The notes below the pieces were generated by a model, which was not told the DNA's origin, made no database searches, and saw only the letters and a program-made list of their open reading frames with translations. A stretch of DNA of 63,959 nucleotides, filler included. It is 6 parts of 6 records of this genome, joined end to end, with 100 filler letters (N's around TTAATTAATTAA, not from the genome) between each part and the next. Parts side by side here need not be neighbours in the genome. Positions count along the whole stretch, not along the records: positions 27,599 to 38,468 come from SRR31156797_13204; 5 more parts are not named here. The stretch is one strand, 5' to 3'. Both the position numbers and the translations under genes were made by a program. Below, in pieces: positions 1 through 63,959 of this stretch. The stretch's first letter is position 1, and the number at the start of each line of letters is the position of its first letter.

Positions 1-63
1 TTCTTTGGCCCCCGGAGGGCCGCCGGAGGCGAAATCAATTCATCCCAAAACGCAGCGCATCAC

Positions 64-867
64 CTAAATAAAAACTTCAGGTTCGCGGCGTGCGCTGAAA
101 TTATCAGCCAGCCACTGGGACACTTCCAAAAGCTTAGGCACTTCCAGCTTGCGGGCCTCAAAGGCACAGACCTTAACGCAGGCACAGCAAAAAATACACT
201 TGTCCGGGTCGGTTTCCACCAATGAACCAACTGAGATAGCCGCTGTGGGACAAACCCTTTCGCAGGAACCGCAAAGCTGACAGTCATCGTTGGAAATAGG
301 AGAAGCGGAAGCCTTGGGGGAACGGTCCTTGTAGGGACGATTGCCGGGAACCTCTACACTTGCAGCGGCCAGAGAGCCGTCAGCAAGCTTAGCAGCGAGA
401 GATTTACCGAACTCACGGGCCTTGCCCAGATCATCTTCATCAGGACGACTGACCGCAATTGGGGTCTTATCGGTAGAAAAGGAATGCTCACCGATAAATG
501 CAGCTCCGGCAGCAGGCTTGAAACCGGCTTCAGTGGCAAGGTCGACAAGCTCAATGAGCGCATCTTCGTAAGCACGGTTACCATAAACAACCACGGGAAC
601 AACAGGACTGCCACAGGACTTCAATGCCTTGAAACGCTCCACGGCAGTAAGCGGAATGCGTCCGCTGTAGACCGGAGCACCGATTATCACCAGATCATCA
701 TCAGCACAGTCGCAGGACTCAGGCACATTGTCAGTGCGGGTCATATCAATCACTTCCGACTGCTGCGCGCCGACACCTTCGGCAATGGCATCAAGAATAC
801 GGCGGGTGGTCCGGGTGGGGGAAAAACAAATCATTTTTAATTTCTTGCTGGACATAAAAAACTCCAT
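64..867 (-). CDS. Flavodoxin-fold / 2x[4Fe-4S] ferredoxin protein (EFR1-like)
   Basis: N-terminal flavodoxin-like FSPTRTT and PVYSGRIP, YGNRAYEDAL; C-terminal CQLCGSCERVCP and CIFCCACVKVC cluster motifs; start may be at the second Met (MSSKK). Confidence 0.85.
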   Translation of the reverse strand: MEFFMSSKKLKMICFSPTRTTRRILDAIAEGVGAQQSEVIDMTRTDNVPESCDCADDDLVIIGAPVYSGRIPLTAVERFKALKSCGSPVVPVVVYGNRAYEDALIELVDLATEAGFKPAAGAAFIGEHSFSTDKTPIAVSRPDEDDLGKAREFGKSLAAKLADGSLAAASVEVPGNRPYKDRSPKASASPISNDDCQLCGSCERVCPTAAISVGSLVETDPDKCIFCCACVKVCAFEARKLEVPKLLEVSQWLADNFSARREPEVFI

Positions 868-1042
868 ATCAAATTACTAAGTAAGACATCCGCCAAATGA
901 CTTTACTTTCAAAAAGTTTAAGTACAGGTGCAAGGGGGATGTTGTAAACAGTTTTGATATTGTGTGTATCAATTCATCAGGTTTTTTTCAGCATAATAAA
1001 AAGGTTATGGCTTACTGGAACCTTTTGTGCGATATAAAAACA

Positions 1043-2896
1043 ATGAGCGGGAATAAAGACATATCGAATATAAGCGCAGCCATCCTAGCTGGTGGCGAAG
1101 GACGCCGCATGGGCAGAAAAGACAAATCCTGCCTTGAAATTTCCGGCGAAAAACTGGTCAGCAGGATCATCCGCAGTATTGAAGGACTTTTTGCGGAAAC
1201 ATTTGTCATCACCCGCACCCCGGAAAACCATCCAGACCTTGATGTGCGACTGGTGGGCGACCTTTTTGAATCACGCAGCTCCCTGACCGGGATCCACTCC
1301 GCCCTCTACCATGCGCAGACCGATCACGTGTTCATCACCGCCTGTGATTCCCCGTTCCTGAACCGCGAACTTATCAACGAACTTATCAGCCGGGTCGACC
1401 CGGAAGACGATGTGGTCATACCCATCCACCCGGACGGATTTTACGAACCGCTCTGCGCTGTTTATTCAAAACGCTGCCTGCCCTTCATCGAAGAGAATCT
1501 GAAAAAAAATATTTTCCAGATCATCCGTTTTTTTCCAGAGGTGAAGGTCAAAACCGTGGACACGGTTTTGCTGGCAAGAAAGGATCAGGAACTGACGACT
1601 TTCATCAATATAAATACGCCTGACGAATTGAGCCGAATACGCAAAGACCTGAATGCCCCTGATGACAAGCCGGGAAACGAACAAGACACTTTTCCGTACT
1701 CCATCCCGCGCAGTGCAGCCCTGAAACTCATCCGCAAGACAATTGCCCTGCCTAAAAGTGAATATATCCCGGTAACGGATTGTTCCGGGCTGGTGGCTGC
1801 GGAGACCTTGAAATCGGGGATATCCCTGCCGGAACATGACCGCTCGGCTATGGACGGATTTGCCATGCCCAGCGCATGCACATCTACTGCTTCGCAGGAC
1901 AGTCCGGTTGAACTCGACTTTTCCGGGGAAGTACGTCCTTCCTGTCCGGTACCGGACAAATACAACGGACAGGCTGTGCGTGTGCTAACCGGAGGCATTG
2001 TTCCCGAAGGCACGGATGCGGTCATACCTTTTGAAAAAGTTCAGGTTGGAGAATGCTCCATCAGCATCAGCTCTCCTGTCCGTAAGGGAGATTTCATTCG
2101 CCGGACCGGTTCAGATATTTTAAAAGGCGAGACCATCGCTAATTCAGGCACTGCTATTTCGCCCTGTGAAGCTGCACTGCTGGCTTATGCCGGCATCCGC
2201 TCTGTTCATGTCTATCCACAGCCCAAAGTGGCTGTGCTGGCCGTTGGCAATGAACTCTGCGATCCGGCAGAGAAAACCCAGTGCGGCCTGATCCCGGCGG
2301 ACAACCTCATTCTCATGAAATCCCTGTGCAGCCGTTATGGGGTACGCGATATCCGCATTGCACCCTGTGCCAATTCCCCGGAAGCAATATCCGAGGCAGT
2401 GCAGGCCAACAGCGATTGCGGACTGATCGTCACCACCGGGGGAACAGGTCCCGGTAACCGCGACTTTGTATTCAATTCTATCCGGCAGGCCGGGGGAAAG
2501 CCCATCTTCAAAGGACTGGCCATGCATCCGGCAAAATCCGTCTTTGCATGCAAGCTGGACAATTCCATCGTTATCGGACTGCCCGGACCGCCCAATGCTG
2601 TGAATCTGGCCTTTCACACCATCATCAATCCGGTCATCAATATGTTGCAGGCCAAAGCGGTTACTTCCGCCACTACCCCGGCAATTCTTACCGAATCCCT
2701 GAAAGGTGGACGGGACCGGGAAAAGCTGCGCCCCTGCCGTATTTCTGAAAAGAACGGTACAATTTTCGCCGACCCGCTGCTTGATAAATCCCTTTCACCG
2801 CGCAAGGTTATGAGCCTGAGCAATGGCATAATCATCCTTCCCGCAGATTGCGGTGAACTTCCCACCCATAATATTGTTCAAGTGATCCGCTTCTAA
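1043..2896 (+). CDS. Molybdenum cofactor guanylyltransferase (MobA) fused to molybdopterin molybdotransferase (MoeA)-like domain
   Basis: ILAGGEGRRMG, ACDSPF, EPLCAVY and NINTPDEL (MobA); SAMDGFA, LTGGIVPEGTDAVI, GNEL, TTGG and GLPG (MoeA). ATG at 1043 chosen over the ORF-track start at 962. Confidence 0.85.
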   Translation: MSGNKDISNISAAILAGGEGRRMGRKDKSCLEISGEKLVSRIIRSIEGLFAETFVITRTPENHPDLDVRLVGDLFESRSSLTGIHSALYHAQTDHVFITACDSPFLNRELINELISRVDPEDDVVIPIHPDGFYEPLCAVYSKRCLPFIEENLKKNIFQIIRFFPEVKVKTVDTVLLARKDQELTTFININTPDELSRIRKDLNAPDDKPGNEQDTFPYSIPRSAALKLIRKTIALPKSEYIPVTDCSGLVAAETLKSGISLPEHDRSAMDGFAMPSACTSTASQDSPVELDFSGEVRPSCPVPDKYNGQAVRVLTGGIVPEGTDAVIPFEKVQVGECSISISSPVRKGDFIRRTGSDILKGETIANSGTAISPCEAALLAYAGIRSVHVYPQPKVAVLAVGNELCDPAEKTQCGLIPADNLILMKSLCSRYGVRDIRIAPCANSPEAISEAVQANSDCGLIVTTGGTGPGNRDFVFNSIRQAGGKPIFKGLAMHPAKSVFACKLDNSIVIGLPGPPNAVNLAFHTIINPVINMLQAKAVTSATTPAILTESLKGGRDREKLRPCRISEKNGTIFADPLLDKSLSPRKVMSLSNGIIILPADCGELPTHNIVQVIRF

Positions 2897-2907
2897 ATTA
2901 TTATTTC

Positions 2908-2924
2908 AGGCATTATTACTGCAT
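2908..2924 (+). promoter_or_regulatory. Possible sigma-54 (-24/-12) promoter
   Basis: AGGCATTATTACTGCAT: GG and GC separated by exactly 10 nt, about 50 nt upstream of ATG 2972. Confidence 0.4.
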
Positions 2925-2971
2925 AAATTCGGCTCAGGAAAAACTTGCCCCAAAAATCCATGGAGCCGATC

Positions 2972-3559
2972 ATGATCAATGCCATCCAATCCGCATACGA
3001 AACCCAATCAGTTAACGAAATTCAGCAGCCCCGCGCCGGAGTTAAAAGCACTCAACAGGAGCAATCCGGGGACAAAATCACAATCTCTGATTCCGCCAAA
3101 ACACTTGCTTCAATAGGCAGTTTTTTCTCGGATATGAATATCCCGTACACACCGGGCCAATCCATCTCCCTTGATGATCTTAAAGCAGGTCTTGAAACAA
3201 GCTCCCAAAAATTTCAGGATGATGTGAATGTGTTGTTTATAAAGAACGACATCAGTACTGATCCCCCGGTGGAACTGACAACTGACCGTTCCGGAAACGT
3301 GCGGGTACAAGGCGACCATCCACAAAAAGAAAAGATCGAGCAACTCTTTCAGGACAACCCTGACCTTGCCAATGATTTCCGCGGAATAAGCGGGCTGAAC
3401 AGTCTGGTCGAAGCAGGCGAGGAATACCTTGAATTTGCCAAGGCCTACGAAAAGAATCCTCATAAGGCCGTGGCTAAGTACAGTCACATTTTCAGCGGCA
3501 TGAACGTTGAAGAATTCAGCATGCTCATTGGCGGAGAGGATTCTGTCACAGAAACTTAA
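2972..3559 (+). CDS. Hypothetical protein
   Basis: Open frame with GGAG RBS before ATG 2972; no recognisable catalytic motif; N-terminal DKITISDSA segment. Confidence 0.7.
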   Translation: MINAIQSAYETQSVNEIQQPRAGVKSTQQEQSGDKITISDSAKTLASIGSFFSDMNIPYTPGQSISLDDLKAGLETSSQKFQDDVNVLFIKNDISTDPPVELTTDRSGNVRVQGDHPQKEKIEQLFQDNPDLANDFRGISGLNSLVEAGEEYLEFAKAYEKNPHKAVAKYSHIFSGMNVEEFSMLIGGEDSVTET

Positions 3560-3681
3560 CCCAAACGGAATAAATATCTCTTCCACAACTCCTCATGATG
3601 TTGTACCTTGAAATCATGAGAAAAAACCAAGCAGGGCAGCCTGCATACTCACAAGAGCATCACGAATGCATTGTTCATAAT

Positions 3682-3715
3682 AAGGCGGCCTGACTCGGGC
3701 CGCCTTTTCTCTTTT
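3682..3715 (+). terminator. GC-rich hairpin plus pyrimidine tract upstream of the PhoH-family gene
   Basis: AAGGCGGCC...GGCCGCCTT followed by TTCTCTTTT. Confidence 0.6.
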
Positions 3716-3740
3716 GGACCACTGTAAAAGAGGAGGCTTT

Positions 3741-4931
3741 ATGGGACAGAAGAATTTCGTATTGGACACCAACGTACTTATTGAAAACCCCAAATGCATC
3801 ACCGCTCTGCGCAACGGAGCGGAAAACAAAGTTCACCTCCCCTACACAGTCATTACCGAATTGGACAAGCTCAAGCGCGACCCACGTATCGGACACATTG
3901 TCTCGCAGGCAGTACGTTCAATCCTCCGGGATGACAAAATCAGCATCCTCTCACCTGAGTTTGCCGAAAAACTCGGAGATCTCAGCCCGGATAACTGCAT
4001 TCTCAAGGAAACCCTCAACGCACCCATTGAAAATCCTATTCTGGTCACCAATGACCGCATCCTGCAGATCAAAGCCGGAATTCACAATCTAACATGGGAA
4101 GAATACAAGGACTCAGACCCCTTCCGTTCTGATTCACAAATGTATACCGGATTTGTGGACGAAGAGGAGACTCCTTATGTGAATAGCTTTCGCTGGGAAA
4201 ACGGAGCGCCGGTCTTTTATGGCAGTAAGGAAAACAAGACCATTTCCTATACCCACGAAGTCTGGGGCGTGAAACCGCGTAATGTTTACCAGAACCTCGC
4301 CCTTGAACTGATGCTTAACAATGAAATCAACCTTGTTTCCATCCAGTCCGAAGCCGGATACGGAAAGACCTTTCTGGCACTGGCGTCCGCCCTCTACCTT
4401 GCCTTGGAAAAAAAGGACAACCCTTTTGAAAAGGTCTATCTGGTCAAACCCATCTGGGAAATCGGGGCCAAAATGGGATTCCTGCCCGGAACAGTGGAAG
4501 AAAAGATGCAGCCGTATGTGCGCTATGTACGCGACCTGACCGTGAAGCTACACGAACAGCGTCCGGCCAACCGCATATTCATGGATACGGATTCCGACAA
4601 ATTCCGTTTCAACCAGAAAAAATTCGAAATCCTGCCCATTGCTTATATCCGAGGCATGAACCTCGAACACTGCGTGGTCATCATTGATGAGATGCAGAAT
4701 ATGGCCCGCTCCGAGGTACGCTCACTCCTGACCCGCATGGGAGAAGGGGTGAAATGCATCTGCCTCGGCGATACCCGGCAGGTGGATAACCCTTATCTCA
4801 ACGAAAGCAACAACGGCCTCAACTGGGTGGTCAAGAAACTGCGCAACAACAAGGAATACGCACACATGGTCCTCAAGGGAGAACGCTCACGCGGTCCTAT
4901 TACGGACATGGTTTTGAAGACAGGATTATAA
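3741..4931 (+). CDS. PIN-domain PhoH-family ATPase (PhoH2/YlaK-like)
   Basis: VLDTNVL PIN motif, LVTNDRIL, Walker A SEAGYGKT, YIRG, IIDEMQN, GDTRQVD; AGGAGG RBS before ATG 3741. Confidence 0.9.
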   Translation: MGQKNFVLDTNVLIENPKCITALRNGAENKVHLPYTVITELDKLKRDPRIGHIVSQAVRSILRDDKISILSPEFAEKLGDLSPDNCILKETLNAPIENPILVTNDRILQIKAGIHNLTWEEYKDSDPFRSDSQMYTGFVDEEETPYVNSFRWENGAPVFYGSKENKTISYTHEVWGVKPRNVYQNLALELMLNNEINLVSIQSEAGYGKTFLALASALYLALEKKDNPFEKVYLVKPIWEIGAKMGFLPGTVEEKMQPYVRYVRDLTVKLHEQRPANRIFMDTDSDKFRFNQKKFEILPIAYIRGMNLEHCVVIIDEMQNMARSEVRSLLTRMGEGVKCICLGDTRQVDNPYLNESNNGLNWVVKKLRNNKEYAHMVLKGERSRGPITDMVLKTGL

Positions 4932-5019
4932 GTTGATGCGTTAAACGCATTTGGCGGATGATTTCGCCTCCAGCGCCCAAAGCGAATAATCCCCTTTGAA
5001 ATCCCTAATTGGAAAGCAT

Positions 5020-5052
5020 AAAAAAACGGCAGTCCTTGCGGACTGCCGTTTT
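5020..5052. terminator. Bidirectional rho-independent terminator
   Basis: AAAACGGCAGTCC-TTGC-GGACTGCCGTTTT between convergent genes. Confidence 0.85.
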
Positions 5053-5074
5053 GAATTCTTTTTGGAAATTTTAA

Positions 5075-5767
5075 TTACTTTTGGAAGATCCTCAGGAGGA
5101 GTTCGTCGAGGTCTTCGCCGTTGTCGATGGCTTCGGATATTTCGCTTTCCAGAACCTGCGCTCCTTCACGCACTTCGGAAACCATGCAATCCATGTTCAG
5201 CGCCACTTCCTCGGCAGGGATGCCGTAACGGAAGCAAAGATAATAAAGTGCCCGTCGGGCCAGCACAGCATGCTCATTGGCCTGCAACATCAAATCACGG
5301 AATGAAACTGCAAAAGCTTCAAGCACAGCATCGAGGATGGAATCAAAGGTCTGCGCTTCAAGTTCAGGCATGACTTCAGTGGCTTCAGCCTCAAAATCAG
5401 CCTCAACGAAATCCACAGGACTTACACTGCGCACAATCCCGGTCAGTCTATTGATACTGGCCAGAATTTCCTCAGCTGCATAATAGGCAGTCACATCGGA
5501 AATAAACTCCCGAGGAGTGTCCGCCCTACCGCTTTCCAAATCAATGGTTACCCCGACCTCGGTCTCAAGAACTTCCTGAGCTGCATCCTGAATACGATCC
5601 AGCAGATGTTCCTGAACCCAGTTCATAACGAACTCGTTAGGTGCGGTTAACTGGACAACGCCATCAGCATAACGAGCTGACAGCGGCTCCACCCAAACCC
5701 TGACCAAAACAGGATTAATGCGCACAAGAAGCTTCTTTTTTATGGAGCTCCATACATTGGAATTCAT
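5075..5767 (-). CDS. DnaA-like protein with domain I and a degenerate domain IV but no AAA+ domain
   Basis: N-terminus (W..WVEPL...LTAPNEFVMNWVQEHL) aligns by eye with domain I of the adjacent DnaA (WIKPL...LYAPNDFVAAWVRDRL); C-terminus FDSILDAV...VLARRALYYL resembles its domain IV (YDSIVDHI...VLARNTAFFL); no Walker A/B; GAGG RBS before ATG 5767. Confidence 0.75.
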   Translation of the reverse strand: MNSNVWSSIKKKLLVRINPVLVRVWVEPLSARYADGVVQLTAPNEFVMNWVQEHLLDRIQDAAQEVLETEVGVTIDLESGRADTPREFISDVTAYYAAEEILASINRLTGIVRSVSPVDFVEADFEAEATEVMPELEAQTFDSILDAVLEAFAVSFRDLMLQANEHAVLARRALYYLCFRYGIPAEEVALNMDCMVSEVREGAQVLESEISEAIDNGEDLDELLLRIFQK

Positions 5768-5973
5768 TTCCCACCTCTGCAATTTAGGCCCATAAAAAGG
5801 ACCATCCAAAGACATCTTCAAACCGGTTGCAATGAATATCCCCAAACCCGAAAAAGAGCAAACAGCTTTATGCTGTCACTCTTTTTCGGAAATCAAAAAC
5901 GCTAAAAAACAAAAACAACAGAAAAAACTTCCCAAAGGGAATCATAAAAAATCTGTTGTCCGAAAGACCAAAC

Positions 5974-7335
5974 TTAGGGTGTAAGGCGGTCTATTGTATC
6001 CTGCAACTGCCTTCCAAGAGGAGTTTGCAGGGAAATTTCACGTTCGATATTGGTGATACCTTTGATTACGGTAGAATGTCTGCGGCCCAGTCTGGTTCCG
6101 ATATCCTTGAGGGAAAGTTCGGTATGCTTACGGGCGAGGAAGAAAGCGGTGTTTCTGGCCAGAACAATCTGGCGTTTACGGCTTTTCGAACGCAACTGAT
6201 CAGATGTAAGTTCGTAAGAACGGCAGATATGATCCACGATGGAATCATAGCTGGGCGCGGCTTTGGCAATGGAATAGTTTTCCAGCACCTGCCAGGCCAG
6301 TTCCTGCGAAACATCACGGTTGAGCAGTCTTGCCTTGAGCACAAGGTTCTGCAAGCAGCTTTCCAGCTGTCTTACGTCTGTGGTAATACGGTCCGCCAGA
6401 AGTTCAGAAATTGAATTCGGAACCTGCGTTCCCAGTCGTATGGCCTTGCTTTCAACGATTCTCTTTCTGGTCTCAAAATCAGGAGTGGAAATAAGTGCCA
6501 GCAATCCCGAACTGAAACGGGAAACCAACTGCTGGTCTACCTTTTCCAGTTCGCGGGGCAGGAAGGAACTGGTCATAACCACCTTGGAGCCACGCAACTG
6601 CAGACTCTTCAGGGTTTCCAGAATTTCATCCTGCATTTTCTGCTTGCCCTGAAAGAAATGAATATCTTCCAGAAGCAGACAATCCACATTATCCCTGAAT
6701 TCGGATTTGAAGCGGGAAATTTCACCGGCTTTAAGAGCCAGAACCATTCTGTTTGCAAACTCTTCCGCAGTAAGACAGGCAATGGATATATGCTTCTTAT
6801 TACTGGAAGCACAAAGATTCTTGCCTATTGAATGCAGCAGATGAGTCTTTCCGAGACCGGGAGCGGAGCTCATGAAGAGCTGATCACCAGGCAAGGAGTT
6901 ATCACAGAGACTTCTGGACGCGGCGCAGGCAAGTCTGTTGGACTCGCCGATTACGAAATCGTCAAAGGAAAAACGCCAACGGGGAACACGAGTATTAACC
7001 ACCGCGGAAGACATCATGGGAAGGCCCATGCTTGTCTGTACTGGACGAGGAGCCGCCGGTCTGGGTTTATTAACCTTGACCGCGGGCTTTACTACGGACT
7101 TCCTAACCCCAATCTCCACCTTGGGGCTGGTGCCGAGAACTTGCTCGCCAGCTTCTTTGATGTTGTCCATGAGACGGTCCCTAACCCAGGCTGCCACAAA
7201 GTCGTTAGGAGCATACAATTTAATTGTATTGCTGCTTACCTCGGCTTTGAGGGGCTTAATCCATACTTTGTACAGACCGGGGTTCAGTCCCTTCTCAAGA
7301 AATTTTAGAATTTTATTCCAGCTGTCTCTCATCAT
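5974..7335 (-). CDS. dnaA: Chromosomal replication initiator DnaA (divergent, probably a secondary paralog)
   Basis: FSFDDFVIGESN, PGLGKTHLL, LLLEDIHFF, SRF Arg finger, DVRQLE sensor II and domain IV HTH; not next to dnaN. Confidence 0.9.
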   Translation of the reverse strand: MMRDSWNKILKFLEKGLNPGLYKVWIKPLKAEVSSNTIKLYAPNDFVAAWVRDRLMDNIKEAGEQVLGTSPKVEIGVRKSVVKPAVKVNKPRPAAPRPVQTSMGLPMMSSAVVNTRVPRWRFSFDDFVIGESNRLACAASRSLCDNSLPGDQLFMSSAPGLGKTHLLHSIGKNLCASSNKKHISIACLTAEEFANRMVLALKAGEISRFKSEFRDNVDCLLLEDIHFFQGKQKMQDEILETLKSLQLRGSKVVMTSSFLPRELEKVDQQLVSRFSSGLLALISTPDFETRKRIVESKAIRLGTQVPNSISELLADRITTDVRQLESCLQNLVLKARLLNRDVSQELAWQVLENYSIAKAAPSYDSIVDHICRSYELTSDQLRSKSRKRQIVLARNTAFFLARKHTELSLKDIGTRLGRRHSTVIKGITNIEREISLQTPLGRQLQDTIDRLTP

Positions 7336-7533
7336 GAGGGGTTAACTAATTCAAAGAGAGTGTAACCATCAACTCGCAATAAGGCGGTAGACCACCAATG
7401 ACCGCAGGATGGTTTTCTACAACCTAACCTATCGCTTTTACAGCATTTTCTTCTAAAGCTAGCAATTCGGTCAGTAAGCTCAAAAAACCGTTAAGGGCCG
7501 GAAATACAAGCTTGAACCACTTTTTCATTTACT

Positions 7534-7564
7534 TTTTCCACACCTGTGGAAAACTTTTTCCACA
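7534..7564. promoter_or_regulatory. Cluster of three DnaA boxes
   Basis: TTTTCCACA (7534-7542), TGTGGAAAA (7545-7553) and TTTTCCACA (7556-7564) all match TTWTNCACA; they sit in an AT-rich intergenic region of about 1 kb upstream of dnaA. Confidence 0.8.
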
Positions 7565-8198
7565 GAGAAATTTCAATAAAACTCCATATTACGCAAAATT
7601 TCGTCTTTTCCCTCATTGTTACATTTCTTCTTACTCATTATTTTAAATACGAATTTCTCCATATTTCAACAAAAAAAACCACGTAACTACCTTATTTAAT
7701 GCAGATTATTACAAATAACTCAAAAAACATCAAGTGTTTATAAATTTAACCTCAAAGACTACTCCTCCATTAACCCAGTAAACTAAAGGGTTCTGAGACA
7801 TACCGTTTTAGAACAAAAGCTAACACACTAAAATAAATGATCTTTTATTTTCTTGACACTAGAGAATCCTTACAAACAAAGGGTTCTCCTGTATACCAGT
7901 TACTGACAGGCACGTATGAAAAGATGCAATAGTTGATCAAATAATCAATCTGACAAACCTCAATAAGTCTTTCATAACAAAGTTACTGAGAATATAAGTA
8001 TCTATGCGGCATCAGCTGTAGTATGTCGTGAAAAAAGGAACTAAGTTTATACGCCACAATAGCTCTGCCCTGCTTATTTTCGGTGCTTTAAAATCTACCC
8101 AAAGCCATTTAACCTACTTCAAAAACCATTTTCAGCAAATTTCCCTGCCAAATTCCCGGTTTCAGCCAATTTTGCCCGATTTCAGACAAATTCAGGAT

Positions 8199-8231
8199 AA
8201 AAAAAAGCCCGTCCAAAACAAATGGACGGGC
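8199..8231 (-). terminator. Rho-independent terminator of thyX
   Basis: GCCCGTCCA/TGGACGGGC stem preceded by an A-run (U-tract on the minus strand). Confidence 0.75.
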
Positions 8232-8313
8232 ATATAAGAAAAATCACTAAATATAAACTTAGAAAACTAAGCTAAGCAAGGCTCCGTGGGGACATATTAT
8301 ATAATGTAGGGAA

Positions 8314-9057
8314 TCACTCACCCTTGGTTAGCTGCTTGAGAGTCGGGTAACGTCCACAGGCAAACCTGTCCGCTTCAGGACAGTATCCCAGCTGTTCGCA
8401 GCTGGCTCCGCCATGTTCAAAAATAGCCGGAAATTCATCCTTACAGATTTTAAGCATCTTATCAGCCATCTTGCGAACTTCCCACTGGGCCCGCTGGCAG
8501 CAGCGCAGATTGAAGAAATGCATCAGGGAACGGCAATTCATGGTAATGACAATCTTGGTTTCCGCAGCCTGAGGCAAAACAAAACGGGCATCTTCGTTAG
8601 CCTTGGCTTCGCGTCCGGCATCCACCAGAATTTCACGCAAATCTTTGTAAGCACTGCCTACTTCTTCCATAAACTTTTCAAAACGCTCACGGGCTTCAGG
8701 AATCTTTGCGATTGCCGGAGGGATGATATAATCCATGTCATTCTCAGTTACATAGCGCTGGCTCTGCTGAGAATAGGAAGCAATGCGATGACGCACTATC
8801 TGATGCGAACAGGCCCGGGAGATCCCCTCAATAGCAAAGGTAAAGCTGACATGCTCAATAGGGCTGTCATGGCCGGATTCAAGAATCTTGGAAACAAACG
8901 TAGCCTGCTTTTCCTTCTCAATTTCACCATTCAGGAGCCGGGGCCACATGTCGGCCACAAACCCGGCGTGATAACATTGCCGAAAAGAAGCATAAAGCAG
9001 CTCTAAGGCATTAGGGGTCATGGACAACAGTTCCACTCGTAAATCTTTCTCAGGCAT
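8314..9057 (-). CDS. thyX: FAD-dependent thymidylate synthase
   Basis: GHDSPIEH, ThyX motif RHRIASYSQQSQRY, EDARFVLP, AQWEVR. Confidence 0.97.
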   Translation of the reverse strand: MPEKDLRVELLSMTPNALELLYASFRQCYHAGFVADMWPRLLNGEIEKEKQATFVSKILESGHDSPIEHVSFTFAIEGISRACSHQIVRHRIASYSQQSQRYVTENDMDYIIPPAIAKIPEARERFEKFMEEVGSAYKDLREILVDAGREAKANEDARFVLPQAAETKIVITMNCRSLMHFFNLRCCQRAQWEVRKMADKMLKICKDEFPAIFEHGGASCEQLGYCPEADRFACGRYPTLKQLTKGE

Positions 9058-9340
9058 ATGCGCTCCTTAAATTTATGCCCCCTTCATAAAGTAATTCATA
9101 CCGGGGCGCAACTTGATATAAGGAGTGGGTTTGAAAAGCAAGCCTTAGGCCCCAGCAGAAAAATATTCGCTTGAATGTCACCTGAAAGCCCATCTTTTCT
9201 CTTGCCAGCCGTCCTAATATACCCTAACTAACGTCTCCTTATCTCTACTTTAACCAGCCGCTGAGAATTTTGCCCCGTTTAGTACTGCATCCCCCGTGCA
9301 GGGGACTTTCTTTGGCAAATCTCCGGCGCCGGAGGAATCC

Positions 9341-11188
9341 GTGACTAATCTTATCCAAAACGAAAAAATTAGAAATATAGCTATCATAGCCCACGTTGAC
9401 CATGGTAAAACAACTCTGGTTGACGGCATGTTCAAACAGAGTGGCCTGTTCCGTGAAGGTCAGGAAGTTGATGACCGTCTCATGGACAGCATGGACCTTG
9501 AACGCGAGCGTGGCATCACCATTGCGGCCAAGAACTGCGCCGTAGACTGGAAAGGCGTCAAAATCAACATCATCGATACCCCCGGTCACGCCGACTTCGG
9601 TGGCGAAGTTGAACGTTCCCTGTCCATGGCAGACGGCGCCATCCTGCTGGTTGACGCTTCCGAAGGCCCCCTGCCCCAGACCCGCTTCGTACTCAAAAAA
9701 GCACTTGAAGCAGGTCTCAAAATCATCGTTGTCATCAACAAAATCGACCGTGGCGATGCCCGCCCGGACGAAGTTCTCGACGAAGTATACGACCTCTTCA
9801 TCGACCTTGACGCAAACGAAGAACAGCTTGAATTTCCCCTGCTTTACGCCATCGGCCGTGACGGCATCGCGCAGGAAACCCTTGAAGAGAAAGGTGAAAA
9901 CCTGCATCCGCTCATGGACCTCGTTCTTGCTCAGGTTCCCGGTCCTTCCTACGATGAAACCGAACCTTTCCAGATGCTGGTCTCCGACCTCGGTTACTCC
10001 GACTACCTCGGCCGTCTGGCTATCGGTAAAGTAATCCACGGCTCTGCCAAACAGAACGAACCGCTGCTCTGCATCAATGAAAAAGAAGAGCACGTTTCCC
10101 TGCGCCTGACCAAAATCCAGACCTACGACGGACCTTCCTTTGCTGAAACAAAATCAGCTGAGCCCGGTGATATCGTAGTTGTTTCCGGCATTGAAGACAT
10201 CACCATCGGTGACACCATCTGCACCAAGGAAGCACCCAAGGCCCTGCCGCGCATCACTGTAGACGAACCTACTGTTTCCATGCGCTTCACCATCAACACC
10301 TCCCCCATGGCAGGTCTTGAAGGCAAGCTGGTCCAGTCTTCCAAAATCCGCGAAAGACTGCATAAGGAAACCCTGCTCAACGTGGCTGTAAAGGTTGAGG
10401 AAAGCGATGAAAAAGACAGCTTCATCGTTAAAGGCCGTGGTGAATTCCAGCTGGCCATCCTCATCGAAACCATGCGCCGCGAAGGTTTTGAACTCTCCGT
10501 GGGCCGTCCTGAAGTTATTTACAAGAACGAAGGCGGACGCAAGCTGGAACCCATGGAGCAGGTCTTCATCGACTGCGAAGAAGATTTCCTCGGCGTGGTC
10601 ACTGAAAAACTTTCCACCCGCAAGGGTAAGATGACCAACCTGGTCAACAACGGCAAAGGCCGTGTACGCATGGAATTCTCCGCACCTTCCCGTGCCCTCA
10701 TCGGCTACCGCGATGAATTCCTGACCGACACCAAGGGTACCGGTATCATGAACTCCCTCTTTGCCGGATATGAAGATTACCGCGGAGATTTCCCCTCCCG
10801 CTACACCGGTTCCCTCGTGTCCGACCGTGCGGGCAAAGGCGTTCCTTACGCAATCTTCAACCTTGAGCCGCGCGGTGAAATGTTCATCGAGGCCGGTGAT
10901 CCGGTTTACGAAGGCATGATTGTAGGTGAGCACAACAGGGACAATGATATCAACATCAACCCTACCAAAGAGAAAAAGCTTACCAACATGCGTGCATCCG
11001 GTAAGGATGAGGCTGTAATCCTGACCCCCATCCGTCCCATGACCCTTGAACGGGCCATGCACTTCATCCGCGACGATGAGCTTATCGAGATCACCCCGGA
11101 ATCCATCCGCCTGCGCAAGGTTGAACTTTCCGCCACCAAACGCCACATGAACCGCGGTAAGCAGCTCAAGGCCAAAGGCCAGAAATAA
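9341..11188 (+). CDS. typA: Translational GTPase TypA/BipA
   Basis: IAHVDHGKTT, ERERGITI, DTPGHADFGGEVER, NKID, GRGEFQL, KKLTNMRASG; GTG start after GGAGG. Confidence 0.97.
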   Translation: MTNLIQNEKIRNIAIIAHVDHGKTTLVDGMFKQSGLFREGQEVDDRLMDSMDLERERGITIAAKNCAVDWKGVKINIIDTPGHADFGGEVERSLSMADGAILLVDASEGPLPQTRFVLKKALEAGLKIIVVINKIDRGDARPDEVLDEVYDLFIDLDANEEQLEFPLLYAIGRDGIAQETLEEKGENLHPLMDLVLAQVPGPSYDETEPFQMLVSDLGYSDYLGRLAIGKVIHGSAKQNEPLLCINEKEEHVSLRLTKIQTYDGPSFAETKSAEPGDIVVVSGIEDITIGDTICTKEAPKALPRITVDEPTVSMRFTINTSPMAGLEGKLVQSSKIRERLHKETLLNVAVKVEESDEKDSFIVKGRGEFQLAILIETMRREGFELSVGRPEVIYKNEGGRKLEPMEQVFIDCEEDFLGVVTEKLSTRKGKMTNLVNNGKGRVRMEFSAPSRALIGYRDEFLTDTKGTGIMNSLFAGYEDYRGDFPSRYTGSLVSDRAGKGVPYAIFNLEPRGEMFIEAGDPVYEGMIVGEHNRDNDININPTKEKKLTNMRASGKDEAVILTPIRPMTLERAMHFIRDDELIEITPESIRLRKVELSATKRHMNRGKQLKAKGQK

Positions 11189-11192
11189 GTAC

Positions 11193-11234
11193 AAGCCGGG
11201 GGAGTTTTCTTAAACTCCCCCGGCTTTCCCTTTT
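11193..11234. terminator. Rho-independent terminator between convergent genes
   Basis: AAGCCGGGGGAGTTT...AAACTCCCCCGGCTT followed by a pyrimidine run. Confidence 0.85.
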
Positions 11235-11273
11235 CTAGCCAACTTCCCTTTGGCGTCATCTTTCCCGCAGAGT

Positions 11274-13205
11274 CTAAACCAACCCTTGGGAAAATATATC
11301 CGATACCGGCCCGCGCGGCAGCTGGACAGTAAATTTTGTCCCCTTACCCGGTTCAGAATCAATCCTGATGGTCCCGCCATGGTTACGGGTAATAATGAAA
11401 TAAGCCACGGACAGCCCAAGACCGCTACCCGCTTCCGTACGAGAACTGAAAAACGGTTCAAAAGCCTTCTTGCGGGTAAATTGATCCATACCCGGCCCAT
11501 TATCTTCCACTTCTATAGTCAGATAGGCATTATTGCAATATCCACGGACAGCTATTTCAGGACTAACTCCTGAACATCCTTCATCAATAATGGATTGTGC
11601 AGAATTACGCATCAAATTGAACAAGACCTGCTCCAGTTCAGATGAATAGCAGAGCACATGCGGCAGTTCTTCCTGAAAATCCTTAACAAAACTAATCTTC
11701 CGAAAAGCGCACCCTTCTTCATTACATAAGTCAGCATCAGCAGCTTCAATAGCACGCTCAACTATAGCGGGGATAGAGCAAAAATCTTTCTTAGCTTCGG
11801 ATTTACGGCTGAAATTAAGCATATTTACAACTACTTTTGCCGCCCGGGTCCCGGCCTCCTTGATTTCCTCAACCATGGTCAAAATTTTACGCTCATTAAG
11901 GTAATTGCGCACAGAATCCAGTGAAATGCCTATTTTCTTCGCAGTTTCAATATTACCGGGCAAATCCGGGGAAAGCCTGCGTTCAATATTCTGGGCGGAT
12001 TGAGTAATGACTCCCAACGGATTGTTAATTTCATGAGCCATGCCAGCTGAGAGGCTGGCCACAGTGGTCATCTTCTCACTCTGGATCATAAGTTCCTGAA
12101 CTTTCATCTTATGGGAATAATCGCGCAACACACCTACCATACGCACCGGAGTTCCGTTAGCATCCAGCAAAAAGCTGCCCTCATCCTCAACATAAAGATA
12201 GCTGCCATTCTTGCGCCTAAACCTATACACGGAAACAAAGGGGGTTCCTTCTCGAATACACGCTTCAAGTTCATCCATAACCTCTTTGCGGTCATCAGGA
12301 TGAATTCTCTCTTCCCAGCCCTTAAGATCCACAGACTGGAATTCGCGTTCATCTACTCCGGTAATCTCCAATACCGCCCCGGACCAGACTATTTCGTCAT
12401 TATCAAGATTCAGATCATAAACCATCTGCCCGGTCTTTTCGGCCATGAGCCGATAGCGTTCTTCACTCTGGTGCAAAGCCTGCTCGGCAAGCATAAGCGG
12501 GGTAACATCGGTAATGAACCCTTCAAGAAAACCGCCACCATCTTCGTTCCGAATATCAACACCTTTTTCCCAGACCCATTTTTCCTCACCTGAAGCAGTC
12601 CTGATCTTATAGATTATTTCAAAAGGCTCCCGGTCCTGAACAGCTTCCTGCACACATTCCCAGACGTGGGCCTGATATTGGGGCAAAATTATATCTGCAT
12701 AAGAAATATCGCGATTACCCAACATGGCTTCAGGCTTGTAACCGGTCAGCTCAAAACAACCTTCACTAATGAAATCCATGGTCCAGTTAACATCATTTTG
12801 GCAGCGGTAAGCCATGCCCGGAAGATTAGCCAGCAAAGTAGCAAGTATTCGTTCCTGCCCATACGGTCCTTCATCAATTTCACTGTCCTGTTCACGCACC
12901 CTTCCCTTTAGGACGATGATGCCTGAATCATCGTGAAACATACCTTTCCAGAAGATCACCCCCGCATCCGTTACCGATTCAAAACTCCCTGCGGGCAACG
13001 GGTCCGCTTCAATGATTCGGTCAGCAAATTGGCCCAGTCCCTTTACCAATAAAATTGGTGCTGACGGGTCCAGATATTGTCCGGCAGTTAACTGACCTGA
13101 AATCACAGCAGCTTCTTCGCCACCGATAAATACTATACGTTTATTTTCATCAAGGCCGACAACTACCCCGGGATAGTCCTGAGCTAAGAACTCAATCCCC
13201 TGCAT
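11274..13205 (-). CDS. Cytoplasmic PAS-PAS sensor histidine kinase
   Basis: Two PAS/PAC repeats (incl. RIHPDD), H-box AHEINNPL, N-box QVLFNLMRNS, DNGPGM, FEPFF, GLGL; no adjacent response regulator. Confidence 0.9.
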   Translation of the reverse strand: MQGIEFLAQDYPGVVVGLDENKRIVFIGGEEAAVISGQLTAGQYLDPSAPILLVKGLGQFADRIIEADPLPAGSFESVTDAGVIFWKGMFHDDSGIIVLKGRVREQDSEIDEGPYGQERILATLLANLPGMAYRCQNDVNWTMDFISEGCFELTGYKPEAMLGNRDISYADIILPQYQAHVWECVQEAVQDREPFEIIYKIRTASGEEKWVWEKGVDIRNEDGGGFLEGFITDVTPLMLAEQALHQSEERYRLMAEKTGQMVYDLNLDNDEIVWSGAVLEITGVDEREFQSVDLKGWEERIHPDDRKEVMDELEACIREGTPFVSVYRFRRKNGSYLYVEDEGSFLLDANGTPVRMVGVLRDYSHKMKVQELMIQSEKMTTVASLSAGMAHEINNPLGVITQSAQNIERRLSPDLPGNIETAKKIGISLDSVRNYLNERKILTMVEEIKEAGTRAAKVVVNMLNFSRKSEAKKDFCSIPAIVERAIEAADADLCNEEGCAFRKISFVKDFQEELPHVLCYSSELEQVLFNLMRNSAQSIIDEGCSGVSPEIAVRGYCNNAYLTIEVEDNGPGMDQFTRKKAFEPFFSSRTEAGSGLGLSVAYFIITRNHGGTIRIDSEPGKGTKFTVQLPRGPVSDIFSQGLV

Positions 13206-13409
13206 GATATATCCTTCTAAAGCCACCACGCTTGAAGTACCCTCCAAAGCAGTAATAATGGAAACCTGACTTCACTATATCACACCCGGCATATAAGGAC
13301 AGAGAAAATTTACTTATTTTAAAACCGCACTCCTGCCCGGAATTGTTGCCATTCAAGGTTTCCTGCGGTACCAAAATCCGACAAGACTAGATTGTTTACG
13401 GAGATTAAT

Positions 13410-14420
13410 ATGGGTTCAGAAAATATCTCAGGAGAGGTCATCCTCATCTTCACCGGCGGCACCATCGGCATGAGCGAAAAGCCCGATGCCGGAGGGGTTG
13501 TCCCGGACGACAATTTCACCAAGCTGCTTAATGAAGTCACTCCGGACGGACATGACATCAAGATCCGCCCCGTTCTCTGGTCGGACATTCCCAGCCCGCA
13601 CATGTCCCCGGATAAAATGCTCCAGCTGGCCCACGATGTTGAAGATTTTCTGGCTGAAGAACAGGTGCTGGGCGCAGTCATCCTGCACGGAACCGACCTC
13701 ATGGCCGAAACCGCCTATGTTCTGGATCTGACCGTGCGTTCACCCAAGCCGGTAATCCTTACCGGGGCCATGCGCTATTTCAATGAATCAGGTTATGATG
13801 GCATCCGCAACCTTGTGGACGCAGTGCGCACCTGTCTACTGCCCCCGCCCGAAGGCACCGACGTCATCATCCAAATGGCAGACAAACTTTTTGCCGCCAA
13901 AAATGCCATCAAATCCAGCTCCCTGAATGTAGACCCGTTTATCGGTCAGAATACAGGTAGAATCGGTTTCATTGCCGGAGAATCAGTAATCCTGACCCGG
14001 GCCAAACCGGGACGCAGACCACGCTTACCCTTTCACGTCAGCGGAATGGCCGACAAGGTCCATCTGGTCGGCTGCCATCCGGGTATGGATTCAACTGTGC
14101 TGGAAAAACTCATTGAAAGCGGGGCCAAGGGCATAGTGCTTGAAGGATTCGGAGCCGGAAACGCCCCACCCGGCGCTGTTCCCGGTGTGGAAAAATGTAT
14201 TAAAGCCGGAATCCCGGTAGTACTATGTACCCGCTGTGTGGAAGGCGGAGTCTGGCCCATCTACGCCTATCCCGGCGGAGCCGCCAACTTGAAACAGAAA
14301 GGGGTCATCATAGCCGGAGGACTCTCCGCCCTCAAAGCGACCCTACTCCTGCAGATGCTGCTTGGATCGGGCTGCCCCTGTGACAGAATTGAAGAAATAT
14401 TTGCTGAAGAGAGTGTTTAA
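13410..14420 (+). CDS. L-asparaginase family protein
   Basis: FTGGTIG, HGTD, VILTGAM, GFGAGN motifs. Confidence 0.9.
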   Translation: MGSENISGEVILIFTGGTIGMSEKPDAGGVVPDDNFTKLLNEVTPDGHDIKIRPVLWSDIPSPHMSPDKMLQLAHDVEDFLAEEQVLGAVILHGTDLMAETAYVLDLTVRSPKPVILTGAMRYFNESGYDGIRNLVDAVRTCLLPPPEGTDVIIQMADKLFAAKNAIKSSSLNVDPFIGQNTGRIGFIAGESVILTRAKPGRRPRLPFHVSGMADKVHLVGCHPGMDSTVLEKLIESGAKGIVLEGFGAGNAPPGAVPGVEKCIKAGIPVVLCTRCVEGGVWPIYAYPGGAANLKQKGVIIAGGLSALKATLLLQMLLGSGCPCDRIEEIFAEESV

Positions 14421-14455
14421 TAAAAAAGACCCCGACTAAGTCGGGGTCTTTTTTA
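14421..14455. terminator. Bidirectional rho-independent terminator
   Basis: TAAAAAAGACCCCGACT-A-AGTCGGGGTCTTTTTTA. Confidence 0.9.
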
Positions 14456-14475
14456 TTTTAGCGGAGAAGAGTTGT

Positions 14476-14528
14476 TTAGTCTTCGCGGCTATCGATTACC
14501 AGCAGGTGGTAACCGAACTGTGTTTTTA
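14476..14528 (-). CDS. ppiC: C-terminal fragment of parvulin-type peptidyl-prolyl isomerase (cut by contig end)
   Basis: Manual translation KTQFGYHLLVIDSRED*, matching the parvulin KTQFGYH motif; absent from the ORF track. Confidence 0.7.
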
Positions 14529-14628
14529 NNNNNNNNNNNNNNNNNNNNNNNNNNNNNNNNNNNNNNNNNNNNTTAATTAATTAANNNNNNNNNNNNNNNN
14601 NNNNNNNNNNNNNNNNNNNNNNNNNNNN
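14529..14628. other. Artificial contig spacer
   Basis: N44-TTAATTAATTAA-N44, with stops in all frames. Confidence 0.99.
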
Positions 14629-15874
14629 GGATTATTCAAAGAAAAGATGGTTTATCTTGATGGCAGCATGTTTCATCAATTTATGTGTTGGTTCACTGTA
14701 TGCATGGAGTGTATTTTCAGCTCCAACGGCAGAGTATTTAAGTCAATTAAATGGGGTAAAATTAACTCCCGGAAACTTAGTTGTTGTTTTTATTGTAGCA
14801 AACTCAGTTGGTCCAATCACTATGATTTCCGGCGGAAAGATAAATGACGCACTGGGACCAAAAATAGTTATATTTGTTGGAGGGTTAATGTTTGGTGGTG
14901 GAATGATTTTATCAGGTTTTGCTAAATCAGTAAGTCATCTGATATTTTCATACGGAGTTTTACTTGGTCTTGGTCTTGGAATGGTTTACGGAGCTACTAT
15001 CAGTACTTCAATTAAATTTTTCCCTGATAAAAGAGGTTTTGTTGGTGGAGTTACAACAGCTCTATTTGGTATCAGTTCAGTAATTATTCCTCCAATTGCA
15101 GCTTCAATTACAGCTCAAACTGGAGTTTTATCAGCATTCAAAATCATCGGTTCAGTATTTTTAGTTATCATATGCGCAAGTTCATTATTAATGGAAAAAT
15201 GCCCTGAAGGATTTAAGCCAGATGGTTGGGAAGCACCAGTACAAAAAGACGGAGCTCCTAAAATTAATATGTCTTGGTTTGAGATGATTAGGCAGCCAAA
15301 GTTTTATGTAATGCTTACTTTACTTACTTTTGGAGCACTCTCAGCACTTATGATTATTCCGCTTGCTTCACCAATAGCTAAAAAATTCATCGGAATGAAT
15401 ACAGTTCAGGCAACAGCTGCAGTGTCTACTTTAGCCTTATTTAACGTAACAGGAAGAGTATTAGCAGGTCTTATCTCAGATAGAATAGGTAGAATCAATA
15501 CATTAGCACTAGCTTGTTGTTTATCTATGCTTGGATTAGGATTTTTATTCATCTCTGGAAAAGGAGATGTTACAACATTCTATATTGGACTTTCAATAGT
15601 TGGAGTTTGCTTTGGATCATTTATGGGAGTTTATCCAGGATTTACCGCTGATCAATTTGGACCTAAAAACAATAGTGTTAACTTCGGGATTATGTTCACT
15701 GGATTTGCAATTGCAGGTTACTTTGGACCAAATATATTAACTAAAGTCGCAAAGTTCTCTCATCAAGCATTTTTGATAGGAATAGGATTTAGTGCTGTAG
15801 GCCTTATCTTGACTTATATTTATAGATTAATTGAGCAAAAAGAAAATAAATTAAATAGAGTTGCAAGTCGTTAA
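14629..15874 (+). CDS. OFA/OxlT-family MFS transporter (start probably clipped by contig edge)
   Basis: About 12 hydrophobic segments; GSLYAWSVF, KFFPDKRG, GRVLAGLISDRIGR; the frame is open back to the contig start (DYSKKRWFIL). Confidence 0.85.
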
Positions 15875-15999
15875 TAATGGTTTTAACTTGGCTCTGCAAA
15901 AATTAGCAAATATTTAGACCACATTCCTTGCTATCCTTAATTGGAGCAGAGCCTTATTATTATATATCTAAATTAAAAAAGTAAATAAAGGAGAAAATA

Positions 16000-17949
16000 G
16001 TGGAAAGAAATTACCCAAATTTATGTAAACCAATAAAGATAGGAAACATCTACTTTAAAAATAGAATGTTTGGAGCACCAATGGGTGGAACTGATATAAC
16101 AGCTGATTGTACAATTGGCCCTATGTCAACAGCATTTTACGAGAATAGAGCAAAGGGTGGTGCTGGAACTGTAACAGTTAGTGAACTTGTTGTTCACCCA
16201 GAAACAGAAGCTTCTCATATGTATCACTTAGACTTAAAAACACCTGGCTCACTTGCAAGCTTTACATATACAGCTGATGCTATCAGAAGACATGGAGCTA
16301 TTGCAAGTGTTGAGTTATCTCACTCTGGACAATATGCAGGTACTTATTTAACTGATAAAAATCAAAAAGCTGGTTTAGCTCAATGGGGACCAAGCGATAC
16401 AACAAGACCAGATGGAAGACCGGTTAAGGCATTAACTCAAGAACTTATAGACGATATCGTCGCTGCATATGGAGAAAAAGCGGCCCTAGCTAAAAAAGCT
16501 GGTTTTGAAATGCTTATGGTTCATGCGGGGCATGGATGGCTGATTAATCAATTTTTATCTCCTTATTTTAATAAAAGAAATGATAAATACGGAGGTTCAT
16601 TAGAAAATAGAGTTAGATTTGCACAGGAAGTTTTAGATAGTATCAGAGAAGCAGTTGGACCTGGTTTCCCTATTGAACTTAGAATGAGTGGATCTGAACT
16701 ATTCGATGAAGGTTATGATTTAGAAGATGGAATTGAAATAGCAAAATTATTAGAGAGTAGAATTGATTTACTTCATGTTTCAGCTGGAACTTATCAGAGA
16801 GGGTTTGGAGTAACTCATCCATCAATGTTCATTCCTCATGGAAATAATGTATATTTAGCAGCAGAAATCAAAAAACATGTTAAGGTGCCTGTTGCAACAA
16901 TTGGTGCTCTTAATGATCCTGAAATGATGGAAGATATTATCGCATCTGGAAAGGCTGATATAGTTGAGATGGCTAGAGCTCTTCTTGCTGATCCTGAATT
17001 ACCAAAAAAAGTTATGCAAAACAGAGGTGAATACATCGTTAAATGTCTAAGATGTTACACGTGTATGGCTGAGAGAGCAGAAACTGCTACAAGAAGATGT
17101 ACTGTTAACCCAATTATCGGAAGAGAAATAAACGGTTTAGAGATTCAACCTGCGCCAAATAAAAAGAAAGTATTAGTAGTTGGTGCTGGACCTGCTGGAC
17201 TTCAAGCTTCTCTAACAGCTGCAAAAAGAGGTCATGAAGTTATTTTATGTGAGAAAAATGATGAAGTTGGTGGAATTCTTATTGGAGAACAAGCAATTCC
17301 TTTCAAATATGAGATGTATCAATTAGGTGTAACTTTAGGTAAACTTTGTGAAGATGCAGGAGTTAACATCAGATTAAATACCGCTGTAACGAAAGAGATC
17401 GCAGATGAAATAAATGCTGATTCAATTATCATAGCTGCTGGTTCTGAGCCAATTGTTCCAAATATTAAAGGTTTAAACCAAGATCATGTAGTATTAATCA
17501 ATGACTACCATCATCATGTTGATAAAATATCTAAGGAAGTTATCGTATTAGGTGGTGGACTTGCTGGATGTGAAGTGGCAATTCACTTCGCAAGAGAGGG
17601 TAAAAAGGTTAAAATTATTGAAATGAACGATTCATTATCTCCTGATGCTAACATTAGACACAGACCTCTTCTATTAGCTGAGATTGAGAAAAGTGGAATT
17701 GAAGTTTATAAAAATCATAAAGCTGTAGAAGTTTTAGAAGATTCTGTTATTTGCGAAACTGCAGAAGGAGAAAGTGTTAAAATCTCTGCAACAAGTGTTA
17801 TATTAGCAGTAGGTCAAAAAGCTAGAAGAGATGTTGTTGACGAATTATGGAACTCATCATTAAATGTTGCTCAAATTGGTGATTGTGTAAAAGTTGCAAC
17901 TATTACACAAGCTGTTTATCACGGGCATCATGCTGCAATGGATATCTAA
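16000..17949 (+). CDS. NADH:flavin oxidoreductase (OYE TIM barrel + 4Fe-4S + FAD/NAD(P) domains; 2,4-dienoyl-CoA reductase/BaiH-like architecture)
   Basis: KNRMFGAPM, HAGHGWLINQFLSP..NKRNDKYGGSLENR, CLRCYTC...CTVNP, VVGAGPAG, VLGGGLAGCE; GTG start after AAGGAG. Confidence 0.92.
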   Translation: MERNYPNLCKPIKIGNIYFKNRMFGAPMGGTDITADCTIGPMSTAFYENRAKGGAGTVTVSELVVHPETEASHMYHLDLKTPGSLASFTYTADAIRRHGAIASVELSHSGQYAGTYLTDKNQKAGLAQWGPSDTTRPDGRPVKALTQELIDDIVAAYGEKAALAKKAGFEMLMVHAGHGWLINQFLSPYFNKRNDKYGGSLENRVRFAQEVLDSIREAVGPGFPIELRMSGSELFDEGYDLEDGIEIAKLLESRIDLLHVSAGTYQRGFGVTHPSMFIPHGNNVYLAAEIKKHVKVPVATIGALNDPEMMEDIIASGKADIVEMARALLADPELPKKVMQNRGEYIVKCLRCYTCMAERAETATRRCTVNPIIGREINGLEIQPAPNKKKVLVVGAGPAGLQASLTAAKRGHEVILCEKNDEVGGILIGEQAIPFKYEMYQLGVTLGKLCEDAGVNIRLNTAVTKEIADEINADSIIIAAGSEPIVPNIKGLNQDHVVLINDYHHHVDKISKEVIVLGGGLAGCEVAIHFAREGKKVKIIEMNDSLSPDANIRHRPLLLAEIEKSGIEVYKNHKAVEVLEDSVICETAEGESVKISATSVILAVGQKARRDVVDELWNSSLNVAQIGDCVKVATITQAVYHGHHAAMDI

Positions 17950-17975
17950 ACATAAATACATAATGAAGAATTACT

Positions 17976-18009
17976 ACACCTGGTTTTGTTTATTAAAGTC
18001 AGGTGTTTT
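17976..18009 (+). terminator. Probable rho-independent terminator
   Basis: ACACCTG/CAGGTGT stem followed by T-runs. Confidence 0.55.
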
Positions 18010-18062
18010 AATTTTTTTTAGAATCAGCTAAATGATTTCAAAGGAAATATTATTAATCAGGA

Positions 18063-20045
18063 GTGAGAAATATGAAAATTAAAAATAAAATTATTATGAC
18101 AACTATAACTATTACAATGTTGAGCCTTATTATCGTAGGTATTTCAGTAATGAACTTTACATCAAAATCGGTAAACACCAGAGTAAAAGAGGGAATGAAT
18201 TTAACACTACAAGATAACGTTATAATCATGGAGGAGTGGTTAGAAGCTAAGATAAATATTGTAAAATTAATGAAAAGTACTTTGCATAATATTGATTCGA
18301 AAAATTTTGATAATCCAGAGTATTTATTAGGCTATAAAAGTGATCCGGAAATATCAGCATTATTTGTTGCGTATGATGATAAAAGAGTTATCACAGAGCA
18401 GCAGCTCCCGCCAAATTTTGATCCAACTACAAGACCATGGTTTAAAGACGCAAAGTCAAAAAATGGACTTGTTATAACCGATCCTTTTATCGACAAGAAA
18501 ACTAAAAAAATGTCAATCTCTATATCAGAACCTATTTCCTTTGATAATGGAAACTTAAAGGGTGTAATTGCTGAAAATATTCAACTTGAATCTTTATTAG
18601 ATCGATTTTCAAAAGTTAAAATATTTGGAGATGGATTTATTGTAATTATAGATGGAAATGGAAACTTTATACTTCACAAAAAGAAAGAACGCCTTGGAAA
18701 AAACATAATGGATTTAAAAGGTTTAGAAGATATCAATAGAAGGGTTCTAGCAGATCAAAGTGGACTTGAAGAGTTTAAATTAAATGGATCGATTAGACTT
18801 TTGATCTGGGAAACAATACCTGGAACTGATTGGAAAATGCAGATTTTATTAAATAAAGATCAAACATTCAAAGAGAAACGGCAATTTATTTATCTTTTTT
18901 CAACGGTATTTTTAATAATTTTAATCCTATCTATTATCTTAGGAATCTATATAGCTGATACAATTGCAAAACCAATTGAGAGAATAACTAAAGAGTGCGC
19001 AATAATTGCTAGCGGTGATTTTTCAACTCAAATTGATGATAGTTTAGTTAATAGAAATGATGAAGTAGGGCAATTAGCTAAAGGATTTAGTCAGATACAG
19101 GAATCAATTAATAATATATTTAATCAAGTGAAGAACTCTATCACTAATGTATCAAGCTCAACAAGTGAACTTGCTGAAAAGATAGAATATATAAATAGCG
19201 GAGCAAAATCTCAAGCCGAAAGCACAATTACAGTGTATAATATGAGTAAAAGTTTTGAGAATAGTATGAATGAAATACTTAATAACATCAGGGAGCAGGT
19301 TGCTTCAACAGAGGAGACAGCAAGTACAATTTCTGAGATTTCAAGTGAAGTAAATAAAGTTGCTGAAAAAGCTGAGATAACAAAATCAATCTCTGACAGT
19401 GCAGCTTCATCGTCAGAAGAAGGAAATGGCAAAGTTGAGCAATCTCTTGAAAGTATGAGCTTAATGGAAAGTGTTACTATTAAAATCGAAGAAGCCACAA
19501 AGGGTATTAATGATATCTCAGAACAAACAAACCTTTTAGCACTTAACGCGGCAATTGAAGCTGCCAGAGCAGGGGAACAAGGCAAAGGTTTTGCAGTAGT
19601 AGCAGATGAGGTTAAGAAACTAGCAGAGAATTCAAAGGAGTTTTCTCTATTAATAGTTGAACTTATTAGTGAATTAAGAGTAAAATCAAAAGAAAATTAC
19701 CAACTCTCAAGTTTTGTAAAAGAGAGTTTAAATGATATAATGAATAAAGTTTTAAAAACTAATAATGAGTTTCAAAATATATCAGAATCTATGCAAACTC
19801 AGGATAATTCAATCAAGGAAATAACTGAAGTAATGGAAAATATTTCAAACGGACATTCTAATATAGAGATGCTGGTTATGAAAGAGATCGATAACCTACA
19901 ACAAACAATTAATGAAATTAATTCAATTGCTGATATTTCAAAGGAAACCGCTACAAACACTGATACTATCTTTAATTTTGCTAAAAATCTATCAGATGAA
20001 ACGGCAAGCATAAAACAAACGATGAACAGAATTAAAACTAAATAA
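18063..20045 (+). CDS. Methyl-accepting chemotaxis protein (dCache + HAMP)
   Basis: Two TM helices, FDPTTRPWF dCache motif, HAMP DEVGQLA, signalling hairpin [30 protein letters not shown]. Confidence 0.93.
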
Positions 20046-20057
20046 TAGTTAGGAAAA

Positions 20058-21176
20058 GTGAGTAAGATGGAGAATATTTATTTTTATAAAATGGAAAAAA
20101 TAAAGAAGAACATACTTGTAGAACTTTATATACATAAAATTGGTTTTTATAGATTCAATTGGCATAAACCTATTGAACTTATATTGATTATGAAAGGTAG
20201 CGTTGAAGTTTGTATCGAGGGGAAAAGGTATAATCTCAGGGAAGATGATTTAATACTCATTAATTCTAATAGTGGGCACGCAACCTTAGCTCAAGAGCCG
20301 GGAAGTAAAGCTATGGTTTTACACATTGACCCCATCTATTTTGAAGAGTATGTCAAAGAGTATAAACATTTTAAATTCAATTCTGCTAATTTCCCAAATA
20401 AAAATAGTGCAGAGGCTAAAGAGTTAAGACAATTATTGATTTTTTTGATGGAATCATTAGGTAAAAATGATATCACTAACCAAATCTATTCTGAAAGTTA
20501 TCTTGCCATGATCTCCGCTAAATTAATTGAAATTTTTGCACCAATAAAAAACGAAACTGATTATCACTCTAAAAATCAAAATCACAGAGAAACAATATAT
20601 AAAATATTAAACTATATGGAAAATAACTTTATCGATCCTATCTCACTTGAAGATGTAGCTGAATTAACAGGATATAATACTAATTATCTTTCTCAGTATT
20701 TTAAAAAAAATATAGGTATTAATTTTCAAGATTATTTAACAAGAATAAGATTAAGAGAGGCAACTATTGAGTTAAGTACAACTAATTTAATGATTGGAGA
20801 TATCGCTATAAAGAATGGTTTTTCCAATATTAAATCATTTAATACTTGCTTTAAAAAAACATTTGGAAGGGTTCCAAGTGAATATAGAAAAAAACTTGAA
20901 ATTGATAAAGATTATAAAAAAATACTTACCAAAAGAGATTTCGTAAAATTAGATAATAAAATCATAAAGAGAAAAATATCAGAATATAAAAATACTACTT
21001 TAATAACTGCCCAGTCAGATAAGAAGCAAGAGATTTCTAATAAAATAGCCCAGAGAAATGAAATTGATAATCTAAAAAAATTAATTAATTTATCTGAAGA
21101 AAGAAATGCTAAAATGCTTGAATTAATAGAAAAAAGCAAAAATGAAATTGATAAACTAAAAGAAAATTTAAATTAG
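20058..21176 (+). CDS. AraC-family regulator (cupin sensor + double HTH + C-terminal coiled-coil-like tail)
   Basis: NWHKPIEL cupin, SLEDVA...YLSQYFKK, GFSNIKSFNTCFKKTFGRVPSEYR. Confidence 0.9.
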   Translation: MSKMENIYFYKMEKIKKNILVELYIHKIGFYRFNWHKPIELILIMKGSVEVCIEGKRYNLREDDLILINSNSGHATLAQEPGSKAMVLHIDPIYFEEYVKEYKHFKFNSANFPNKNSAEAKELRQLLIFLMESLGKNDITNQIYSESYLAMISAKLIEIFAPIKNETDYHSKNQNHRETIYKILNYMENNFIDPISLEDVAELTGYNTNYLSQYFKKNIGINFQDYLTRIRLREATIELSTTNLMIGDIAIKNGFSNIKSFNTCFKKTFGRVPSEYRKKLEIDKDYKKILTKRDFVKLDNKIIKRKISEYKNTTLITAQSDKKQEISNKIAQRNEIDNLKKLINLSEERNAKMLELIEKSKNEIDKLKENLN

Positions 21177-21202
21177 AAAGTTAGAAAGAAATGCCCTTGA
21201 GT

Positions 21203-21256
21203 TAGAGGACACTGAAAAAGGGCATATTAAATTATGCCCTTTTTCAGTGTCCTCTA
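21203..21256. repeat. Perfect 24-bp inverted repeat between convergent genes
   Basis: TAGAGGACACTGAAAAAGGGCATA-TTAAAT-TATGCCCTTTTTCAGTGTCCTCTA. Confidence 0.9.
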
Positions 21257-21296
21257 TAATCAAAAGCTGTTTATTATTACTTGATTTCTCTTTTAG

Positions 21297-22280
21297 CTAT
21301 TCTTTATTGATGAAATTAATAATATCCTGCCATGCTTCAGCAGATATCGAGTGTCCCATATCCTCATAAAACTTGAATTCAACATTTATTTTGTTTTCTT
21401 TCATCAACTCAGAATACAGCTTATATCTTTCCTGATGATTTTGTCCAAACATATCTTGAATCATCACTCTATCTTCGTATGAGTAAGAATCTAAATATGG
21501 TACTGCATCGTCTTTATCTTCACTACCTACAAAATAAAATTTTGGAAGTTCTATATATTTTTTTCTTTTGAAGCTTATTCCGGTTAATGTATCTAAATCA
21601 CTGATTCCAATTGGATATCTCATCGCTTCCCATTGATACTCAGAGAATGGGAGTGTAAACCAACCTCCAGGTGCTCCTGCTACGACTTTCTCTATTTTCT
21701 CAGGGTAGATAAGAGCCAATCTGCTGGCAAAGGTTCCCGAAGAAGAAAAACCAAACGGAATAAACTTACCATTTAACTTTATATTTCTCTCTTTTAATTT
21801 TGCACTGGCGTCATTAATAACACTTATTGCTTGCCTGTCAATTCTTTCAAGTGATTTAATATTAGTTAACAGTGTATTTCTATTAAGCGCCTGTGTATCT
21901 ACCAACCATAGATCATTATAGGCTAGAGATTCATTTGGTACTTTTGAGCTAAATCTGGGAATAGCAAATATTAGTAGTGGCAGCCCTGTCTTTTCAGATA
22001 GATGCTGATATTGAATGATTTTTTTCTTAGCATTATTATAGTGCGTTTGATAATCATCATCAGGTTTAGCTGTGTTATTTGATAAAAAAAGAATTGGTAA
22101 TTCCTTTGATTTAATATTCTCAGGCAGATATATTAAATATGGCCAATGGAAACCTAATTCAGGATTTTCTTTAATTTCAATTATTGAATTTTTCGTTTTT
22201 TCATCAAATTTTATCTCTTTTAAATTCGTACAAGATATTGCAAAAATTAATAAAATTGCGGTACATAATAGTCTAATCAT
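21297..22280 (-). CDS. Lipoprotein with alpha/beta-hydrolase fold
   Basis: Signal peptide with lipobox FAISC, nucleophile elbow GFSSSG, GSEDKDD, C-terminal MGH. Confidence 0.7.
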   Translation of the reverse strand: MIRLLCTAILLIFAISCTNLKEIKFDEKTKNSIIEIKENPELGFHWPYLIYLPENIKSKELPILFLSNNTAKPDDDYQTHYNNAKKKIIQYQHLSEKTGLPLLIFAIPRFSSKVPNESLAYNDLWLVDTQALNRNTLLTNIKSLERIDRQAISVINDASAKLKERNIKLNGKFIPFGFSSSGTFASRLALIYPEKIEKVVAGAPGGWFTLPFSEYQWEAMRYPIGISDLDTLTGISFKRKKYIELPKFYFVGSEDKDDAVPYLDSYSYEDRVMIQDMFGQNHQERYKLYSELMKENKINVEFKFYEDMGHSISAEAWQDIINFINKE

Positions 22281-22378
22281 AGCCCCTCCTTAAATTTAGT
22301 AAATTATATCACTCAAAAATATCATATTCAAGTTTTTTGATTTATTATATAAGTTTTAGTTTCTTTTTGGTACATCTC

Positions 22379-22478
22379 NNNNNNNNNNNNNNNNNNNNNN
22401 NNNNNNNNNNNNNNNNNNNNNNTTAATTAATTAANNNNNNNNNNNNNNNNNNNNNNNNNNNNNNNNNNNNNNNNNNNN
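22379..22478. other. Artificial contig spacer
   Basis: N44-TTAATTAATTAA-N44. Confidence 0.99.
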
Positions 22479-23967
22479 TATTTGTTTGGAAAGCAATTTG
22501 GTCAATAATAGTCAAAGACTCGGTTATAGAATGAACTTGCTCATTTATATTTTCCATAGATGAACTTGTTTGCTGTGAAAGTTCCTTTCCTTTATTTACC
22601 CCATCAATTAAAACTTTTGAAGTAGAAGACAAGTCTTCAATATTTGAAGAATTTTCTCTCATTGTTTGAGTAATCTCCTCTAAAGCTGCAGCTGTTTCTT
22701 CTAAAGAAGATGCTTGTTCATTTGCACTTGTTGTAAGTTTTTCCATATTTGATGTTAGTTGTAAAGAACTAGAACCTAACATCTTACCATTTTCAAGATC
22801 TGTTGATAACATAGTTGATATCTCTTTTCCAAGCTTATTTACACCACTCATAAGAGAACACAACTGTCCTTTACATTGTAAAGAAGTTGTTTTAGTAAAG
22901 TCTCTATTTTCATATGATTCTAAAACTTCAATTGTGTGATGAATTGTATTGTATAGATTTTCAATCATCATATTTAAACTTTCTGTTAATTCATTTATAA
23001 CTTGATTTGAAGTTGTTGCTTCAACTTTCTTAGTTAAGATACCAGAACTAACATCGTTTACTACTCGTGAAACATCTTCTATAACTTTTTCATCTTGTTT
23101 TATAGTTTCTCTAATTTTTAAGATATTTTCATTGATTTGTTTAGTCATTTTTCCGATTTCATCTTTTGTACTAGCTTCTATTAACTCAACATCTTCTCTT
23201 TCTTTATTTAAAAAAGATAAAAATTTCAATAAACCGCTTTCAAAAACTTCAAGTGGAGTAATTAATGATATTTTAGAGATATAAGACACAATTAATACAA
23301 TAAATACTAAAGCTAAAAAACTTGCTATTAAAAGAAAAGAGATTAGTGAAGCTACACTTTCATCTACCATTTTTTCTTCTTTTTGAATCATCTTTTCTAT
23401 ATCATCAATATAAATACCAGTAATGATTGTCCAATTTAATTCTTTAATATATTTTGAATAAGCTAATTTTTTTATCACTTTATTTGTATTTGGTTTTTTA
23501 TAAAAATACTCTACAAATTTTGAATTATCTGTTCCTGTTTTAATCAATGCTTCTCTAAATGCAAAACCATTTACATCAGGTTTTGATATGTCAGTTTTTT
23601 TACCATTTAATTGCGGTTTTGTACCATGAAATGCAAAACTATAATCTGAGCCAATTTTTTCATAAGCAAAAAAGTATCCACTTCCATTTAAAAACCTTGC
23701 ATTTGAAATTGTTGTTATTATTCTTTCTTTTGCTTCCTGTTTTGATGAAGATTGTTTTATAATCCCTTCAATAATACTATATGCTGAAAGTATTTGGTTT
23801 TTCAGCAACTCTTTTTTCTCATTTACAATAGCATTCTCAAACTCCTGAATTGTTTTTTCCCCATTTGAATAAGTTAGATTAACTGTAATAATTGTAGTAA
23901 TTGTTACTATTAATAAAGCAGGTAATAACACTAGTGTTAAAATCTTTTTCCTGATACTGTTCAACAT
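22479..23967 (-). CDS. Cache-domain methyl-accepting chemotaxis protein (3' truncated by contig end)
   Basis: Two TM helices, GYFFAY..DVNG Cache motif, EQASSLEETAAALEEIT, IDQIAFQTN at the break. Confidence 0.9.
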
Positions 23968-24115
23968 AAATAACTTCCTTAAGTGCATTGATTTCTATAT
24001 AATAGGGAGATATGATATTAAAAATAATTTTAAATTACCTTTAAAATTTAAAGTTTTGTTAATTTATATAATTAATATACTAAAATAAAGTTGATTTAAT
24101 AATCAAGATAAAATA

Positions 24116-24748
24116 TTATCTTTCAATTATTCTGATATTTTTCTCTTTTGCACAATCCAATTGATACTTTACCATCATTTCAAAAGGCATTAAAAAGTTT
24201 TTAAAATGAGTTTGTGTTATTGATTCCACTTTTTGTTCATTTAGATGTTTTAAAACACAAAGTACCGATTCAATTGTAGATAAACAAAATTTATTTGGTT
24301 GAGTTTTAATTTTAAAATTCGATTCACTTGTATATTGAAAACTAACTTTTGGAAGTTTTTGTAAGTTTTCACTCAGTCTTAACATTTTTTTAGAACAAGG
24401 CCAAGTTGAATCTAATATAAAAATCACATTTTTATTGTTGTTTGTTGATATTTTTTGAGTATTTAACTCAATAGAATCTTCTGAAGGATAAAGTAAAAAA
24501 GAGTTTAAAGTTGGGTTATTAATCAGTTCATTTACCCTTTTGTGCTTTGAAAAATCAATACCAACTAAAACTTCTGAGTTATTTAAAGATAGATTTGTAA
24601 AGTGTCCTGTTCCATTTTTTGTTTTTCTATATTCTTTTGGGTGCATCAATATTATAAACTTTGTATTTGTATCTATTTTATTTATAAACTTACACATACA
24701 ACTACTTTGAGGTCTATAACAAGAAAAACAAACTTCTCTTTGGTCCAT
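24116..24748 (-). CDS. DTW-domain tRNA-uridine aminocarboxypropyltransferase (TapT-like)
   Basis: CFSCYRP..CMC zinc motif, MHPKE, LLYP, ILDSTW, LSTIES. Confidence 0.85.
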   Translation of the reverse strand: MDQREVCFSCYRPQSSCMCKFINKIDTNTKFIILMHPKEYRKTKNGTGHFTNLSLNNSEVLVGIDFSKHKRVNELINNPTLNSFLLYPSEDSIELNTQKISTNNNKNVIFILDSTWPCSKKMLRLSENLQKLPKVSFQYTSESNFKIKTQPNKFCLSTIESVLCVLKHLNEQKVESITQTHFKNFLMPFEMMVKYQLDCAKEKNIRIIER

Positions 24749-24886
24749 ATCTATCCTATATTTAATTTTTGTATTTTATTAAGTTAAAGCTTTAAATTCA
24801 TAATATAAACATTGCTTTTTGCAATATTTTTACTTCTCTTAAAAAATTTTCATTATAATTTCAAAATATTTAAAGAGGAAAAACCA

Positions 24887-26236
24887 ATGGCTAAGAAAAA
24901 AGTATCATTATTTGAGTGTCAACATTGTGGAGAGCAAAGTACAAAATGGTTAGGAAAATGTCCAAATTGTGGCTCTTGGGATAGTTTTATTGAATTAAAT
25001 CAAGAGCAACAAGAGGTTCTAAAACAAACTGCAAAAGTAGTAAACTCTACTTCAAAAGCTACACCAATCACACAAATTGAACAAGATGATATTACAAGAT
25101 TTTCTTCATACAATGACGAATTTGACTTAGTTTTAGGTGGAGGAATTGTTCCTGGAAGTTTAACTTTAATAGGAGGAAGTCCAGGAGTTGGTAAGTCTAC
25201 CCTACTTTTAAAAGTTGCAGGAAGTATTGCAAAATCAGGCAAGAAAGTATTGTATGTATCAGGAGAGGAAAGTTCAGGTCAAATAAAACTTAGAGCAAAT
25301 AGATTAGATGCAAACCATGATAGCTTATATCTTTTAAGTGAAATTAAACTTGAAGAGGTTATGGATGAACTTTTAAGAGAAGACTATGAGGTTTGTATTA
25401 TCGACTCAATCCAAACAATATATTCTGGTGCAATCACTTCTGCTCCTGGTTCTGTTTCACAAGTTAGAGAGATTACTTTTGAACTTATGAGAAAAGCAAA
25501 AGAGAGTGATATTGCCATGTTTATTATTGGACATATCACTAAAGATGGAAGTATTGCTGGACCTAGAGTTTTAGAACATATGGTTGATACAGTTTTATAT
25601 TTTGAGGGAGAAGCTAGTAGAGAACTTAGAATGCTAAGAGGGTTTAAAAACAGATTTGGTTCAACTTCAGAAATAGGAATCTTTGAGATGACAGCAGAAG
25701 GATTAATCTCTGCAAAAGATATTGCATCTAAATTTTTTGATAAAAGTAAAGCACAAAGTGGTTCAGCATTAACTGTTGTTATGGAGGGAAGTCGTGCACT
25801 TATTATTGAGGTTCAAGCTTTAGTTACCGAATCAACTTATCCAAATCCAAAAAGAAGTGCCACAGGTTTTGATGGAAATAGATTAAATATGTTACTTGCC
25901 CTACTTGAAAAGAAAATTGATTTACCTTTGAACAATTATGATGTTTTTGTCAATATAAGTGGAGGAATTAGAATCAAGGAAAGTTCAGCTGATTTAGCTG
26001 TAATTGCAGCAATAATCAGTTCTTTTAGGGAGAGACCTATATCTAAAGAGTCTACATTTATTGGAGAAGTTTCATTAACAGGTGAAATAAAAGATGTTTA
26101 TTCTATTGACTTGAGATTAAAAGAAGCGCAAGCTCAAGGTATAAAAAAAGCAGTAGTTGCGCAAAAGCCAAACATGAAACTCAGTTTAAAAGCTTTTGCT
26201 GTAGATGAAGTAACAAAAATGATTGAGCTATTTTAA
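24887..26236 (+). CDS. radA: DNA repair protein RadA/Sms
   Basis: C4 zinc finger, GSPGVGKSTL, KNRFG motif, Lon-like C-terminus. Confidence 0.97.
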   Translation: MAKKKVSLFECQHCGEQSTKWLGKCPNCGSWDSFIELNQEQQEVLKQTAKVVNSTSKATPITQIEQDDITRFSSYNDEFDLVLGGGIVPGSLTLIGGSPGVGKSTLLLKVAGSIAKSGKKVLYVSGEESSGQIKLRANRLDANHDSLYLLSEIKLEEVMDELLREDYEVCIIDSIQTIYSGAITSAPGSVSQVREITFELMRKAKESDIAMFIIGHITKDGSIAGPRVLEHMVDTVLYFEGEASRELRMLRGFKNRFGSTSEIGIFEMTAEGLISAKDIASKFFDKSKAQSGSALTVVMEGSRALIIEVQALVTESTYPNPKRSATGFDGNRLNMLLALLEKKIDLPLNNYDVFVNISGGIRIKESSADLAVIAAIISSFRERPISKESTFIGEVSLTGEIKDVYSIDLRLKEAQAQGIKKAVVAQKPNMKLSLKAFAVDEVTKMIELF

Positions 26237-26244
26237 ATAGCCAA

Positions 26245-26649
26245 TTATTTTTCAACTCTTTTTTTAGCTCCATCCATTAATCTTGATTCAGTAACAATTG
26301 CTCTTGTATGAGTTCCTATTCCCACTTTTCCACCTGAATCTTCAACTTCAATAGAAAACTTATAAAGTTTACCTTCCATCCCCTCAAAGGTTGCAGTTGA
26401 TTTAACAATATCATTGTTTAAAGTTGGTGCTAAATGTTTAACATTTACTTCAACCCCTACAGAAAGTTGCCCCTCTTCTAATAAAGGAATTAAAACTTTT
26501 GCAGCACTAGCTTCCATTAAAGCAATCATTCTAGCTGTTGCAAAAACCTCTGGGAAATTATCTTCACTTGAAATTCCCAAGTTTTTTGCTAAATCTTTTT
26601 TTTCAACTTTAAATTCAATAAAATCTTTAGTCCCAATCTCTAATCCCAT
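26245..26649 (-). CDS. Hotdog-fold thioesterase (FlK-like)
   Basis: VFATARMIALME, SVGVEVNVKHLAPT, GTHTRAIV. Confidence 0.85.
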   Translation of the reverse strand: MGLEIGTKDFIEFKVEKKDLAKNLGISSEDNFPEVFATARMIALMEASAAKVLIPLLEEGQLSVGVEVNVKHLAPTLNNDIVKSTATFEGMEGKLYKFSIEVEDSGGKVGIGTHTRAIVTESRLMDGAKKRVEK

Positions 26650-26762
26650 AATTACTCCTAAATTTTTTTACATTTTATATTGAATAAACTTAAATAAAAA
26701 AAAATTTTAGCTACTCATTTGATAAATTCAGGTATAATCCGCGAAAATTAAATGGGTAGGTT

Positions 26763-27182
26763 ATGATCGATTTAGATAATCAAACAGAATTAAATATAGA
26801 AACTTTACAATTAGAAACTATTGCAAAAGAGCTTACACAAAAAGATATCGAACTTATTTTTGTGCATAATGATGAAATTCAAGAGCTAAATAAAGAACAT
26901 AGAAATATTGATAAAGCTACTGATGTACTTAGTTTTCCTTTAGAGTTTGATATGCCAAATATGCCTTTAGGTTCTATTGTAATCTCTGTTGATTTTGTAA
27001 AAGAAAAAGCAAAAGAATATAACCATAGTTTTGATGATGAATTGAAACTACTTTTTATACATGGTCTTCTTCATCTTTTAGGCTTTGACCACGAAATTGA
27101 CAAAGGTGAACATAGAGAAAAAGAAGAAGAACTGATAAAAAAATATAATTTGCCAGATAGCTTAATTGTAAGGAATTCTTAA
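26763..27182 (+). CDS. ybeY: rRNA maturation endoribonuclease YbeY
   Basis: [19 protein letters not shown]. Confidence 0.95.
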
Positions 27183-27183
27183 A

Positions 27184-27498
27184 ATGGATATTTTAATATT
27201 TATAGTTTCAATGACTGCACTGATTTATGGGGCTGATTTTATTATTGAGCAAAGTGAAAAAATTGCATTACACTACAAAATTTCTCCTTTTGTAATTGGT
27301 GCAACTCTTATTGCAGTAGGAACTTCATTACCAGAAATGGCAGTATCTATATCTGCATCAAGTAAAGGTAGTGGTGATATTGCAGTTGCAAATGTAATAG
27401 GTAGTACAATTTTTAATATTGCCTTGGTTTTAGGAGCAGTATTTTTAATATCTAAAAAAATAAAACCTGATAGAGATTTATTTGCAAAAGATTCAGCA
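27184..27498 (+). CDS. Calcium/sodium antiporter (YrbG-like), 3' truncated
   Basis: Alpha-repeat GTSLPE and NVIGSTIFN. Confidence 0.88.
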
Positions 27499-27598
27499 NN
27501 NNNNNNNNNNNNNNNNNNNNNNNNNNNNNNNNNNNNNNNNNNTTAATTAATTAANNNNNNNNNNNNNNNNNNNNNNNNNNNNNNNNNNNNNNNNNNNN
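27499..27598. other. Artificial contig spacer
   Basis: N44-TTAATTAATTAA-N44. Confidence 0.99.
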
Positions 27599-27610
27599 GG
27601 CCTTGCGTTC

Positions 27611-27628
27611 GCCGCTCAACTTAACGTT
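27611..27628 (+). repeat. Possible right half of a degenerate attC site at the contig start
   Basis: GCCGCTCAACTTAACGTT resembles attC L'-spacer-GTT ends; CCGCTCAACTT recurs at 29795-29805; the bases after GTT do not fit RRRY. Confidence 0.35.
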
Positions 27629-27782
27629 TTTTACTCAATGTTTTCTTGGCGGCTGAACCACCGGCATGAATTAAAACAAATAATAGCAGGTTTTATGAAC
27701 TACTTAGCGCTGATCCACAAAGGTTATAAATGCAGATCTTTAAAGATTCTCAAGTGTCCTTTTATGTGAATCGGAGGTATAT

Positions 27783-29621
27783 ATGAGTAATGATGACTTA
27801 TTCAATAAATACGGTTTAGCAGGTTCTTCAATATATAATGACCTCACAAAAAACAAATCTATATTTGGTGATGTATTGGGAACGAAAAACCCCTTTGATA
27901 TTTCAAAGAATATTCTTAATGACCCTTTATCAATGCATCGTTTTAAGTCAGAAGCAGTGCAAGAGGAAAAGAAAGATATGACTCAAGAAGAACTGATTAA
28001 AATCATAATAGAGACTTCCGAGGAAGGAAAAACCGAATTAGAATTGGAATCGAATGGATTAAGGAATCTTCCGGCAGAGATAGGTAGCTTAAGGTTAATC
28101 GAAAAATTAGATTTATCCGAAAATAAATTACAAACATTGCCTGATGAATTCAATAAATTGGAAAATCTTTCCGTGCTCATTTTAAGTGAGAATCAATTTC
28201 GTGATTTTCCAGAAGTTATTTTTAAACTAAATAACTTAGAAGAAATTATCATTAACAACAATCGCCTTCGAGAACTTCCCGCAGGAATTAATGGATTAAA
28301 AAAATTATTGAAAATCGATCTCTCCAATAACAATTTACGAGATTTGCCAGATGATATCAAACTAACAAAGATTCAAGAACTCTTGTTATCGGACAATCAA
28401 TTCCGCGAACTACCTATTTCCATATGTGAACTCAGAGAATTGAGTCTATTGGACATATCAAATAATGAACTACGATCCTTACCAAAAGAAATTGGATCAC
28501 TTAGATCTCTTCAGGAATTTTTAATTTCATCTAATGAAATTTCGTATCTTCCTCAAGAGATTATTTACCTTTCGAGTTTACAACAACTTGATGTTTCAGA
28601 TAATGAGCTTATTGAACTCGTGGATGAAATTGGGTTGCTGGAAAACCTCACGAAACTATCTATCAAGAATAATATGCTTGAGTTATTGCCGGAATCGGTT
28701 GGGCAACTTTTGTCATTAAGAAAATTAGTTGTAAGTGGAAACAAATTAAATGAACTTCCATCAGAATTAGTAAACTGTGAATTCCTCGAAGAACTTGAAG
28801 TTGAAGACAATCCACTTGAATCTCCACCCAATGATGTAATAGAAAACGGACTACATGCCATTAAATTCTATTTTCTTTCAAAAGCAGTTCGTTTTTTTGA
28901 CACAAAATATAAAAGATATTCATTTAATTTTCCAAAAGAGATTAAAACAGCCTTTAAACAATATCTTTCATATTTTAATGAGTTCGTACATATAGCTAAA
29001 GGCAAAAATATAGGGTTTGAAGTTAGATCGACTAAAAAAGGAATTGAAATTGGTGTAAAAACTGAAAACGAGAGTGAAATTAAAGAGATTGGCGATTATT
29101 TTGAGGAATACATTAAATTTATTGAACAAAACATTGATGAATTGCGAGTAGACATCGATGCAGATATAACAAATGCTGAAAAAGATATATTGATTGTCGA
29201 ATTGAAAAATCAAGTTCGTAATTTTCAAACTGCGATTGAAATTAGAGATGTCAAACTAAGATTGCTTCAGGATGAAATGAAAAATTTACGTCAAATTATG
29301 TTAAATTACAGTAATAACCCTACTCCTATTGCACTAGATATATCAGTGGGAGTAGAAATTCAACAAACCATTGATCAAGTTCATCCAGAACATCTACCGA
29401 AAATTTTCGACGCCTTCCAGAATGAATTAACAAAAAACAAAGAACAATATTTGCAAAACTTAGCTGAATTGAATGATAGTTTAGAGTTCATTAAACGCCA
29501 AATAGATACGAGCAAGCCTAATATGTTTGGCATTAAGGAGAATTTAAAAACAATTTCGGACTTAATGGGAGGGACAGCAGCCAGTATTCTTGGTAATATT
29601 ATTACAGCCGGAGTTTTATAA
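27783..29621 (+). CDS. Leucine-rich repeat protein with unknown C-terminal domain
   Basis: About a dozen ~23-aa LxxLxLxxNxLxxLP repeats, capped by NPLESPP..VIENG..AIKFYF; GGAGG RBS. Confidence 0.9.
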   Translation: MSNDDLFNKYGLAGSSIYNDLTKNKSIFGDVLGTKNPFDISKNILNDPLSMHRFKSEAVQEEKKDMTQEELIKIIIETSEEGKTELELESNGLRNLPAEIGSLRLIEKLDLSENKLQTLPDEFNKLENLSVLILSENQFRDFPEVIFKLNNLEEIIINNNRLRELPAGINGLKKLLKIDLSNNNLRDLPDDIKLTKIQELLLSDNQFRELPISICELRELSLLDISNNELRSLPKEIGSLRSLQEFLISSNEISYLPQEIIYLSSLQQLDVSDNELIELVDEIGLLENLTKLSIKNNMLELLPESVGQLLSLRKLVVSGNKLNELPSELVNCEFLEELEVEDNPLESPPNDVIENGLHAIKFYFLSKAVRFFDTKYKRYSFNFPKEIKTAFKQYLSYFNEFVHIAKGKNIGFEVRSTKKGIEIGVKTENESEIKEIGDYFEEYIKFIEQNIDELRVDIDADITNAEKDILIVELKNQVRNFQTAIEIRDVKLRLLQDEMKNLRQIMLNYSNNPTPIALDISVGVEIQQTIDQVHPEHLPKIFDAFQNELTKNKEQYLQNLAELNDSLEFIKRQIDTSKPNMFGIKENLKTISDLMGGTAASILGNIITAGVL

Positions 29622-29678
29622 AAGTAATTTTTTATTGCTCCTAATTAAACCTGAGTTTCTCTTGAAACTTATCAGCAT

Positions 29679-29729
29679 TCCTAACAATGAACATTCTGAC
29701 GGATAAACCGCAGATGTTCCAAGTTAACA
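29679..29729 (+). repeat. attC-like integron recombination site
   Basis: TCCTAAC-AATGAA-CAT(T)CTG-(A)CGG-ATAAA-CCG-CAGATG-TTCCAA-GTTAACA: AAC/GTT core, unpaired spacer, two extrahelical bases; 23/24 nt shared with 38445-38468. Confidence 0.6.
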
Positions 29730-29880
29730 GGACACAGGGCTCGGGATGGACAATCGACTGATTATATGTTACCGCTGAAGCGTTAGCAGCGCGACCGCTC
29801 AACTTCGTTGAGACGGGTAAGCACAGCTAAAACTTCAGCGGCAATGAGGATGATAGCCCTTATCCCACTTCCCTCGTGCC

Positions 29881-29929
29881 TATTAACAAGCCGCTGCACT
29901 CAGACAAGCTTGTGAGTTAAATATTAAAA
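29881..29929 (+). repeat. Degenerate attC-like site upstream of mrr
   Basis: TATTAAC-AAGCC-GCT(G)CAC...GTGAGT-TAAAT-ATTAAAA; left half is typical of attC, GTT core changed to ATT. Confidence 0.45.
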
Positions 29930-29953
29930 ATCGAATAAAGAGAGAAAAAACAC

Positions 29954-30871
29954 ATGATCCCGAAATATGAAGAAATAATGCTGCCATTTCTTAAGTTTCT
30001 CTCAGATGGCAATGAGCATAGTTTAAGCGAAGCTCATGATGCATTGGCAAAACAGTTTCTGTTAAGGGATTCTGAATTGCGAGAGTTGCTACCAAGTGGC
30101 AGGCAACCCATATTTAGAAACAGAGTCGGCTGGGCAAGAACATATTTGAAGAAAGCCAAACTCTTAATTTCTCCCAAAAGAGCTCATTTCAAAATCAGTG
30201 AAAGAGGATTGGATCTTTTAAAAGAAAATCCCGATCAAATCACTTCTAAATTTTTAACCCGATATGAAGAATTCGTAGAATTCCAATCAATTAAAAAAGA
30301 TAAAAAAGAAAAGGGACAGGTGCCACAACCTCAGTCTATTAATGGCGCTGATCAGACTCCGGAAGAGTCGCTTGAAATGGCCTACCAGAAACTCCACGCC
30401 GAATTGTCGAAAGAAGTACTTGAAATTGTAAAATCATGCTCTCCTTCTTTCTTTGAAAACTTGGTCATCGACCTGCTTATCACCATGGGATATGGCGGTT
30501 CAAGAAAAGAGGCCGGGCAGGCAATGGGAAAATCAGGGGACGGCGGGATCGATGGACTCATTAAAGAGGATAAACTGGGTCTTGATGTGATATATCTTCA
30601 GGCGAAAAAATGGGAGAATGCAGTTCCTGTAAAAGAAATTAGGGATTTCACCGGTGCTCTTGCTTCCATGAAAGCCAAAAAAGGAATATTTATCACAACC
30701 TCAACTTTTCCGAAAAGTGCTTACGACTTTGTGTCTCAAGTCGAATATAAAATTATCCTGATCGATGGAGAGCATTTGGCTGATTTGATGATAGAAAACA
30801 ATGTCGGATTATCAACAATAAATACATATCAGGTCAAAACAATTGATTTTGACTATTTTGAAGATAATTAG
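29954..30871 (+). CDS. mrr: Mrr-family type IV restriction endonuclease
   Basis: Mrr_N wHTH (IPKYEEIMLP, FRNRVGWARTYL) plus Mrr_cat (FFENLVIDLL, GDGGIDG, YLQAKKW, KGIFITTS). Confidence 0.93.
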   Translation: MIPKYEEIMLPFLKFLSDGNEHSLSEAHDALAKQFLLRDSELRELLPSGRQPIFRNRVGWARTYLKKAKLLISPKRAHFKISERGLDLLKENPDQITSKFLTRYEEFVEFQSIKKDKKEKGQVPQPQSINGADQTPEESLEMAYQKLHAELSKEVLEIVKSCSPSFFENLVIDLLITMGYGGSRKEAGQAMGKSGDGGIDGLIKEDKLGLDVIYLQAKKWENAVPVKEIRDFTGALASMKAKKGIFITTSTFPKSAYDFVSQVEYKIILIDGEHLADLMIENNVGLSTINTYQVKTIDFDYFEDN

Positions 30872-30969
30872 CGAATTAAAGATCAAAGCCAATTTGACAC
30901 AATAATAATTTTTTCTAAATCCAAGTCATTATATTCCGATTCCGAAAATAACAATACTTGATATATATC

Positions 30970-30997
30970 TTGCATATGTCATAGCAGATGTTATAAA
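30970..30997 (+). promoter_or_regulatory. Putative sigma-70 promoter with overlapping operator for the defence operon
   Basis: TTGCAT-N16-TATAAA with extended -10 TG; imperfect palindrome ATAGCA-GA-TGTTAT in the spacer. Confidence 0.5.
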
Positions 30998-31035
30998 AAA
31001 CATGATATTATAATCAGAGAAGCGAAGGTAAAGTT

Positions 31036-31248
31036 ATGATCACAGGGCCTGAAAAATTCCCGGAATTGGTTAAAAAAGTTCGAAAGCAACTTGGAATAAG
31101 CCAGGAGGATCTTGCTCGCGCTTTGGGTGTCAGCTTTGCAACTGTGAATCGATGGGAGAACGCTAAAACTTCACCTTCAAAATTAGCGCGCACTCAATTT
31201 GATTTGTTTTGCGAGGATATGAAAAAAAAGGGACGGCTCAATGACTGA
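31036..31248 (+). CDS. XRE-family HTH regulator (controller-like)
   Basis: VRKQLGISQEDLARALGVSFATVNRWENAKTSP; overlaps the next gene. Confidence 0.9.
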   Translation: MITGPEKFPELVKKVRKQLGISQEDLARALGVSFATVNRWENAKTSPSKLARTQFDLFCEDMKKKGRLND

Positions 31249-31939
31249 TCTTCCCACTAATTTTTCAATCAAAAAGTGGCCGGAGGGAGAACGGCCCCGT
31301 GAGAAATTGATTCAGTTGGGCGCGGAAACTCTTACTGATGCCGAGTTGCTGGCAATTTTGCTTCGAGTGGGCAAAGCAGGATCATCTGCGATTGACATGG
31401 GACGACAACTCATTGACCAGCTGAATGGAATTTGCGGTATTGATCGGGCGCATGTTGAAGATCTTCTTAAATTCAAAGGTTTGGGACTTGCCAAAACTGC
31501 CCAGCTTAAAGCGGCCATCGAAATTGGAAAGCGCGTTCGACGGCAGAATGCCCTTCCGGTCTCATTTGAATCGGCAGATACTATCGCAGCTTTCTGTTAT
31601 CCAAAATTTGAGGGCAAAAGGTATGAAATCTTCCTTGCACTGCTTCTTGACGGACAAAACAACCTATTGGCAGAGCGTGTTATTTCAGAGGGGATACCAA
31701 CCCAATCTGTTGTCTATACGCGAAAAGTCATGGAAGAAGCCCTACGTCTTTCAGCAAGTGCCATCGTTGTTGTTCACAATCATCCTTCAGGAAAGGCATC
31801 ACCCTCTGGCCAGGATATCGAAACAACCCGTAAACTGAAACAAGCAGCCGATGTTTTGGAATTGCTTCTGCTGGACCATATCATTCTTGGGCGGGATCAG
31901 TATTATAGTTTCTCAGAGCATAAAAATATTTTGACATAA
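31241..31939 (+). CDS. radC: RadC (JAB/MPN domain) protein
   Basis: RPREKL, DAELLAILL, HhH GLGLAK, JAB motif HNHPSG..SPSGQD, LLDHII. Confidence 0.92.
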   Translation: MTDLPTNFSIKKWPEGERPREKLIQLGAETLTDAELLAILLRVGKAGSSAIDMGRQLIDQLNGICGIDRAHVEDLLKFKGLGLAKTAQLKAAIEIGKRVRRQNALPVSFESADTIAAFCYPKFEGKRYEIFLALLLDGQNNLLAERVISEGIPTQSVVYTRKVMEEALRLSASAIVVVHNHPSGKASPSGQDIETTRKLKQAADVLELLLLDHIILGRDQYYSFSEHKNILT

Positions 31940-31952
31940 AGGAGCCAGTACA

Positions 31953-34193
31953 ATGGCCGGCAAGACATATAAAAAAGCAGATGAAGTCCGAATTGACGGA
32001 AATAAGATTTTCAGTCCGGTTCGAAAAATGTGGCTTTCACTAACACCTGAGGAGCAGGTTCGACAACAATATCTGACCGTTCTGATTGATGACTACGGAT
32101 ATGACCTTGATCAAATAGACGAAGAGGTGAGTGTCACCGGTCGCGGCAGTGCCCAGGCCCGTGCTGATTTCGTCATATGGCGAACGGCAAAGGACAAAAC
32201 GGACCAGAAAGCACCTTTTATCATTATTGAATGCAAATCCGATAATGTAACGATTAAAGCGCCTGATTATGCACAAGGTGAGCATTATGCACGTATGGCA
32301 AACGCTCCTTTTTTTGTGACCCACAATTCCAGAGAAACCCGATTCTGGAGAGTCAAGAAAGATAAAATGCCGGGGTATATCGAAGAGATTGAAAACATAC
32401 CCCATGCAGAAGCATCGGATAAAGAAATCAAAGAGTTGTTATCCAAACTTCGAGTGTTCAAGGAAAAAGAATTTGCTGACCTGTTGCACCAATGCCACAA
32501 CGTGATCCGTAACCGGGAAAAAAAAGATCCTGCCGCAGCGTTTGATGAGATTGCTAAAATCCTCTTTGTAAAGGTTTGGGTGGAAAGGGAATTGAGTAAA
32601 AAGCGCAGGCGCCAAAACCTGTTCAGTGTAGATTTTTTAGAAGAACAACTCGGTGACAACCCGCTTGATATTCTTTTCACACAGACCAAAGAGACCTACG
32701 CCACAGACAAAATTTTCGAAGATGATGAGCGTATCAACCTGAAACCTGCAACCGGTACGGAAATTGTACGAAAACTTGAAAAATATAATCTGTCCGATAC
32801 CAGTGAGGATATCAAGGGCGTTGCCTTTGAACGATTCCTCGGCCGCACCTTTCGTGGGGAGATCGGCCAGTTTTTTACCCCGCGCTCCATTGTGGAGTTC
32901 ATGGTCCACATGGTGAATCCCACAGAAGGGGAAATCGTGTGCGACCCGGCCAGCGGTTCCGGCGGATTTCTCATTCGTGTTTTTGAAATTGTCAGGGAAC
33001 AGATCCTTGCCGATGCAGACAGGCAATATAATGAATACAAAGAGAAAATCCTGAAAAATAAGGAACTCGGAGAGGAAGACAAGGCCATTAAGCTTCGAAA
33101 ACAGTATGATAAAATCCAGAAAACCATTGATCAGCGTATAGAGAATTCCCGCCTATGGAAGCTTTCCAATAGATGCATTTATGGAACAGATGCCAATGAC
33201 CGGATGGCCCGGACCAGCAAGATGAACATGATCATGCACGGTGACGGTCATGGCGGTGTGCACCACCATGACGGATTTTTAAACGTCAACGGTATTTTTG
33301 AAGGCCGGTTTGATATCATCCTGACCAATCCGCCGTTTGGGGCAAATGTAGAACCCAGTGATAAAATCACGGAACAGGAAATCCAGGTTTCCAATAATGC
33401 TGCCAAACGGTACACAGATGAGTATGGCGAGCTTTATACTGAAGCCCAGGGCAAGGTAAAGGCGGCCGTAAACAAATCCATTGCCTCTTTGTTTAGCTTG
33501 CCGAAACGATCCGTCAAGAAAGGCCAAACGGTTTACGGGAAAATCAAAACTGAAATCCTGTTCATCGAGCGTTGCCTTGATCTGTTGAAACCGGGAGGAA
33601 GAATGGGAATCGTTCTTCCGGAAGGCATCTACAATAACCCGTCCCTGGCCCATGTCCGGGAATTCACCGAAGACCGGGCTTTTTTAAAAGCCGTGGTCAG
33701 CCTGCCCCAGGAAACCTTTGTCAGTTCAGGTGCCAGCGTAAAATGCTCGCTGCTTTTTTTGCAAAAGTACACGAAAGATGAAAAACAAACATTTGATCAG
33801 ACATATGGGGATGCAAAAACCGAAATCGACGACCTTTATGCTGATGAAATCGCAGAAGAGACCGAACGCCTGGAAGCCGCCATTACCGCAGCTAAGAAAG
33901 AGAAAGACACAGAAGGCCGGAAAGCTTTGCAAAAAGAACTCAGAGAATATGTAAAGCTTATGGATGCAAAGAAAACCGCTGAATCCCGCCAGCTTCTCAA
34001 GGACCGGTTTGACTATCCCATTTTCATGTATGAAGCGGAAAAGGTGGGTATTTCCGCCACGGGTGAAGAAGATTTAAATGAGCTGTATCCAACGGAAAGT
34101 CAAGTCAAGGATATTGAGAAGACCTGTCTGGAATGGTATCGGGAGTTTTTGGCTAATCCTGAGAAGTTTGCTGAAAATGGTGAGGTTGAGTAA
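31953..34193 (+). CDS. Restriction endonuclease-N6-adenine methyltransferase fusion (HsdR_N-like + HsdM-like; type IIB/IIG-like)
   Basis: PEEQVRQ...RADFVI...IIECK PD-(D/E)xK domain; GQFFTPR, DPASGSGGF (motif I), TNPPFG (motif IV); no helicase motifs. Confidence 0.9.
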   Translation: MAGKTYKKADEVRIDGNKIFSPVRKMWLSLTPEEQVRQQYLTVLIDDYGYDLDQIDEEVSVTGRGSAQARADFVIWRTAKDKTDQKAPFIIIECKSDNVTIKAPDYAQGEHYARMANAPFFVTHNSRETRFWRVKKDKMPGYIEEIENIPHAEASDKEIKELLSKLRVFKEKEFADLLHQCHNVIRNREKKDPAAAFDEIAKILFVKVWVERELSKKRRRQNLFSVDFLEEQLGDNPLDILFTQTKETYATDKIFEDDERINLKPATGTEIVRKLEKYNLSDTSEDIKGVAFERFLGRTFRGEIGQFFTPRSIVEFMVHMVNPTEGEIVCDPASGSGGFLIRVFEIVREQILADADRQYNEYKEKILKNKELGEEDKAIKLRKQYDKIQKTIDQRIENSRLWKLSNRCIYGTDANDRMARTSKMNMIMHGDGHGGVHHHDGFLNVNGIFEGRFDIILTNPPFGANVEPSDKITEQEIQVSNNAAKRYTDEYGELYTEAQGKVKAAVNKSIASLFSLPKRSVKKGQTVYGKIKTEILFIERCLDLLKPGGRMGIVLPEGIYNNPSLAHVREFTEDRAFLKAVVSLPQETFVSSGASVKCSLLFLQKYTKDEKQTFDQTYGDAKTEIDDLYADEIAEETERLEAAITAAKKEKDTEGRKALQKELREYVKLMDAKKTAESRQLLKDRFDYPIFMYEAEKVGISATGEEDLNELYPTESQVKDIEKTCLEWYREFLANPEKFAENGEVE

Positions 34194-35605
34194 TGTCGCA
34201 ACAGATAGCACCTCAAAAACGGCCAAGCTTTCTGAAGTGGTCTGAAATTCAGAAATGGACATCAACCGCCAGTTTACTTCGTTTCAAAAATATTCCTGAA
34301 GACTGGCGGTTGCTTAAGGTTTCTGATTTTGCAACCTTGCTCAATAACAAAGAATCTGTAGTGCCTGATAAAAACTATCAAATGGCAGGGGTTAGATGGT
34401 ATGGGGAAGGTGTTTTTCATCGTGAAACTGTCCTCGGTAAAGATCAGAGTGCGAGCTATCTTTCGCCTTTAAAACAAAATACTGTTATTTACAACCGGCT
34501 TTTTGCTTGGAAAGAATCTTTTGCCGTCGTTACCGAAGAAAGCAACGGCCTTTATGTTTCAAACGAATTCCCACAATTCGAAATTGATAAGCAGGTAGCA
34601 CTTCCAGACTATATCTATTTGCTATTCATTTCAAAAAAGTTAATCAGAGTAGTTAATGCGTCATCAGTGGGTTCTTCAGCTGTCAGCAGGAATCGGTTCA
34701 AGGAAAATGATTTCTTGGATTTCAAAGTCCCCATTCCTCCCCTCCCAATTCAAAACCAAATTGTGGAGCACTGGAAAACTCTAACTGGAAGCATTAATAG
34801 CCGTATCGCTTTATCAAAAAAAATTACCAACCGTATCCCGCACATGCTGGTTACTGAAGTTGGGTTGCATGGTTTGGGAAAAACCCATTCAAGGCGGGCT
34901 TTTCGAACCACATGGCGAAAAATTGAGAGATGGGGGGTTAACATAGCCCGTGAGATGACCCGTAAGCCAGATTTGAAAGCAAGTCCATTTCCTATTGTAT
35001 CTCTTTCAGACGTTATTGAAGATTTGCAAAATGGATGGAGCCCGAAATGTCATACAAGGCCGGCACAGATTGAAGAATGGGGTGTCTTAAAAGTTGGTGC
35101 TGTGTCGTTTGGTTGGTTTGATGAGAGTCAAAATAAAGCACTACCTAAGAGTCTCAAACCATTAAAACAGCATGAAGTGGCCTCGGGAGACTTAATAATC
35201 AGCCGTGCCAATATTACTCAATATGTCGGAGCTTGCGCACTAGTTAATCAAGTCCGTTCCAAGCTTATGCTATGCGATAAGCTTTTTCGTGTTGTTTGGA
35301 AAACGGATTCGTTGATTTTGCCCGAATATTTAAATGAGATACTTAAGATCCCTCATTTACGATGGCAGATTGAGAATAAACTCACGGGTGCATCTCCGAC
35401 AATGAAAAACATCTCGAAACCAGCGTTGCTCTCTTTAAAGTTCCCCCTTCCTCCATTAGAGATTCAAAGAAAAATAATGGATATAATTGAAGCAAGAAGA
35501 GAAGAGTCTCGGACATTATTGTCTGGAGCCCAAAAAAAGCAGGAAGAAGTTTCAAAACAGATGGAGAAACTAATCCTCGGGACCCTGTCAGTGGAGGACC
35601 TCTGA
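34193..35605 (+). CDS. HsdS-like specificity subunit with two TRDs
   Basis: Two TRD/conserved-helix units ending VPIPPLPIQNQIV and FPLPPLEIQRKIM; TAATG coupling to the upstream gene. Confidence 0.88.
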   Translation: MSQQIAPQKRPSFLKWSEIQKWTSTASLLRFKNIPEDWRLLKVSDFATLLNNKESVVPDKNYQMAGVRWYGEGVFHRETVLGKDQSASYLSPLKQNTVIYNRLFAWKESFAVVTEESNGLYVSNEFPQFEIDKQVALPDYIYLLFISKKLIRVVNASSVGSSAVSRNRFKENDFLDFKVPIPPLPIQNQIVEHWKTLTGSINSRIALSKKITNRIPHMLVTEVGLHGLGKTHSRRAFRTTWRKIERWGVNIAREMTRKPDLKASPFPIVSLSDVIEDLQNGWSPKCHTRPAQIEEWGVLKVGAVSFGWFDESQNKALPKSLKPLKQHEVASGDLIISRANITQYVGACALVNQVRSKLMLCDKLFRVVWKTDSLILPEYLNEILKIPHLRWQIENKLTGASPTMKNISKPALLSLKFPLPPLEIQRKIMDIIEARREESRTLLSGAQKKQEEVSKQMEKLILGTLSVEDL

Positions 35606-35606
35606 T

Positions 35607-37238
35607 ATGTCTCGCGGTCGTCAATACATTCAATTTGAGGGATATTTTGCCGAAAGCGTATTAGGCATCTTCCGTATTATCCGGGGCTTTGCCGATCTGC
35701 AGGACTTGGCGGCTGTTTCCGTACCCTATGAGATGACCGGCCATGAAACAGAGCCCATGCGTGTTGTGGGTCACCAGCGAGAGTTGAATGCAAAGCATGC
35801 AAGGGATATTAAAAAATACCTGGAACAAAGTGACAACCGGTTTATTCCGGAAGTGGTGCTTTCGGTCCGTGTGCCGGTGAACCCGGTGGATGTGGATCGG
35901 GGTGTCGTACTGGAGATTGATGAACCTCCAACCCAGATTATTGGTATTCAGAGTGATGAGACAACACCGGTTACCATAAAACGCAGATACGGGAGCAAAA
36001 CCACCCGAATTCAGACGGTCCGGATACCCCGGCAGGATCTGGAACAGGTTAAGGCTAACAAACTGATCCGCCGTATCGACGGCAATCACCGTCTGGCGCT
36101 TGCTGAACACCTTGTGGAAGATATCAACCTGCCCTCCAAGTTTCTGGCCCCATTCTGTATGGTGCTGTTGGGATCTGTTGACAATGATGCGGATGATTAC
36201 GCAGAGTCCCTCATCTTCCACACGATCAACAATACTGCCCTGCCATTGGAATCGGAACACGGCCTGCGGCTTTTGCTGGGTCAGAATTCCGATTATGACA
36301 TGACACCGGAAAATGAATTTAATTACAGCCCGGAACTCTATCTAACCCGTCTGCTGGCACAAAAGTTAGAGGGTCTGCCTCAACCTGCGCAGGATCGATT
36401 CGGCACCCGCCCGCTGACTGCATTGTGGGATGCGGCCCGCAATCTGATTGCCATGGATACGGCCATTGCCGAATCAAAGCAGGCGATTGATCAGTTTGCC
36501 CAAGACCTGTTTGCAGGCTTGGCAGATATCATGGTGCGGCTGACAGTGAATCATCCGTCTTTGTGTAAAACTTATTCTTTTCTTGAATTGACTTCTCGAA
36601 TCTGGAATGAAGCAACAGGGAACCATGAAGAACGTGTCAATTCTTCTGTCCAACTGCTTGACCGGATCGGTAAATGGTTGGGCAATGAGGGGATCACGGG
36701 GCTTTTGAACCCCTCTTCTCCGGCAGAACAATTGCTCACTACCTTTAAGGCAACTCAGAACAGAATACCTAAAAAGGTGTTTCTGGCCCGGTGGTATCCC
36801 CCGGTTGATGCATTGAACGATGCCTACAATAAAGCCGGTTTACGCCTTGAGCAGCTGCGGCAAACATTAAAATCTATAAAAGATGAGCACGGCCTTCCAC
36901 TCGATTTGATCGATATGGGAACCCAGGAAGGGGGGACCTTTCCAATTCATAACAAAATGTACGAAGCCATTGCGGGATCTGAAATTATAATTTGCGATTT
37001 AACCGGACACCGTCCAAATGTATATGTGGAAGCCGGTTATGCCCTTAAACATCATGAGCAAAATCGGTTGATCTATCTTTTTGAACCTCAAGACGCAGAT
37101 GACAGAGTGCCTTTTGATTTGAACACCTTCAAATATGTCCCCATATCACAGGCCGCAGAAATACCCGGAAAGTTAAAACCGGAAATCATTGCCATTTTGA
37201 AAGACGCCGGAGCAACAATTGATGGAGGTAATCTATGA
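35607..37238 (+). CDS. DGQHR (DndB/ParB-like) domain fused to C-terminal nucleoside 2-deoxyribosyltransferase-like domain
   Basis: GHQREL...IDGNHRL...IFHTIN signature; C-terminal [26 protein letters not shown]...VPFDL. Confidence 0.75.
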
Positions 37239-38275
37239 CTGGATTTAACCCCATATTTACCATAACCAACCGCATGACATCTGCCATCACCCAAATTGAG
37301 CGGGCCCGGGGTTTTCTGGAAGCCGCAAGATTATCCGACGACTGGGTAAGGGATATGGGAAACCAGGCCCTTATAAAAGAGGCCCATCATACCACACATA
37401 TCGAGGGAACAAGGCTGACATTGGATCAGGCTGAACGCTTGTGGAAAGGTGAAGCGGTGCCTGAAGCCGATCCGGATGATACCAGAGAACTGTTGAACTA
37501 CCGGACTGCTTTTGAATTTGTATCCCAATGTCTGGATAGTGGAGATCCCATTACCGAAGGAATGGTACGTGAAATTCACCGAAAGCTGGTTGAGGGAGTT
37601 CGAGGCGGAAAAGCAGATCCGGGAAACTATCGGCGGATTCAAAATTATGTGGCCAATTCATCTACAGGTGAAGTGATTTATACACCACCATCTGCCGTAG
37701 AAGTACCGATTATGATGTCTGAATTGGTTAAATGGCTGAATTCGGATCTTGAAATCCACCCGGTCTTGATCAGTGGGATCGCTCAATTCCAACTGGTCCA
37801 TATCCATCCGTTCCTTGACGGTAACGGGCGAGCTTCAAGGCTATTGTCAACCCTCTGCCTTTACAAGGCCGGATATGATTTCAAACGTCTGTTCACCATC
37901 AGTGAATATTATGATCGTGACAGACCGACTTTTTATAAAAAAATTCAAAGTGTTCGTGAAAACGACATGGATATGACCGGATGGCTGGATTATTTCATCT
38001 CCGGCTTGGAAACTCAAATGATTGAGGTCAAAGAGCGTGGCGAACAGGTGATTCGAAGGGATATTTTAACACAGAAGCACAACTTGAATGAAAGGCAAGC
38101 AAAAGCAATTGAATACATTCTCCAGCATGATAGACTGACTATCCAGAATTATGAAGGACTATGTCCAGAAGTAAACCGACGCAGTTTGCAGCGTGATCTT
38201 AAAGGAATGATTGAAAAGGAACTGATTGGCAGTGAAGGAGCAACAAATCAGTTGGTTTATTTTTTAAAGGTATGA
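37235..38275 (+). CDS. Fic-family protein (class II type, N-terminal inhibitory motif) with C-terminal wHTH
   Basis: [12 protein letters not shown] catalytic loop, TTHIEG matches (S/T)xxxE(G/N), C-terminal LNERQ...[15 protein letters not shown] overlap with the upstream gene. Confidence 0.93.
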
Positions 38276-38333
38276 GCTTGCGACATCTTATGACAGAAAC
38301 TTGTGACAAACTCATGACAAAGCTTGCGACATC
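38275..38333 (+). repeat. Five direct repeats of CTYRYGACA
   Basis: Copies start at 38277, 38287, 38300, 38311 and 38323; first and last share AGCTTGCGACATC. Confidence 0.8.
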
Positions 38334-38434
38334 AGCAAAGCCAGTACAAAAAGCTGAAGATACCTCTGAGTATCTCTGAATAAATCCATATACCTTTATT
38401 TCAAACCTGGCGGAGTTCCAATAGGAATACCGAA

Positions 38435-38468
38435 TACTAACAAAAACATGCTGACGGATAAACCGCAG
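38435..38468 (+). repeat. attC-like site truncated by contig end
   Basis: TACTAAC-AAAAA-CAT(G)CTG-(A)CGG-ATAAA-CCG-CAG, near-identical to 29679-29713. Confidence 0.6.
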
Positions 38469-38568
38469 NNNNNNNNNNNNNNNNNNNNNNNNNNNNNNNN
38501 NNNNNNNNNNNNTTAATTAATTAANNNNNNNNNNNNNNNNNNNNNNNNNNNNNNNNNNNNNNNNNNNN
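38469..38568. other. Artificial contig spacer
   Basis: N44-TTAATTAATTAA-N44. Confidence 0.99.
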
Positions 38569-38662
38569 ATTTCCAATTATTTTTTCGCAGAATGGCAATA
38601 TACAAAATACAGCATTGGTTGTCAAGTAAATAACACGTGAAAAAAAATAACCTCTTTTGTAT

Positions 38663-39412
38663 TTAAGTCAGTATTATTTCTGATATTTCATGAGCAAATT
38701 GCTCAGAAACCAATCTATCATTCACTAAAAACTCATGTATAGCTTTTTTCCAAGCCTGAAGATAATCTCTTGATTCCATAAAATTATCGAAGGCCAAACT
38801 ACCAACATCTGAAATACTAATTCCAAAACACCTATATATTAAACGAAATTTAGACACAGGAATTAACGTGTGTTTATATTCATCATATATAATATCCATG
38901 CTATCGATCATTTCAGCTTGTGCACCAGAATTTATTTTATCAACCCTTCTCCGTGGATTTGAATCTTGTGAAATTCCAATATGCAATTTAATAATATCTA
39001 GCCCTTGCTTAAAGTTTTCACATTTAAACTCATTATCTTTCAATTCTTGATTGCTCGATAAAATACTTTGTATTAAAACAACTAATGGATATATAACTAT
39101 GGTTTTAAACTGTATTTTTTTAGAATCATCTTCACGGTAACTAATTCGATGATACTTTAATTGAAGTTTATTTATAATGGATGCCTCTAGTCCTGAATCT
39201 TCCCAAATCGAAATAATTGCTGTTGGATATAAACTTTCTAAAACAATAGAATCCCTTTCAATTTTCCTTAGGGTATCAATTTTTATGGTTTCAGGAATAG
39301 ATATTTGATATCTCTCTACATTAAAAAAGTCTTTTAACCACAACTCATCTTTATGCTCTTTTCCTTGCCTAAAGAAAAAGCCTAATTGATCAATACCTAT
39401 TACTCTATCCAT
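38663..39412 (-). CDS. Hypothetical protein
   Basis: 249-aa open frame co-oriented downstream of mlaF; no motif recognised. Confidence 0.65.
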   Translation of the reverse strand: MDRVIGIDQLGFFFRQGKEHKDELWLKDFFNVERYQISIPETIKIDTLRKIERDSIVLESLYPTAIISIWEDSGLEASIINKLQLKYHRISYREDDSKKIQFKTIVIYPLVVLIQSILSSNQELKDNEFKCENFKQGLDIIKLHIGISQDSNPRRRVDKINSGAQAEMIDSMDIIYDEYKHTLIPVSKFRLIYRCFGISISDVGSLAFDNFMESRDYLQAWKKAIHEFLVNDRLVSEQFAHEISEIILT

Positions 39413-39438
39413 ACTCTCATCTAAAATCCATATTTTAT

Positions 39439-40191
39439 TTAGTAATTTTCTTTAATTCTTTTAAAGAGCTCCGAGGCAAAAACAAAATTATTTAATTCTT
39501 CCTCTTTGGCTGAAAGTATTTCCTCCTTATTCCCTTCCCAAAGTTTCTTTCCTTGATATATATAAATAATTTTTTCACCCATTCCCATAACAGAATTCAT
39601 ATCGTGGGTATTTATAATCGTTGTAATTCCATACTCCTTCGTTATTTCATATATTAAGTTGTCAATTACTATAGCCGTTTTAGGATCTAAACCGGAATTG
39701 GGTTCATCACAGAATAGATATTTTGGATTTAAAGCAATAGCACGGGCTATCGCAACTCTTTTTTGCATTCCTCCACTTATTTCTGATGGATAAAGACGAT
39801 TCACATTTTCAAGGTTTACCCTATTCAAACAAAAATTAACGCGCTCTTTCTTTTCTTCCGTACTTTTATTTGAAAACATATCCAATGGAAATTGTACATT
39901 TTCTTCAACCGTTAATGAGTCAAACAATGCAGAACCTTGAAACAACATTCCTATTTCTTTTCTGATTTTTTTCTGCTCCTTTAAAGTCATCTCAGAAAAA
40001 ACCTGATCTCCGTAAATAATCTGACCTGAATCAATGGAATGTAATCCAACAATTGATTTTAACAATACAGTTTTACCATGACCACTTTGACCGATTATCA
40101 AATTAGTTTGGCCTGCCTCAAATTTTGCAGAAACATCAAATAATATTTGTTTACCTTGAAAAGACTTATTTACCCCTTTAACTTCAATCAT
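39439..40191 (-). CDS. mlaF: MlaF-family ABC transporter ATPase
   Basis: GQSGHGKT, FQGSALFDSLTV, ISGGMQKRVAIARA, DEPNSGLDP. Confidence 0.9.
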   Translation of the reverse strand: MIEVKGVNKSFQGKQILFDVSAKFEAGQTNLIIGQSGHGKTVLLKSIVGLHSIDSGQIIYGDQVFSEMTLKEQKKIRKEIGMLFQGSALFDSLTVEENVQFPLDMFSNKSTEEKKERVNFCLNRVNLENVNRLYPSEISGGMQKRVAIARAIALNPKYLFCDEPNSGLDPKTAIVIDNLIYEITKEYGITTIINTHDMNSVMGMGEKIIYIYQGKKLWEGNKEEILSAKEEELNNFVFASELFKRIKENY

Positions 40192-40928
40192 GCCAACAAG
40201 AGTTGTGTTAGTAATAAATTAAATAATAGTATTTGAATACTACTTACCACTACGGCTTTTGTACTGGCAACCCCAACTTCTAACGAACCTCCTCTGACAT
40301 AATATCCTTTGTAAGAAGAAATAGATGCAATAAGAAATGCAAAAACACTAGATTTAATTAATGCATATCCTATATAAAATGGCTTAAATGCATACCTAAT
40401 ACCATAGATATAATCCACAGACGGAACCTCACCTGTTATAGAACCGGCTAGCCAACCTCCAAAAATTCCTATTCCCATACTCAGAATAACCAAAAGGGGC
40501 ATCATTAAAAGTAAACCTAAAATTTTGGGCAAGACTAAAAAGCCTGCTGAATTAATACCCATTATCTCAATAGCATCAATCTGCTCAGTAACTCGCATAG
40601 TTCCAATTTCTGAAGCTATGTTCGACCCAACTTTACCTGCTAATATCAATCCCACAATTGTTGAGGAAAACTCTAACAACACAGAATCACGTGCTGCTAA
40701 TCCAATAGTATACTTCGGTATAAAAATCAAATCAATATTATAAGCTGTCTGCAATGTAATGACAGCACCCATAAAAAAAGATATAATAGCTACAATTCCA
40801 ATTGAATTAATGCCTAATTTTTCCGCCTCTCTTACTACCTGATTAAATAATACAGTATGCTTTTCCGGTCGTGCAAAAACCCTTTTTAAAAAAACACTAT
40901 ATCTTCCTAATTCATATAAATATTGCAT
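40188..40928 (-). CDS. mlaE: MlaE-family ABC transporter permease
   Basis: AGKVGSNIASEIGTMRVTEQIDA, VGVASTKAVV. Confidence 0.92.
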   Translation of the reverse strand: MQYLYELGRYSVFLKRVFARPEKHTVLFNQVVREAEKLGINSIGIVAIISFFMGAVITLQTAYNIDLIFIPKYTIGLAARDSVLLEFSSTIVGLILAGKVGSNIASEIGTMRVTEQIDAIEIMGINSAGFLVLPKILGLLLMMPLLVILSMGIGIFGGWLAGSITGEVPSVDYIYGIRYAFKPFYIGYALIKSSVFAFLIASISSYKGYYVRGGSLEVGVASTKAVVVSSIQILLFNLLLTQLLLA

Positions 40929-41071
40929 ATAGTAAAATGATTTGCGCTAAAAATAGCAACTATATTCAGGCTATGAAAATAAATTTGAAATAGAGTACAT
41001 ATCGGTTTTAATTATTAAGCATTTTGGGTATTTTCACCTTCAATAAAAAATTGAATTTAATTTTATTAATA

Positions 41072-42151
41072 ATGACTGGTAATACATATTGCGTAATTAT
41101 GGCTGGAGGAATCGGTAGTCGATTTTGGCCAATAAGCCGAGAAGAAACTCCTAAACAGTTTTTAGATATACTTGGAACCGGAAGAACATTTATTCAACAA
41201 ACCTACGATAGGTTCTCATCACTATGTCCTGCTGAGAATTTTTTAGTCGTGACTAGCGTTGAGTATAAAGAAATGGTTTTAGAGCAACTTCCTAGCTTAA
41301 AACCAGAACAAGTATTAACAGAACCATTCCGTCGTAATACAGCACCATGTATAGCATATGCAAATGCATGGATTCAAAAAAGAAATTCAGAGGCTTCTAT
41401 AATAGTTACACCAGCAGACCACCTTATCCTTAAACAAGATGATTTTATATCTGTAGTTTCAAAAGGTTTGGATTTTGTTAATAATAATGAGGCTTTATTG
41501 ACAATAGGTATAAAACCACATCGACCAGAAACTGGTTATGGATATATTCAAGTTGGTGATGACTCTCCTAAAACACTTGGCGAAATTGAACCTGTGAAAA
41601 CATTTACAGAGAAACCTAATCTTGAATTAGCTAAGGTATTTTTTGAAAGTGGAGAGTTCTTTTGGAACTCCGGAATATTTATCTGGTCTTTAGCTTCTAT
41701 CAATAGTGCTTTTGATCAATATCTACCTGATGTAAAAAATCTCTTTGACAGTATCGATTCCGAGATAAATACGCATAACGAAGAAAATGCCATTAAGGAG
41801 ATTTATCAGGAATGCCCAAATATATCCATTGATTATGGAGTAATGGAAAAAGCTTCTAATGTTTCTGTATTAACCGCAGACGTTGGGTGGAGTGATTTAG
41901 GAACCTGGTCTTCTCTATATGAACACTCCAGTAAGGATGATAATAATAATGCTATTAACACAGGTAAGGTCTTAGCTTATGATTCCAAAAATTGCGTAGT
42001 TAATCTTCCTAATGATAAAATGGCTGTAATACAAGGACTAGATGGTTATATCGTTGCAGAATCACACAACTGTTTATTAATCTGTCCAAAATCTAACGAA
42101 CAACAGATACGTCAGTTTTCTGCAGATATCATATCTGAATACGGTAAATAA
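41072..42151 (+). CDS. manC: Mannose-1-phosphate guanylyltransferase
   Basis: IMAGGIGSRFWP..PKQF, RNTAPCI, PADH, ETGYGYI, FTEKP, WNSGIF, SIDYGVMEK, WSDLGTW. Confidence 0.93.
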   Translation: MTGNTYCVIMAGGIGSRFWPISREETPKQFLDILGTGRTFIQQTYDRFSSLCPAENFLVVTSVEYKEMVLEQLPSLKPEQVLTEPFRRNTAPCIAYANAWIQKRNSEASIIVTPADHLILKQDDFISVVSKGLDFVNNNEALLTIGIKPHRPETGYGYIQVGDDSPKTLGEIEPVKTFTEKPNLELAKVFFESGEFFWNSGIFIWSLASINSAFDQYLPDVKNLFDSIDSEINTHNEENAIKEIYQECPNISIDYGVMEKASNVSVLTADVGWSDLGTWSSLYEHSSKDDNNNAINTGKVLAYDSKNCVVNLPNDKMAVIQGLDGYIVAESHNCLLICPKSNEQQIRQFSADIISEYGK

Positions 42152-42173
42152 TCTTTCCGACAAATATGAAAAC

Positions 42174-43991
42174 AAAAAAGAGGGTGTCCAAAAATGGATG
42201 CCCTCTTTTTTGTTACATAAAATACTGAAATTCAATAAAATAAGCTTGTTTTAATTTTCTTATATGCCTGATATTTAATATCTTAAAGGTATGAAAAACA
42301 TATCCTTTAAAGAGTACAGCCAAGGCCAGACAGAGTTGTTTCCCGCAAGATTAGATGAATTCATACCAGAAGATGCTCCGGTTCGATTGGTCAGTGACAT
42401 TGTTGACAAACTTGACATATCTTTTATTGTATCTGGATACAAAGAGGGAGGTTGCAGGGGATACCATCCCAAAATGATGCTGAAGGTGATGTTTTTTAGT
42501 TACCTGAGCAATGTGTACTCGTGCCGCAAAATGGAGGCCGCACTTAAGGAGAGCATACATTACATGTGGCTGTCGGGCAAGCAGTTTCCAAAGCACAGCT
42601 GCATCAATGACTTTAGGGGCAAACGGCTGAAAGAGCACATCAACCGGTTGTTCACGCAAGTGGTACTGATGTTGGTCGATCTGGGCTATCTGAGCTTGGA
42701 TGTGCAATACATCGATGGGACAAAAATAGAAAGTTCTGCCAACCGTTATACTTTCGTCTGGCGCAAATCAGTAGAGCGCTATAAGTCAAAATTGGAAGTA
42801 AAGATCAAAGGTATACTAGCCCAGATAGACGAAGGCATACAGGAAGACAACAAGCCAACAGAAGAAGCCATAGGGGTTGTGGACTCACAAACCCTGCAAG
42901 AAAAAATAGCCGAACTGAACGAACAGAACAAAGCCCAAACTAAAGAACAGAAGAAACTGCTGAAAGAACTGGAGACCAAACACCTCCCAAAATTGGAGGA
43001 GTACGAACAAAAGCTGGGTGACATTGGCAAGAACCGTAACTCCAGTTCTAAAACTGACAAAGAGGCCACCTTTATGCGGATGAAGGAAGACCACATGAAG
43101 AACGGCCAGTTGAAGCCAGCATACAATATCCAGATCAGTACCGAGAACCAGTTCATCACCAACTTTGCTCCTTACCAAAATCCCACAGACACAAGGACAC
43201 TGATCTCCTTTTTAAACAGTTTTAAAAACAAGTACGCAAAACAGTCCAAAGAGGTGGTTGCCGACTCAGGATATGGAAGCGAAGAGAATTACGACCATAT
43301 GGAAGAGGAGGCTATCGAAGCTTATGTCAAGTTCAATTATTTTCACAAAGAGCAAAAGAAAGCTTTCAAGACAGACCCGCATAAAGTAGAAAACCTCCAC
43401 TACAACCCATCCGGAGATTACTTTGTTTGTCCCATGGGACAGCACATGCGGCCTGTTGCGGAATATGAAAAAACAAACGCATCGGGTTATGTCAGCCAGA
43501 TAAAAAAATACCAGGCCAAAAATTGCAGTCGTTGCCAAATGAGAGGAAGGTGCTTTAAGGGAGAAGGAAACCGGAACATAGAGGTCAACCATAATCTGCG
43601 AAGGCACAAACAAAAAGCCAGGGAGATGCTCAACAGCGAAGAAGGACTCCAGCACAGGAGCAACAGACCAATAGAACCGGAAGCGGTATTTGGCCAGATC
43701 AAACAAAATAAAGGTTTTAAGAGATTTACATTAAAGGGACTAGATGGCGTCAACCTTGAATTTGGCCTGATTGCCATTGCCTTGAACATCGGGAAATGGG
43801 CTAGAAAAGAAGCTGAAAAAGCAAAAGAGGCTATTGTTTTATCAATCCAAAACCTTTTTTATGTCATAGGGGCGCTCATTGCATCTTATATTGTAATCTT
43901 AAAGAAAAATAAGTTGTTGTCCTTTAAACTCTAAAAATCAGAAATTTCAATAAGCAAAAAGAGGATGTCGTTTTTGGACACCCTCTTTTTT
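42174..43991 (+). mobile_element. IS1182-family insertion sequence (exact ends ambiguous)
   Basis: Transposase bounded by inverted sequences AAAAAAGAGGGTGTCCAAAAA (42174-42194) and TTTTTGGACACCCTCTTTTTT (43971-43991); visibly higher GC than the flanks. Confidence 0.85.
42291..43934 (+). CDS. IS1182-family DDE transposase
   Basis: [77 protein letters not shown]. Confidence 0.95.
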
Positions 43992-44020
43992 TTATATTGT
44001 ATTTCTTCTTATCCTTTACT

Positions 44021-44896
44021 CTAGAATTCCCATAAATCATGCTCAAACATAAAAATGTCATTTTTGATTCTTTCAGATTCAATCATTGCTTCACTACCTA
44101 CAGCATATTGCTCTATACCTCTATTGTTATATACGTTTGACTCTCTAACAATATAACTACCAAAGAACCTTTTCATAAAAATGTCATCAAAAGTACGACG
44201 TTGCGCATCATTACGAGGATTAAACACTTCATTACGTGCAAATAAATCTCTTGCCTGAGGGAAATAAATCCAAAAAGCTTGTTTTCTTGCTATCTGAGCT
44301 TCCCCACCTTCACCAGATGGTTTTTCATACTCTCTGATTGGACATAAACCAATTATACGTACATCCAATCTAGAATAATTTCTGTCAAAAAACCAAACTT
44401 CTTTTACCAATATTTGCTTAACCTCCTCAGGTCTTAATTCTCCTGACACAATTTGTTCTGCATATGTACCATCATCTTGACGTACCTGCAAAGTATCACC
44501 TACAGCACCCATTTCATAAAGAACTTCATCCACCGACATTGGAACCTTAAATTCATCCTCAGTTTTAGTTGAATAGGCTGTTAAACCCTCATATCTGATA
44601 CCATGCATTAGTAATTGAGTTAAGCTAAAGCGTCCGTCCATTGTTGTAACCGGGTAATATAATGGTAAATTAATTTTTTCCCTTAGATCAATAACACGCC
44701 ATACCTTTTTAGCCCACATAACATCAGCCTCGCGAACATGTGGATATGGTATAGGCTTTCTGTTTAAAACATGTTCTTTAGGATAAATTCCATCCAAAAC
44801 ATTTTGAGCTTCAACTTTATAAGTTCCAGCCAATGCAATGAAAACGATGAATAAGAAGAATAACTTTTTCATTATAATAGGTTTTAATTTTCTCAA
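44021..44896 (-). CDS. gldN: Gliding motility / T9SS protein GldN (PorN)
   Basis: READVMWAKKVWRVIDLREKINLPLYYP, KEVWFFD, FEHDLWEF; last gene of the gldKLMN operon. Confidence 0.92.
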   Translation of the reverse strand: MRKLKPIIMKKLFFLFIVFIALAGTYKVEAQNVLDGIYPKEHVLNRKPIPYPHVREADVMWAKKVWRVIDLREKINLPLYYPVTTMDGRFSLTQLLMHGIRYEGLTAYSTKTEDEFKVPMSVDEVLYEMGAVGDTLQVRQDDGTYAEQIVSGELRPEEVKQILVKEVWFFDRNYSRLDVRIIGLCPIREYEKPSGEGGEAQIARKQAFWIYFPQARDLFARNEVFNPRNDAQRRTFDDIFMKRFFGSYIVRESNVYNNRGIEQYAVGSEAMIESERIKNDIFMFEHDLWEF

Positions 44897-44919
44897 TTGA
44901 TATATTTTATAATCTAATT

Positions 44920-46479
44920 TTAATCTAAAATAAATGTCATAGTACCTAAAGCCCTTGTTCCACTCGGTCCACTTGCCCGGATACCTTCAATAGATATTTT
45001 ACTACCTCTCGGCATTCCTTTAATAAGATCTTTTTGTCTATCAGTAAACCTTGAACTTTTAGAAGGTTCATCAACCATATAGCCATTTTTTAGAACAGAA
45101 ACAGTAAAGCGAGTAACATTATATTCTAACTCAAAGTCGAAATCTTTCATTTCTGCAAAAACCCCAGATTGAGCTAACAATACACTTTTCCTAATCTTTC
45201 CACCAGATTCTCCTGCTACAACAGGTACTGGATCTGGTACTCTTTTAATCCTAAACTCTTGTTGCCCAATAAACTTTGTCTTTCCATCAATTTCAGCAGA
45301 AACTTTGATAATCGACCTACGCCCTGCTGTCCCTGGCCTTGGTTTTACTGCGTAGTTTGCTCCTTTCTTAGAGCTATTTACATTAGTCATACTAACTTTT
45401 AACGCATTACTCGCTACACCAGGAACTGATATTGCCACAGGATTTTCAACACCTTCATAAAAAACATTCATTTTTATTGGTGAAATGACTGCATTCGGTT
45501 TTACAACCTGAAACTCTCCTTCTACTGCATATGGGATGTACTCTGAACCATCTGCAGATGGAGCTTTAATAAAACCAGTCCATTTATGCTCACCAACAGA
45601 CCTCTTAATTTCAAGTTGGCCAATTCCATCTTTTACATTCTCTAGTTGACGTCCTTCTATTTCAATAATTGGTTTTGCTGTAGGATCGAAAGCAGCCATT
45701 AATAATTCTGCCCTGTAAGTTTCCCCTTCAAGTATTGTTGTTTTATAAGGTTTTACTACAGGGAATCGATCTGTATATTTAAAAGATCCTTTATCTATTT
45801 CTGAATAAAGACCTGCTATCATATCTGCTTCGGCATTCCTTACGTCTCCTTGTATTTTACTTAACATCGCCATGGATGCGGACAATGGCACGTGTTCAAA
45901 CTTAGTTGATTCCCATGATTTCTCCACATCCTTTTCGCCTTTAATATCAGCAGTATTAAAAACATCTGTAAAGGCATGGATGTATGTGGTATCAGCTGGA
46001 TCATTTTCATCGAGATACGATAGAAGAAGCTCCTTGTATTCTTCCATCCTACTCTTTAACTCTTTACTTCTGGCTCCAGCCTTTTCCGTCATCATTACCT
46101 GAGGGGCAATATCCTGATTGTCTGCACCGGTATACTCATCCGGCGTTGCTTCAGGTCCTCCTGCAATGCGAGCCATTTTTAATTTTAATTCTTGTATATG
46201 ATTAACCAAACTATCAGCTGCCACTTTTATTTTATTGGCCTCCTGCCACTCATCTTCAGCTTTCTTAGGGTTGTTCTTATATGCTGAGCGAAACTGAGTG
46301 TACAAAACCTCGTTTTTTCTCTCAACCGTTTCTCTGGATTGATTAAACCCTTTATCTAAAGTTACAAATGCCTGAAGTAATTCACCTGATACATTTAATG
46401 CTAACATCGCAGTTAAAAACAGGTACATCATACCTATCATTTTCTGCCTGGGGGTTTCGGGACAATTTCCGCCACTCAT
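44920..46479 (-). CDS. gldM: Gliding motility / T9SS motor protein GldM (PorM)
   Basis: TPRQKMIGMMYLFLTAMLALNVS, KMNVFYEGVENP, FRIKRVPDP. Confidence 0.95.
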   Translation of the reverse strand: MSGGNCPETPRQKMIGMMYLFLTAMLALNVSGELLQAFVTLDKGFNQSRETVERKNEVLYTQFRSAYKNNPKKAEDEWQEANKIKVAADSLVNHIQELKLKMARIAGGPEATPDEYTGADNQDIAPQVMMTEKAGARSKELKSRMEEYKELLLSYLDENDPADTTYIHAFTDVFNTADIKGEKDVEKSWESTKFEHVPLSASMAMLSKIQGDVRNAEADMIAGLYSEIDKGSFKYTDRFPVVKPYKTTILEGETYRAELLMAAFDPTAKPIIEIEGRQLENVKDGIGQLEIKRSVGEHKWTGFIKAPSADGSEYIPYAVEGEFQVVKPNAVISPIKMNVFYEGVENPVAISVPGVASNALKVSMTNVNSSKKGANYAVKPRPGTAGRRSIIKVSAEIDGKTKFIGQQEFRIKRVPDPVPVVAGESGGKIRKSVLLAQSGVFAEMKDFDFELEYNVTRFTVSVLKNGYMVDEPSKSSRFTDRQKDLIKGMPRGSKISIEGIRASGPSGTRALGTMTFILD

Positions 46480-46514
46480 ACTATAATTCTTTAATTTTTA
46501 AATAATAGTTTAAT

Positions 46515-47453
46515 TTAGCGGTTACTTACATTCATGGCACTTAGCATGTTACCATAAATTGCATTCAACTCTCCAACTGTTTTATTTAAATCAGCTACCT
46601 GATCTCTGTATAGCTTAGCGTCTTCTACAGATTGTTTTAAATAACCACTAATTTCCCCCAGTCCGTTAGTTAATTGCTCTGTTGCATCAACCTGAGCTTT
46701 CGAGCCTTTTAACTGCATTTCATAGATTGAATTAACAGCTGCTAAATTTTCATTTATACTATTTAGTTGGCTGTTATATTTTTCACTATTTGAAGAAATA
46801 CCACTTATTTCCTTCTGAATATTTTCTGATAAACCATCATATGCTTTTACTAACTGCTCCCCTGAGTTAGTCATCACATTCGCTACTTTTGTACCGGCCT
46901 CAGAAATAGCACCGGCAGTAGCAGAATATGATTGAGTTAATGCATTCGCAGACTCCTCTATGGCTTTTGCTGTCTTATCCTGCACAACACCTAATTTTCC
47001 AACAGATTCTGACGCATTCTGAATATTCTGCATATAGCTTTGTGTTGCTAATGATGCATCACTTAAATCTGCTAAATGAGATGAAGTATTACCTAATTTC
47101 TTAATTCCTTCTGATAATTTCTTTACTGTTGCCTCATCAATGTTACCAGTTTCAATCAGAGCCTGTAGTTCACTTCCGCCTCCACTAACTCCTTTATGAG
47201 CAGCTTTGGGTTCTAATCCTACTAACTCAGGATAAACCAAACTCCAATCAGGCATTTCATGAGGTGGTTCAAAAGCTGATAAAGCAAATATAATTACCTC
47301 AGTTCCCATTCCCAGAATTAACATTAAAGTTGCTCCAGGAAGGTGTAAGATTTTCCAGAGTGCGCCAAGCAATACAATTGCAGCACCAAAACCATAAACC
47401 TTCCCCATCACTTTCTTATACCCCGGACTCTCTACAAATTCAGTAATACTCAT
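46515..47453 (-). CDS. gldL: Gliding motility / T9SS motor protein GldL (PorL)
   Basis: YGFGAAIVLLGALWKILH, GTEVIIFALSAFEPP, DWSLVYPEL, LNAIYGNMLSAM. Confidence 0.95.
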   Translation of the reverse strand: MSITEFVESPGYKKVMGKVYGFGAAIVLLGALWKILHLPGATLMLILGMGTEVIIFALSAFEPPHEMPDWSLVYPELVGLEPKAAHKGVSGGGSELQALIETGNIDEATVKKLSEGIKKLGNTSSHLADLSDASLATQSYMQNIQNASESVGKLGVVQDKTAKAIEESANALTQSYSATAGAISEAGTKVANVMTNSGEQLVKAYDGLSENIQKEISGISSNSEKYNSQLNSINENLAAVNSIYEMQLKGSKAQVDATEQLTNGLGEISGYLKQSVEDAKLYRDQVADLNKTVGELNAIYGNMLSAMNVSNR

Positions 47454-47501
47454 AGTAAAAATATTGTGTTGTTTTAATATTATTTAGCAATCTAAGCTTA
47501 T

Positions 47502-48830
47502 TTAATCACCGATATAGTCTCTTACACATCTAAAACCTATATAGGATTTTGCAGAATCCTGATATTCATATGTTCTTGTTCCACATTGCAAGTAATACCC
47601 TATATCTTTCCAGGATCCACCTCTTATCACTTTACGCTTCATTACATGAGGATCATCAGGTAAAGCATTATACTTATAAGTCGGATTAAAATCATGTGTA
47701 AAACTATAAGCAGATTCATCAAATGCACTTGATGTCCATTCGGCAGCATTACCTGCCATATCGTATAATCCAAAATCGTTAGGTGCGTATGATGCCACTG
47801 CCATAGAAGTATTCCCTCCATCGTCAGCATAACGACCTCTTAGAGGTTTAAAATTAGCTAAAAAGCAACCTTTATTATTTCTTGTATACATACCTCCCCA
47901 AGGGTACATTTGATTCTCTAAACCACCTCTTGAAGCATACTCCCATTCTGCTTCTGTAGGTAATCTATACCACATTACTTCTGGCTCACCTTTACTAATC
48001 AAATAATTATTCATTAACATTGATCTCCAAATAGTAAATGCAGTTGCTTGTTTAAAAGAAACTCCCACTACAGGGTATTCGTAAAATCCAACATGCCAAA
48101 AATACTTCTCCGTCCATGGTTCATTGAATGAATAGGTAAAATCTGCAATCCAACAAAGTGTATCCGGATAAACATTAACCTTATCTTTCATTATGAAAGC
48201 CGAACGATCACTAATCTGATCTTCCTCACCAAACTGATTTTTAACAACTCCTTCGTATTGGTTGGTATCAAAATTATATCGATTCGTCTTTTTAGCCGCC
48301 TGCTGAAGGTCAACCCATTCATATTCATAAACCAATTTTCTACTATCGATTTCTTTTCTTCTAAAGAAACGCTCGTTTTCTGGCAAGAACATATCTTCTA
48401 GGATTTCAGCATACTCCTCGTTGTCCCACTCAATTTCCATATCCCAATCCAAAAATGGCGGATCGATTTCATTACCGAATTGATCTTCTGCAATCACAAA
48501 CTCCTCAAACTGTTCACCCAGCAATCTTCTTGCAATAGAATCCCTAACCCAATTAATAAACTGGCGGTATTCCGTATTTGTAATTTCAGTTTCGTCCATC
48601 CAAAAAGATCGAATAGAAACTGTTTTTGATTGACTGGTTAACGACCAAGCTGCATCCTGATCATTAGGCCCCATATTAAAGCTTCCCTGTGGAATAAATA
48701 ACATTCCATAAGGATCTGGCTCATAAAAGGTACCTTTTTGAGGCACTCCGGTAAGTTCTCCTCCTCCAGAGTTACTACATCCGCTTAAAATAGTGACAAT
48801 GATGACACTAAGAGCTAGTACTTTCTTCAT
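47502..48830 (-). CDS. gldK: Gliding motility / T9SS lipoprotein GldK (PorK)
   Basis: Lipobox LSGC, GELTGV, FGE-sulfatase fold RLPTEAEWEYA, DMAGNAAEW, RGGSWKD. Confidence 0.95.
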   Translation of the reverse strand: MKKVLALSVIIVTILSGCSNSGGGELTGVPQKGTFYEPDPYGMLFIPQGSFNMGPNDQDAAWSLTSQSKTVSIRSFWMDETEITNTEYRQFINWVRDSIARRLLGEQFEEFVIAEDQFGNEIDPPFLDWDMEIEWDNEEYAEILEDMFLPENERFFRRKEIDSRKLVYEYEWVDLQQAAKKTNRYNFDTNQYEGVVKNQFGEEDQISDRSAFIMKDKVNVYPDTLCWIADFTYSFNEPWTEKYFWHVGFYEYPVVGVSFKQATAFTIWRSMLMNNYLISKGEPEVMWYRLPTEAEWEYASRGGLENQMYPWGGMYTRNNKGCFLANFKPLRGRYADDGGNTSMAVASYAPNDFGLYDMAGNAAEWTSSAFDESAYSFTHDFNPTYKYNALPDDPHVMKRKVIRGGSWKDIGYYLQCGTRTYEYQDSAKSYIGFRCVRDYIGD

Positions 48831-48872
48831 AATATTTCAGACTATCGGTATATTAAATTTTTAATTCTCTAC

Positions 48873-49841
48873 TTATAAATATCTAACGCTTTTATAACGT
48901 TTAGTTCGTTTCTCAAAATTTATATCCAGGTTATATCCTATCATTAACTCATGTGTTCCACCTTTTCCTGCTATTGAAATTGCGGAGGTTGTGACATCGT
49001 AACTATATCCAAATCTAACTCCGTTTTTCATTTCAATTCCACCCAACAAAACTATAGCATCTTGAAACCTATATGTTAATCCTCCCCAATATCTCTTTTT
49101 ATACCTAACTAAGGTATTTAAATCCAATTGAAAAAGCCTACCATCTGTTTTGTAAAAGATGGATGGCATAATTTCGTAATCGGTATCTTTTACTTTATGG
49201 TTATACCCTCCTGCAAGGTATAATGTTCCACTAACTTTATAATTAAATTCTTCTTTAAAATTAGGTTTCGGTCCATTTAAGTGCGATATAGAAACGCCAG
49301 CATAATATTTTTCTTCTTCATAAAATGCTCCAAATCCAACATCAAAGGCTGAACCAGAGATTTCTGTCTGAGGTATATGTGGATCACTCTGATCATAAAC
49401 ATCCTGACTGGGAAGAACCCAATCCGCACTTAATTTTTGATTAATTAATCCAACACTTAACCCTAAAGCTAAAGTTCCTTTTTCTAATTCATACCTGGAG
49501 GCATAGTTTAATTGCATTAATAAATTGGTAAAATTACCATTCTCATTATTTATAAAATTAATGCCCACACCAGAATTTAATCCAAATAATTTAATCGGCA
49601 TGTCGCCACTAAAAACCGTTGTTTTTAAGCCCATTACACCCGACCACTGATTCCTGTTTAAAGCAACCAAATTTATCGCATCTGCAGCACCTGCTGTCCC
49701 TGGATTTACAGCCAATTTATTAAATACGCTTTGACTGTATTGCGGATCGTATTGTGCATAAGTACCACTCAACGAAGAAATGCAAAATAAAACAAAAATC
49801 AGAATTCTCCTAAACATTTGTTCTTGTAATAAAAAACTCAA
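48873..49841 (-). CDS. PorP/SprF-family T9SS outer-membrane protein
   Basis: QYDPQYSQ..NPGTAG, RNQW, FGYSYD, GTHELMIGY; directly upstream of gldK. Confidence 0.9.
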   Translation of the reverse strand: MSFLLQEQMFRRILIFVLFCISSLSGTYAQYDPQYSQSVFNKLAVNPGTAGAADAINLVALNRNQWSGVMGLKTTVFSGDMPIKLFGLNSGVGINFINNENGNFTNLLMQLNYASRYELEKGTLALGLSVGLINQKLSADWVLPSQDVYDQSDPHIPQTEISGSAFDVGFGAFYEEEKYYAGVSISHLNGPKPNFKEEFNYKVSGTLYLAGGYNHKVKDTDYEIMPSIFYKTDGRLFQLDLNTLVRYKKRYWGGLTYRFQDAIVLLGGIEMKNGVRFGYSYDVTTSAISIAGKGGTHELMIGYNLDINFEKRTKRYKSVRYL

Positions 49842-50005
49842 AGAACTCTATTTCTTAACCGAATTTTACAAAAGCCTAAATACCTGACTGTTCTGCAAAA
49901 TAAGCTTTTTTAAAACTCATTAAAAAACTGAATTCGTATACTTTATTTCAATTATAAAGGTTTCGTTTTTATAAGTTAAACATGTTATTTTTTTGTAAAG
50001 CTAAG

Positions 50006-51163
50006 CTAATCTAAGGTGCTTTTTTGGAAGAACCTCCACCATTTATCAGGTAATTCTCCACTTTGAGCCAAAATATAGTCACTCTTATCACAAGCTAACT
50101 TTTTTACAGTGTTTTTCCATGGCACCTCAATCCACCATCGATTATTCACTCTGTTTGTATAGAAACGTATATCTACATCAAAATCTTGTAAATGAACTAT
50201 AGAAATTTTATAATTATCTCCCCCCTCTTTCGGCATGTCATTCATTTTGTGAGATATACCTTCTAATAAATGCCATAAAATTTGAGCACTTAAAACTCCA
50301 CCTGTTCCTCTTTCATCAATAGTTGGATTATAATCATGAAAACAAAAACACCTTAAATTTTCAGACAATCCACTATACCATGCAAGCTGACACGCCTCAT
50401 TTCCTGAAAAACCATTGACATTATGATTTGTATAATAGGGCATATATGCATATTCTATGGCTCCCGAATCGAAACTAATAATATCAGCATCCCTCAATAA
50501 CGGTTCACTATATTTTATCTGTTCACCTCTTAAGTCCTTTAAACGCTTATATTCCCAATGCAATTCACGCATTTTAGCTTCTTGCTTTTCTCCAAGAAAA
50601 TAATTTTGAACGCCTAAAACATTCATCTCATATATTGATGAACCAAATTCACCTGACAACTTGGTCAAATATGTTCTTGAGCAATAATCCTGATTATCTA
50701 CACAAAAGTCTAATTTTGCATCAATTAATGACATCGCTATATCATTATTCTCCTTAGTAAGACTTTTTACCAGAGGCAACAAATAATCCTGTCCTCCTCC
50801 TATAATTATAGACACTACGCTGTAAGGCTTCAATATCTCCAACACCTCATACAAAGCAACATACCTATCATTTAAGGTTGTTCCCTTCACATTACCCAAA
50901 TCCAGTATATTAATAGTTCTTGTATTCTTTCGAAGTTTGGCTAATTGCTTACGAATAAAATCAACCCCAAACTCACCTCCACTATTCTCTTGTGAATTTT
51001 TCGTATCTGCAACACCAATAATCACCGCATCAAAATCACTCAACTCTATCTGTTCTTCGTTTAATCCATATTGGATTAAACTAGAAATAGTGTCTTCTGC
51101 TGACATAAACCCGCCTTCTAAATCAGGTTCTGATACTGTCTGAAAAAAATCAGTTAATTGCAC
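50006..51163 (-). CDS. Arginase/formiminoglutamase-fold protein with degenerate metal site
   Basis: LDLGN, IGGGQD, IDAKLD, ISFDSG, NGFSGNEAC; C-terminal RWW extension. Confidence 0.75.
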   Translation of the reverse strand: MQLTDFFQTVSEPDLEGGFMSAEDTISSLIQYGLNEEQIELSDFDAVIIGVADTKNSQENSGGEFGVDFIRKQLAKLRKNTRTINILDLGNVKGTTLNDRYVALYEVLEILKPYSVVSIIIGGGQDYLLPLVKSLTKENNDIAMSLIDAKLDFCVDNQDYCSRTYLTKLSGEFGSSIYEMNVLGVQNYFLGEKQEAKMRELHWEYKRLKDLRGEQIKYSEPLLRDADIISFDSGAIEYAYMPYYTNHNVNGFSGNEACQLAWYSGLSENLRCFCFHDYNPTIDERGTGGVLSAQILWHLLEGISHKMNDMPKEGGDNYKISIVHLQDFDVDIRFYTNRVNNRWWIEVPWKNTVKKLACDKSDYILAQSGELPDKWWRFFQKSTLD

Positions 51164-51178
51164 TATCGCTTGATTTGG

Positions 51179-53596
51179 TTATTTCTTTTTAGTTGCTGCT
51201 TTTTTCGCAGGCGCTTTTTTAGTGGCACTTTTCTTTGCTGCAGCTTTCTTTGTGGTTTTCTTCCCACCTTCCTTAATCAACTTCATACAATCCTCAAAAG
51301 ACAACTCTTTTGGTTCTGTATCTTTTGGTATTTTGTAATTTTTCTTTTGATAAGAGATGTAAGGTCCCCATCTGCCATTTAGAATTTGTAAATCAGCATC
51401 CTCGTCAAAACTCTTTATAAACTTCTCTCTATCAGCTTTTCTTTTTTCCTCTATTAAAACAATCGCTCTTTCCAAATCCACACTTAGAGGATCATCCACT
51501 CCTTTTTTCAATGACACGAATTTTCCATCATGCCTAACATAAGGACCAAAACGACCGATACCAACAACCACTTTTTTATCTTCATACAAACCTAAATCAC
51601 GAGGTAGATCAAAAAGTCTCACCGCTTCTTCAAGCGTAATTGTTTCCAAATGCTGACCTTTTTGCAATGAAGCAAATTTAGGTTTTTCAACTTCGGGATC
51701 TTCACTACTTTCTCCCAATTGAGCCATTGGACCGTATCTACCAATCTTAACACTTACAGGCTTACCTGTTTTAGGATCATCTCCAAGCAACCTCTCCCCA
51801 GTATTTCTCTCTGAATGCTCAAGTGTATCCTCTACCTGCTCATGAAAACTTTGATAGAAGTTATCAATGGACTCATTCCATACTATTTTCCCCAAAGAAA
51901 TCTCATCAAACTCTAATTCTACTTTTGCAGTAAAATCATAGCTCACGATATTAGGGAAATATTTCATCAGAAAGTCATTCACTACCATACCCACATCTGT
52001 CGGAAATAGTTTATTTCTTTCTGCACCTGTAATCTCCGTTTTTTCCTCTTTGGTTATTTGTTGATTAGAGAGTGACAAATAGTTGTATGTTCTCTCTTTT
52101 CCTTCGCGCTCTTCTTTTACAACATACCCTCTATTTTGAACCGTAGAAATAGTTGGTGCATATGTTGATGGACGCCCAATACCTAAATCTTCCAATTTCT
52201 TAACCAATGCAGCTTCTGAATACCTGGCTGGTTTCTGACTCCATCTTTCACGAGCTTCTATTTGCTCAAATTGCAAGTCCTCGCCAACTTTAATTGGAGG
52301 AATAAGACCTGAATCTTCTTCCTGTTCCATATCACCATCATGTTCTGATGATTGAAGGTACACCTTTAAGAATCCATCAAACTTTATAACCTCACCGGTA
52401 GCCACAAAATACTCAGCAATACCTTCTGATTTAATTTGCACTGTGGTTTTTTCCAATTGAGCATCACTCATCTGCGAAGCAATGGTTCTTTTCCAAATGA
52501 GTTCGTATAATTTTTGTTCCTGCTGAGAACCACTAACTGTTGGTTTATTTAAATATGATGGTCTAATGGCCTCGTGCGCTTCCTGAGCTCCCTTACTTTT
52601 TGTTTGGTATTTTCTAATCTTTAAGTATTCCTCACCCATAACATCGGTAATTTGCTCGCTAGCCATTTGTAGAGCTGCATCAGCTAAATTCACCGAGTCG
52701 GTACGCATATAGGTAATCTTTCCTGCCTCATATAACTTTTGAGCAACCGACATAGTTTGCGCTACCGAAAAGCCTAACTTTCTACTTGCTTCCTGCTGTA
52801 ATGTAGAAGTTGTAAATGGTGCTGCAGGAGATTTCTTTAAAGGTTTCTTCGTAATATCTGCCACCTTAAACTCAGCATCCTTACATTTATTTAAAAATGC
52901 TTCCGTTTCCTCCAGTGAAGAAAATCGCTTATTAAGTTCAGATTTTAATTCCGATACTACTCCTTCTTCTGATTCAACCAAAAAAACAGCAGTTACCCTA
53001 TAAGAAGACTCTGGCTCGAATGCAAATATTTCTCTTTCTCGTTCTACGATTAAACGTACAGTTACCGATTGAACACGGCCTGCCGACAAGGATGGCTTAA
53101 CTTTTTTCCAAAGCACAGGAGACAATTCAAAACCTACCAACCTATCAAGTACCCTACGGGCTTGTTGCGCATTTACCAAGTCAATATTAATATCACGTGG
53201 ATTTTCTATAGCATGTAGAATAGCCGGCTTTGTAATCTCATGAAAAACAATTCTTTTTGTATTTTCCGGTTTCAGCCCCAACTCATCATAAAGATGCCAG
53301 GCAATAGCCTCTCCCTCACGGTCTTCATCGGAAGCGAGCCATACTGTTTTCACTTCCTTTGCCAGCTTCTTTAATTCTTTAACTACTTCTTTCTTATCAT
53401 CTGAAACGATATAACTAGGTGTATAGTTATTGGCAATATCTACCCCAAAATCTTTTTTAGCTAAATCACGAATATGTCCATAACTTGATTTCACTAAAAA
53501 TTTATCACCCAAAAACTTTTCAATAGTTTTTGCTTTGGCAGGTGACTCTACAATCACCAAGTTTTCTTCACTTATACTCTTTTTTGCCATGTACAA
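51179..53596 (-). CDS. topA: DNA topoisomerase I
   Basis: LVIVESPAKAKTI, SDEDREGEAI, SAGRVQS, ITYMRTDS, QEAHEAIRP, GIGRPSTYA, C-terminal GRYGP/GRFGPY repeats, Lys-rich tail. Confidence 0.97.
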   Translation of the reverse strand: MYMAKKSISEENLVIVESPAKAKTIEKFLGDKFLVKSSYGHIRDLAKKDFGVDIANNYTPSYIVSDDKKEVVKELKKLAKEVKTVWLASDEDREGEAIAWHLYDELGLKPENTKRIVFHEITKPAILHAIENPRDINIDLVNAQQARRVLDRLVGFELSPVLWKKVKPSLSAGRVQSVTVRLIVEREREIFAFEPESSYRVTAVFLVESEEGVVSELKSELNKRFSSLEETEAFLNKCKDAEFKVADITKKPLKKSPAAPFTTSTLQQEASRKLGFSVAQTMSVAQKLYEAGKITYMRTDSVNLADAALQMASEQITDVMGEEYLKIRKYQTKSKGAQEAHEAIRPSYLNKPTVSGSQQEQKLYELIWKRTIASQMSDAQLEKTTVQIKSEGIAEYFVATGEVIKFDGFLKVYLQSSEHDGDMEQEEDSGLIPPIKVGEDLQFEQIEARERWSQKPARYSEAALVKKLEDLGIGRPSTYAPTISTVQNRGYVVKEEREGKERTYNYLSLSNQQITKEEKTEITGAERNKLFPTDVGMVVNDFLMKYFPNIVSYDFTAKVELEFDEISLGKIVWNESIDNFYQSFHEQVEDTLEHSERNTGERLLGDDPKTGKPVSVKIGRYGPMAQLGESSEDPEVEKPKFASLQKGQHLETITLEEAVRLFDLPRDLGLYEDKKVVVGIGRFGPYVRHDGKFVSLKKGVDDPLSVDLERAIVLIEEKRKADREKFIKSFDEDADLQILNGRWGPYISYQKKNYKIPKDTEPKELSFEDCMKLIKEGGKKTTKKAAAKKSATKKAPAKKAATKKK

Positions 53597-53864
53597 TACA
53601 GATATTTAACAGTTTGCGCTATTTCAATTTAAGGATATAGTTTTAGATTTTCAACTATATCCCAAGCAAACAATCGTATGTTTCTTCAATAAAGCCGTCA
53701 AATTTATAAAATTATCGCAACAATACTAAAAAGCATATTTTTTTCAAATAAATATCGCCTTATTAAAATCCCAGAATACATTTACGAAATACAATTAATA
53801 AATAGAAACAACGTATATAAGTAAAATTGCTAATTTTACCACAAATTTCAATATTCAATACATT

Positions 53865-56225
53865 ATGACTAACAAAAGTAGGGGCATCAAAAGATTTCTA
53901 AAATGGTTTTGGGGCATCATTATTAGCGGTATTCTTCTGGTGTTTTTCTTATTTATTCTTATTTCGATGGGTTATTTAGGTGTAATGCCATCTTTTGAAG
54001 AATTAGAAAATCCTAAAAGCAGTATATCAACAGATATTATATCTGAAGACCAACAAGTCCTTGGAAATTTTGCTATTGAAAACAGAACCTTTGTAGATTA
54101 CGAGGACTTATCTCCAAATATTGTTAACGCTTTAGTTGCCACTGAAGATCTTCGGTTTTATGACCATTCGGGTGTTGATCCAAGGGGTTTGGCCAGGGTT
54201 GCAGTACGAACTGTAATTTTAGGCGACAAGGGCGCCGGAGGAGGAAGCACCATTACTCAGCAGCTTGCTAAATTACTTTTTCACGAACCTGCAAAAAACA
54301 TTTGGGAAAGAGGGTTACAAAAGCTTAACGAATGGGTAATTGCTATTAAGCTGGAGAAAAGCTATACAAAAAATGAAATCTTAACCATGTATCTTAACAA
54401 AGTAGGATACATCTACGATGCATATGGAATTTATTCAGCTGCTCACACCTTTTTTGGCACCAATACCGACACCATTAAAATTGAAGAAGCAGCCACTTTG
54501 GTGGGTATGTTGAAAAACCCGGCACTGTTTAATCCTCTTAGAAGAAAAGACACAACAGAGTTCAGAAGAAATGTGGTTTTGGATCAAATGAGAAAAGCTC
54601 AGTTTATTACTCAAGAAGAGTTTGACTCATTAAAAAACATACCGCTAACATTAAAATTTAAAAGACGAGATCATAAAGAAGGAGTAGCTCCTTATTTTAG
54701 AGAACATATCCGATTAACGCTTACTGCCAATAAACCAGAGAAAAATAATTATCCATCTTATTTGCAAGATAAATTTAAAAGCGACAGCCTTGAATGGGAA
54801 AATAATCCTATGTACGGTTTTATTAACAAAAACTTAAAACCAGATGGAAGCAAGTACAATATCTATAGAGATGGTTTAAAAATATACACTACTGTAAACT
54901 ATAAAATGCAAACCTATGCAGAGAATGCTGTAAAAAACCATTTGGCAAACGATTTGCAAAAGGCATTTTTCCGTGAGAAAAAAGGCAGAACCAGAGCTCC
55001 ATTTTCTCATAACCTGACAGAAGAACAATACAAAAGCATCATAAACAGAGCGGTTAGAAATTCTGATAGATATCGAACCATGCGAAGAGCAGGACACAGT
55101 GTTGATTCTATTATGAAATCATTTAATACACCAACCAATATGGAGGTGTTTACATGGGAAGGAGATAAAGATACTGTACTTACGCCTATGGATTCCATTA
55201 AGTATTTCAAATACTTTTTGCGAGCTAGTTTATTCTCTATTGATCCTGCTAATGGTCATGTTAAAGCATATGTTGGAGGTCCCAACTTTAAGTATTTTAT
55301 GTACGATATGGCAACACAAGGCAAAAGACAGGTCGGTTCTACCATAAAGCCTTTGGTTTACACACTGGCTATGCAAGAAGGACATAGTCCGTGCGATTTA
55401 GTTCCGAATATACCTCAAACATTTGTTTTACCTGATGGAAAAACCTGGACTCCTCGCGACGGAGGAAAACATCGCCTTGGAGAAATGGTTACATTAAAAT
55501 GGGGCTTAGCAAATTCCAATAATAATATTACAGCCTGGGTGATGAAACAATATAACCCTGAGGCTGTCAGGGACATGATTCACGAATTAGGAATACAAAG
55601 CCCAATGGATGCTGTGCCTTCTTTATGTTTAGGAATTCCTGATTTTTCATTACACGAAATGGTAAGTGCATACAGTACCTTTGCCAACAAAGGTGTAAGA
55701 ATTGAACCTTTAATGATAACCCGAATTGAAGATAGGTTTGGTAATGTGATTGGGCAATTTACACCCAACAAAAAAGAAGTGATTAGTGAACAGACAGCTT
55801 ATTTAATGTTGAATCTTCTACAAGGAGTAATTAATCATGGTACCGGATTAAGACTTCGCTACACCTATAATTTCACAGCTCAAATTGGAGGAAAAACCGG
55901 AACAACTCAAAACCACTCTGATGGTTGGTTTATCGGAGTTACTCCAAAACTAGTAACCGGCGTGTGGGTTGGTGGTGAAGACAGAGATATTCACTTTGAT
56001 GGTATTTCTTTAGGACAGGGTGCCAATATGGCCTTACCTATTTGGGCACTTTATATGAAAGCTTTATACGAAGACGAATCTTCATTAATTACTCAAGAAG
56101 ACACATTTGAAGAACCTATTAACTTCAATATTTCGTTGGATTGCGATGAAGAAAGAAGTGCTATTGAAGAAGATGAAGAAGAAGCTGAGCAATACACTAA
56201 TGGATCGGAAGAGGAATTCTTATAA
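53865..56225 (+). CDS. Class A penicillin-binding protein (PBP1a)
   Basis: N-terminal TM, EDLRFYDHSG, GGSTITQQLAK, STIK (SxxK), SNN, KTGT. Confidence 0.95.
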   Translation: MTNKSRGIKRFLKWFWGIIISGILLVFFLFILISMGYLGVMPSFEELENPKSSISTDIISEDQQVLGNFAIENRTFVDYEDLSPNIVNALVATEDLRFYDHSGVDPRGLARVAVRTVILGDKGAGGGSTITQQLAKLLFHEPAKNIWERGLQKLNEWVIAIKLEKSYTKNEILTMYLNKVGYIYDAYGIYSAAHTFFGTNTDTIKIEEAATLVGMLKNPALFNPLRRKDTTEFRRNVVLDQMRKAQFITQEEFDSLKNIPLTLKFKRRDHKEGVAPYFREHIRLTLTANKPEKNNYPSYLQDKFKSDSLEWENNPMYGFINKNLKPDGSKYNIYRDGLKIYTTVNYKMQTYAENAVKNHLANDLQKAFFREKKGRTRAPFSHNLTEEQYKSIINRAVRNSDRYRTMRRAGHSVDSIMKSFNTPTNMEVFTWEGDKDTVLTPMDSIKYFKYFLRASLFSIDPANGHVKAYVGGPNFKYFMYDMATQGKRQVGSTIKPLVYTLAMQEGHSPCDLVPNIPQTFVLPDGKTWTPRDGGKHRLGEMVTLKWGLANSNNNITAWVMKQYNPEAVRDMIHELGIQSPMDAVPSLCLGIPDFSLHEMVSAYSTFANKGVRIEPLMITRIEDRFGNVIGQFTPNKKEVISEQTAYLMLNLLQGVINHGTGLRLRYTYNFTAQIGGKTGTTQNHSDGWFIGVTPKLVTGVWVGGEDRDIHFDGISLGQGANMALPIWALYMKALYEDESSLITQEDTFEEPINFNISLDCDEERSAIEEDEEEAEQYTNGSEEEFL

Positions 56226-56259
56226 TCCTTAAACGACAATGCACTTTACTATAATATAC

Positions 56260-56295
56260 CGAGGATTTCGCTTATAACGAGATCCTCGTTTTTTT
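56260..56295 (+). terminator. Rho-independent terminator
   Basis: CGAGGATTTCG/CGAGATCCTCG stem followed by a T-run. Confidence 0.7.
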
Positions 56296-57661
56296 ATGCA
56301 AAAAGAGATTTAAAAGCTTCTTCTAGTTTTGTTACCTGAAGAATATTAATATCAAACTTAGATAAGTCTACTCCTTTTGTAAATCGGGGAATAATTATTT
56401 GTTCAAAACCAAGCTTAGACGCTTCTGCAATTCGTTGTTCAATTCTAGTTACCGGCCTTATCTCCCCCGAAAGACCTATTTCTCCAGCCATACAAATCTT
56501 AGGCGAAACCGGAATGTCAATATTTGAGGATAAAATGGCTGATGCGACTGCTAAATCTATAGAAGGATCGTTTACCTTTATTCCTCCCGCAATATTTAAA
56601 AACACGTCTTTAACAGCCAATTTAAAGCCAGCTCTTTTTTCAAGAACTGCCAAAAGCATATTTAACCTTCTAAGGTCAAAACCTGTAGCTGATCGCTGAG
56701 GTGTTCCATATGCCGCCGTGCTAACCAAAGCCTGCGTCTCAATCAAAAACGGTCTCATCCCTTCGATGGCTGCAGCAATAGCCACTCCACTTAAATTTTC
56801 ATGATGATGAGAAAGTAATAATTCCGAAGGGTTAGTCACTTCTCTTAAACCATCACCCAACATTTCAAAAATACCGATCTCAGCCGTAGACCCAAACCGA
56901 TTCTTTATGGATCTAAGAATACGATACATATGGTTACGATCTCCTTCGAACTGTAAAACCACATCCACCATATGTTCTAATACCTTTGGCCCTGCAAGAT
57001 TTCCTTCCTTATTAATATGACCAATCAGAATTACCGGTAAGTTTTGCTCTTTGGCTACTCTCAAAATGGCTCCGGTACATTCCCTGATTTGAGATACACT
57101 ACCCGGCAAGGAATCCATATTTTCACTACTTAAAGTCTGAATCGAATCTACCACCAATAAATCAGGATTCACATTTTTAATATGACCGAGCACTTTCTCC
57201 AATGAAGTTTCACTTACTACCAAACAGTTTTCGCTACCTTGATGAATCCGATCCGCTCTTAGTTTTATTTGTTGTGGACTTTCCTCCCCGGACACATACA
57301 ATACTTTTCTGGAGTTGATGCGCAGAGCCATTTGTAAAACCAAAGTAGATTTTCCTATTCCCGGTTCACCTCCAACAAGGATTAAAGAGCCTGGAACCAT
57401 TCCTCCTCCAAGTACTCTATCTAACTCAGCATTGGAAGTGTAAATTCTAGGTAACTCAGCCACCTCTACCTTATGAATAGGTTCCGGTTTCGACGATACT
57501 GTTTCAAAAAAATTATTGGCAACCGATTTTTTTCCTGTAGATTTCACAACCAGCTCCTCTACATATGTATTCCATTGTCCACATGCATTACATTTTCCCA
57601 CCCATTTAGGCGATTCTGTACCACAATTCTGACATACGAAAACCGATTTTGCTTTTGCCAT
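56294..57661 (-). CDS. radA: DNA repair protein RadA/Sms
   Basis: C4 zinc finger, GEPGIGKSTL, KNRFG. Confidence 0.97.
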   Translation of the reverse strand: MAKAKSVFVCQNCGTESPKWVGKCNACGQWNTYVEELVVKSTGKKSVANNFFETVSSKPEPIHKVEVAELPRIYTSNAELDRVLGGGMVPGSLILVGGEPGIGKSTLVLQMALRINSRKVLYVSGEESPQQIKLRADRIHQGSENCLVVSETSLEKVLGHIKNVNPDLLVVDSIQTLSSENMDSLPGSVSQIRECTGAILRVAKEQNLPVILIGHINKEGNLAGPKVLEHMVDVVLQFEGDRNHMYRILRSIKNRFGSTAEIGIFEMLGDGLREVTNPSELLLSHHHENLSGVAIAAAIEGMRPFLIETQALVSTAAYGTPQRSATGFDLRRLNMLLAVLEKRAGFKLAVKDVFLNIAGGIKVNDPSIDLAVASAILSSNIDIPVSPKICMAGEIGLSGEIRPVTRIEQRIAEASKLGFEQIIIPRFTKGVDLSKFDINILQVTKLEEAFKSLFA

Positions 57662-57675
57662 AATTCTTTGAGTTG

Positions 57676-58173
57676 TTAAGATTTTATCTCTGCAGCTATT
57701 TTATCTATAATATTTGTTGTAGAAAATCCATCTACGAATGTTATGGTTTCAACAGAACCTCCTTTAGCAGTAACCACGTCATAGCCTACAATATCTTCCA
57801 CATTATAATCAGCACCTTTTACCAACACATCCGGTTGAACAGCTTTTATCAATTCATATGGTGTATCCTCGTTAAAGAAAACAATCATATCTATAAACTC
57901 AAAGGCCGAAAGCACAATTGCTCTGCTTTCTTCATCCACGATAGGCCTTGTTGGCCCTTTTATTCTACTGACTGACTCATCTGTATTCAAACCCAAAACT
58001 AATTTAGTTCCTTTTTGAGCAGCCAAAGAAAGATACTCTGCATGTCCTCGGTGCACAAGATCGAAGCAACCATTTGTAAAAACAACACGCTCTCCATTAT
58101 CTTGCCATTGCTGAATAATATTCCTAGCTTTTTCGAGCTCTACAATTTTCGATTTAAAATACAGTTTATCCAT
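57676..58173 (-). CDS. rfaE2: D-glycero-beta-D-manno-heptose 1-phosphate adenylyltransferase (RfaE domain II type)
   Basis: VFTNGCFDLVHRGH, KGPTRPI, PDVLVKGADY, STTNII. Confidence 0.88.
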   Translation of the reverse strand: MDKLYFKSKIVELEKARNIIQQWQDNGERVVFTNGCFDLVHRGHAEYLSLAAQKGTKLVLGLNTDESVSRIKGPTRPIVDEESRAIVLSAFEFIDMIVFFNEDTPYELIKAVQPDVLVKGADYNVEDIVGYDVVTAKGGSVETITFVDGFSTTNIIDKIAAEIKS

Positions 58174-58195
58174 TACAATAACCTAATAAAATGAC

Positions 58196-58218
58196 AAACC
58201 CCGGTATTACCGGGGTTT
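58196..58218. terminator. Hairpin after panD
   Basis: AAACCCCGGTA-T-TACCGGGGTTT. Confidence 0.6.
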
Positions 58219-58238
58219 CATAAATTAAAAATAATGTT

Positions 58239-58474
58239 TTACACCAATTGATTTGTAGCCGTATCCGGGAATACAAATTTTGGTTTGAATACTTTCGCTT
58301 CTTCTAAAGGCATTGAGGCATATGTAATAATAATAATAACATCGCCCACAGCTACTTTACGCGCTGCTGCTCCATTTAAACAAATAACACCTGAACCTCT
58401 TTCTCCCTTTATAACATAGGTTTCCAAACGTTCGCCATTATTATTATTTACCACCTGAACTTTTTCGTTTTCAA
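58239..58474 (-). CDS. panD: Aspartate 1-decarboxylase (5' part lost at contig end)
   Basis: [43 protein letters not shown]. Confidence 0.93.
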
Positions 58475-58574
58475 NNNNNNNNNNNNNNNNNNNNNNNNNN
58501 NNNNNNNNNNNNNNNNNNTTAATTAATTAANNNNNNNNNNNNNNNNNNNNNNNNNNNNNNNNNNNNNNNNNNNN
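58475..58574. other. Artificial contig spacer
   Basis: N44-TTAATTAATTAA-N44. Confidence 0.99.
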
Positions 58575-58626
58575 CCATAAAATTATAAAATTCTCTGGAG
58601 AAAGTTATAATTTTATGGGCGTCCCC
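58575..58626. repeat. REP-like palindromic element (left end truncated)
   Basis: CCATAAAATTATAA (58575-58588) pairs with TTATAATTTTATGG (58605-58618), followed by GCGTCCCC; related half-copy at 62811-62845. Confidence 0.6.
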
Positions 58627-58647
58627 TCCACTGGTCCCCTCCATTTG

Positions 58648-59510
58648 CTAAAACCGGAAGGTCACGGTGCCGCCGAATGTCCTGGGCGCACCGTCACCCC
58701 CCACATCGCCGCCGGGCATGGGGGCGATATAGGTAAGGTATTCTTCGTCAAACACATTTTTGCCCCACAGGATTATGTCCCTTGTCCGAAAACGGCATAG
58801 CCGCTGGTTTCTATATTCGTCACCGGATTCCTATAAACAACCCCGGCTGAAACCATATCGTACATATAATCGATATCGGTTTCCTCCTTGAACCCGTATA
58901 CGCCGGCCAGCCATTCGACGGGACCGCTGTTGCCGGGGGGCGAGAACCGTAACTCCTGGCTGTATTGCCGATCCTCATAGGACAATGTCGACGCCTGTTT
59001 ATCCGTGCTGTCGTCCCAGAAATCCAAATCATTGAGATAGTCATGTTTGTAATACCGGACACCGGATTCACTGTTCCTGCCATATAATGTTCCCTGGGGT
59101 CCCCTGAGGATTTCCACGCGTTCCACATCAAACAACTCGGCGTTGTGCATGTAATGCAGGGGATAACTCACCTCATCCACATAATATCCGGCCGGTGAAA
59201 AGATGGAGGTGGTAAACGAAGAGATTCCCCGGATGACAATGACATGCTCGGCATGGTTGTCTTTCATGAGTATGTTGGGCGAAAGCCGTGTGAGGTCGAA
59301 GGTGTTTTCTATATTTGCATCTTCCAGCTGAAGTGCTGAGAAAACAGAGACACTCATGGGGATTTCCTGGACGTTTTCCTCTTTTTTCTGGGCCGTGACG
59401 GTGATGGGTTCCAGTTGATAGTCTTCCGCCATGACGGTGGTAGAAAAGGATGGATGAAACAGCACGGCGCTTATGATCATTGCGGTCATGACATGTTGAG
59501 CATATTTCAT
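58648..59510 (-). pseudogene. TonB-dependent receptor pseudogene with two large internal deletions
   Basis: Compared with the upstream paralog it jumps from GRNSESGV to RYYKHD in frame, then from FGQGT to ILWGKNVFDE...TVTFRF* in another frame (manual translation; stop at 58648-58650). Confidence 0.85.
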
Positions 59511-59555
59511 GAAAACTCTTCCTTTGTTTGCCTGAAACGTATTGGTTCAAATCCG

Positions 59556-61745
59556 TTAAAATCGATATGTCACTGTTACGCCGGCCGTCATGGGATCGCC
59601 GTCCGCGACCAGTACGTTGGGGCCGAAATTGACCATATAGTTAAACGTTTCCTCATCAAATATGTTCTTTCCCCATAGAATCACGTCTAAGTGCTCACTT
59701 TCATAACCGAGCCGCAGGTTAACCGTCTGGTACGCGTCGTGTTCCAGTGTGTTTTTGCTGTCACAATAATAGTCACCCACCGCCAGGAGATCGATGCGTC
59801 CGAAGAATCCGGTTCTATGGCGATATTGCGCACTCAGGTTGTACTTGTATTTGGGCGCAAAAATCAGATACTTGTCTTTATAGTCAAATGTGGTTCCGCC
59901 CGGGTCGGTGGAAAACCAGGAGTCAATCTTTGCTTCCGTATATCCGAAACCGGCGAACAGGTCCAGATTCGGCATGGGTTTTGCCTGAAGCTCCAGCTCA
60001 ATTCCCTGGGAGTGGGCCTTGGCGGCATTTTTAACATGCTGGGCCCCCGGGACCGAAAGGGTCGGATCCGGCTCCCGGACCTGCTTATCATCAATATCAA
60101 TATAGAACACCGCCGCATTGGCCAAAAGTTTGTCGTTCAGCCAGGAGGTCTTCAGGCCCATTTCGTAATTCCACGTATATTCAGGCTCATAGGTCAGCGC
60201 ATCCTCGGAAAAGGCGGAGGTATAGTTGTATCCGCCGATGAGATATCCCTTGGAAACCGAAACGGATCCCATGACATTTTCAGTAAAGTCATAGGCCACG
60301 GCCACTTTGGGTAAGACTTCATTATAGTCAAGATCTTTTTCCAGGAGTTGGCCGGACGGACTTGCCATGGACGGTTTTCCTTCCAGTTTTCCTCCCAGGT
60401 CGTGGTGATCAAAACGCAGGCCCGCCGTGAGATGCAGCTTGCTGAAAAGCGTATACGTGGCCTGGCCAAAGGCGGCATACCCGTTGACGTCCATGTCCCC
60501 AAGATGATCCCAGTAGGGACCTTTCCCGATAAAATTGATATGGGTTCTGGTATCAAGTTTCTCCCTGAAACCGTAGATGCCTGCCAGCCATTCGAATACA
60601 CCGTTGTCTTCGGCAGAGGAAAGCCGGATTTCCTGACTCACTTGCCGGTCCTTCCAGGCGAACTCGCTGAAACTTTCAGGACGGGCCGTCATGTCCCTGT
60701 CTCCCACAAGATCCCGGTTGTAATACCGCAGGCTGGATACGGAAAGAAAGTCAAAGAAATCACCGTCATGCTTGAGACGAAGGGTCTGCCCGTTGCCCTG
60801 CTGGTCGTTGCGGGTGCCGGGGTAGTCATTCCGGGATTCATGCCGGTCGGTTTTATCCGGTCCCGAATCGAATCGGTAGACCGCATGATCGTCATCGGCG
60901 TCCAGGGCATCGGCGATAAGGGAAATATCCCATCTGTCCGTGGGGGTCCACCGCAGGGTGCCGCGAATGTTCCGATGATCCAGTTGGGTGGCCTTCTCGT
61001 CATCGTTGTATTCGTTTGTCACGAAGCCGTCCGACTGGTTGATTTGTCCGGCAATCCCCAGATACAGCCGGTCATTGATAACCGGGCCGCTGATATTGGC
61101 CCCCAGCCGCCAGGTGTTGTAATTGCCGTAACTTGCGGAAATACTGCCGCGAAATTCGTTGTCCGGCTGCCTGGTGACAATGTTGATGACGCCGGATTCG
61201 GTATTCCGGCCGTAAAGTGTTCCCTGGGGGCCTTTGAGCACTTCGATGCGTTCAATGTCAAAGAGTTCGGTATTATGCATATATTGCAGGGGAAAATTGA
61301 CATCATCCACATAAAACCCGCCGGGGGAATAGACGGCCCCATGAAATGATGTCACCCCGCGAATGATGATGGTGTTTTCGGGGACCGCGTTTTTCAGAAA
61401 CACGTTCGGCGTGAATTGCGTAAGGTCCATGGTATCTTCAATGCCGGCATCCGCGATCTGGGTATCTGAGAAAACCGTGATGCTGATGGGCACCTTCTGA
61501 ACATTCTCTTCCCGTTTCTGGGCGGTCACAATGATGGATTCTATTTTGTGGGCTTCACTGATCTCCTGCCCTTGCCCGGTTTCCTGGCTTTTCGTTTCCG
61601 GCCGGGCCGATGCCTGGGGCGCCAGCAATAAGATCACGGCCAGATGGATGGCCCAGAGGATAACACCGCCATTAACTTTTTTTTTACTGAGCATCATGAA
61701 TTTGTCTCTCCCTTTGTTTGTTCCACGGCTATTGTGTTGTCGCAT
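59556..61745 (-). CDS. TonB-dependent receptor (FyuA/siderophore-receptor-like)
   Basis: TonB box ESIIVTAQKRE, plug ERIEVLKGPQGTLYGRN, C-terminal TYRF; true start probably at the downstream MMLSKK. Confidence 0.93.
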   Translation of the reverse strand: MRQHNSRGTNKGRDKFMMLSKKKVNGGVILWAIHLAVILLLAPQASARPETKSQETGQGQEISEAHKIESIIVTAQKREENVQKVPISITVFSDTQIADAGIEDTMDLTQFTPNVFLKNAVPENTIIIRGVTSFHGAVYSPGGFYVDDVNFPLQYMHNTELFDIERIEVLKGPQGTLYGRNTESGVINIVTRQPDNEFRGSISASYGNYNTWRLGANISGPVINDRLYLGIAGQINQSDGFVTNEYNDDEKATQLDHRNIRGTLRWTPTDRWDISLIADALDADDDHAVYRFDSGPDKTDRHESRNDYPGTRNDQQGNGQTLRLKHDGDFFDFLSVSSLRYYNRDLVGDRDMTARPESFSEFAWKDRQVSQEIRLSSAEDNGVFEWLAGIYGFREKLDTRTHINFIGKGPYWDHLGDMDVNGYAAFGQATYTLFSKLHLTAGLRFDHHDLGGKLEGKPSMASPSGQLLEKDLDYNEVLPKVAVAYDFTENVMGSVSVSKGYLIGGYNYTSAFSEDALTYEPEYTWNYEMGLKTSWLNDKLLANAAVFYIDIDDKQVREPDPTLSVPGAQHVKNAAKAHSQGIELELQAKPMPNLDLFAGFGYTEAKIDSWFSTDPGGTTFDYKDKYLIFAPKYKYNLSAQYRHRTGFFGRIDLLAVGDYYCDSKNTLEHDAYQTVNLRLGYESEHLDVILWGKNIFDEETFNYMVNFGPNVLVADGDPMTAGVTVTYRF

Positions 61746-61808
61746 ATAAAGTTTTGTAGAACTAAATATGTCTTTGGTTCCTAAATTGCAATTGCCGAAA
61801 GATACCCC

Positions 61809-61837
61809 AAACGGATTTTTTATCTGCCTTAAACGGA
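61809..61837 (-). promoter_or_regulatory. Candidate AraC tandem binding site upstream of the receptor
   Basis: Direct repeat AAACGGA at 61809 and 61831 (22-nt period). Confidence 0.45.
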
Positions 61838-61841
61838 GGGC

Positions 61842-62723
61842 TCAGGGGTGATAATGGGTGGGACGGGTTCCGAATTTCCGCTTGAATGCGTCACTGAAAC
61901 GGCTGGTACTTTGATAGCCGACGGCATGGGCGATCTCTTTGACGCTCTTTTTTTTCTCTTCAATGTGCAGGCGGGCCTGCTCCATGCGGTGGTCAAAAAG
62001 GCATCCGAATACGGTGTTGCCAAACACTTCTTGAAAGCCTTTTTTCAATTTGAATTCGTTGAGTCCGACCTGGCGGGACAATTCCCCAAGGGAGGGCGGA
62101 TTCAGGTATCGGTTGAGAATAATTTCCCTGGCCTCGTAAATCCGTTCTGTTTCAGATTTGCCGGGCGGCCTTGTGCCGGCACCGGCGGATTTATCAAATA
62201 CCAGGGTTTCAAGCTGCATGGCAACCAGTTCCAGGGCCTTGCTTTCAAGGTAGATCCGCCGGGTGGTTCCGTGAAACGGGCAATCCAGCAATTGGGCCAG
62301 GGCCATTTGCAGGGGCCTGGACAGCATTGTTTTCTTGTAGTAATGTTGGGTGCTTTTCTGGTGCAGCACAGGGTGAAAATCCGGGTCGATCTTTTCCCGG
62401 CCGCCGGTCATCAGTTCATCAAACAGAAAAGGGGCTATGGATATGTGAAGCAGCTGCAGCCGGCTCTGGGCGGGAAACTCACAAACCCCTGAAGAACGGG
62501 GAAAATAAGAGATGCCGCAATCGCCCTGTTCACCGGTAAAGGACAGGCGTTTTCCTGCATCATTGCTGACATGATTTTCTCCCTTACCTGAAAACAAAAA
62601 TCCGAAAGTAACCGGGCTGATGTCACACTCATAGTTAAAGGTGAGTTTATTCTCCACATTGGTGTCCATGATGTGCAGGGACAGTCCCGGTTTGAGTTCA
62701 ATTTCCCGTATCATGATCGACAT
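61842..62723 (-). CDS. AraC-family regulator (PchR/YbtA-like)
   Basis: YLESKALEL, PPSLGELSRQVGLNEFKLKKGF..VFGNTVFG, VGYQSTSRFSDAFKRKFG. Confidence 0.92.
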   Translation of the reverse strand: MSIMIREIELKPGLSLHIMDTNVENKLTFNYECDISPVTFGFLFSGKGENHVSNDAGKRLSFTGEQGDCGISYFPRSSGVCEFPAQSRLQLLHISIAPFLFDELMTGGREKIDPDFHPVLHQKSTQHYYKKTMLSRPLQMALAQLLDCPFHGTTRRIYLESKALELVAMQLETLVFDKSAGAGTRPPGKSETERIYEAREIILNRYLNPPSLGELSRQVGLNEFKLKKGFQEVFGNTVFGCLFDHRMEQARLHIEEKKKSVKEIAHAVGYQSTSRFSDAFKRKFGTRPTHYHP

Positions 62724-62876
62724 GCGTTTATCTTCCCTTTTATGTCTATCTCCAGGTGGTGGAAAGTAAATATGGGATGCCAAATAAAATGTCAATAGGG
62801 AAATGAGGAGTTCCCAGGGAAAGTTATAATTATATGGGCGTCTCCTTTATATCATTTATATCACGTCCCCTTTATA

Positions 62877-63740
62877 TCAGGAGAGATACTGGGTGGGACG
62901 CGTGCCGAATTTTCGTTTGAACGCGTCGCTGAAGCGGCTGGTGCTCTGGTACCCGACGGCATGGGCGATCTCTTTGACGCTTTTGTTCCCTTCTTCAATA
63001 TGCTGACGGGCATATTCCATGCGGTGGTCGAAAAGGCATCCGAACACGGTGTTGCCAAACACCTTCCGGAACCCTTTTTTCAGTTTGAATTCATTGATGC
63101 CCGCCAGGCGGGAGAGTTCACCAAGGGAGGGGGGAGTCTGGTAGCGGTCGAGAAGGATCTCCCTGGCCTCGTAGATCCGGTCTATTTCAGACCGGTGGGG
63201 TGACGCTGAATTTGCCGGGGGGCAAAAGACCAGGGCATCCAGCTGCAAGGCAACCAGTTCCATGGCCTTGCTTTCAAGGTAGATCCGTTGGGTGGCGCCG
63301 TGAAACGGGCAGCCCAGCAATTGGGCCACGGCCATTTGCATGGGGGCGGAGATCGTTGTATTTTGGTAGAAATGGCTGCTTTTCCGGTTCAGCACCGGGT
63401 GAAACTCCGGGGCTATCTTTTCCCGGCCGCCGGTGAGCAGTTCATCCAGGAGAAAATGATCGACCAGGATGTGAACCAGCTGCAGCCGTTTCTGGGAGGG
63501 CAGTTCGCTCACGCAGGAGGTGCGGGGAAAATAGGAGATGCCGCATTCCCCCTGCTCTCCGTTAAAGGGAATTCGTTTGCCTGCATCGGTTTTGACCAGG
63601 GTCTTGCCATTCCCTGAAAAGAAAAAACCGAAAATGACCGGGCTTTTTTCACACCCATGGTGTACGGTGAGGGGGTTTTCAACGCAGGTATCGATGATTT
63701 GAAGAACCATTCCCGGTTTGAGTTCAATTTCCCGTACCAT
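62877..63740 (-). CDS. AraC-family regulator (PchR/YbtA-like), tandem paralog
   Basis: Same motifs as the neighbour, with a near-identical HTH region. Confidence 0.92.
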   Translation of the reverse strand: MVREIELKPGMVLQIIDTCVENPLTVHHGCEKSPVIFGFFFSGNGKTLVKTDAGKRIPFNGEQGECGISYFPRTSCVSELPSQKRLQLVHILVDHFLLDELLTGGREKIAPEFHPVLNRKSSHFYQNTTISAPMQMAVAQLLGCPFHGATQRIYLESKAMELVALQLDALVFCPPANSASPHRSEIDRIYEAREILLDRYQTPPSLGELSRLAGINEFKLKKGFRKVFGNTVFGCLFDHRMEYARQHIEEGNKSVKEIAHAVGYQSTSRFSDAFKRKFGTRPTQYLS

Positions 63741-63959
63741 AGTCGATGCGTGGTTTATCTCCCTTTCTCTTGTCCGTCTTTTTGTTTGAAGGTATTTCGA
63801 AATTAATATGGCATGGCGAAGTTTTTGTCAATAGAAAAACAATGGGCGCCCGTGGCCCCACGGGTTCCCGGTTTGGAAGTGCCGCCCTGGCGGTTCTGGG
63901 TGTTGAATAAAGTTAGTGGTGCAGAATATTGTTTGACTCTTGAAGTGTGGTTTTGCTAT

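Follow-up and report, generated by a model that had tools for sequence, protein, structure and literature searches.

The gene at positions 35607–37238 of the window encodes a 543-aa protein (P0001) that joins a DGQHR/ParB-like domain to an NDT/TIR-like domain. This protein is uncharacterized and widespread, and its relatives are found almost exclusively right behind one kind of restriction-modification (RM) gene pair, which encodes a nuclease-methyltransferase fusion (M) and an HsdS-like specificity subunit (S). The window is the whole stretch of DNA analyzed (63,959 nucleotides, filler included), and all features described here lie on its plus strand. We consider that the protein may well be a new accessory effector against phages. 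Our favored reading, to which we give roughly an even chance of being correct, is that it acts as an optional, M-S-dependent second-line effector combining an NTP-gated ParB-like switch with an N-glycosidase.

The reading frame is open throughout. Its ATG at 35607 follows the hsdS-like stop codon (TGA, 35603–35605) after a single base, and its own TGA (37236–37238) overlaps the fic ATG at 37235 to give ATGA. Both junctions had been described in the initial annotation and were confirmed by re-reading the sequence. The motifs quoted there were likewise all located in the translation: G55-H-Q57-R58, I157-D-G-N-H-R-L163 (36075–36095) and F204-H-T-I-N208 in the N-terminal half and, towards the C-terminus, the stretch that runs from D464 to residue 475 and on into AGYA (36996–37046), as well as P502-F-D-L505. 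In an alignment of 37 family members with 23–79% identity to the query, Q57, R58, P81, E82, R156, D158, G159, N160, H161 and R162 were invariant, as were F204, N471, V472, E475 and G477, while N208, D464, F503 and D504 were conserved in at least 90% of members. As these residues are invariant or nearly so at such low identities, the motifs are not chance matches. The predicted model of the protein had a pLDDT of 83.8.

The C-terminal residues 386–536 (36762–37214) form a flavodoxin-type domain of the NDT/TIR-like kind, identified by fold and profile matches and presumed to cleave N-glycosidic bonds. The closest VIA-align match of this domain was MilB (Z 13.9, rmsd 3.3, 136 residues aligned), followed by 7m5h (Z 13.2), the nucleoside deoxyribosyltransferase 7o62 (Z 12.3), the SfSTING TIR domain 7un8 (Z 12.3) and Rcl (Z 11.6), at sequence identities to the solved members of only 9–17%. 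Foldseek also returned MilB (E 6.8e-4), and the top matches of the two tools taken together were MilB, NDTs, DNPH1 and TIR-STING, in keeping with the NDT/TIR-like call made initially. In a profile search of the PDB the domain matched Rcl/DNPH1 (E 8.3e-5 to 0.02), and the alignment sets “NVyvEvGyA” of the focal protein on “GVGYELGRA” of Rcl. Glu475 (codon 37029–37031; motif NVyvE.GY), which is invariant in 37/37 members, is thereby placed on the catalytic glutamate of Rcl/DNPH1, presumably the nucleophile. For NDTs, the catalytic residue is cited as Glu98 in PMC3710099, in which NDT domains are also predicted to be Abi toxins and to act on DNA.

Profile databases place the domain between two groups of enzymes. 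The PADLOC TIR effector profile PDLC00733 matched the focal protein at 1.9e-10, covering profile positions 271–350 of 388 only. Pfam Nuc_deoxyrib_tr (PF05014) matched 14 of the 37 relatives (best 7e-9), with no match to the window protein itself at E ≤ 0.1, and CAP12-PCTIR_TIR (PF10137) matched 11 of the 37 (best 1.2e-4). The domain resembles the NDT N-glycosidases (MilB, BcmB, Rcl/DNPH1 and the nucleoside 2-deoxyribosyltransferases) in its fold, with Z scores of 12–14, and in the glutamate after the central strand, and its “RPNVxxExGY” resembles the profile of CAP12/Pycsar-type TIR effectors. It differs from both groups in being the C-terminal module of a 543-aa protein and from CAP12/Pycsar also in its setting, as no CD-NTase or pyrimidine cyclase gene was found among the annotated neighbors or among the recurrent neighbors of the best 80 of 373 loci. 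With its catalytic-type glutamate intact, the modeled domain presumably cleaves an N-glycosidic bond; a model of the fold alone does not separate an enzyme from a ligand-binding sensor of the SLOG/TIR type. The substrates of MilB and DNPH1 are free nucleotides rather than NAD+ or DNA.

Hydroxymethyl-pyrimidine nucleotides are the specific substrates of these nearest solved relatives (hmCMP for MilB; DNPH1 is named “5-hydroxymethyl-dUMP N-hydrolase”), which suggests that the protein might assist against phages with modified bases. NTP or dNTP hydrolysis by the ParB-like half and NMP or dNMP N-glycosidase activity of the NDT-like half would then destroy hydroxymethylated or non-canonical precursors, so that the phage would fail to modify its own DNA and would stay sensitive to the linked RM system. 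There are precedents: TgvAB lies inside a Type I RM cluster, a modification-dependent system being a documented complement to such a cluster (PMC11411939), and DndB has been proposed as a nucleotide-targeting co-effector against modified nucleotides made by phages (PMC10853773). However, substrate specificity cannot be transferred from a fold match, PADLOC and Pfam also put the domain near the NAD+-cleaving TIR domains of the CAP12 type, and such an enzyme would need no strict position behind hsdS. We regard this explanation as unlikely, if the most probable of the alternatives.

The N-terminal half, residues 1–215 (35607–36251), appears from its sequence to be a divergent DGQHR/DndB-type domain of the ParB superfamily that scores below the curated cut-offs. 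It carries the motifs G55HQR58, P81E82, R156-x-D158GNHR162 and F204xxxN208, and its family-invariant signature D158-G-N-H-R162 (36078–36092) is DGQHR with N in place of Q; we take the canonical signature, from the name of the DGQHR family, to be QR ... DGQHR ... FxxxN. The initial annotation had called this half DGQHR/DndB-like, and profile searches agree. NCBIfam TIGR03187 matched residues 30–216 at 4e-8 (33.3 bits, below its cut-off of 58.85), and Pfam DndB (PF14072) matched 20 of the 37 relatives at E ≤ 0.1 (best 1.4e-5), scoring 16.2 bits against the focal protein itself (cut-off 29.1). Further matches below cut-off were to TIGR04172 (4.3e-5) and DpdB (0.038), and the GmrSD_N profile matched one of the 37 relatives. 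Among structures, the top VIA-align match was pNOB8 ParB-N (Z 7.0, rmsd 5.3, 203 residues aligned), a Z score in the range that the tool calls common, and the ParB-like domain of PadC matched at Z 5.5. Foldseek with the N-terminal model returned nothing at E ≤ 0.001, its leading rows (Noc, ParB and SspE) all having E > 0.1. The domain presumably binds, and perhaps hydrolyzes, a nucleoside triphosphate, and it may bind DNA.

Residues 216–385 (36252–36761), which connect the two halves, are all-helical in the secondary structure of the model and belong to no recognizable family. Their fold matches were weak ones to helical bundles (Z 5–6); W357 is invariant and R248 near-invariant in this region.

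The likeness to DndB and DpdB lies in the order of the motifs (QR, then D-G-x-H-R, then FxxxN) and in the location beside a DNA-modification module. In contrast to the focal protein, DndB and DpdB lack the helical and NDT/TIR-like domains, and the focal protein scores below their cut-offs, has no dnd or dpd partners, and is paired with an N6-adenine methylase and S. DndB is described as exerting ATP-modulated negative regulation on its own modification operon (PMC10853773, PMC12707154). By analogy, the ParB-like half might bind DNA or ATP and control M-S, with the C-terminal domain serving only as a SLOG/TIR-like nucleotide-sensing pocket. DndB and DGQHR profiles being nearest to the N-terminal half speaks for such a regulator, dispensability of the gene (see below) would suit a modulator, and regulation would also account for the tight linkage to a modification module. 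Nevertheless, the invariance of Glu475, N471 and G477 at 23–79% identity would be surprising if the domain merely held a ligand, no helix-turn-helix was detected in the focal protein, and the gene is the last of the conserved unit, not the first. Regulation is, in our estimation, improbable and second among the alternatives to the attack on phage precursors.

The conserved upstream partner is the 746-aa M protein (31953–34193; Pfam HSDR_N_2, 8.2e-25, and N6_Mtase, 7.3e-36). Its N-terminus is an HSDR_N_2 PD-(D/E)xK nuclease domain with D72, E93-x-K95 and Q108xxxY112 intact; it is a gamma-class N6-adenine methyltransferase with NPPF at 459–462, and it matches the PADLOC MTase_I profile PDLC03018 over its full length. 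The nuclease and methyltransferase motifs were invariant in 50/50 M proteins and 98–100% conserved in a set of 66. S (470 aa, 34193–35605) has two TRDs and matches Methylase_S in two stretches (2.1e-18) and PADLOC Specificity_I (3.4e-53); it and the Fic gene on the other side of the focal gene are what the initial annotation had named them. A search of ORFs of 150 aa or more around the window operon found no HsdR, and none lay within 10 kb of the intact copies at nine loci of our first survey. At these nine loci no HsdR-sized plus-strand ORF followed the focal gene, and none of ten flanking ORFs checked by Pfam was HsdR. The BcgI layout consists of a nuclease-methyltransferase subunit and an S-like subunit. 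With no HsdR and with the nuclease domain on the methylase, the module departs from classical Type I systems and has a BcgI-like layout; as judged from its genes, the M-S pair looks like a motor-less RM enzyme that is complete by itself. The “RM operon” of the initial annotation therefore stands as regards the M-S pair, but not as an operon with HsdR, the nuclease domain being carried by the methylase.

Other systems with a similar core were compared. For BcgI-like (Type IIB) systems, no DGQHR/NDT protein is reported in the excerpts available. MADS pairs methylation with non-HsdR effectors, for example an OLD-like ATPase-nuclease (PMC13662399), and the partner proteins do match MAD2 (M, 301 bits) and MAD5 (S, 40 bits), both below the cut-offs of 720 and 400 bits, respectively. 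However, the window operon contained no OLD-like ATPase or nuclease genes, the other mad genes were absent from the annotated neighbors, and the available excerpts of the MADS accounts contain no DGQHR/NDT protein. The initial annotation had noted the absence of dnd, ssp and dpd genes, and we too found none among the annotated ORFs at 27.8–43.9 kb. Assignment of the protein to Dnd, Dpd, CBASS/Pycsar or MADS was rejected, the partner genes being absent from the annotated neighbors and the scores lying below cut-off. A complex prediction for M residues 166–746 with residues 1–385 of the focal protein, run without alignments, gave a score of 0.00, to be set against a mark of 0.34, which speaks neither for nor against binding.

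Relatives of the focal protein are numerous. At E ≤ 0.001 there were 610 among 8000 scored candidates, the family comprised 535 representatives when clustered at 50% identity, and 373 loci were found in representative genomes of 185,579 species, from over a dozen phyla of bacteria and a single archaeon. Our first survey covered 11 loci, nine of them with an intact copy, and M-S lay directly upstream in all 11. The second covered the best 80 of the 373 loci, of which 67 were assessable as they had at least 4 kb of upstream sequence. In 65 of these 67 an hsdM-like gene, on the same strand, and hsdS were directly upstream, which bears out the link to RM genes proposed initially; hsdS was recognized by phmmer in 50 of the 65, and in 15 more through a divergent cluster whose representative was confirmed as Methylase_S. 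Among these best 80 loci the linkage persisted down to 27% identity and in more than 12 phyla. A classical M-S-HsdR set preceded the gene only in three Firmicutes loci (L078, L081 and L088), and no recurrent neighbors were seen in the best 80 beyond M, S, RadC, Mrr, Fic and ABC-type genes. The distance to the upstream gene was +1 nt in 22/78 loci and −4 nt in 21/78. Pairwise identities of M and of the focal protein co-vary (Mantel r 0.70, reached by 0/999 permutations), while the identity of S is shuffled relative to the focal family (rho 0.19).

No name for the protein was found in PADLOC v2, Pfam or NCBIfam, PADLOC v2 yielding partial domain matches only, and matches in the ESM Atlas were to clusters called “hypothetical protein” or DndB only. 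Our literature search likewise found no description of the fusion or the family, consistent with the initial view that this is not a named system; subscription journals, REBASE, DefenseFinder models and supplementary tables were outside its scope and could hold a name.

In spite of the linkage to M-S, the gene is optional. It was carried by 23 of 55 assessable loci anchored on M, and on a tree of M with 50 rows it switches between present and absent 16 times, the same as for shuffled labels. In five of the 32 loci without the gene, a 5′ stub of it remained straight after hsdS, and two further loci of the first survey had internal deletions. D72, E93, K95, Q108, Y112 and NPPF of M were kept both with the gene (23/23) and without it (27/27). 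Elsewhere, the slot was occupied by an OLD-like ATPase, DUF6119, a KAP NTPase, a kinase-helicase, GIY-YIG/RAMA, or nothing. The focal gene is thus an add-on of the M-S pair that has been lost repeatedly, and the dependence is one-way: the gene is nearly always found behind M-S, and many M-S modules do without it.

Such sharing of a slot after hsdS by many unrelated defense genes, along with frequent loss and unclustered presence on the M tree, would also suit a defense or toxin gene that is independent of M-S in function and simply lies in the same hotspot. Against mere co-location are the 65/67 upstream M-S pairs, the +1/−4 nt junctions, which together account for 43/78 loci, and the co-divergence with M. 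In addition, 50,697 phage records held no relative, and 72,556 plasmids held none except one partial domain match, in a Leisingera “N-6 DNA methylase” gene. We consider independence the least probable of the readings weighed here.

The gene lies where hsdR is often found, and this raises the possibility that its product is a restriction subunit in place of HsdR. The M-S core would recruit it to unmethylated sites and load it there as an NTP-gated ParB-like clamp, the NDT-type domain would excise a base or, as in DpdA/DpdB, exchange it, and the M nuclease would cut. Type I-style specificity would in that event direct a DNA glycosylase or transglycosylase, replacing a translocating nuclease, and the protein would be the effector of a so far undescribed form of methylation-guided restriction. 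The lack of HsdR in the window and around the nine intact first-survey copies and the co-divergence with M fit this proposal, and NDT chemistry is the cleavage of the base-deoxyribose bond, for which action on DNA has been predicted (PMC3710099). On the other hand, 32 of the 55 M-S modules have the same invariant nuclease and methyltransferase motifs and no focal gene, the gene has been lost repeatedly, and three relatives lie behind a complete classical M-S-HsdR. An essential replacement of HsdR was rejected in view of the intact motifs of M in modules without the gene and of the repeated losses. We think a restriction subunit acting on bases in DNA doubtful, ranking this proposal after regulation and ahead of independence.

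In the favored reading of an optional second-line effector, the ParB-like half would be a switch that answers to the state of nucleotides or DNA, or to that of the M-S complex. Once activated, the switch would pull the C-terminal domains together, and the assembled domains would hydrolyze a ribosyl- or deoxyribosyl-base bond in NAD+, in (modified) nucleotides, or in bases of DNA. The outcome would be a second line of defense once restriction alone fails. The analysis bears directly on the domain folds and conserved residues, the near-obligate place behind M-S, the divergence in step with M, and the repeated loss of a dispensable gene; binding to M-S, trigger, substrate and anti-phage effect are what we infer. 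The role proposed initially, a guard that senses RM inhibition or nucleotide changes and then destroys nucleotides or NAD+ or makes a signal, is hypothetical.

A precedent for such an arrangement is PrrC, which sits in the Type IC RM system EcoprrI and, according to PMC12707154, serves as a guardian triggered by RM inhibition. Like the gene for PrrC, the focal gene is an accessory one located within or after a Type I-like M/S(/R) cluster, and restriction itself can do without either of them. In both products the N-terminal half binds nucleotides and the C-terminal half is catalytic (predicted, in the focal protein). However, PrrC is an ABC-type ATPase with a tRNA (anticodon) nuclease, whereas the focal protein has ParB/DGQHR and NDT/TIR-like folds and a partner RM system without HsdR. 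GmrSD, SspE, BrxU and TgvAB also couple an N-terminal NTP-binding domain of the ParB superfamily to a C-terminal effector domain. In these, the N-terminal domain is DUF262 and the effector an HNH/DUF1524 nuclease, in contrast to the DGQHR/DndB branch and the N-glycosidase-type fold of the focal protein.

If the favored reading is true, the family is an unnamed, widespread defense accessory (373 loci and 535 clusters at 50% identity), and an N-glycosidase module joins the known effectors tethered to RM systems. The near-absolute dependence on M-S together with frequent loss would make it testable how RM systems recruit back-up functions. The findings would also highlight a large class of HsdR-less modules of nuclease-methylase and S with an exchangeable third gene slot, a class that ties together the classical Type I, BcgI-like and MADS-like systems.

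Fusions of the Rosetta-stone type were set aside. Those of GmrSD_N with an NDT-like domain (P0216 and P0274) are rare and may be artifacts; the N-terminal 65% of P0216 matches a common Roseburia GmrSD at 100% identity, and its full length was covered by two clusters only. The fusion of Methylase_S with an NDT-like domain (P0215) is a singleton; like P0216, it may be a chimera or a deletion product.

Further genes flank the conserved unit in the window. The Fic-domain gene (37235–38275; Pfam Fic, 6.4e-17; PADLOC SoFic, 2.7e-63) is a variable downstream passenger outside the conserved unit, and a Fic-like gene was near 5/80 relatives in the best 80 of 373 loci. The apparent operon starts with a RadC-like JAB gene (31241–31939; Pfam RadC, 1.7e-38), and 20 of the same 80 loci likewise had such a gene upstream of M in the same orientation. 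A neighboring defense gene at 29954–30871 encodes an Mrr-type Type IV restriction enzyme (Pfam Mrr_cat and Mrr_N; PADLOC mREase_IV, 4.1e-87).

The P0001 gene (35607-37238, + strand) is an open reading frame that, by ORF call and translation, encodes 543 residues. The initial annotation had described a start 1 nt past an HsdS-like stop and an ATGA overlap with fic, and the coordinates bear out both: the stop of the hsdS-like gene lies at 35603-35605, followed by a single base and then the ATG at 35607, and the TGA of P0001 is overlapped by the fic ATG at 37235. All of the protein motifs it quoted were found in the translation, on the + strand: GHQR (residues 55-58), IDGNHRL (157-163), FHTIN (204-208), a 16-letter stretch (464-479), and PFDL (502-505). 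Across 37 aligned full-length relatives, 23-79% identical to P0001, residues Q57, R58, P81, E82, R156, D158-G-N-H-R162, C184, F204, W357, F392, N471, V472, E475, and G477 were invariant. The motifs are therefore selected features and not chance strings.

A full-length structure model (pLDDT 83.8) was used to compare the C-terminal domain (residues 386-536) with known folds. VIA-align matched it to MilB (Z 13.9), an Enterococcus conserved protein (7m5h, Z 13.2), the SfSTING TIR domain (Z 12.3), TIRAP (Z 12.0), and nucleoside 2-deoxyribosyltransferases (Z 11-12), and Foldseek returned MilB, NDTs, DNPH1, and BcmB at E ~1e-3. The P0001 family profile matched Rcl/DNPH1 in the PDB at 8.3e-5, with invariant E475 falling on the Glu of its “GVGYELG” motif. 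The NDT/TIR-like fold with an intact Glu that had been proposed was thus supported. The PADLOC CBASS TIR-effector model also matched the C-terminal part (1.9e-10, over 80 positions), and among the 37 relatives Pfam identified Nuc_deoxyrib_tr in 14 and CAP12-PCTIR_TIR in 11. Based on these structure and profile matches, the domain is therefore placed between the NDT and CAP12-type TIR branches, both of which cut the ribosyl/deoxyribosyl-base bond. One candidate effect of P0001 would be NAD+/nucleotide depletion. Destruction of modified nucleotides, which draws on the NDT matches and has the TIR matches to set against it, is unlikely in our view. An attack on DNA we hold to be quite improbable; one study (PMC3710099) predicts that NDT domains are Abi toxins acting on DNA. 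The P0001-type NDT-like domain also follows a GmrSD_N (DUF262) domain or a partial HsdS TRD in rare metagenome proteins (P0216, P0274, and P0215), which may be natural recombinants, or assembly/deletion chimeras.

At the N-terminus, the DGQHR profile TIGR03187 matched residues 30-216 at 4e-8, below its curated cut-off, and weaker matches to the dnd-associated DGQHR model and DpdB likewise fell under theirs. Pfam DndB reached only 0.0058 on P0001 itself and matched 20 of the 37 relatives. In a separate structure model of residues 1-385 (pLDDT 85, pTM 0.77), the best structural neighbor was the pNOB8 ParB-N domain (Z 7.0 over 203 aligned residues), with PadC ParB-like next (Z 5.5); Foldseek gave no significant match to the N-terminal model, the top non-significant rows being Noc, ParB, and SspE. 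Our reading is that a divergent DGQHR domain of the ParB superfamily spans residues 1-215 and that residues 216-385 are a helical domain without a recognizable family. That P0001 is a DndB-like regulator, for which the relatives' DndB matches speak and against which the invariant Glu of the C-terminus weighs, seems unlikely. DndB has itself been proposed as a possible nucleotide-targeting co-effector (PMC10853773). The invariant ParB-type and Glu-centered residues argue that both halves of P0001 are active, as a putative nucleotide-dependent switch and a putative N-glycosidase.

The M gene (31953-34193, + strand), upstream of hsdS, encodes an N-terminal HSDR_N_2 domain (8.2e-25) ahead of N6_Mtase, which rules out a plain HsdM. 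Its D72, E93-x-K95, and Q108 are 98-100% conserved (66 homologues) and Y112 is at least 90% conserved (11-row alignment A3), and as predicted from sequence these residues make up the full nuclease signature, PD-(D/E)xK plus QxxxY. The window has no HsdR gene near the operon, no HsdR-sized + strand ORF lies within 10 kb downstream in the nine first-survey loci with an intact P0001 gene, and none of 10 flanking ORFs from first-survey loci run against Pfam was HsdR. We therefore read M and S as a motor-less RM enzyme with a BcgI-like layout. In Acidithiobacillus, a plasmid-borne relative of M combines nuclease and MTase in one protein of 922 aa, which extends past the MTase domain. No intrinsic terminator-like site was found on the + strand from the M start to the fic end, and the operon has a G+C of 41-47% versus 31-38% around it. 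Directly upstream of M in a Nitrospiraceae locus (L039, 3241-4302) is a 353-aa truncated HsdR (HSDR_N plus SWI2/SNF2 start), possibly left over from a classical Type I ancestor or neighbor. A 747-aa “N-6 DNA methylase” on a Leisingera plasmid (L092, 6933-9176) has a stretch 32% identical to P0001 131-255 and could represent a methylase fusion with a ParB-like domain.

The proposed link to RM genes held in surveys of homologue neighborhoods. The M-S pair was directly upstream in 11/11 loci of a first scan. A profile-based scan of representative genomes of 185,579 species gave 373 loci, of which the best 80 were analyzed; dropping 11 for short upstream sequence and two for no called gene left 67 with a called gene and no less than 4 kb of upstream sequence. 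An hsdM-like gene was upstream on the same strand in 65 of these 67; the exceptions were a disrupted locus (L048) and one in which an hsdR-like ORF occupies the whole upstream sequence present (L081). hsdS was identified by phmmer in 50 loci and in 15 more via a divergent cluster represented by a Methylase_S protein. The junction to the upstream gene was +1 nt in 22/78 loci and -4 nt in 21/78. In three Firmicutes loci (~28% identity) the gene follows a classical M (526 aa)-S-HsdR (1040-1067 aa) set. Other recurrent neighbors in the best 80 of 373 loci were RadC upstream (20/80), Mrr (11), and ABC-type genes (7), and no downstream family occurred in more than five. The downstream or intervening genes tested gave Pfam matches to Fic, DUF6880, RhuM, PRiA4_ORF3, GIY-YIG/RAMA, an HD protein, HEPN_LA2681, YhcG/DUF1016, Ymh, HNH, and DUF4238.

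A survey anchored on M began with 80 loci, and removing nine without a called M ORF and 16 with <3.3 kb downstream left 55, of which 23 carried the P0001 gene and 32 lacked it. A tree of 50 M proteins required at least 16 presence changes, 12 of them unavoidable given the supported branches, a number not reduced relative to shuffled labels (mean 16.8). Where both were present, M and P0001-family identities co-varied (Mantel r 0.70, 0/999 permutations as high); S identities did not (rho 0.19). The first 36-101 codons were kept directly after hsdS in 5/32 gene-less loci, and two first-survey loci had internal deletions. Remnants after hsdS lie at L098 10556-10675, L104 10553-10855, L107 10556-10663, L153 10535-10699, L173 2651-2782, L010 10001-10351, and L011 5855-6007. 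The gene has been lost repeatedly, with independent remnants and M-S left intact; the nuclease and NPPF motifs of M were intact in 23/23 loci with it and 27/27 without. In gene-less loci the third slot was empty or held DUF6119, a KAP NTPase, a kinase plus SF1 helicase, or GIY-YIG/RAMA, and on a Flammeovirga plasmid an OLD-like ABC-ATPase/TOPRIM protein. Homologous M-S pairs (cf. 31953-35605) are often alone or with differing third genes (OLD-like ATPase, DUF6119, KAP NTPase, kinase-helicase); they appear to make up a modular class, largely undescribed, in which the third slot can be exchanged.

Dependence is asymmetric: P0001 needs the M-S core, and the core does without P0001. This asymmetry, together with tight coupling, co-divergence, and repeated decay, fits an optional, possibly costly accessory effector, and does not fit an essential subunit or an unrelated neighbor. 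We give about an even chance to P0001 being an optional accessory effector of the M-S module. Mere co-location with M-S, with which the scattered presence on the M tree would agree and the coupling and co-divergence would not, is very unlikely.

P0001 failed the tests for membership in Dnd/Dpd, CBASS/Pycsar, PrrC, and MADS. The fusion had been called unnamed, and no name was found in PADLOC v2, Pfam, NCBIfam, or ESM Atlas, nor did full-text searches of the openly accessible literature bring up a description of the family. We classify P0001 as a candidate RM-tethered accessory effector. Nearest in logic is PrrC/EcoprrI, an accessory toxin housed in a Type I locus (PMC12707154), and nearest in architecture are GmrSD, SspE, and TgvAB, which combine a ParB-like NTPase with an effector. 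TgvAB sits inside a Type I RM (PMC11411939) and Type I-like M/S pairs of MADS are able to work with non-HsdR effectors (PMC13662399).

The Fic gene (37235-38275) is translationally coupled to the P0001 gene, and Fic accompanies the unit in few relatives. It matched PADLOC SoFic at 2.7e-63, yet NCBIfam SoFic at only 78 bits versus a cut-off of 550. A RadC-like JAB gene (31241-31939) lies 13 nt upstream of M, the same placement as the RadC homologues of other loci. Immediately upstream, 27783-30871 encodes a leucine-rich-repeat protein of 612 aa along with a Type IV restriction enzyme of the Mrr type, which form a small defence cluster with the operon. Long stretches at 14000-30000 and 38000-58000 have 25-38% G+C, versus ~49% at 1-14 kb and the higher values of the RM operon. 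With an IS1182-family transposase at 42291-43934, the region looks like a patchwork of acquired DNA.
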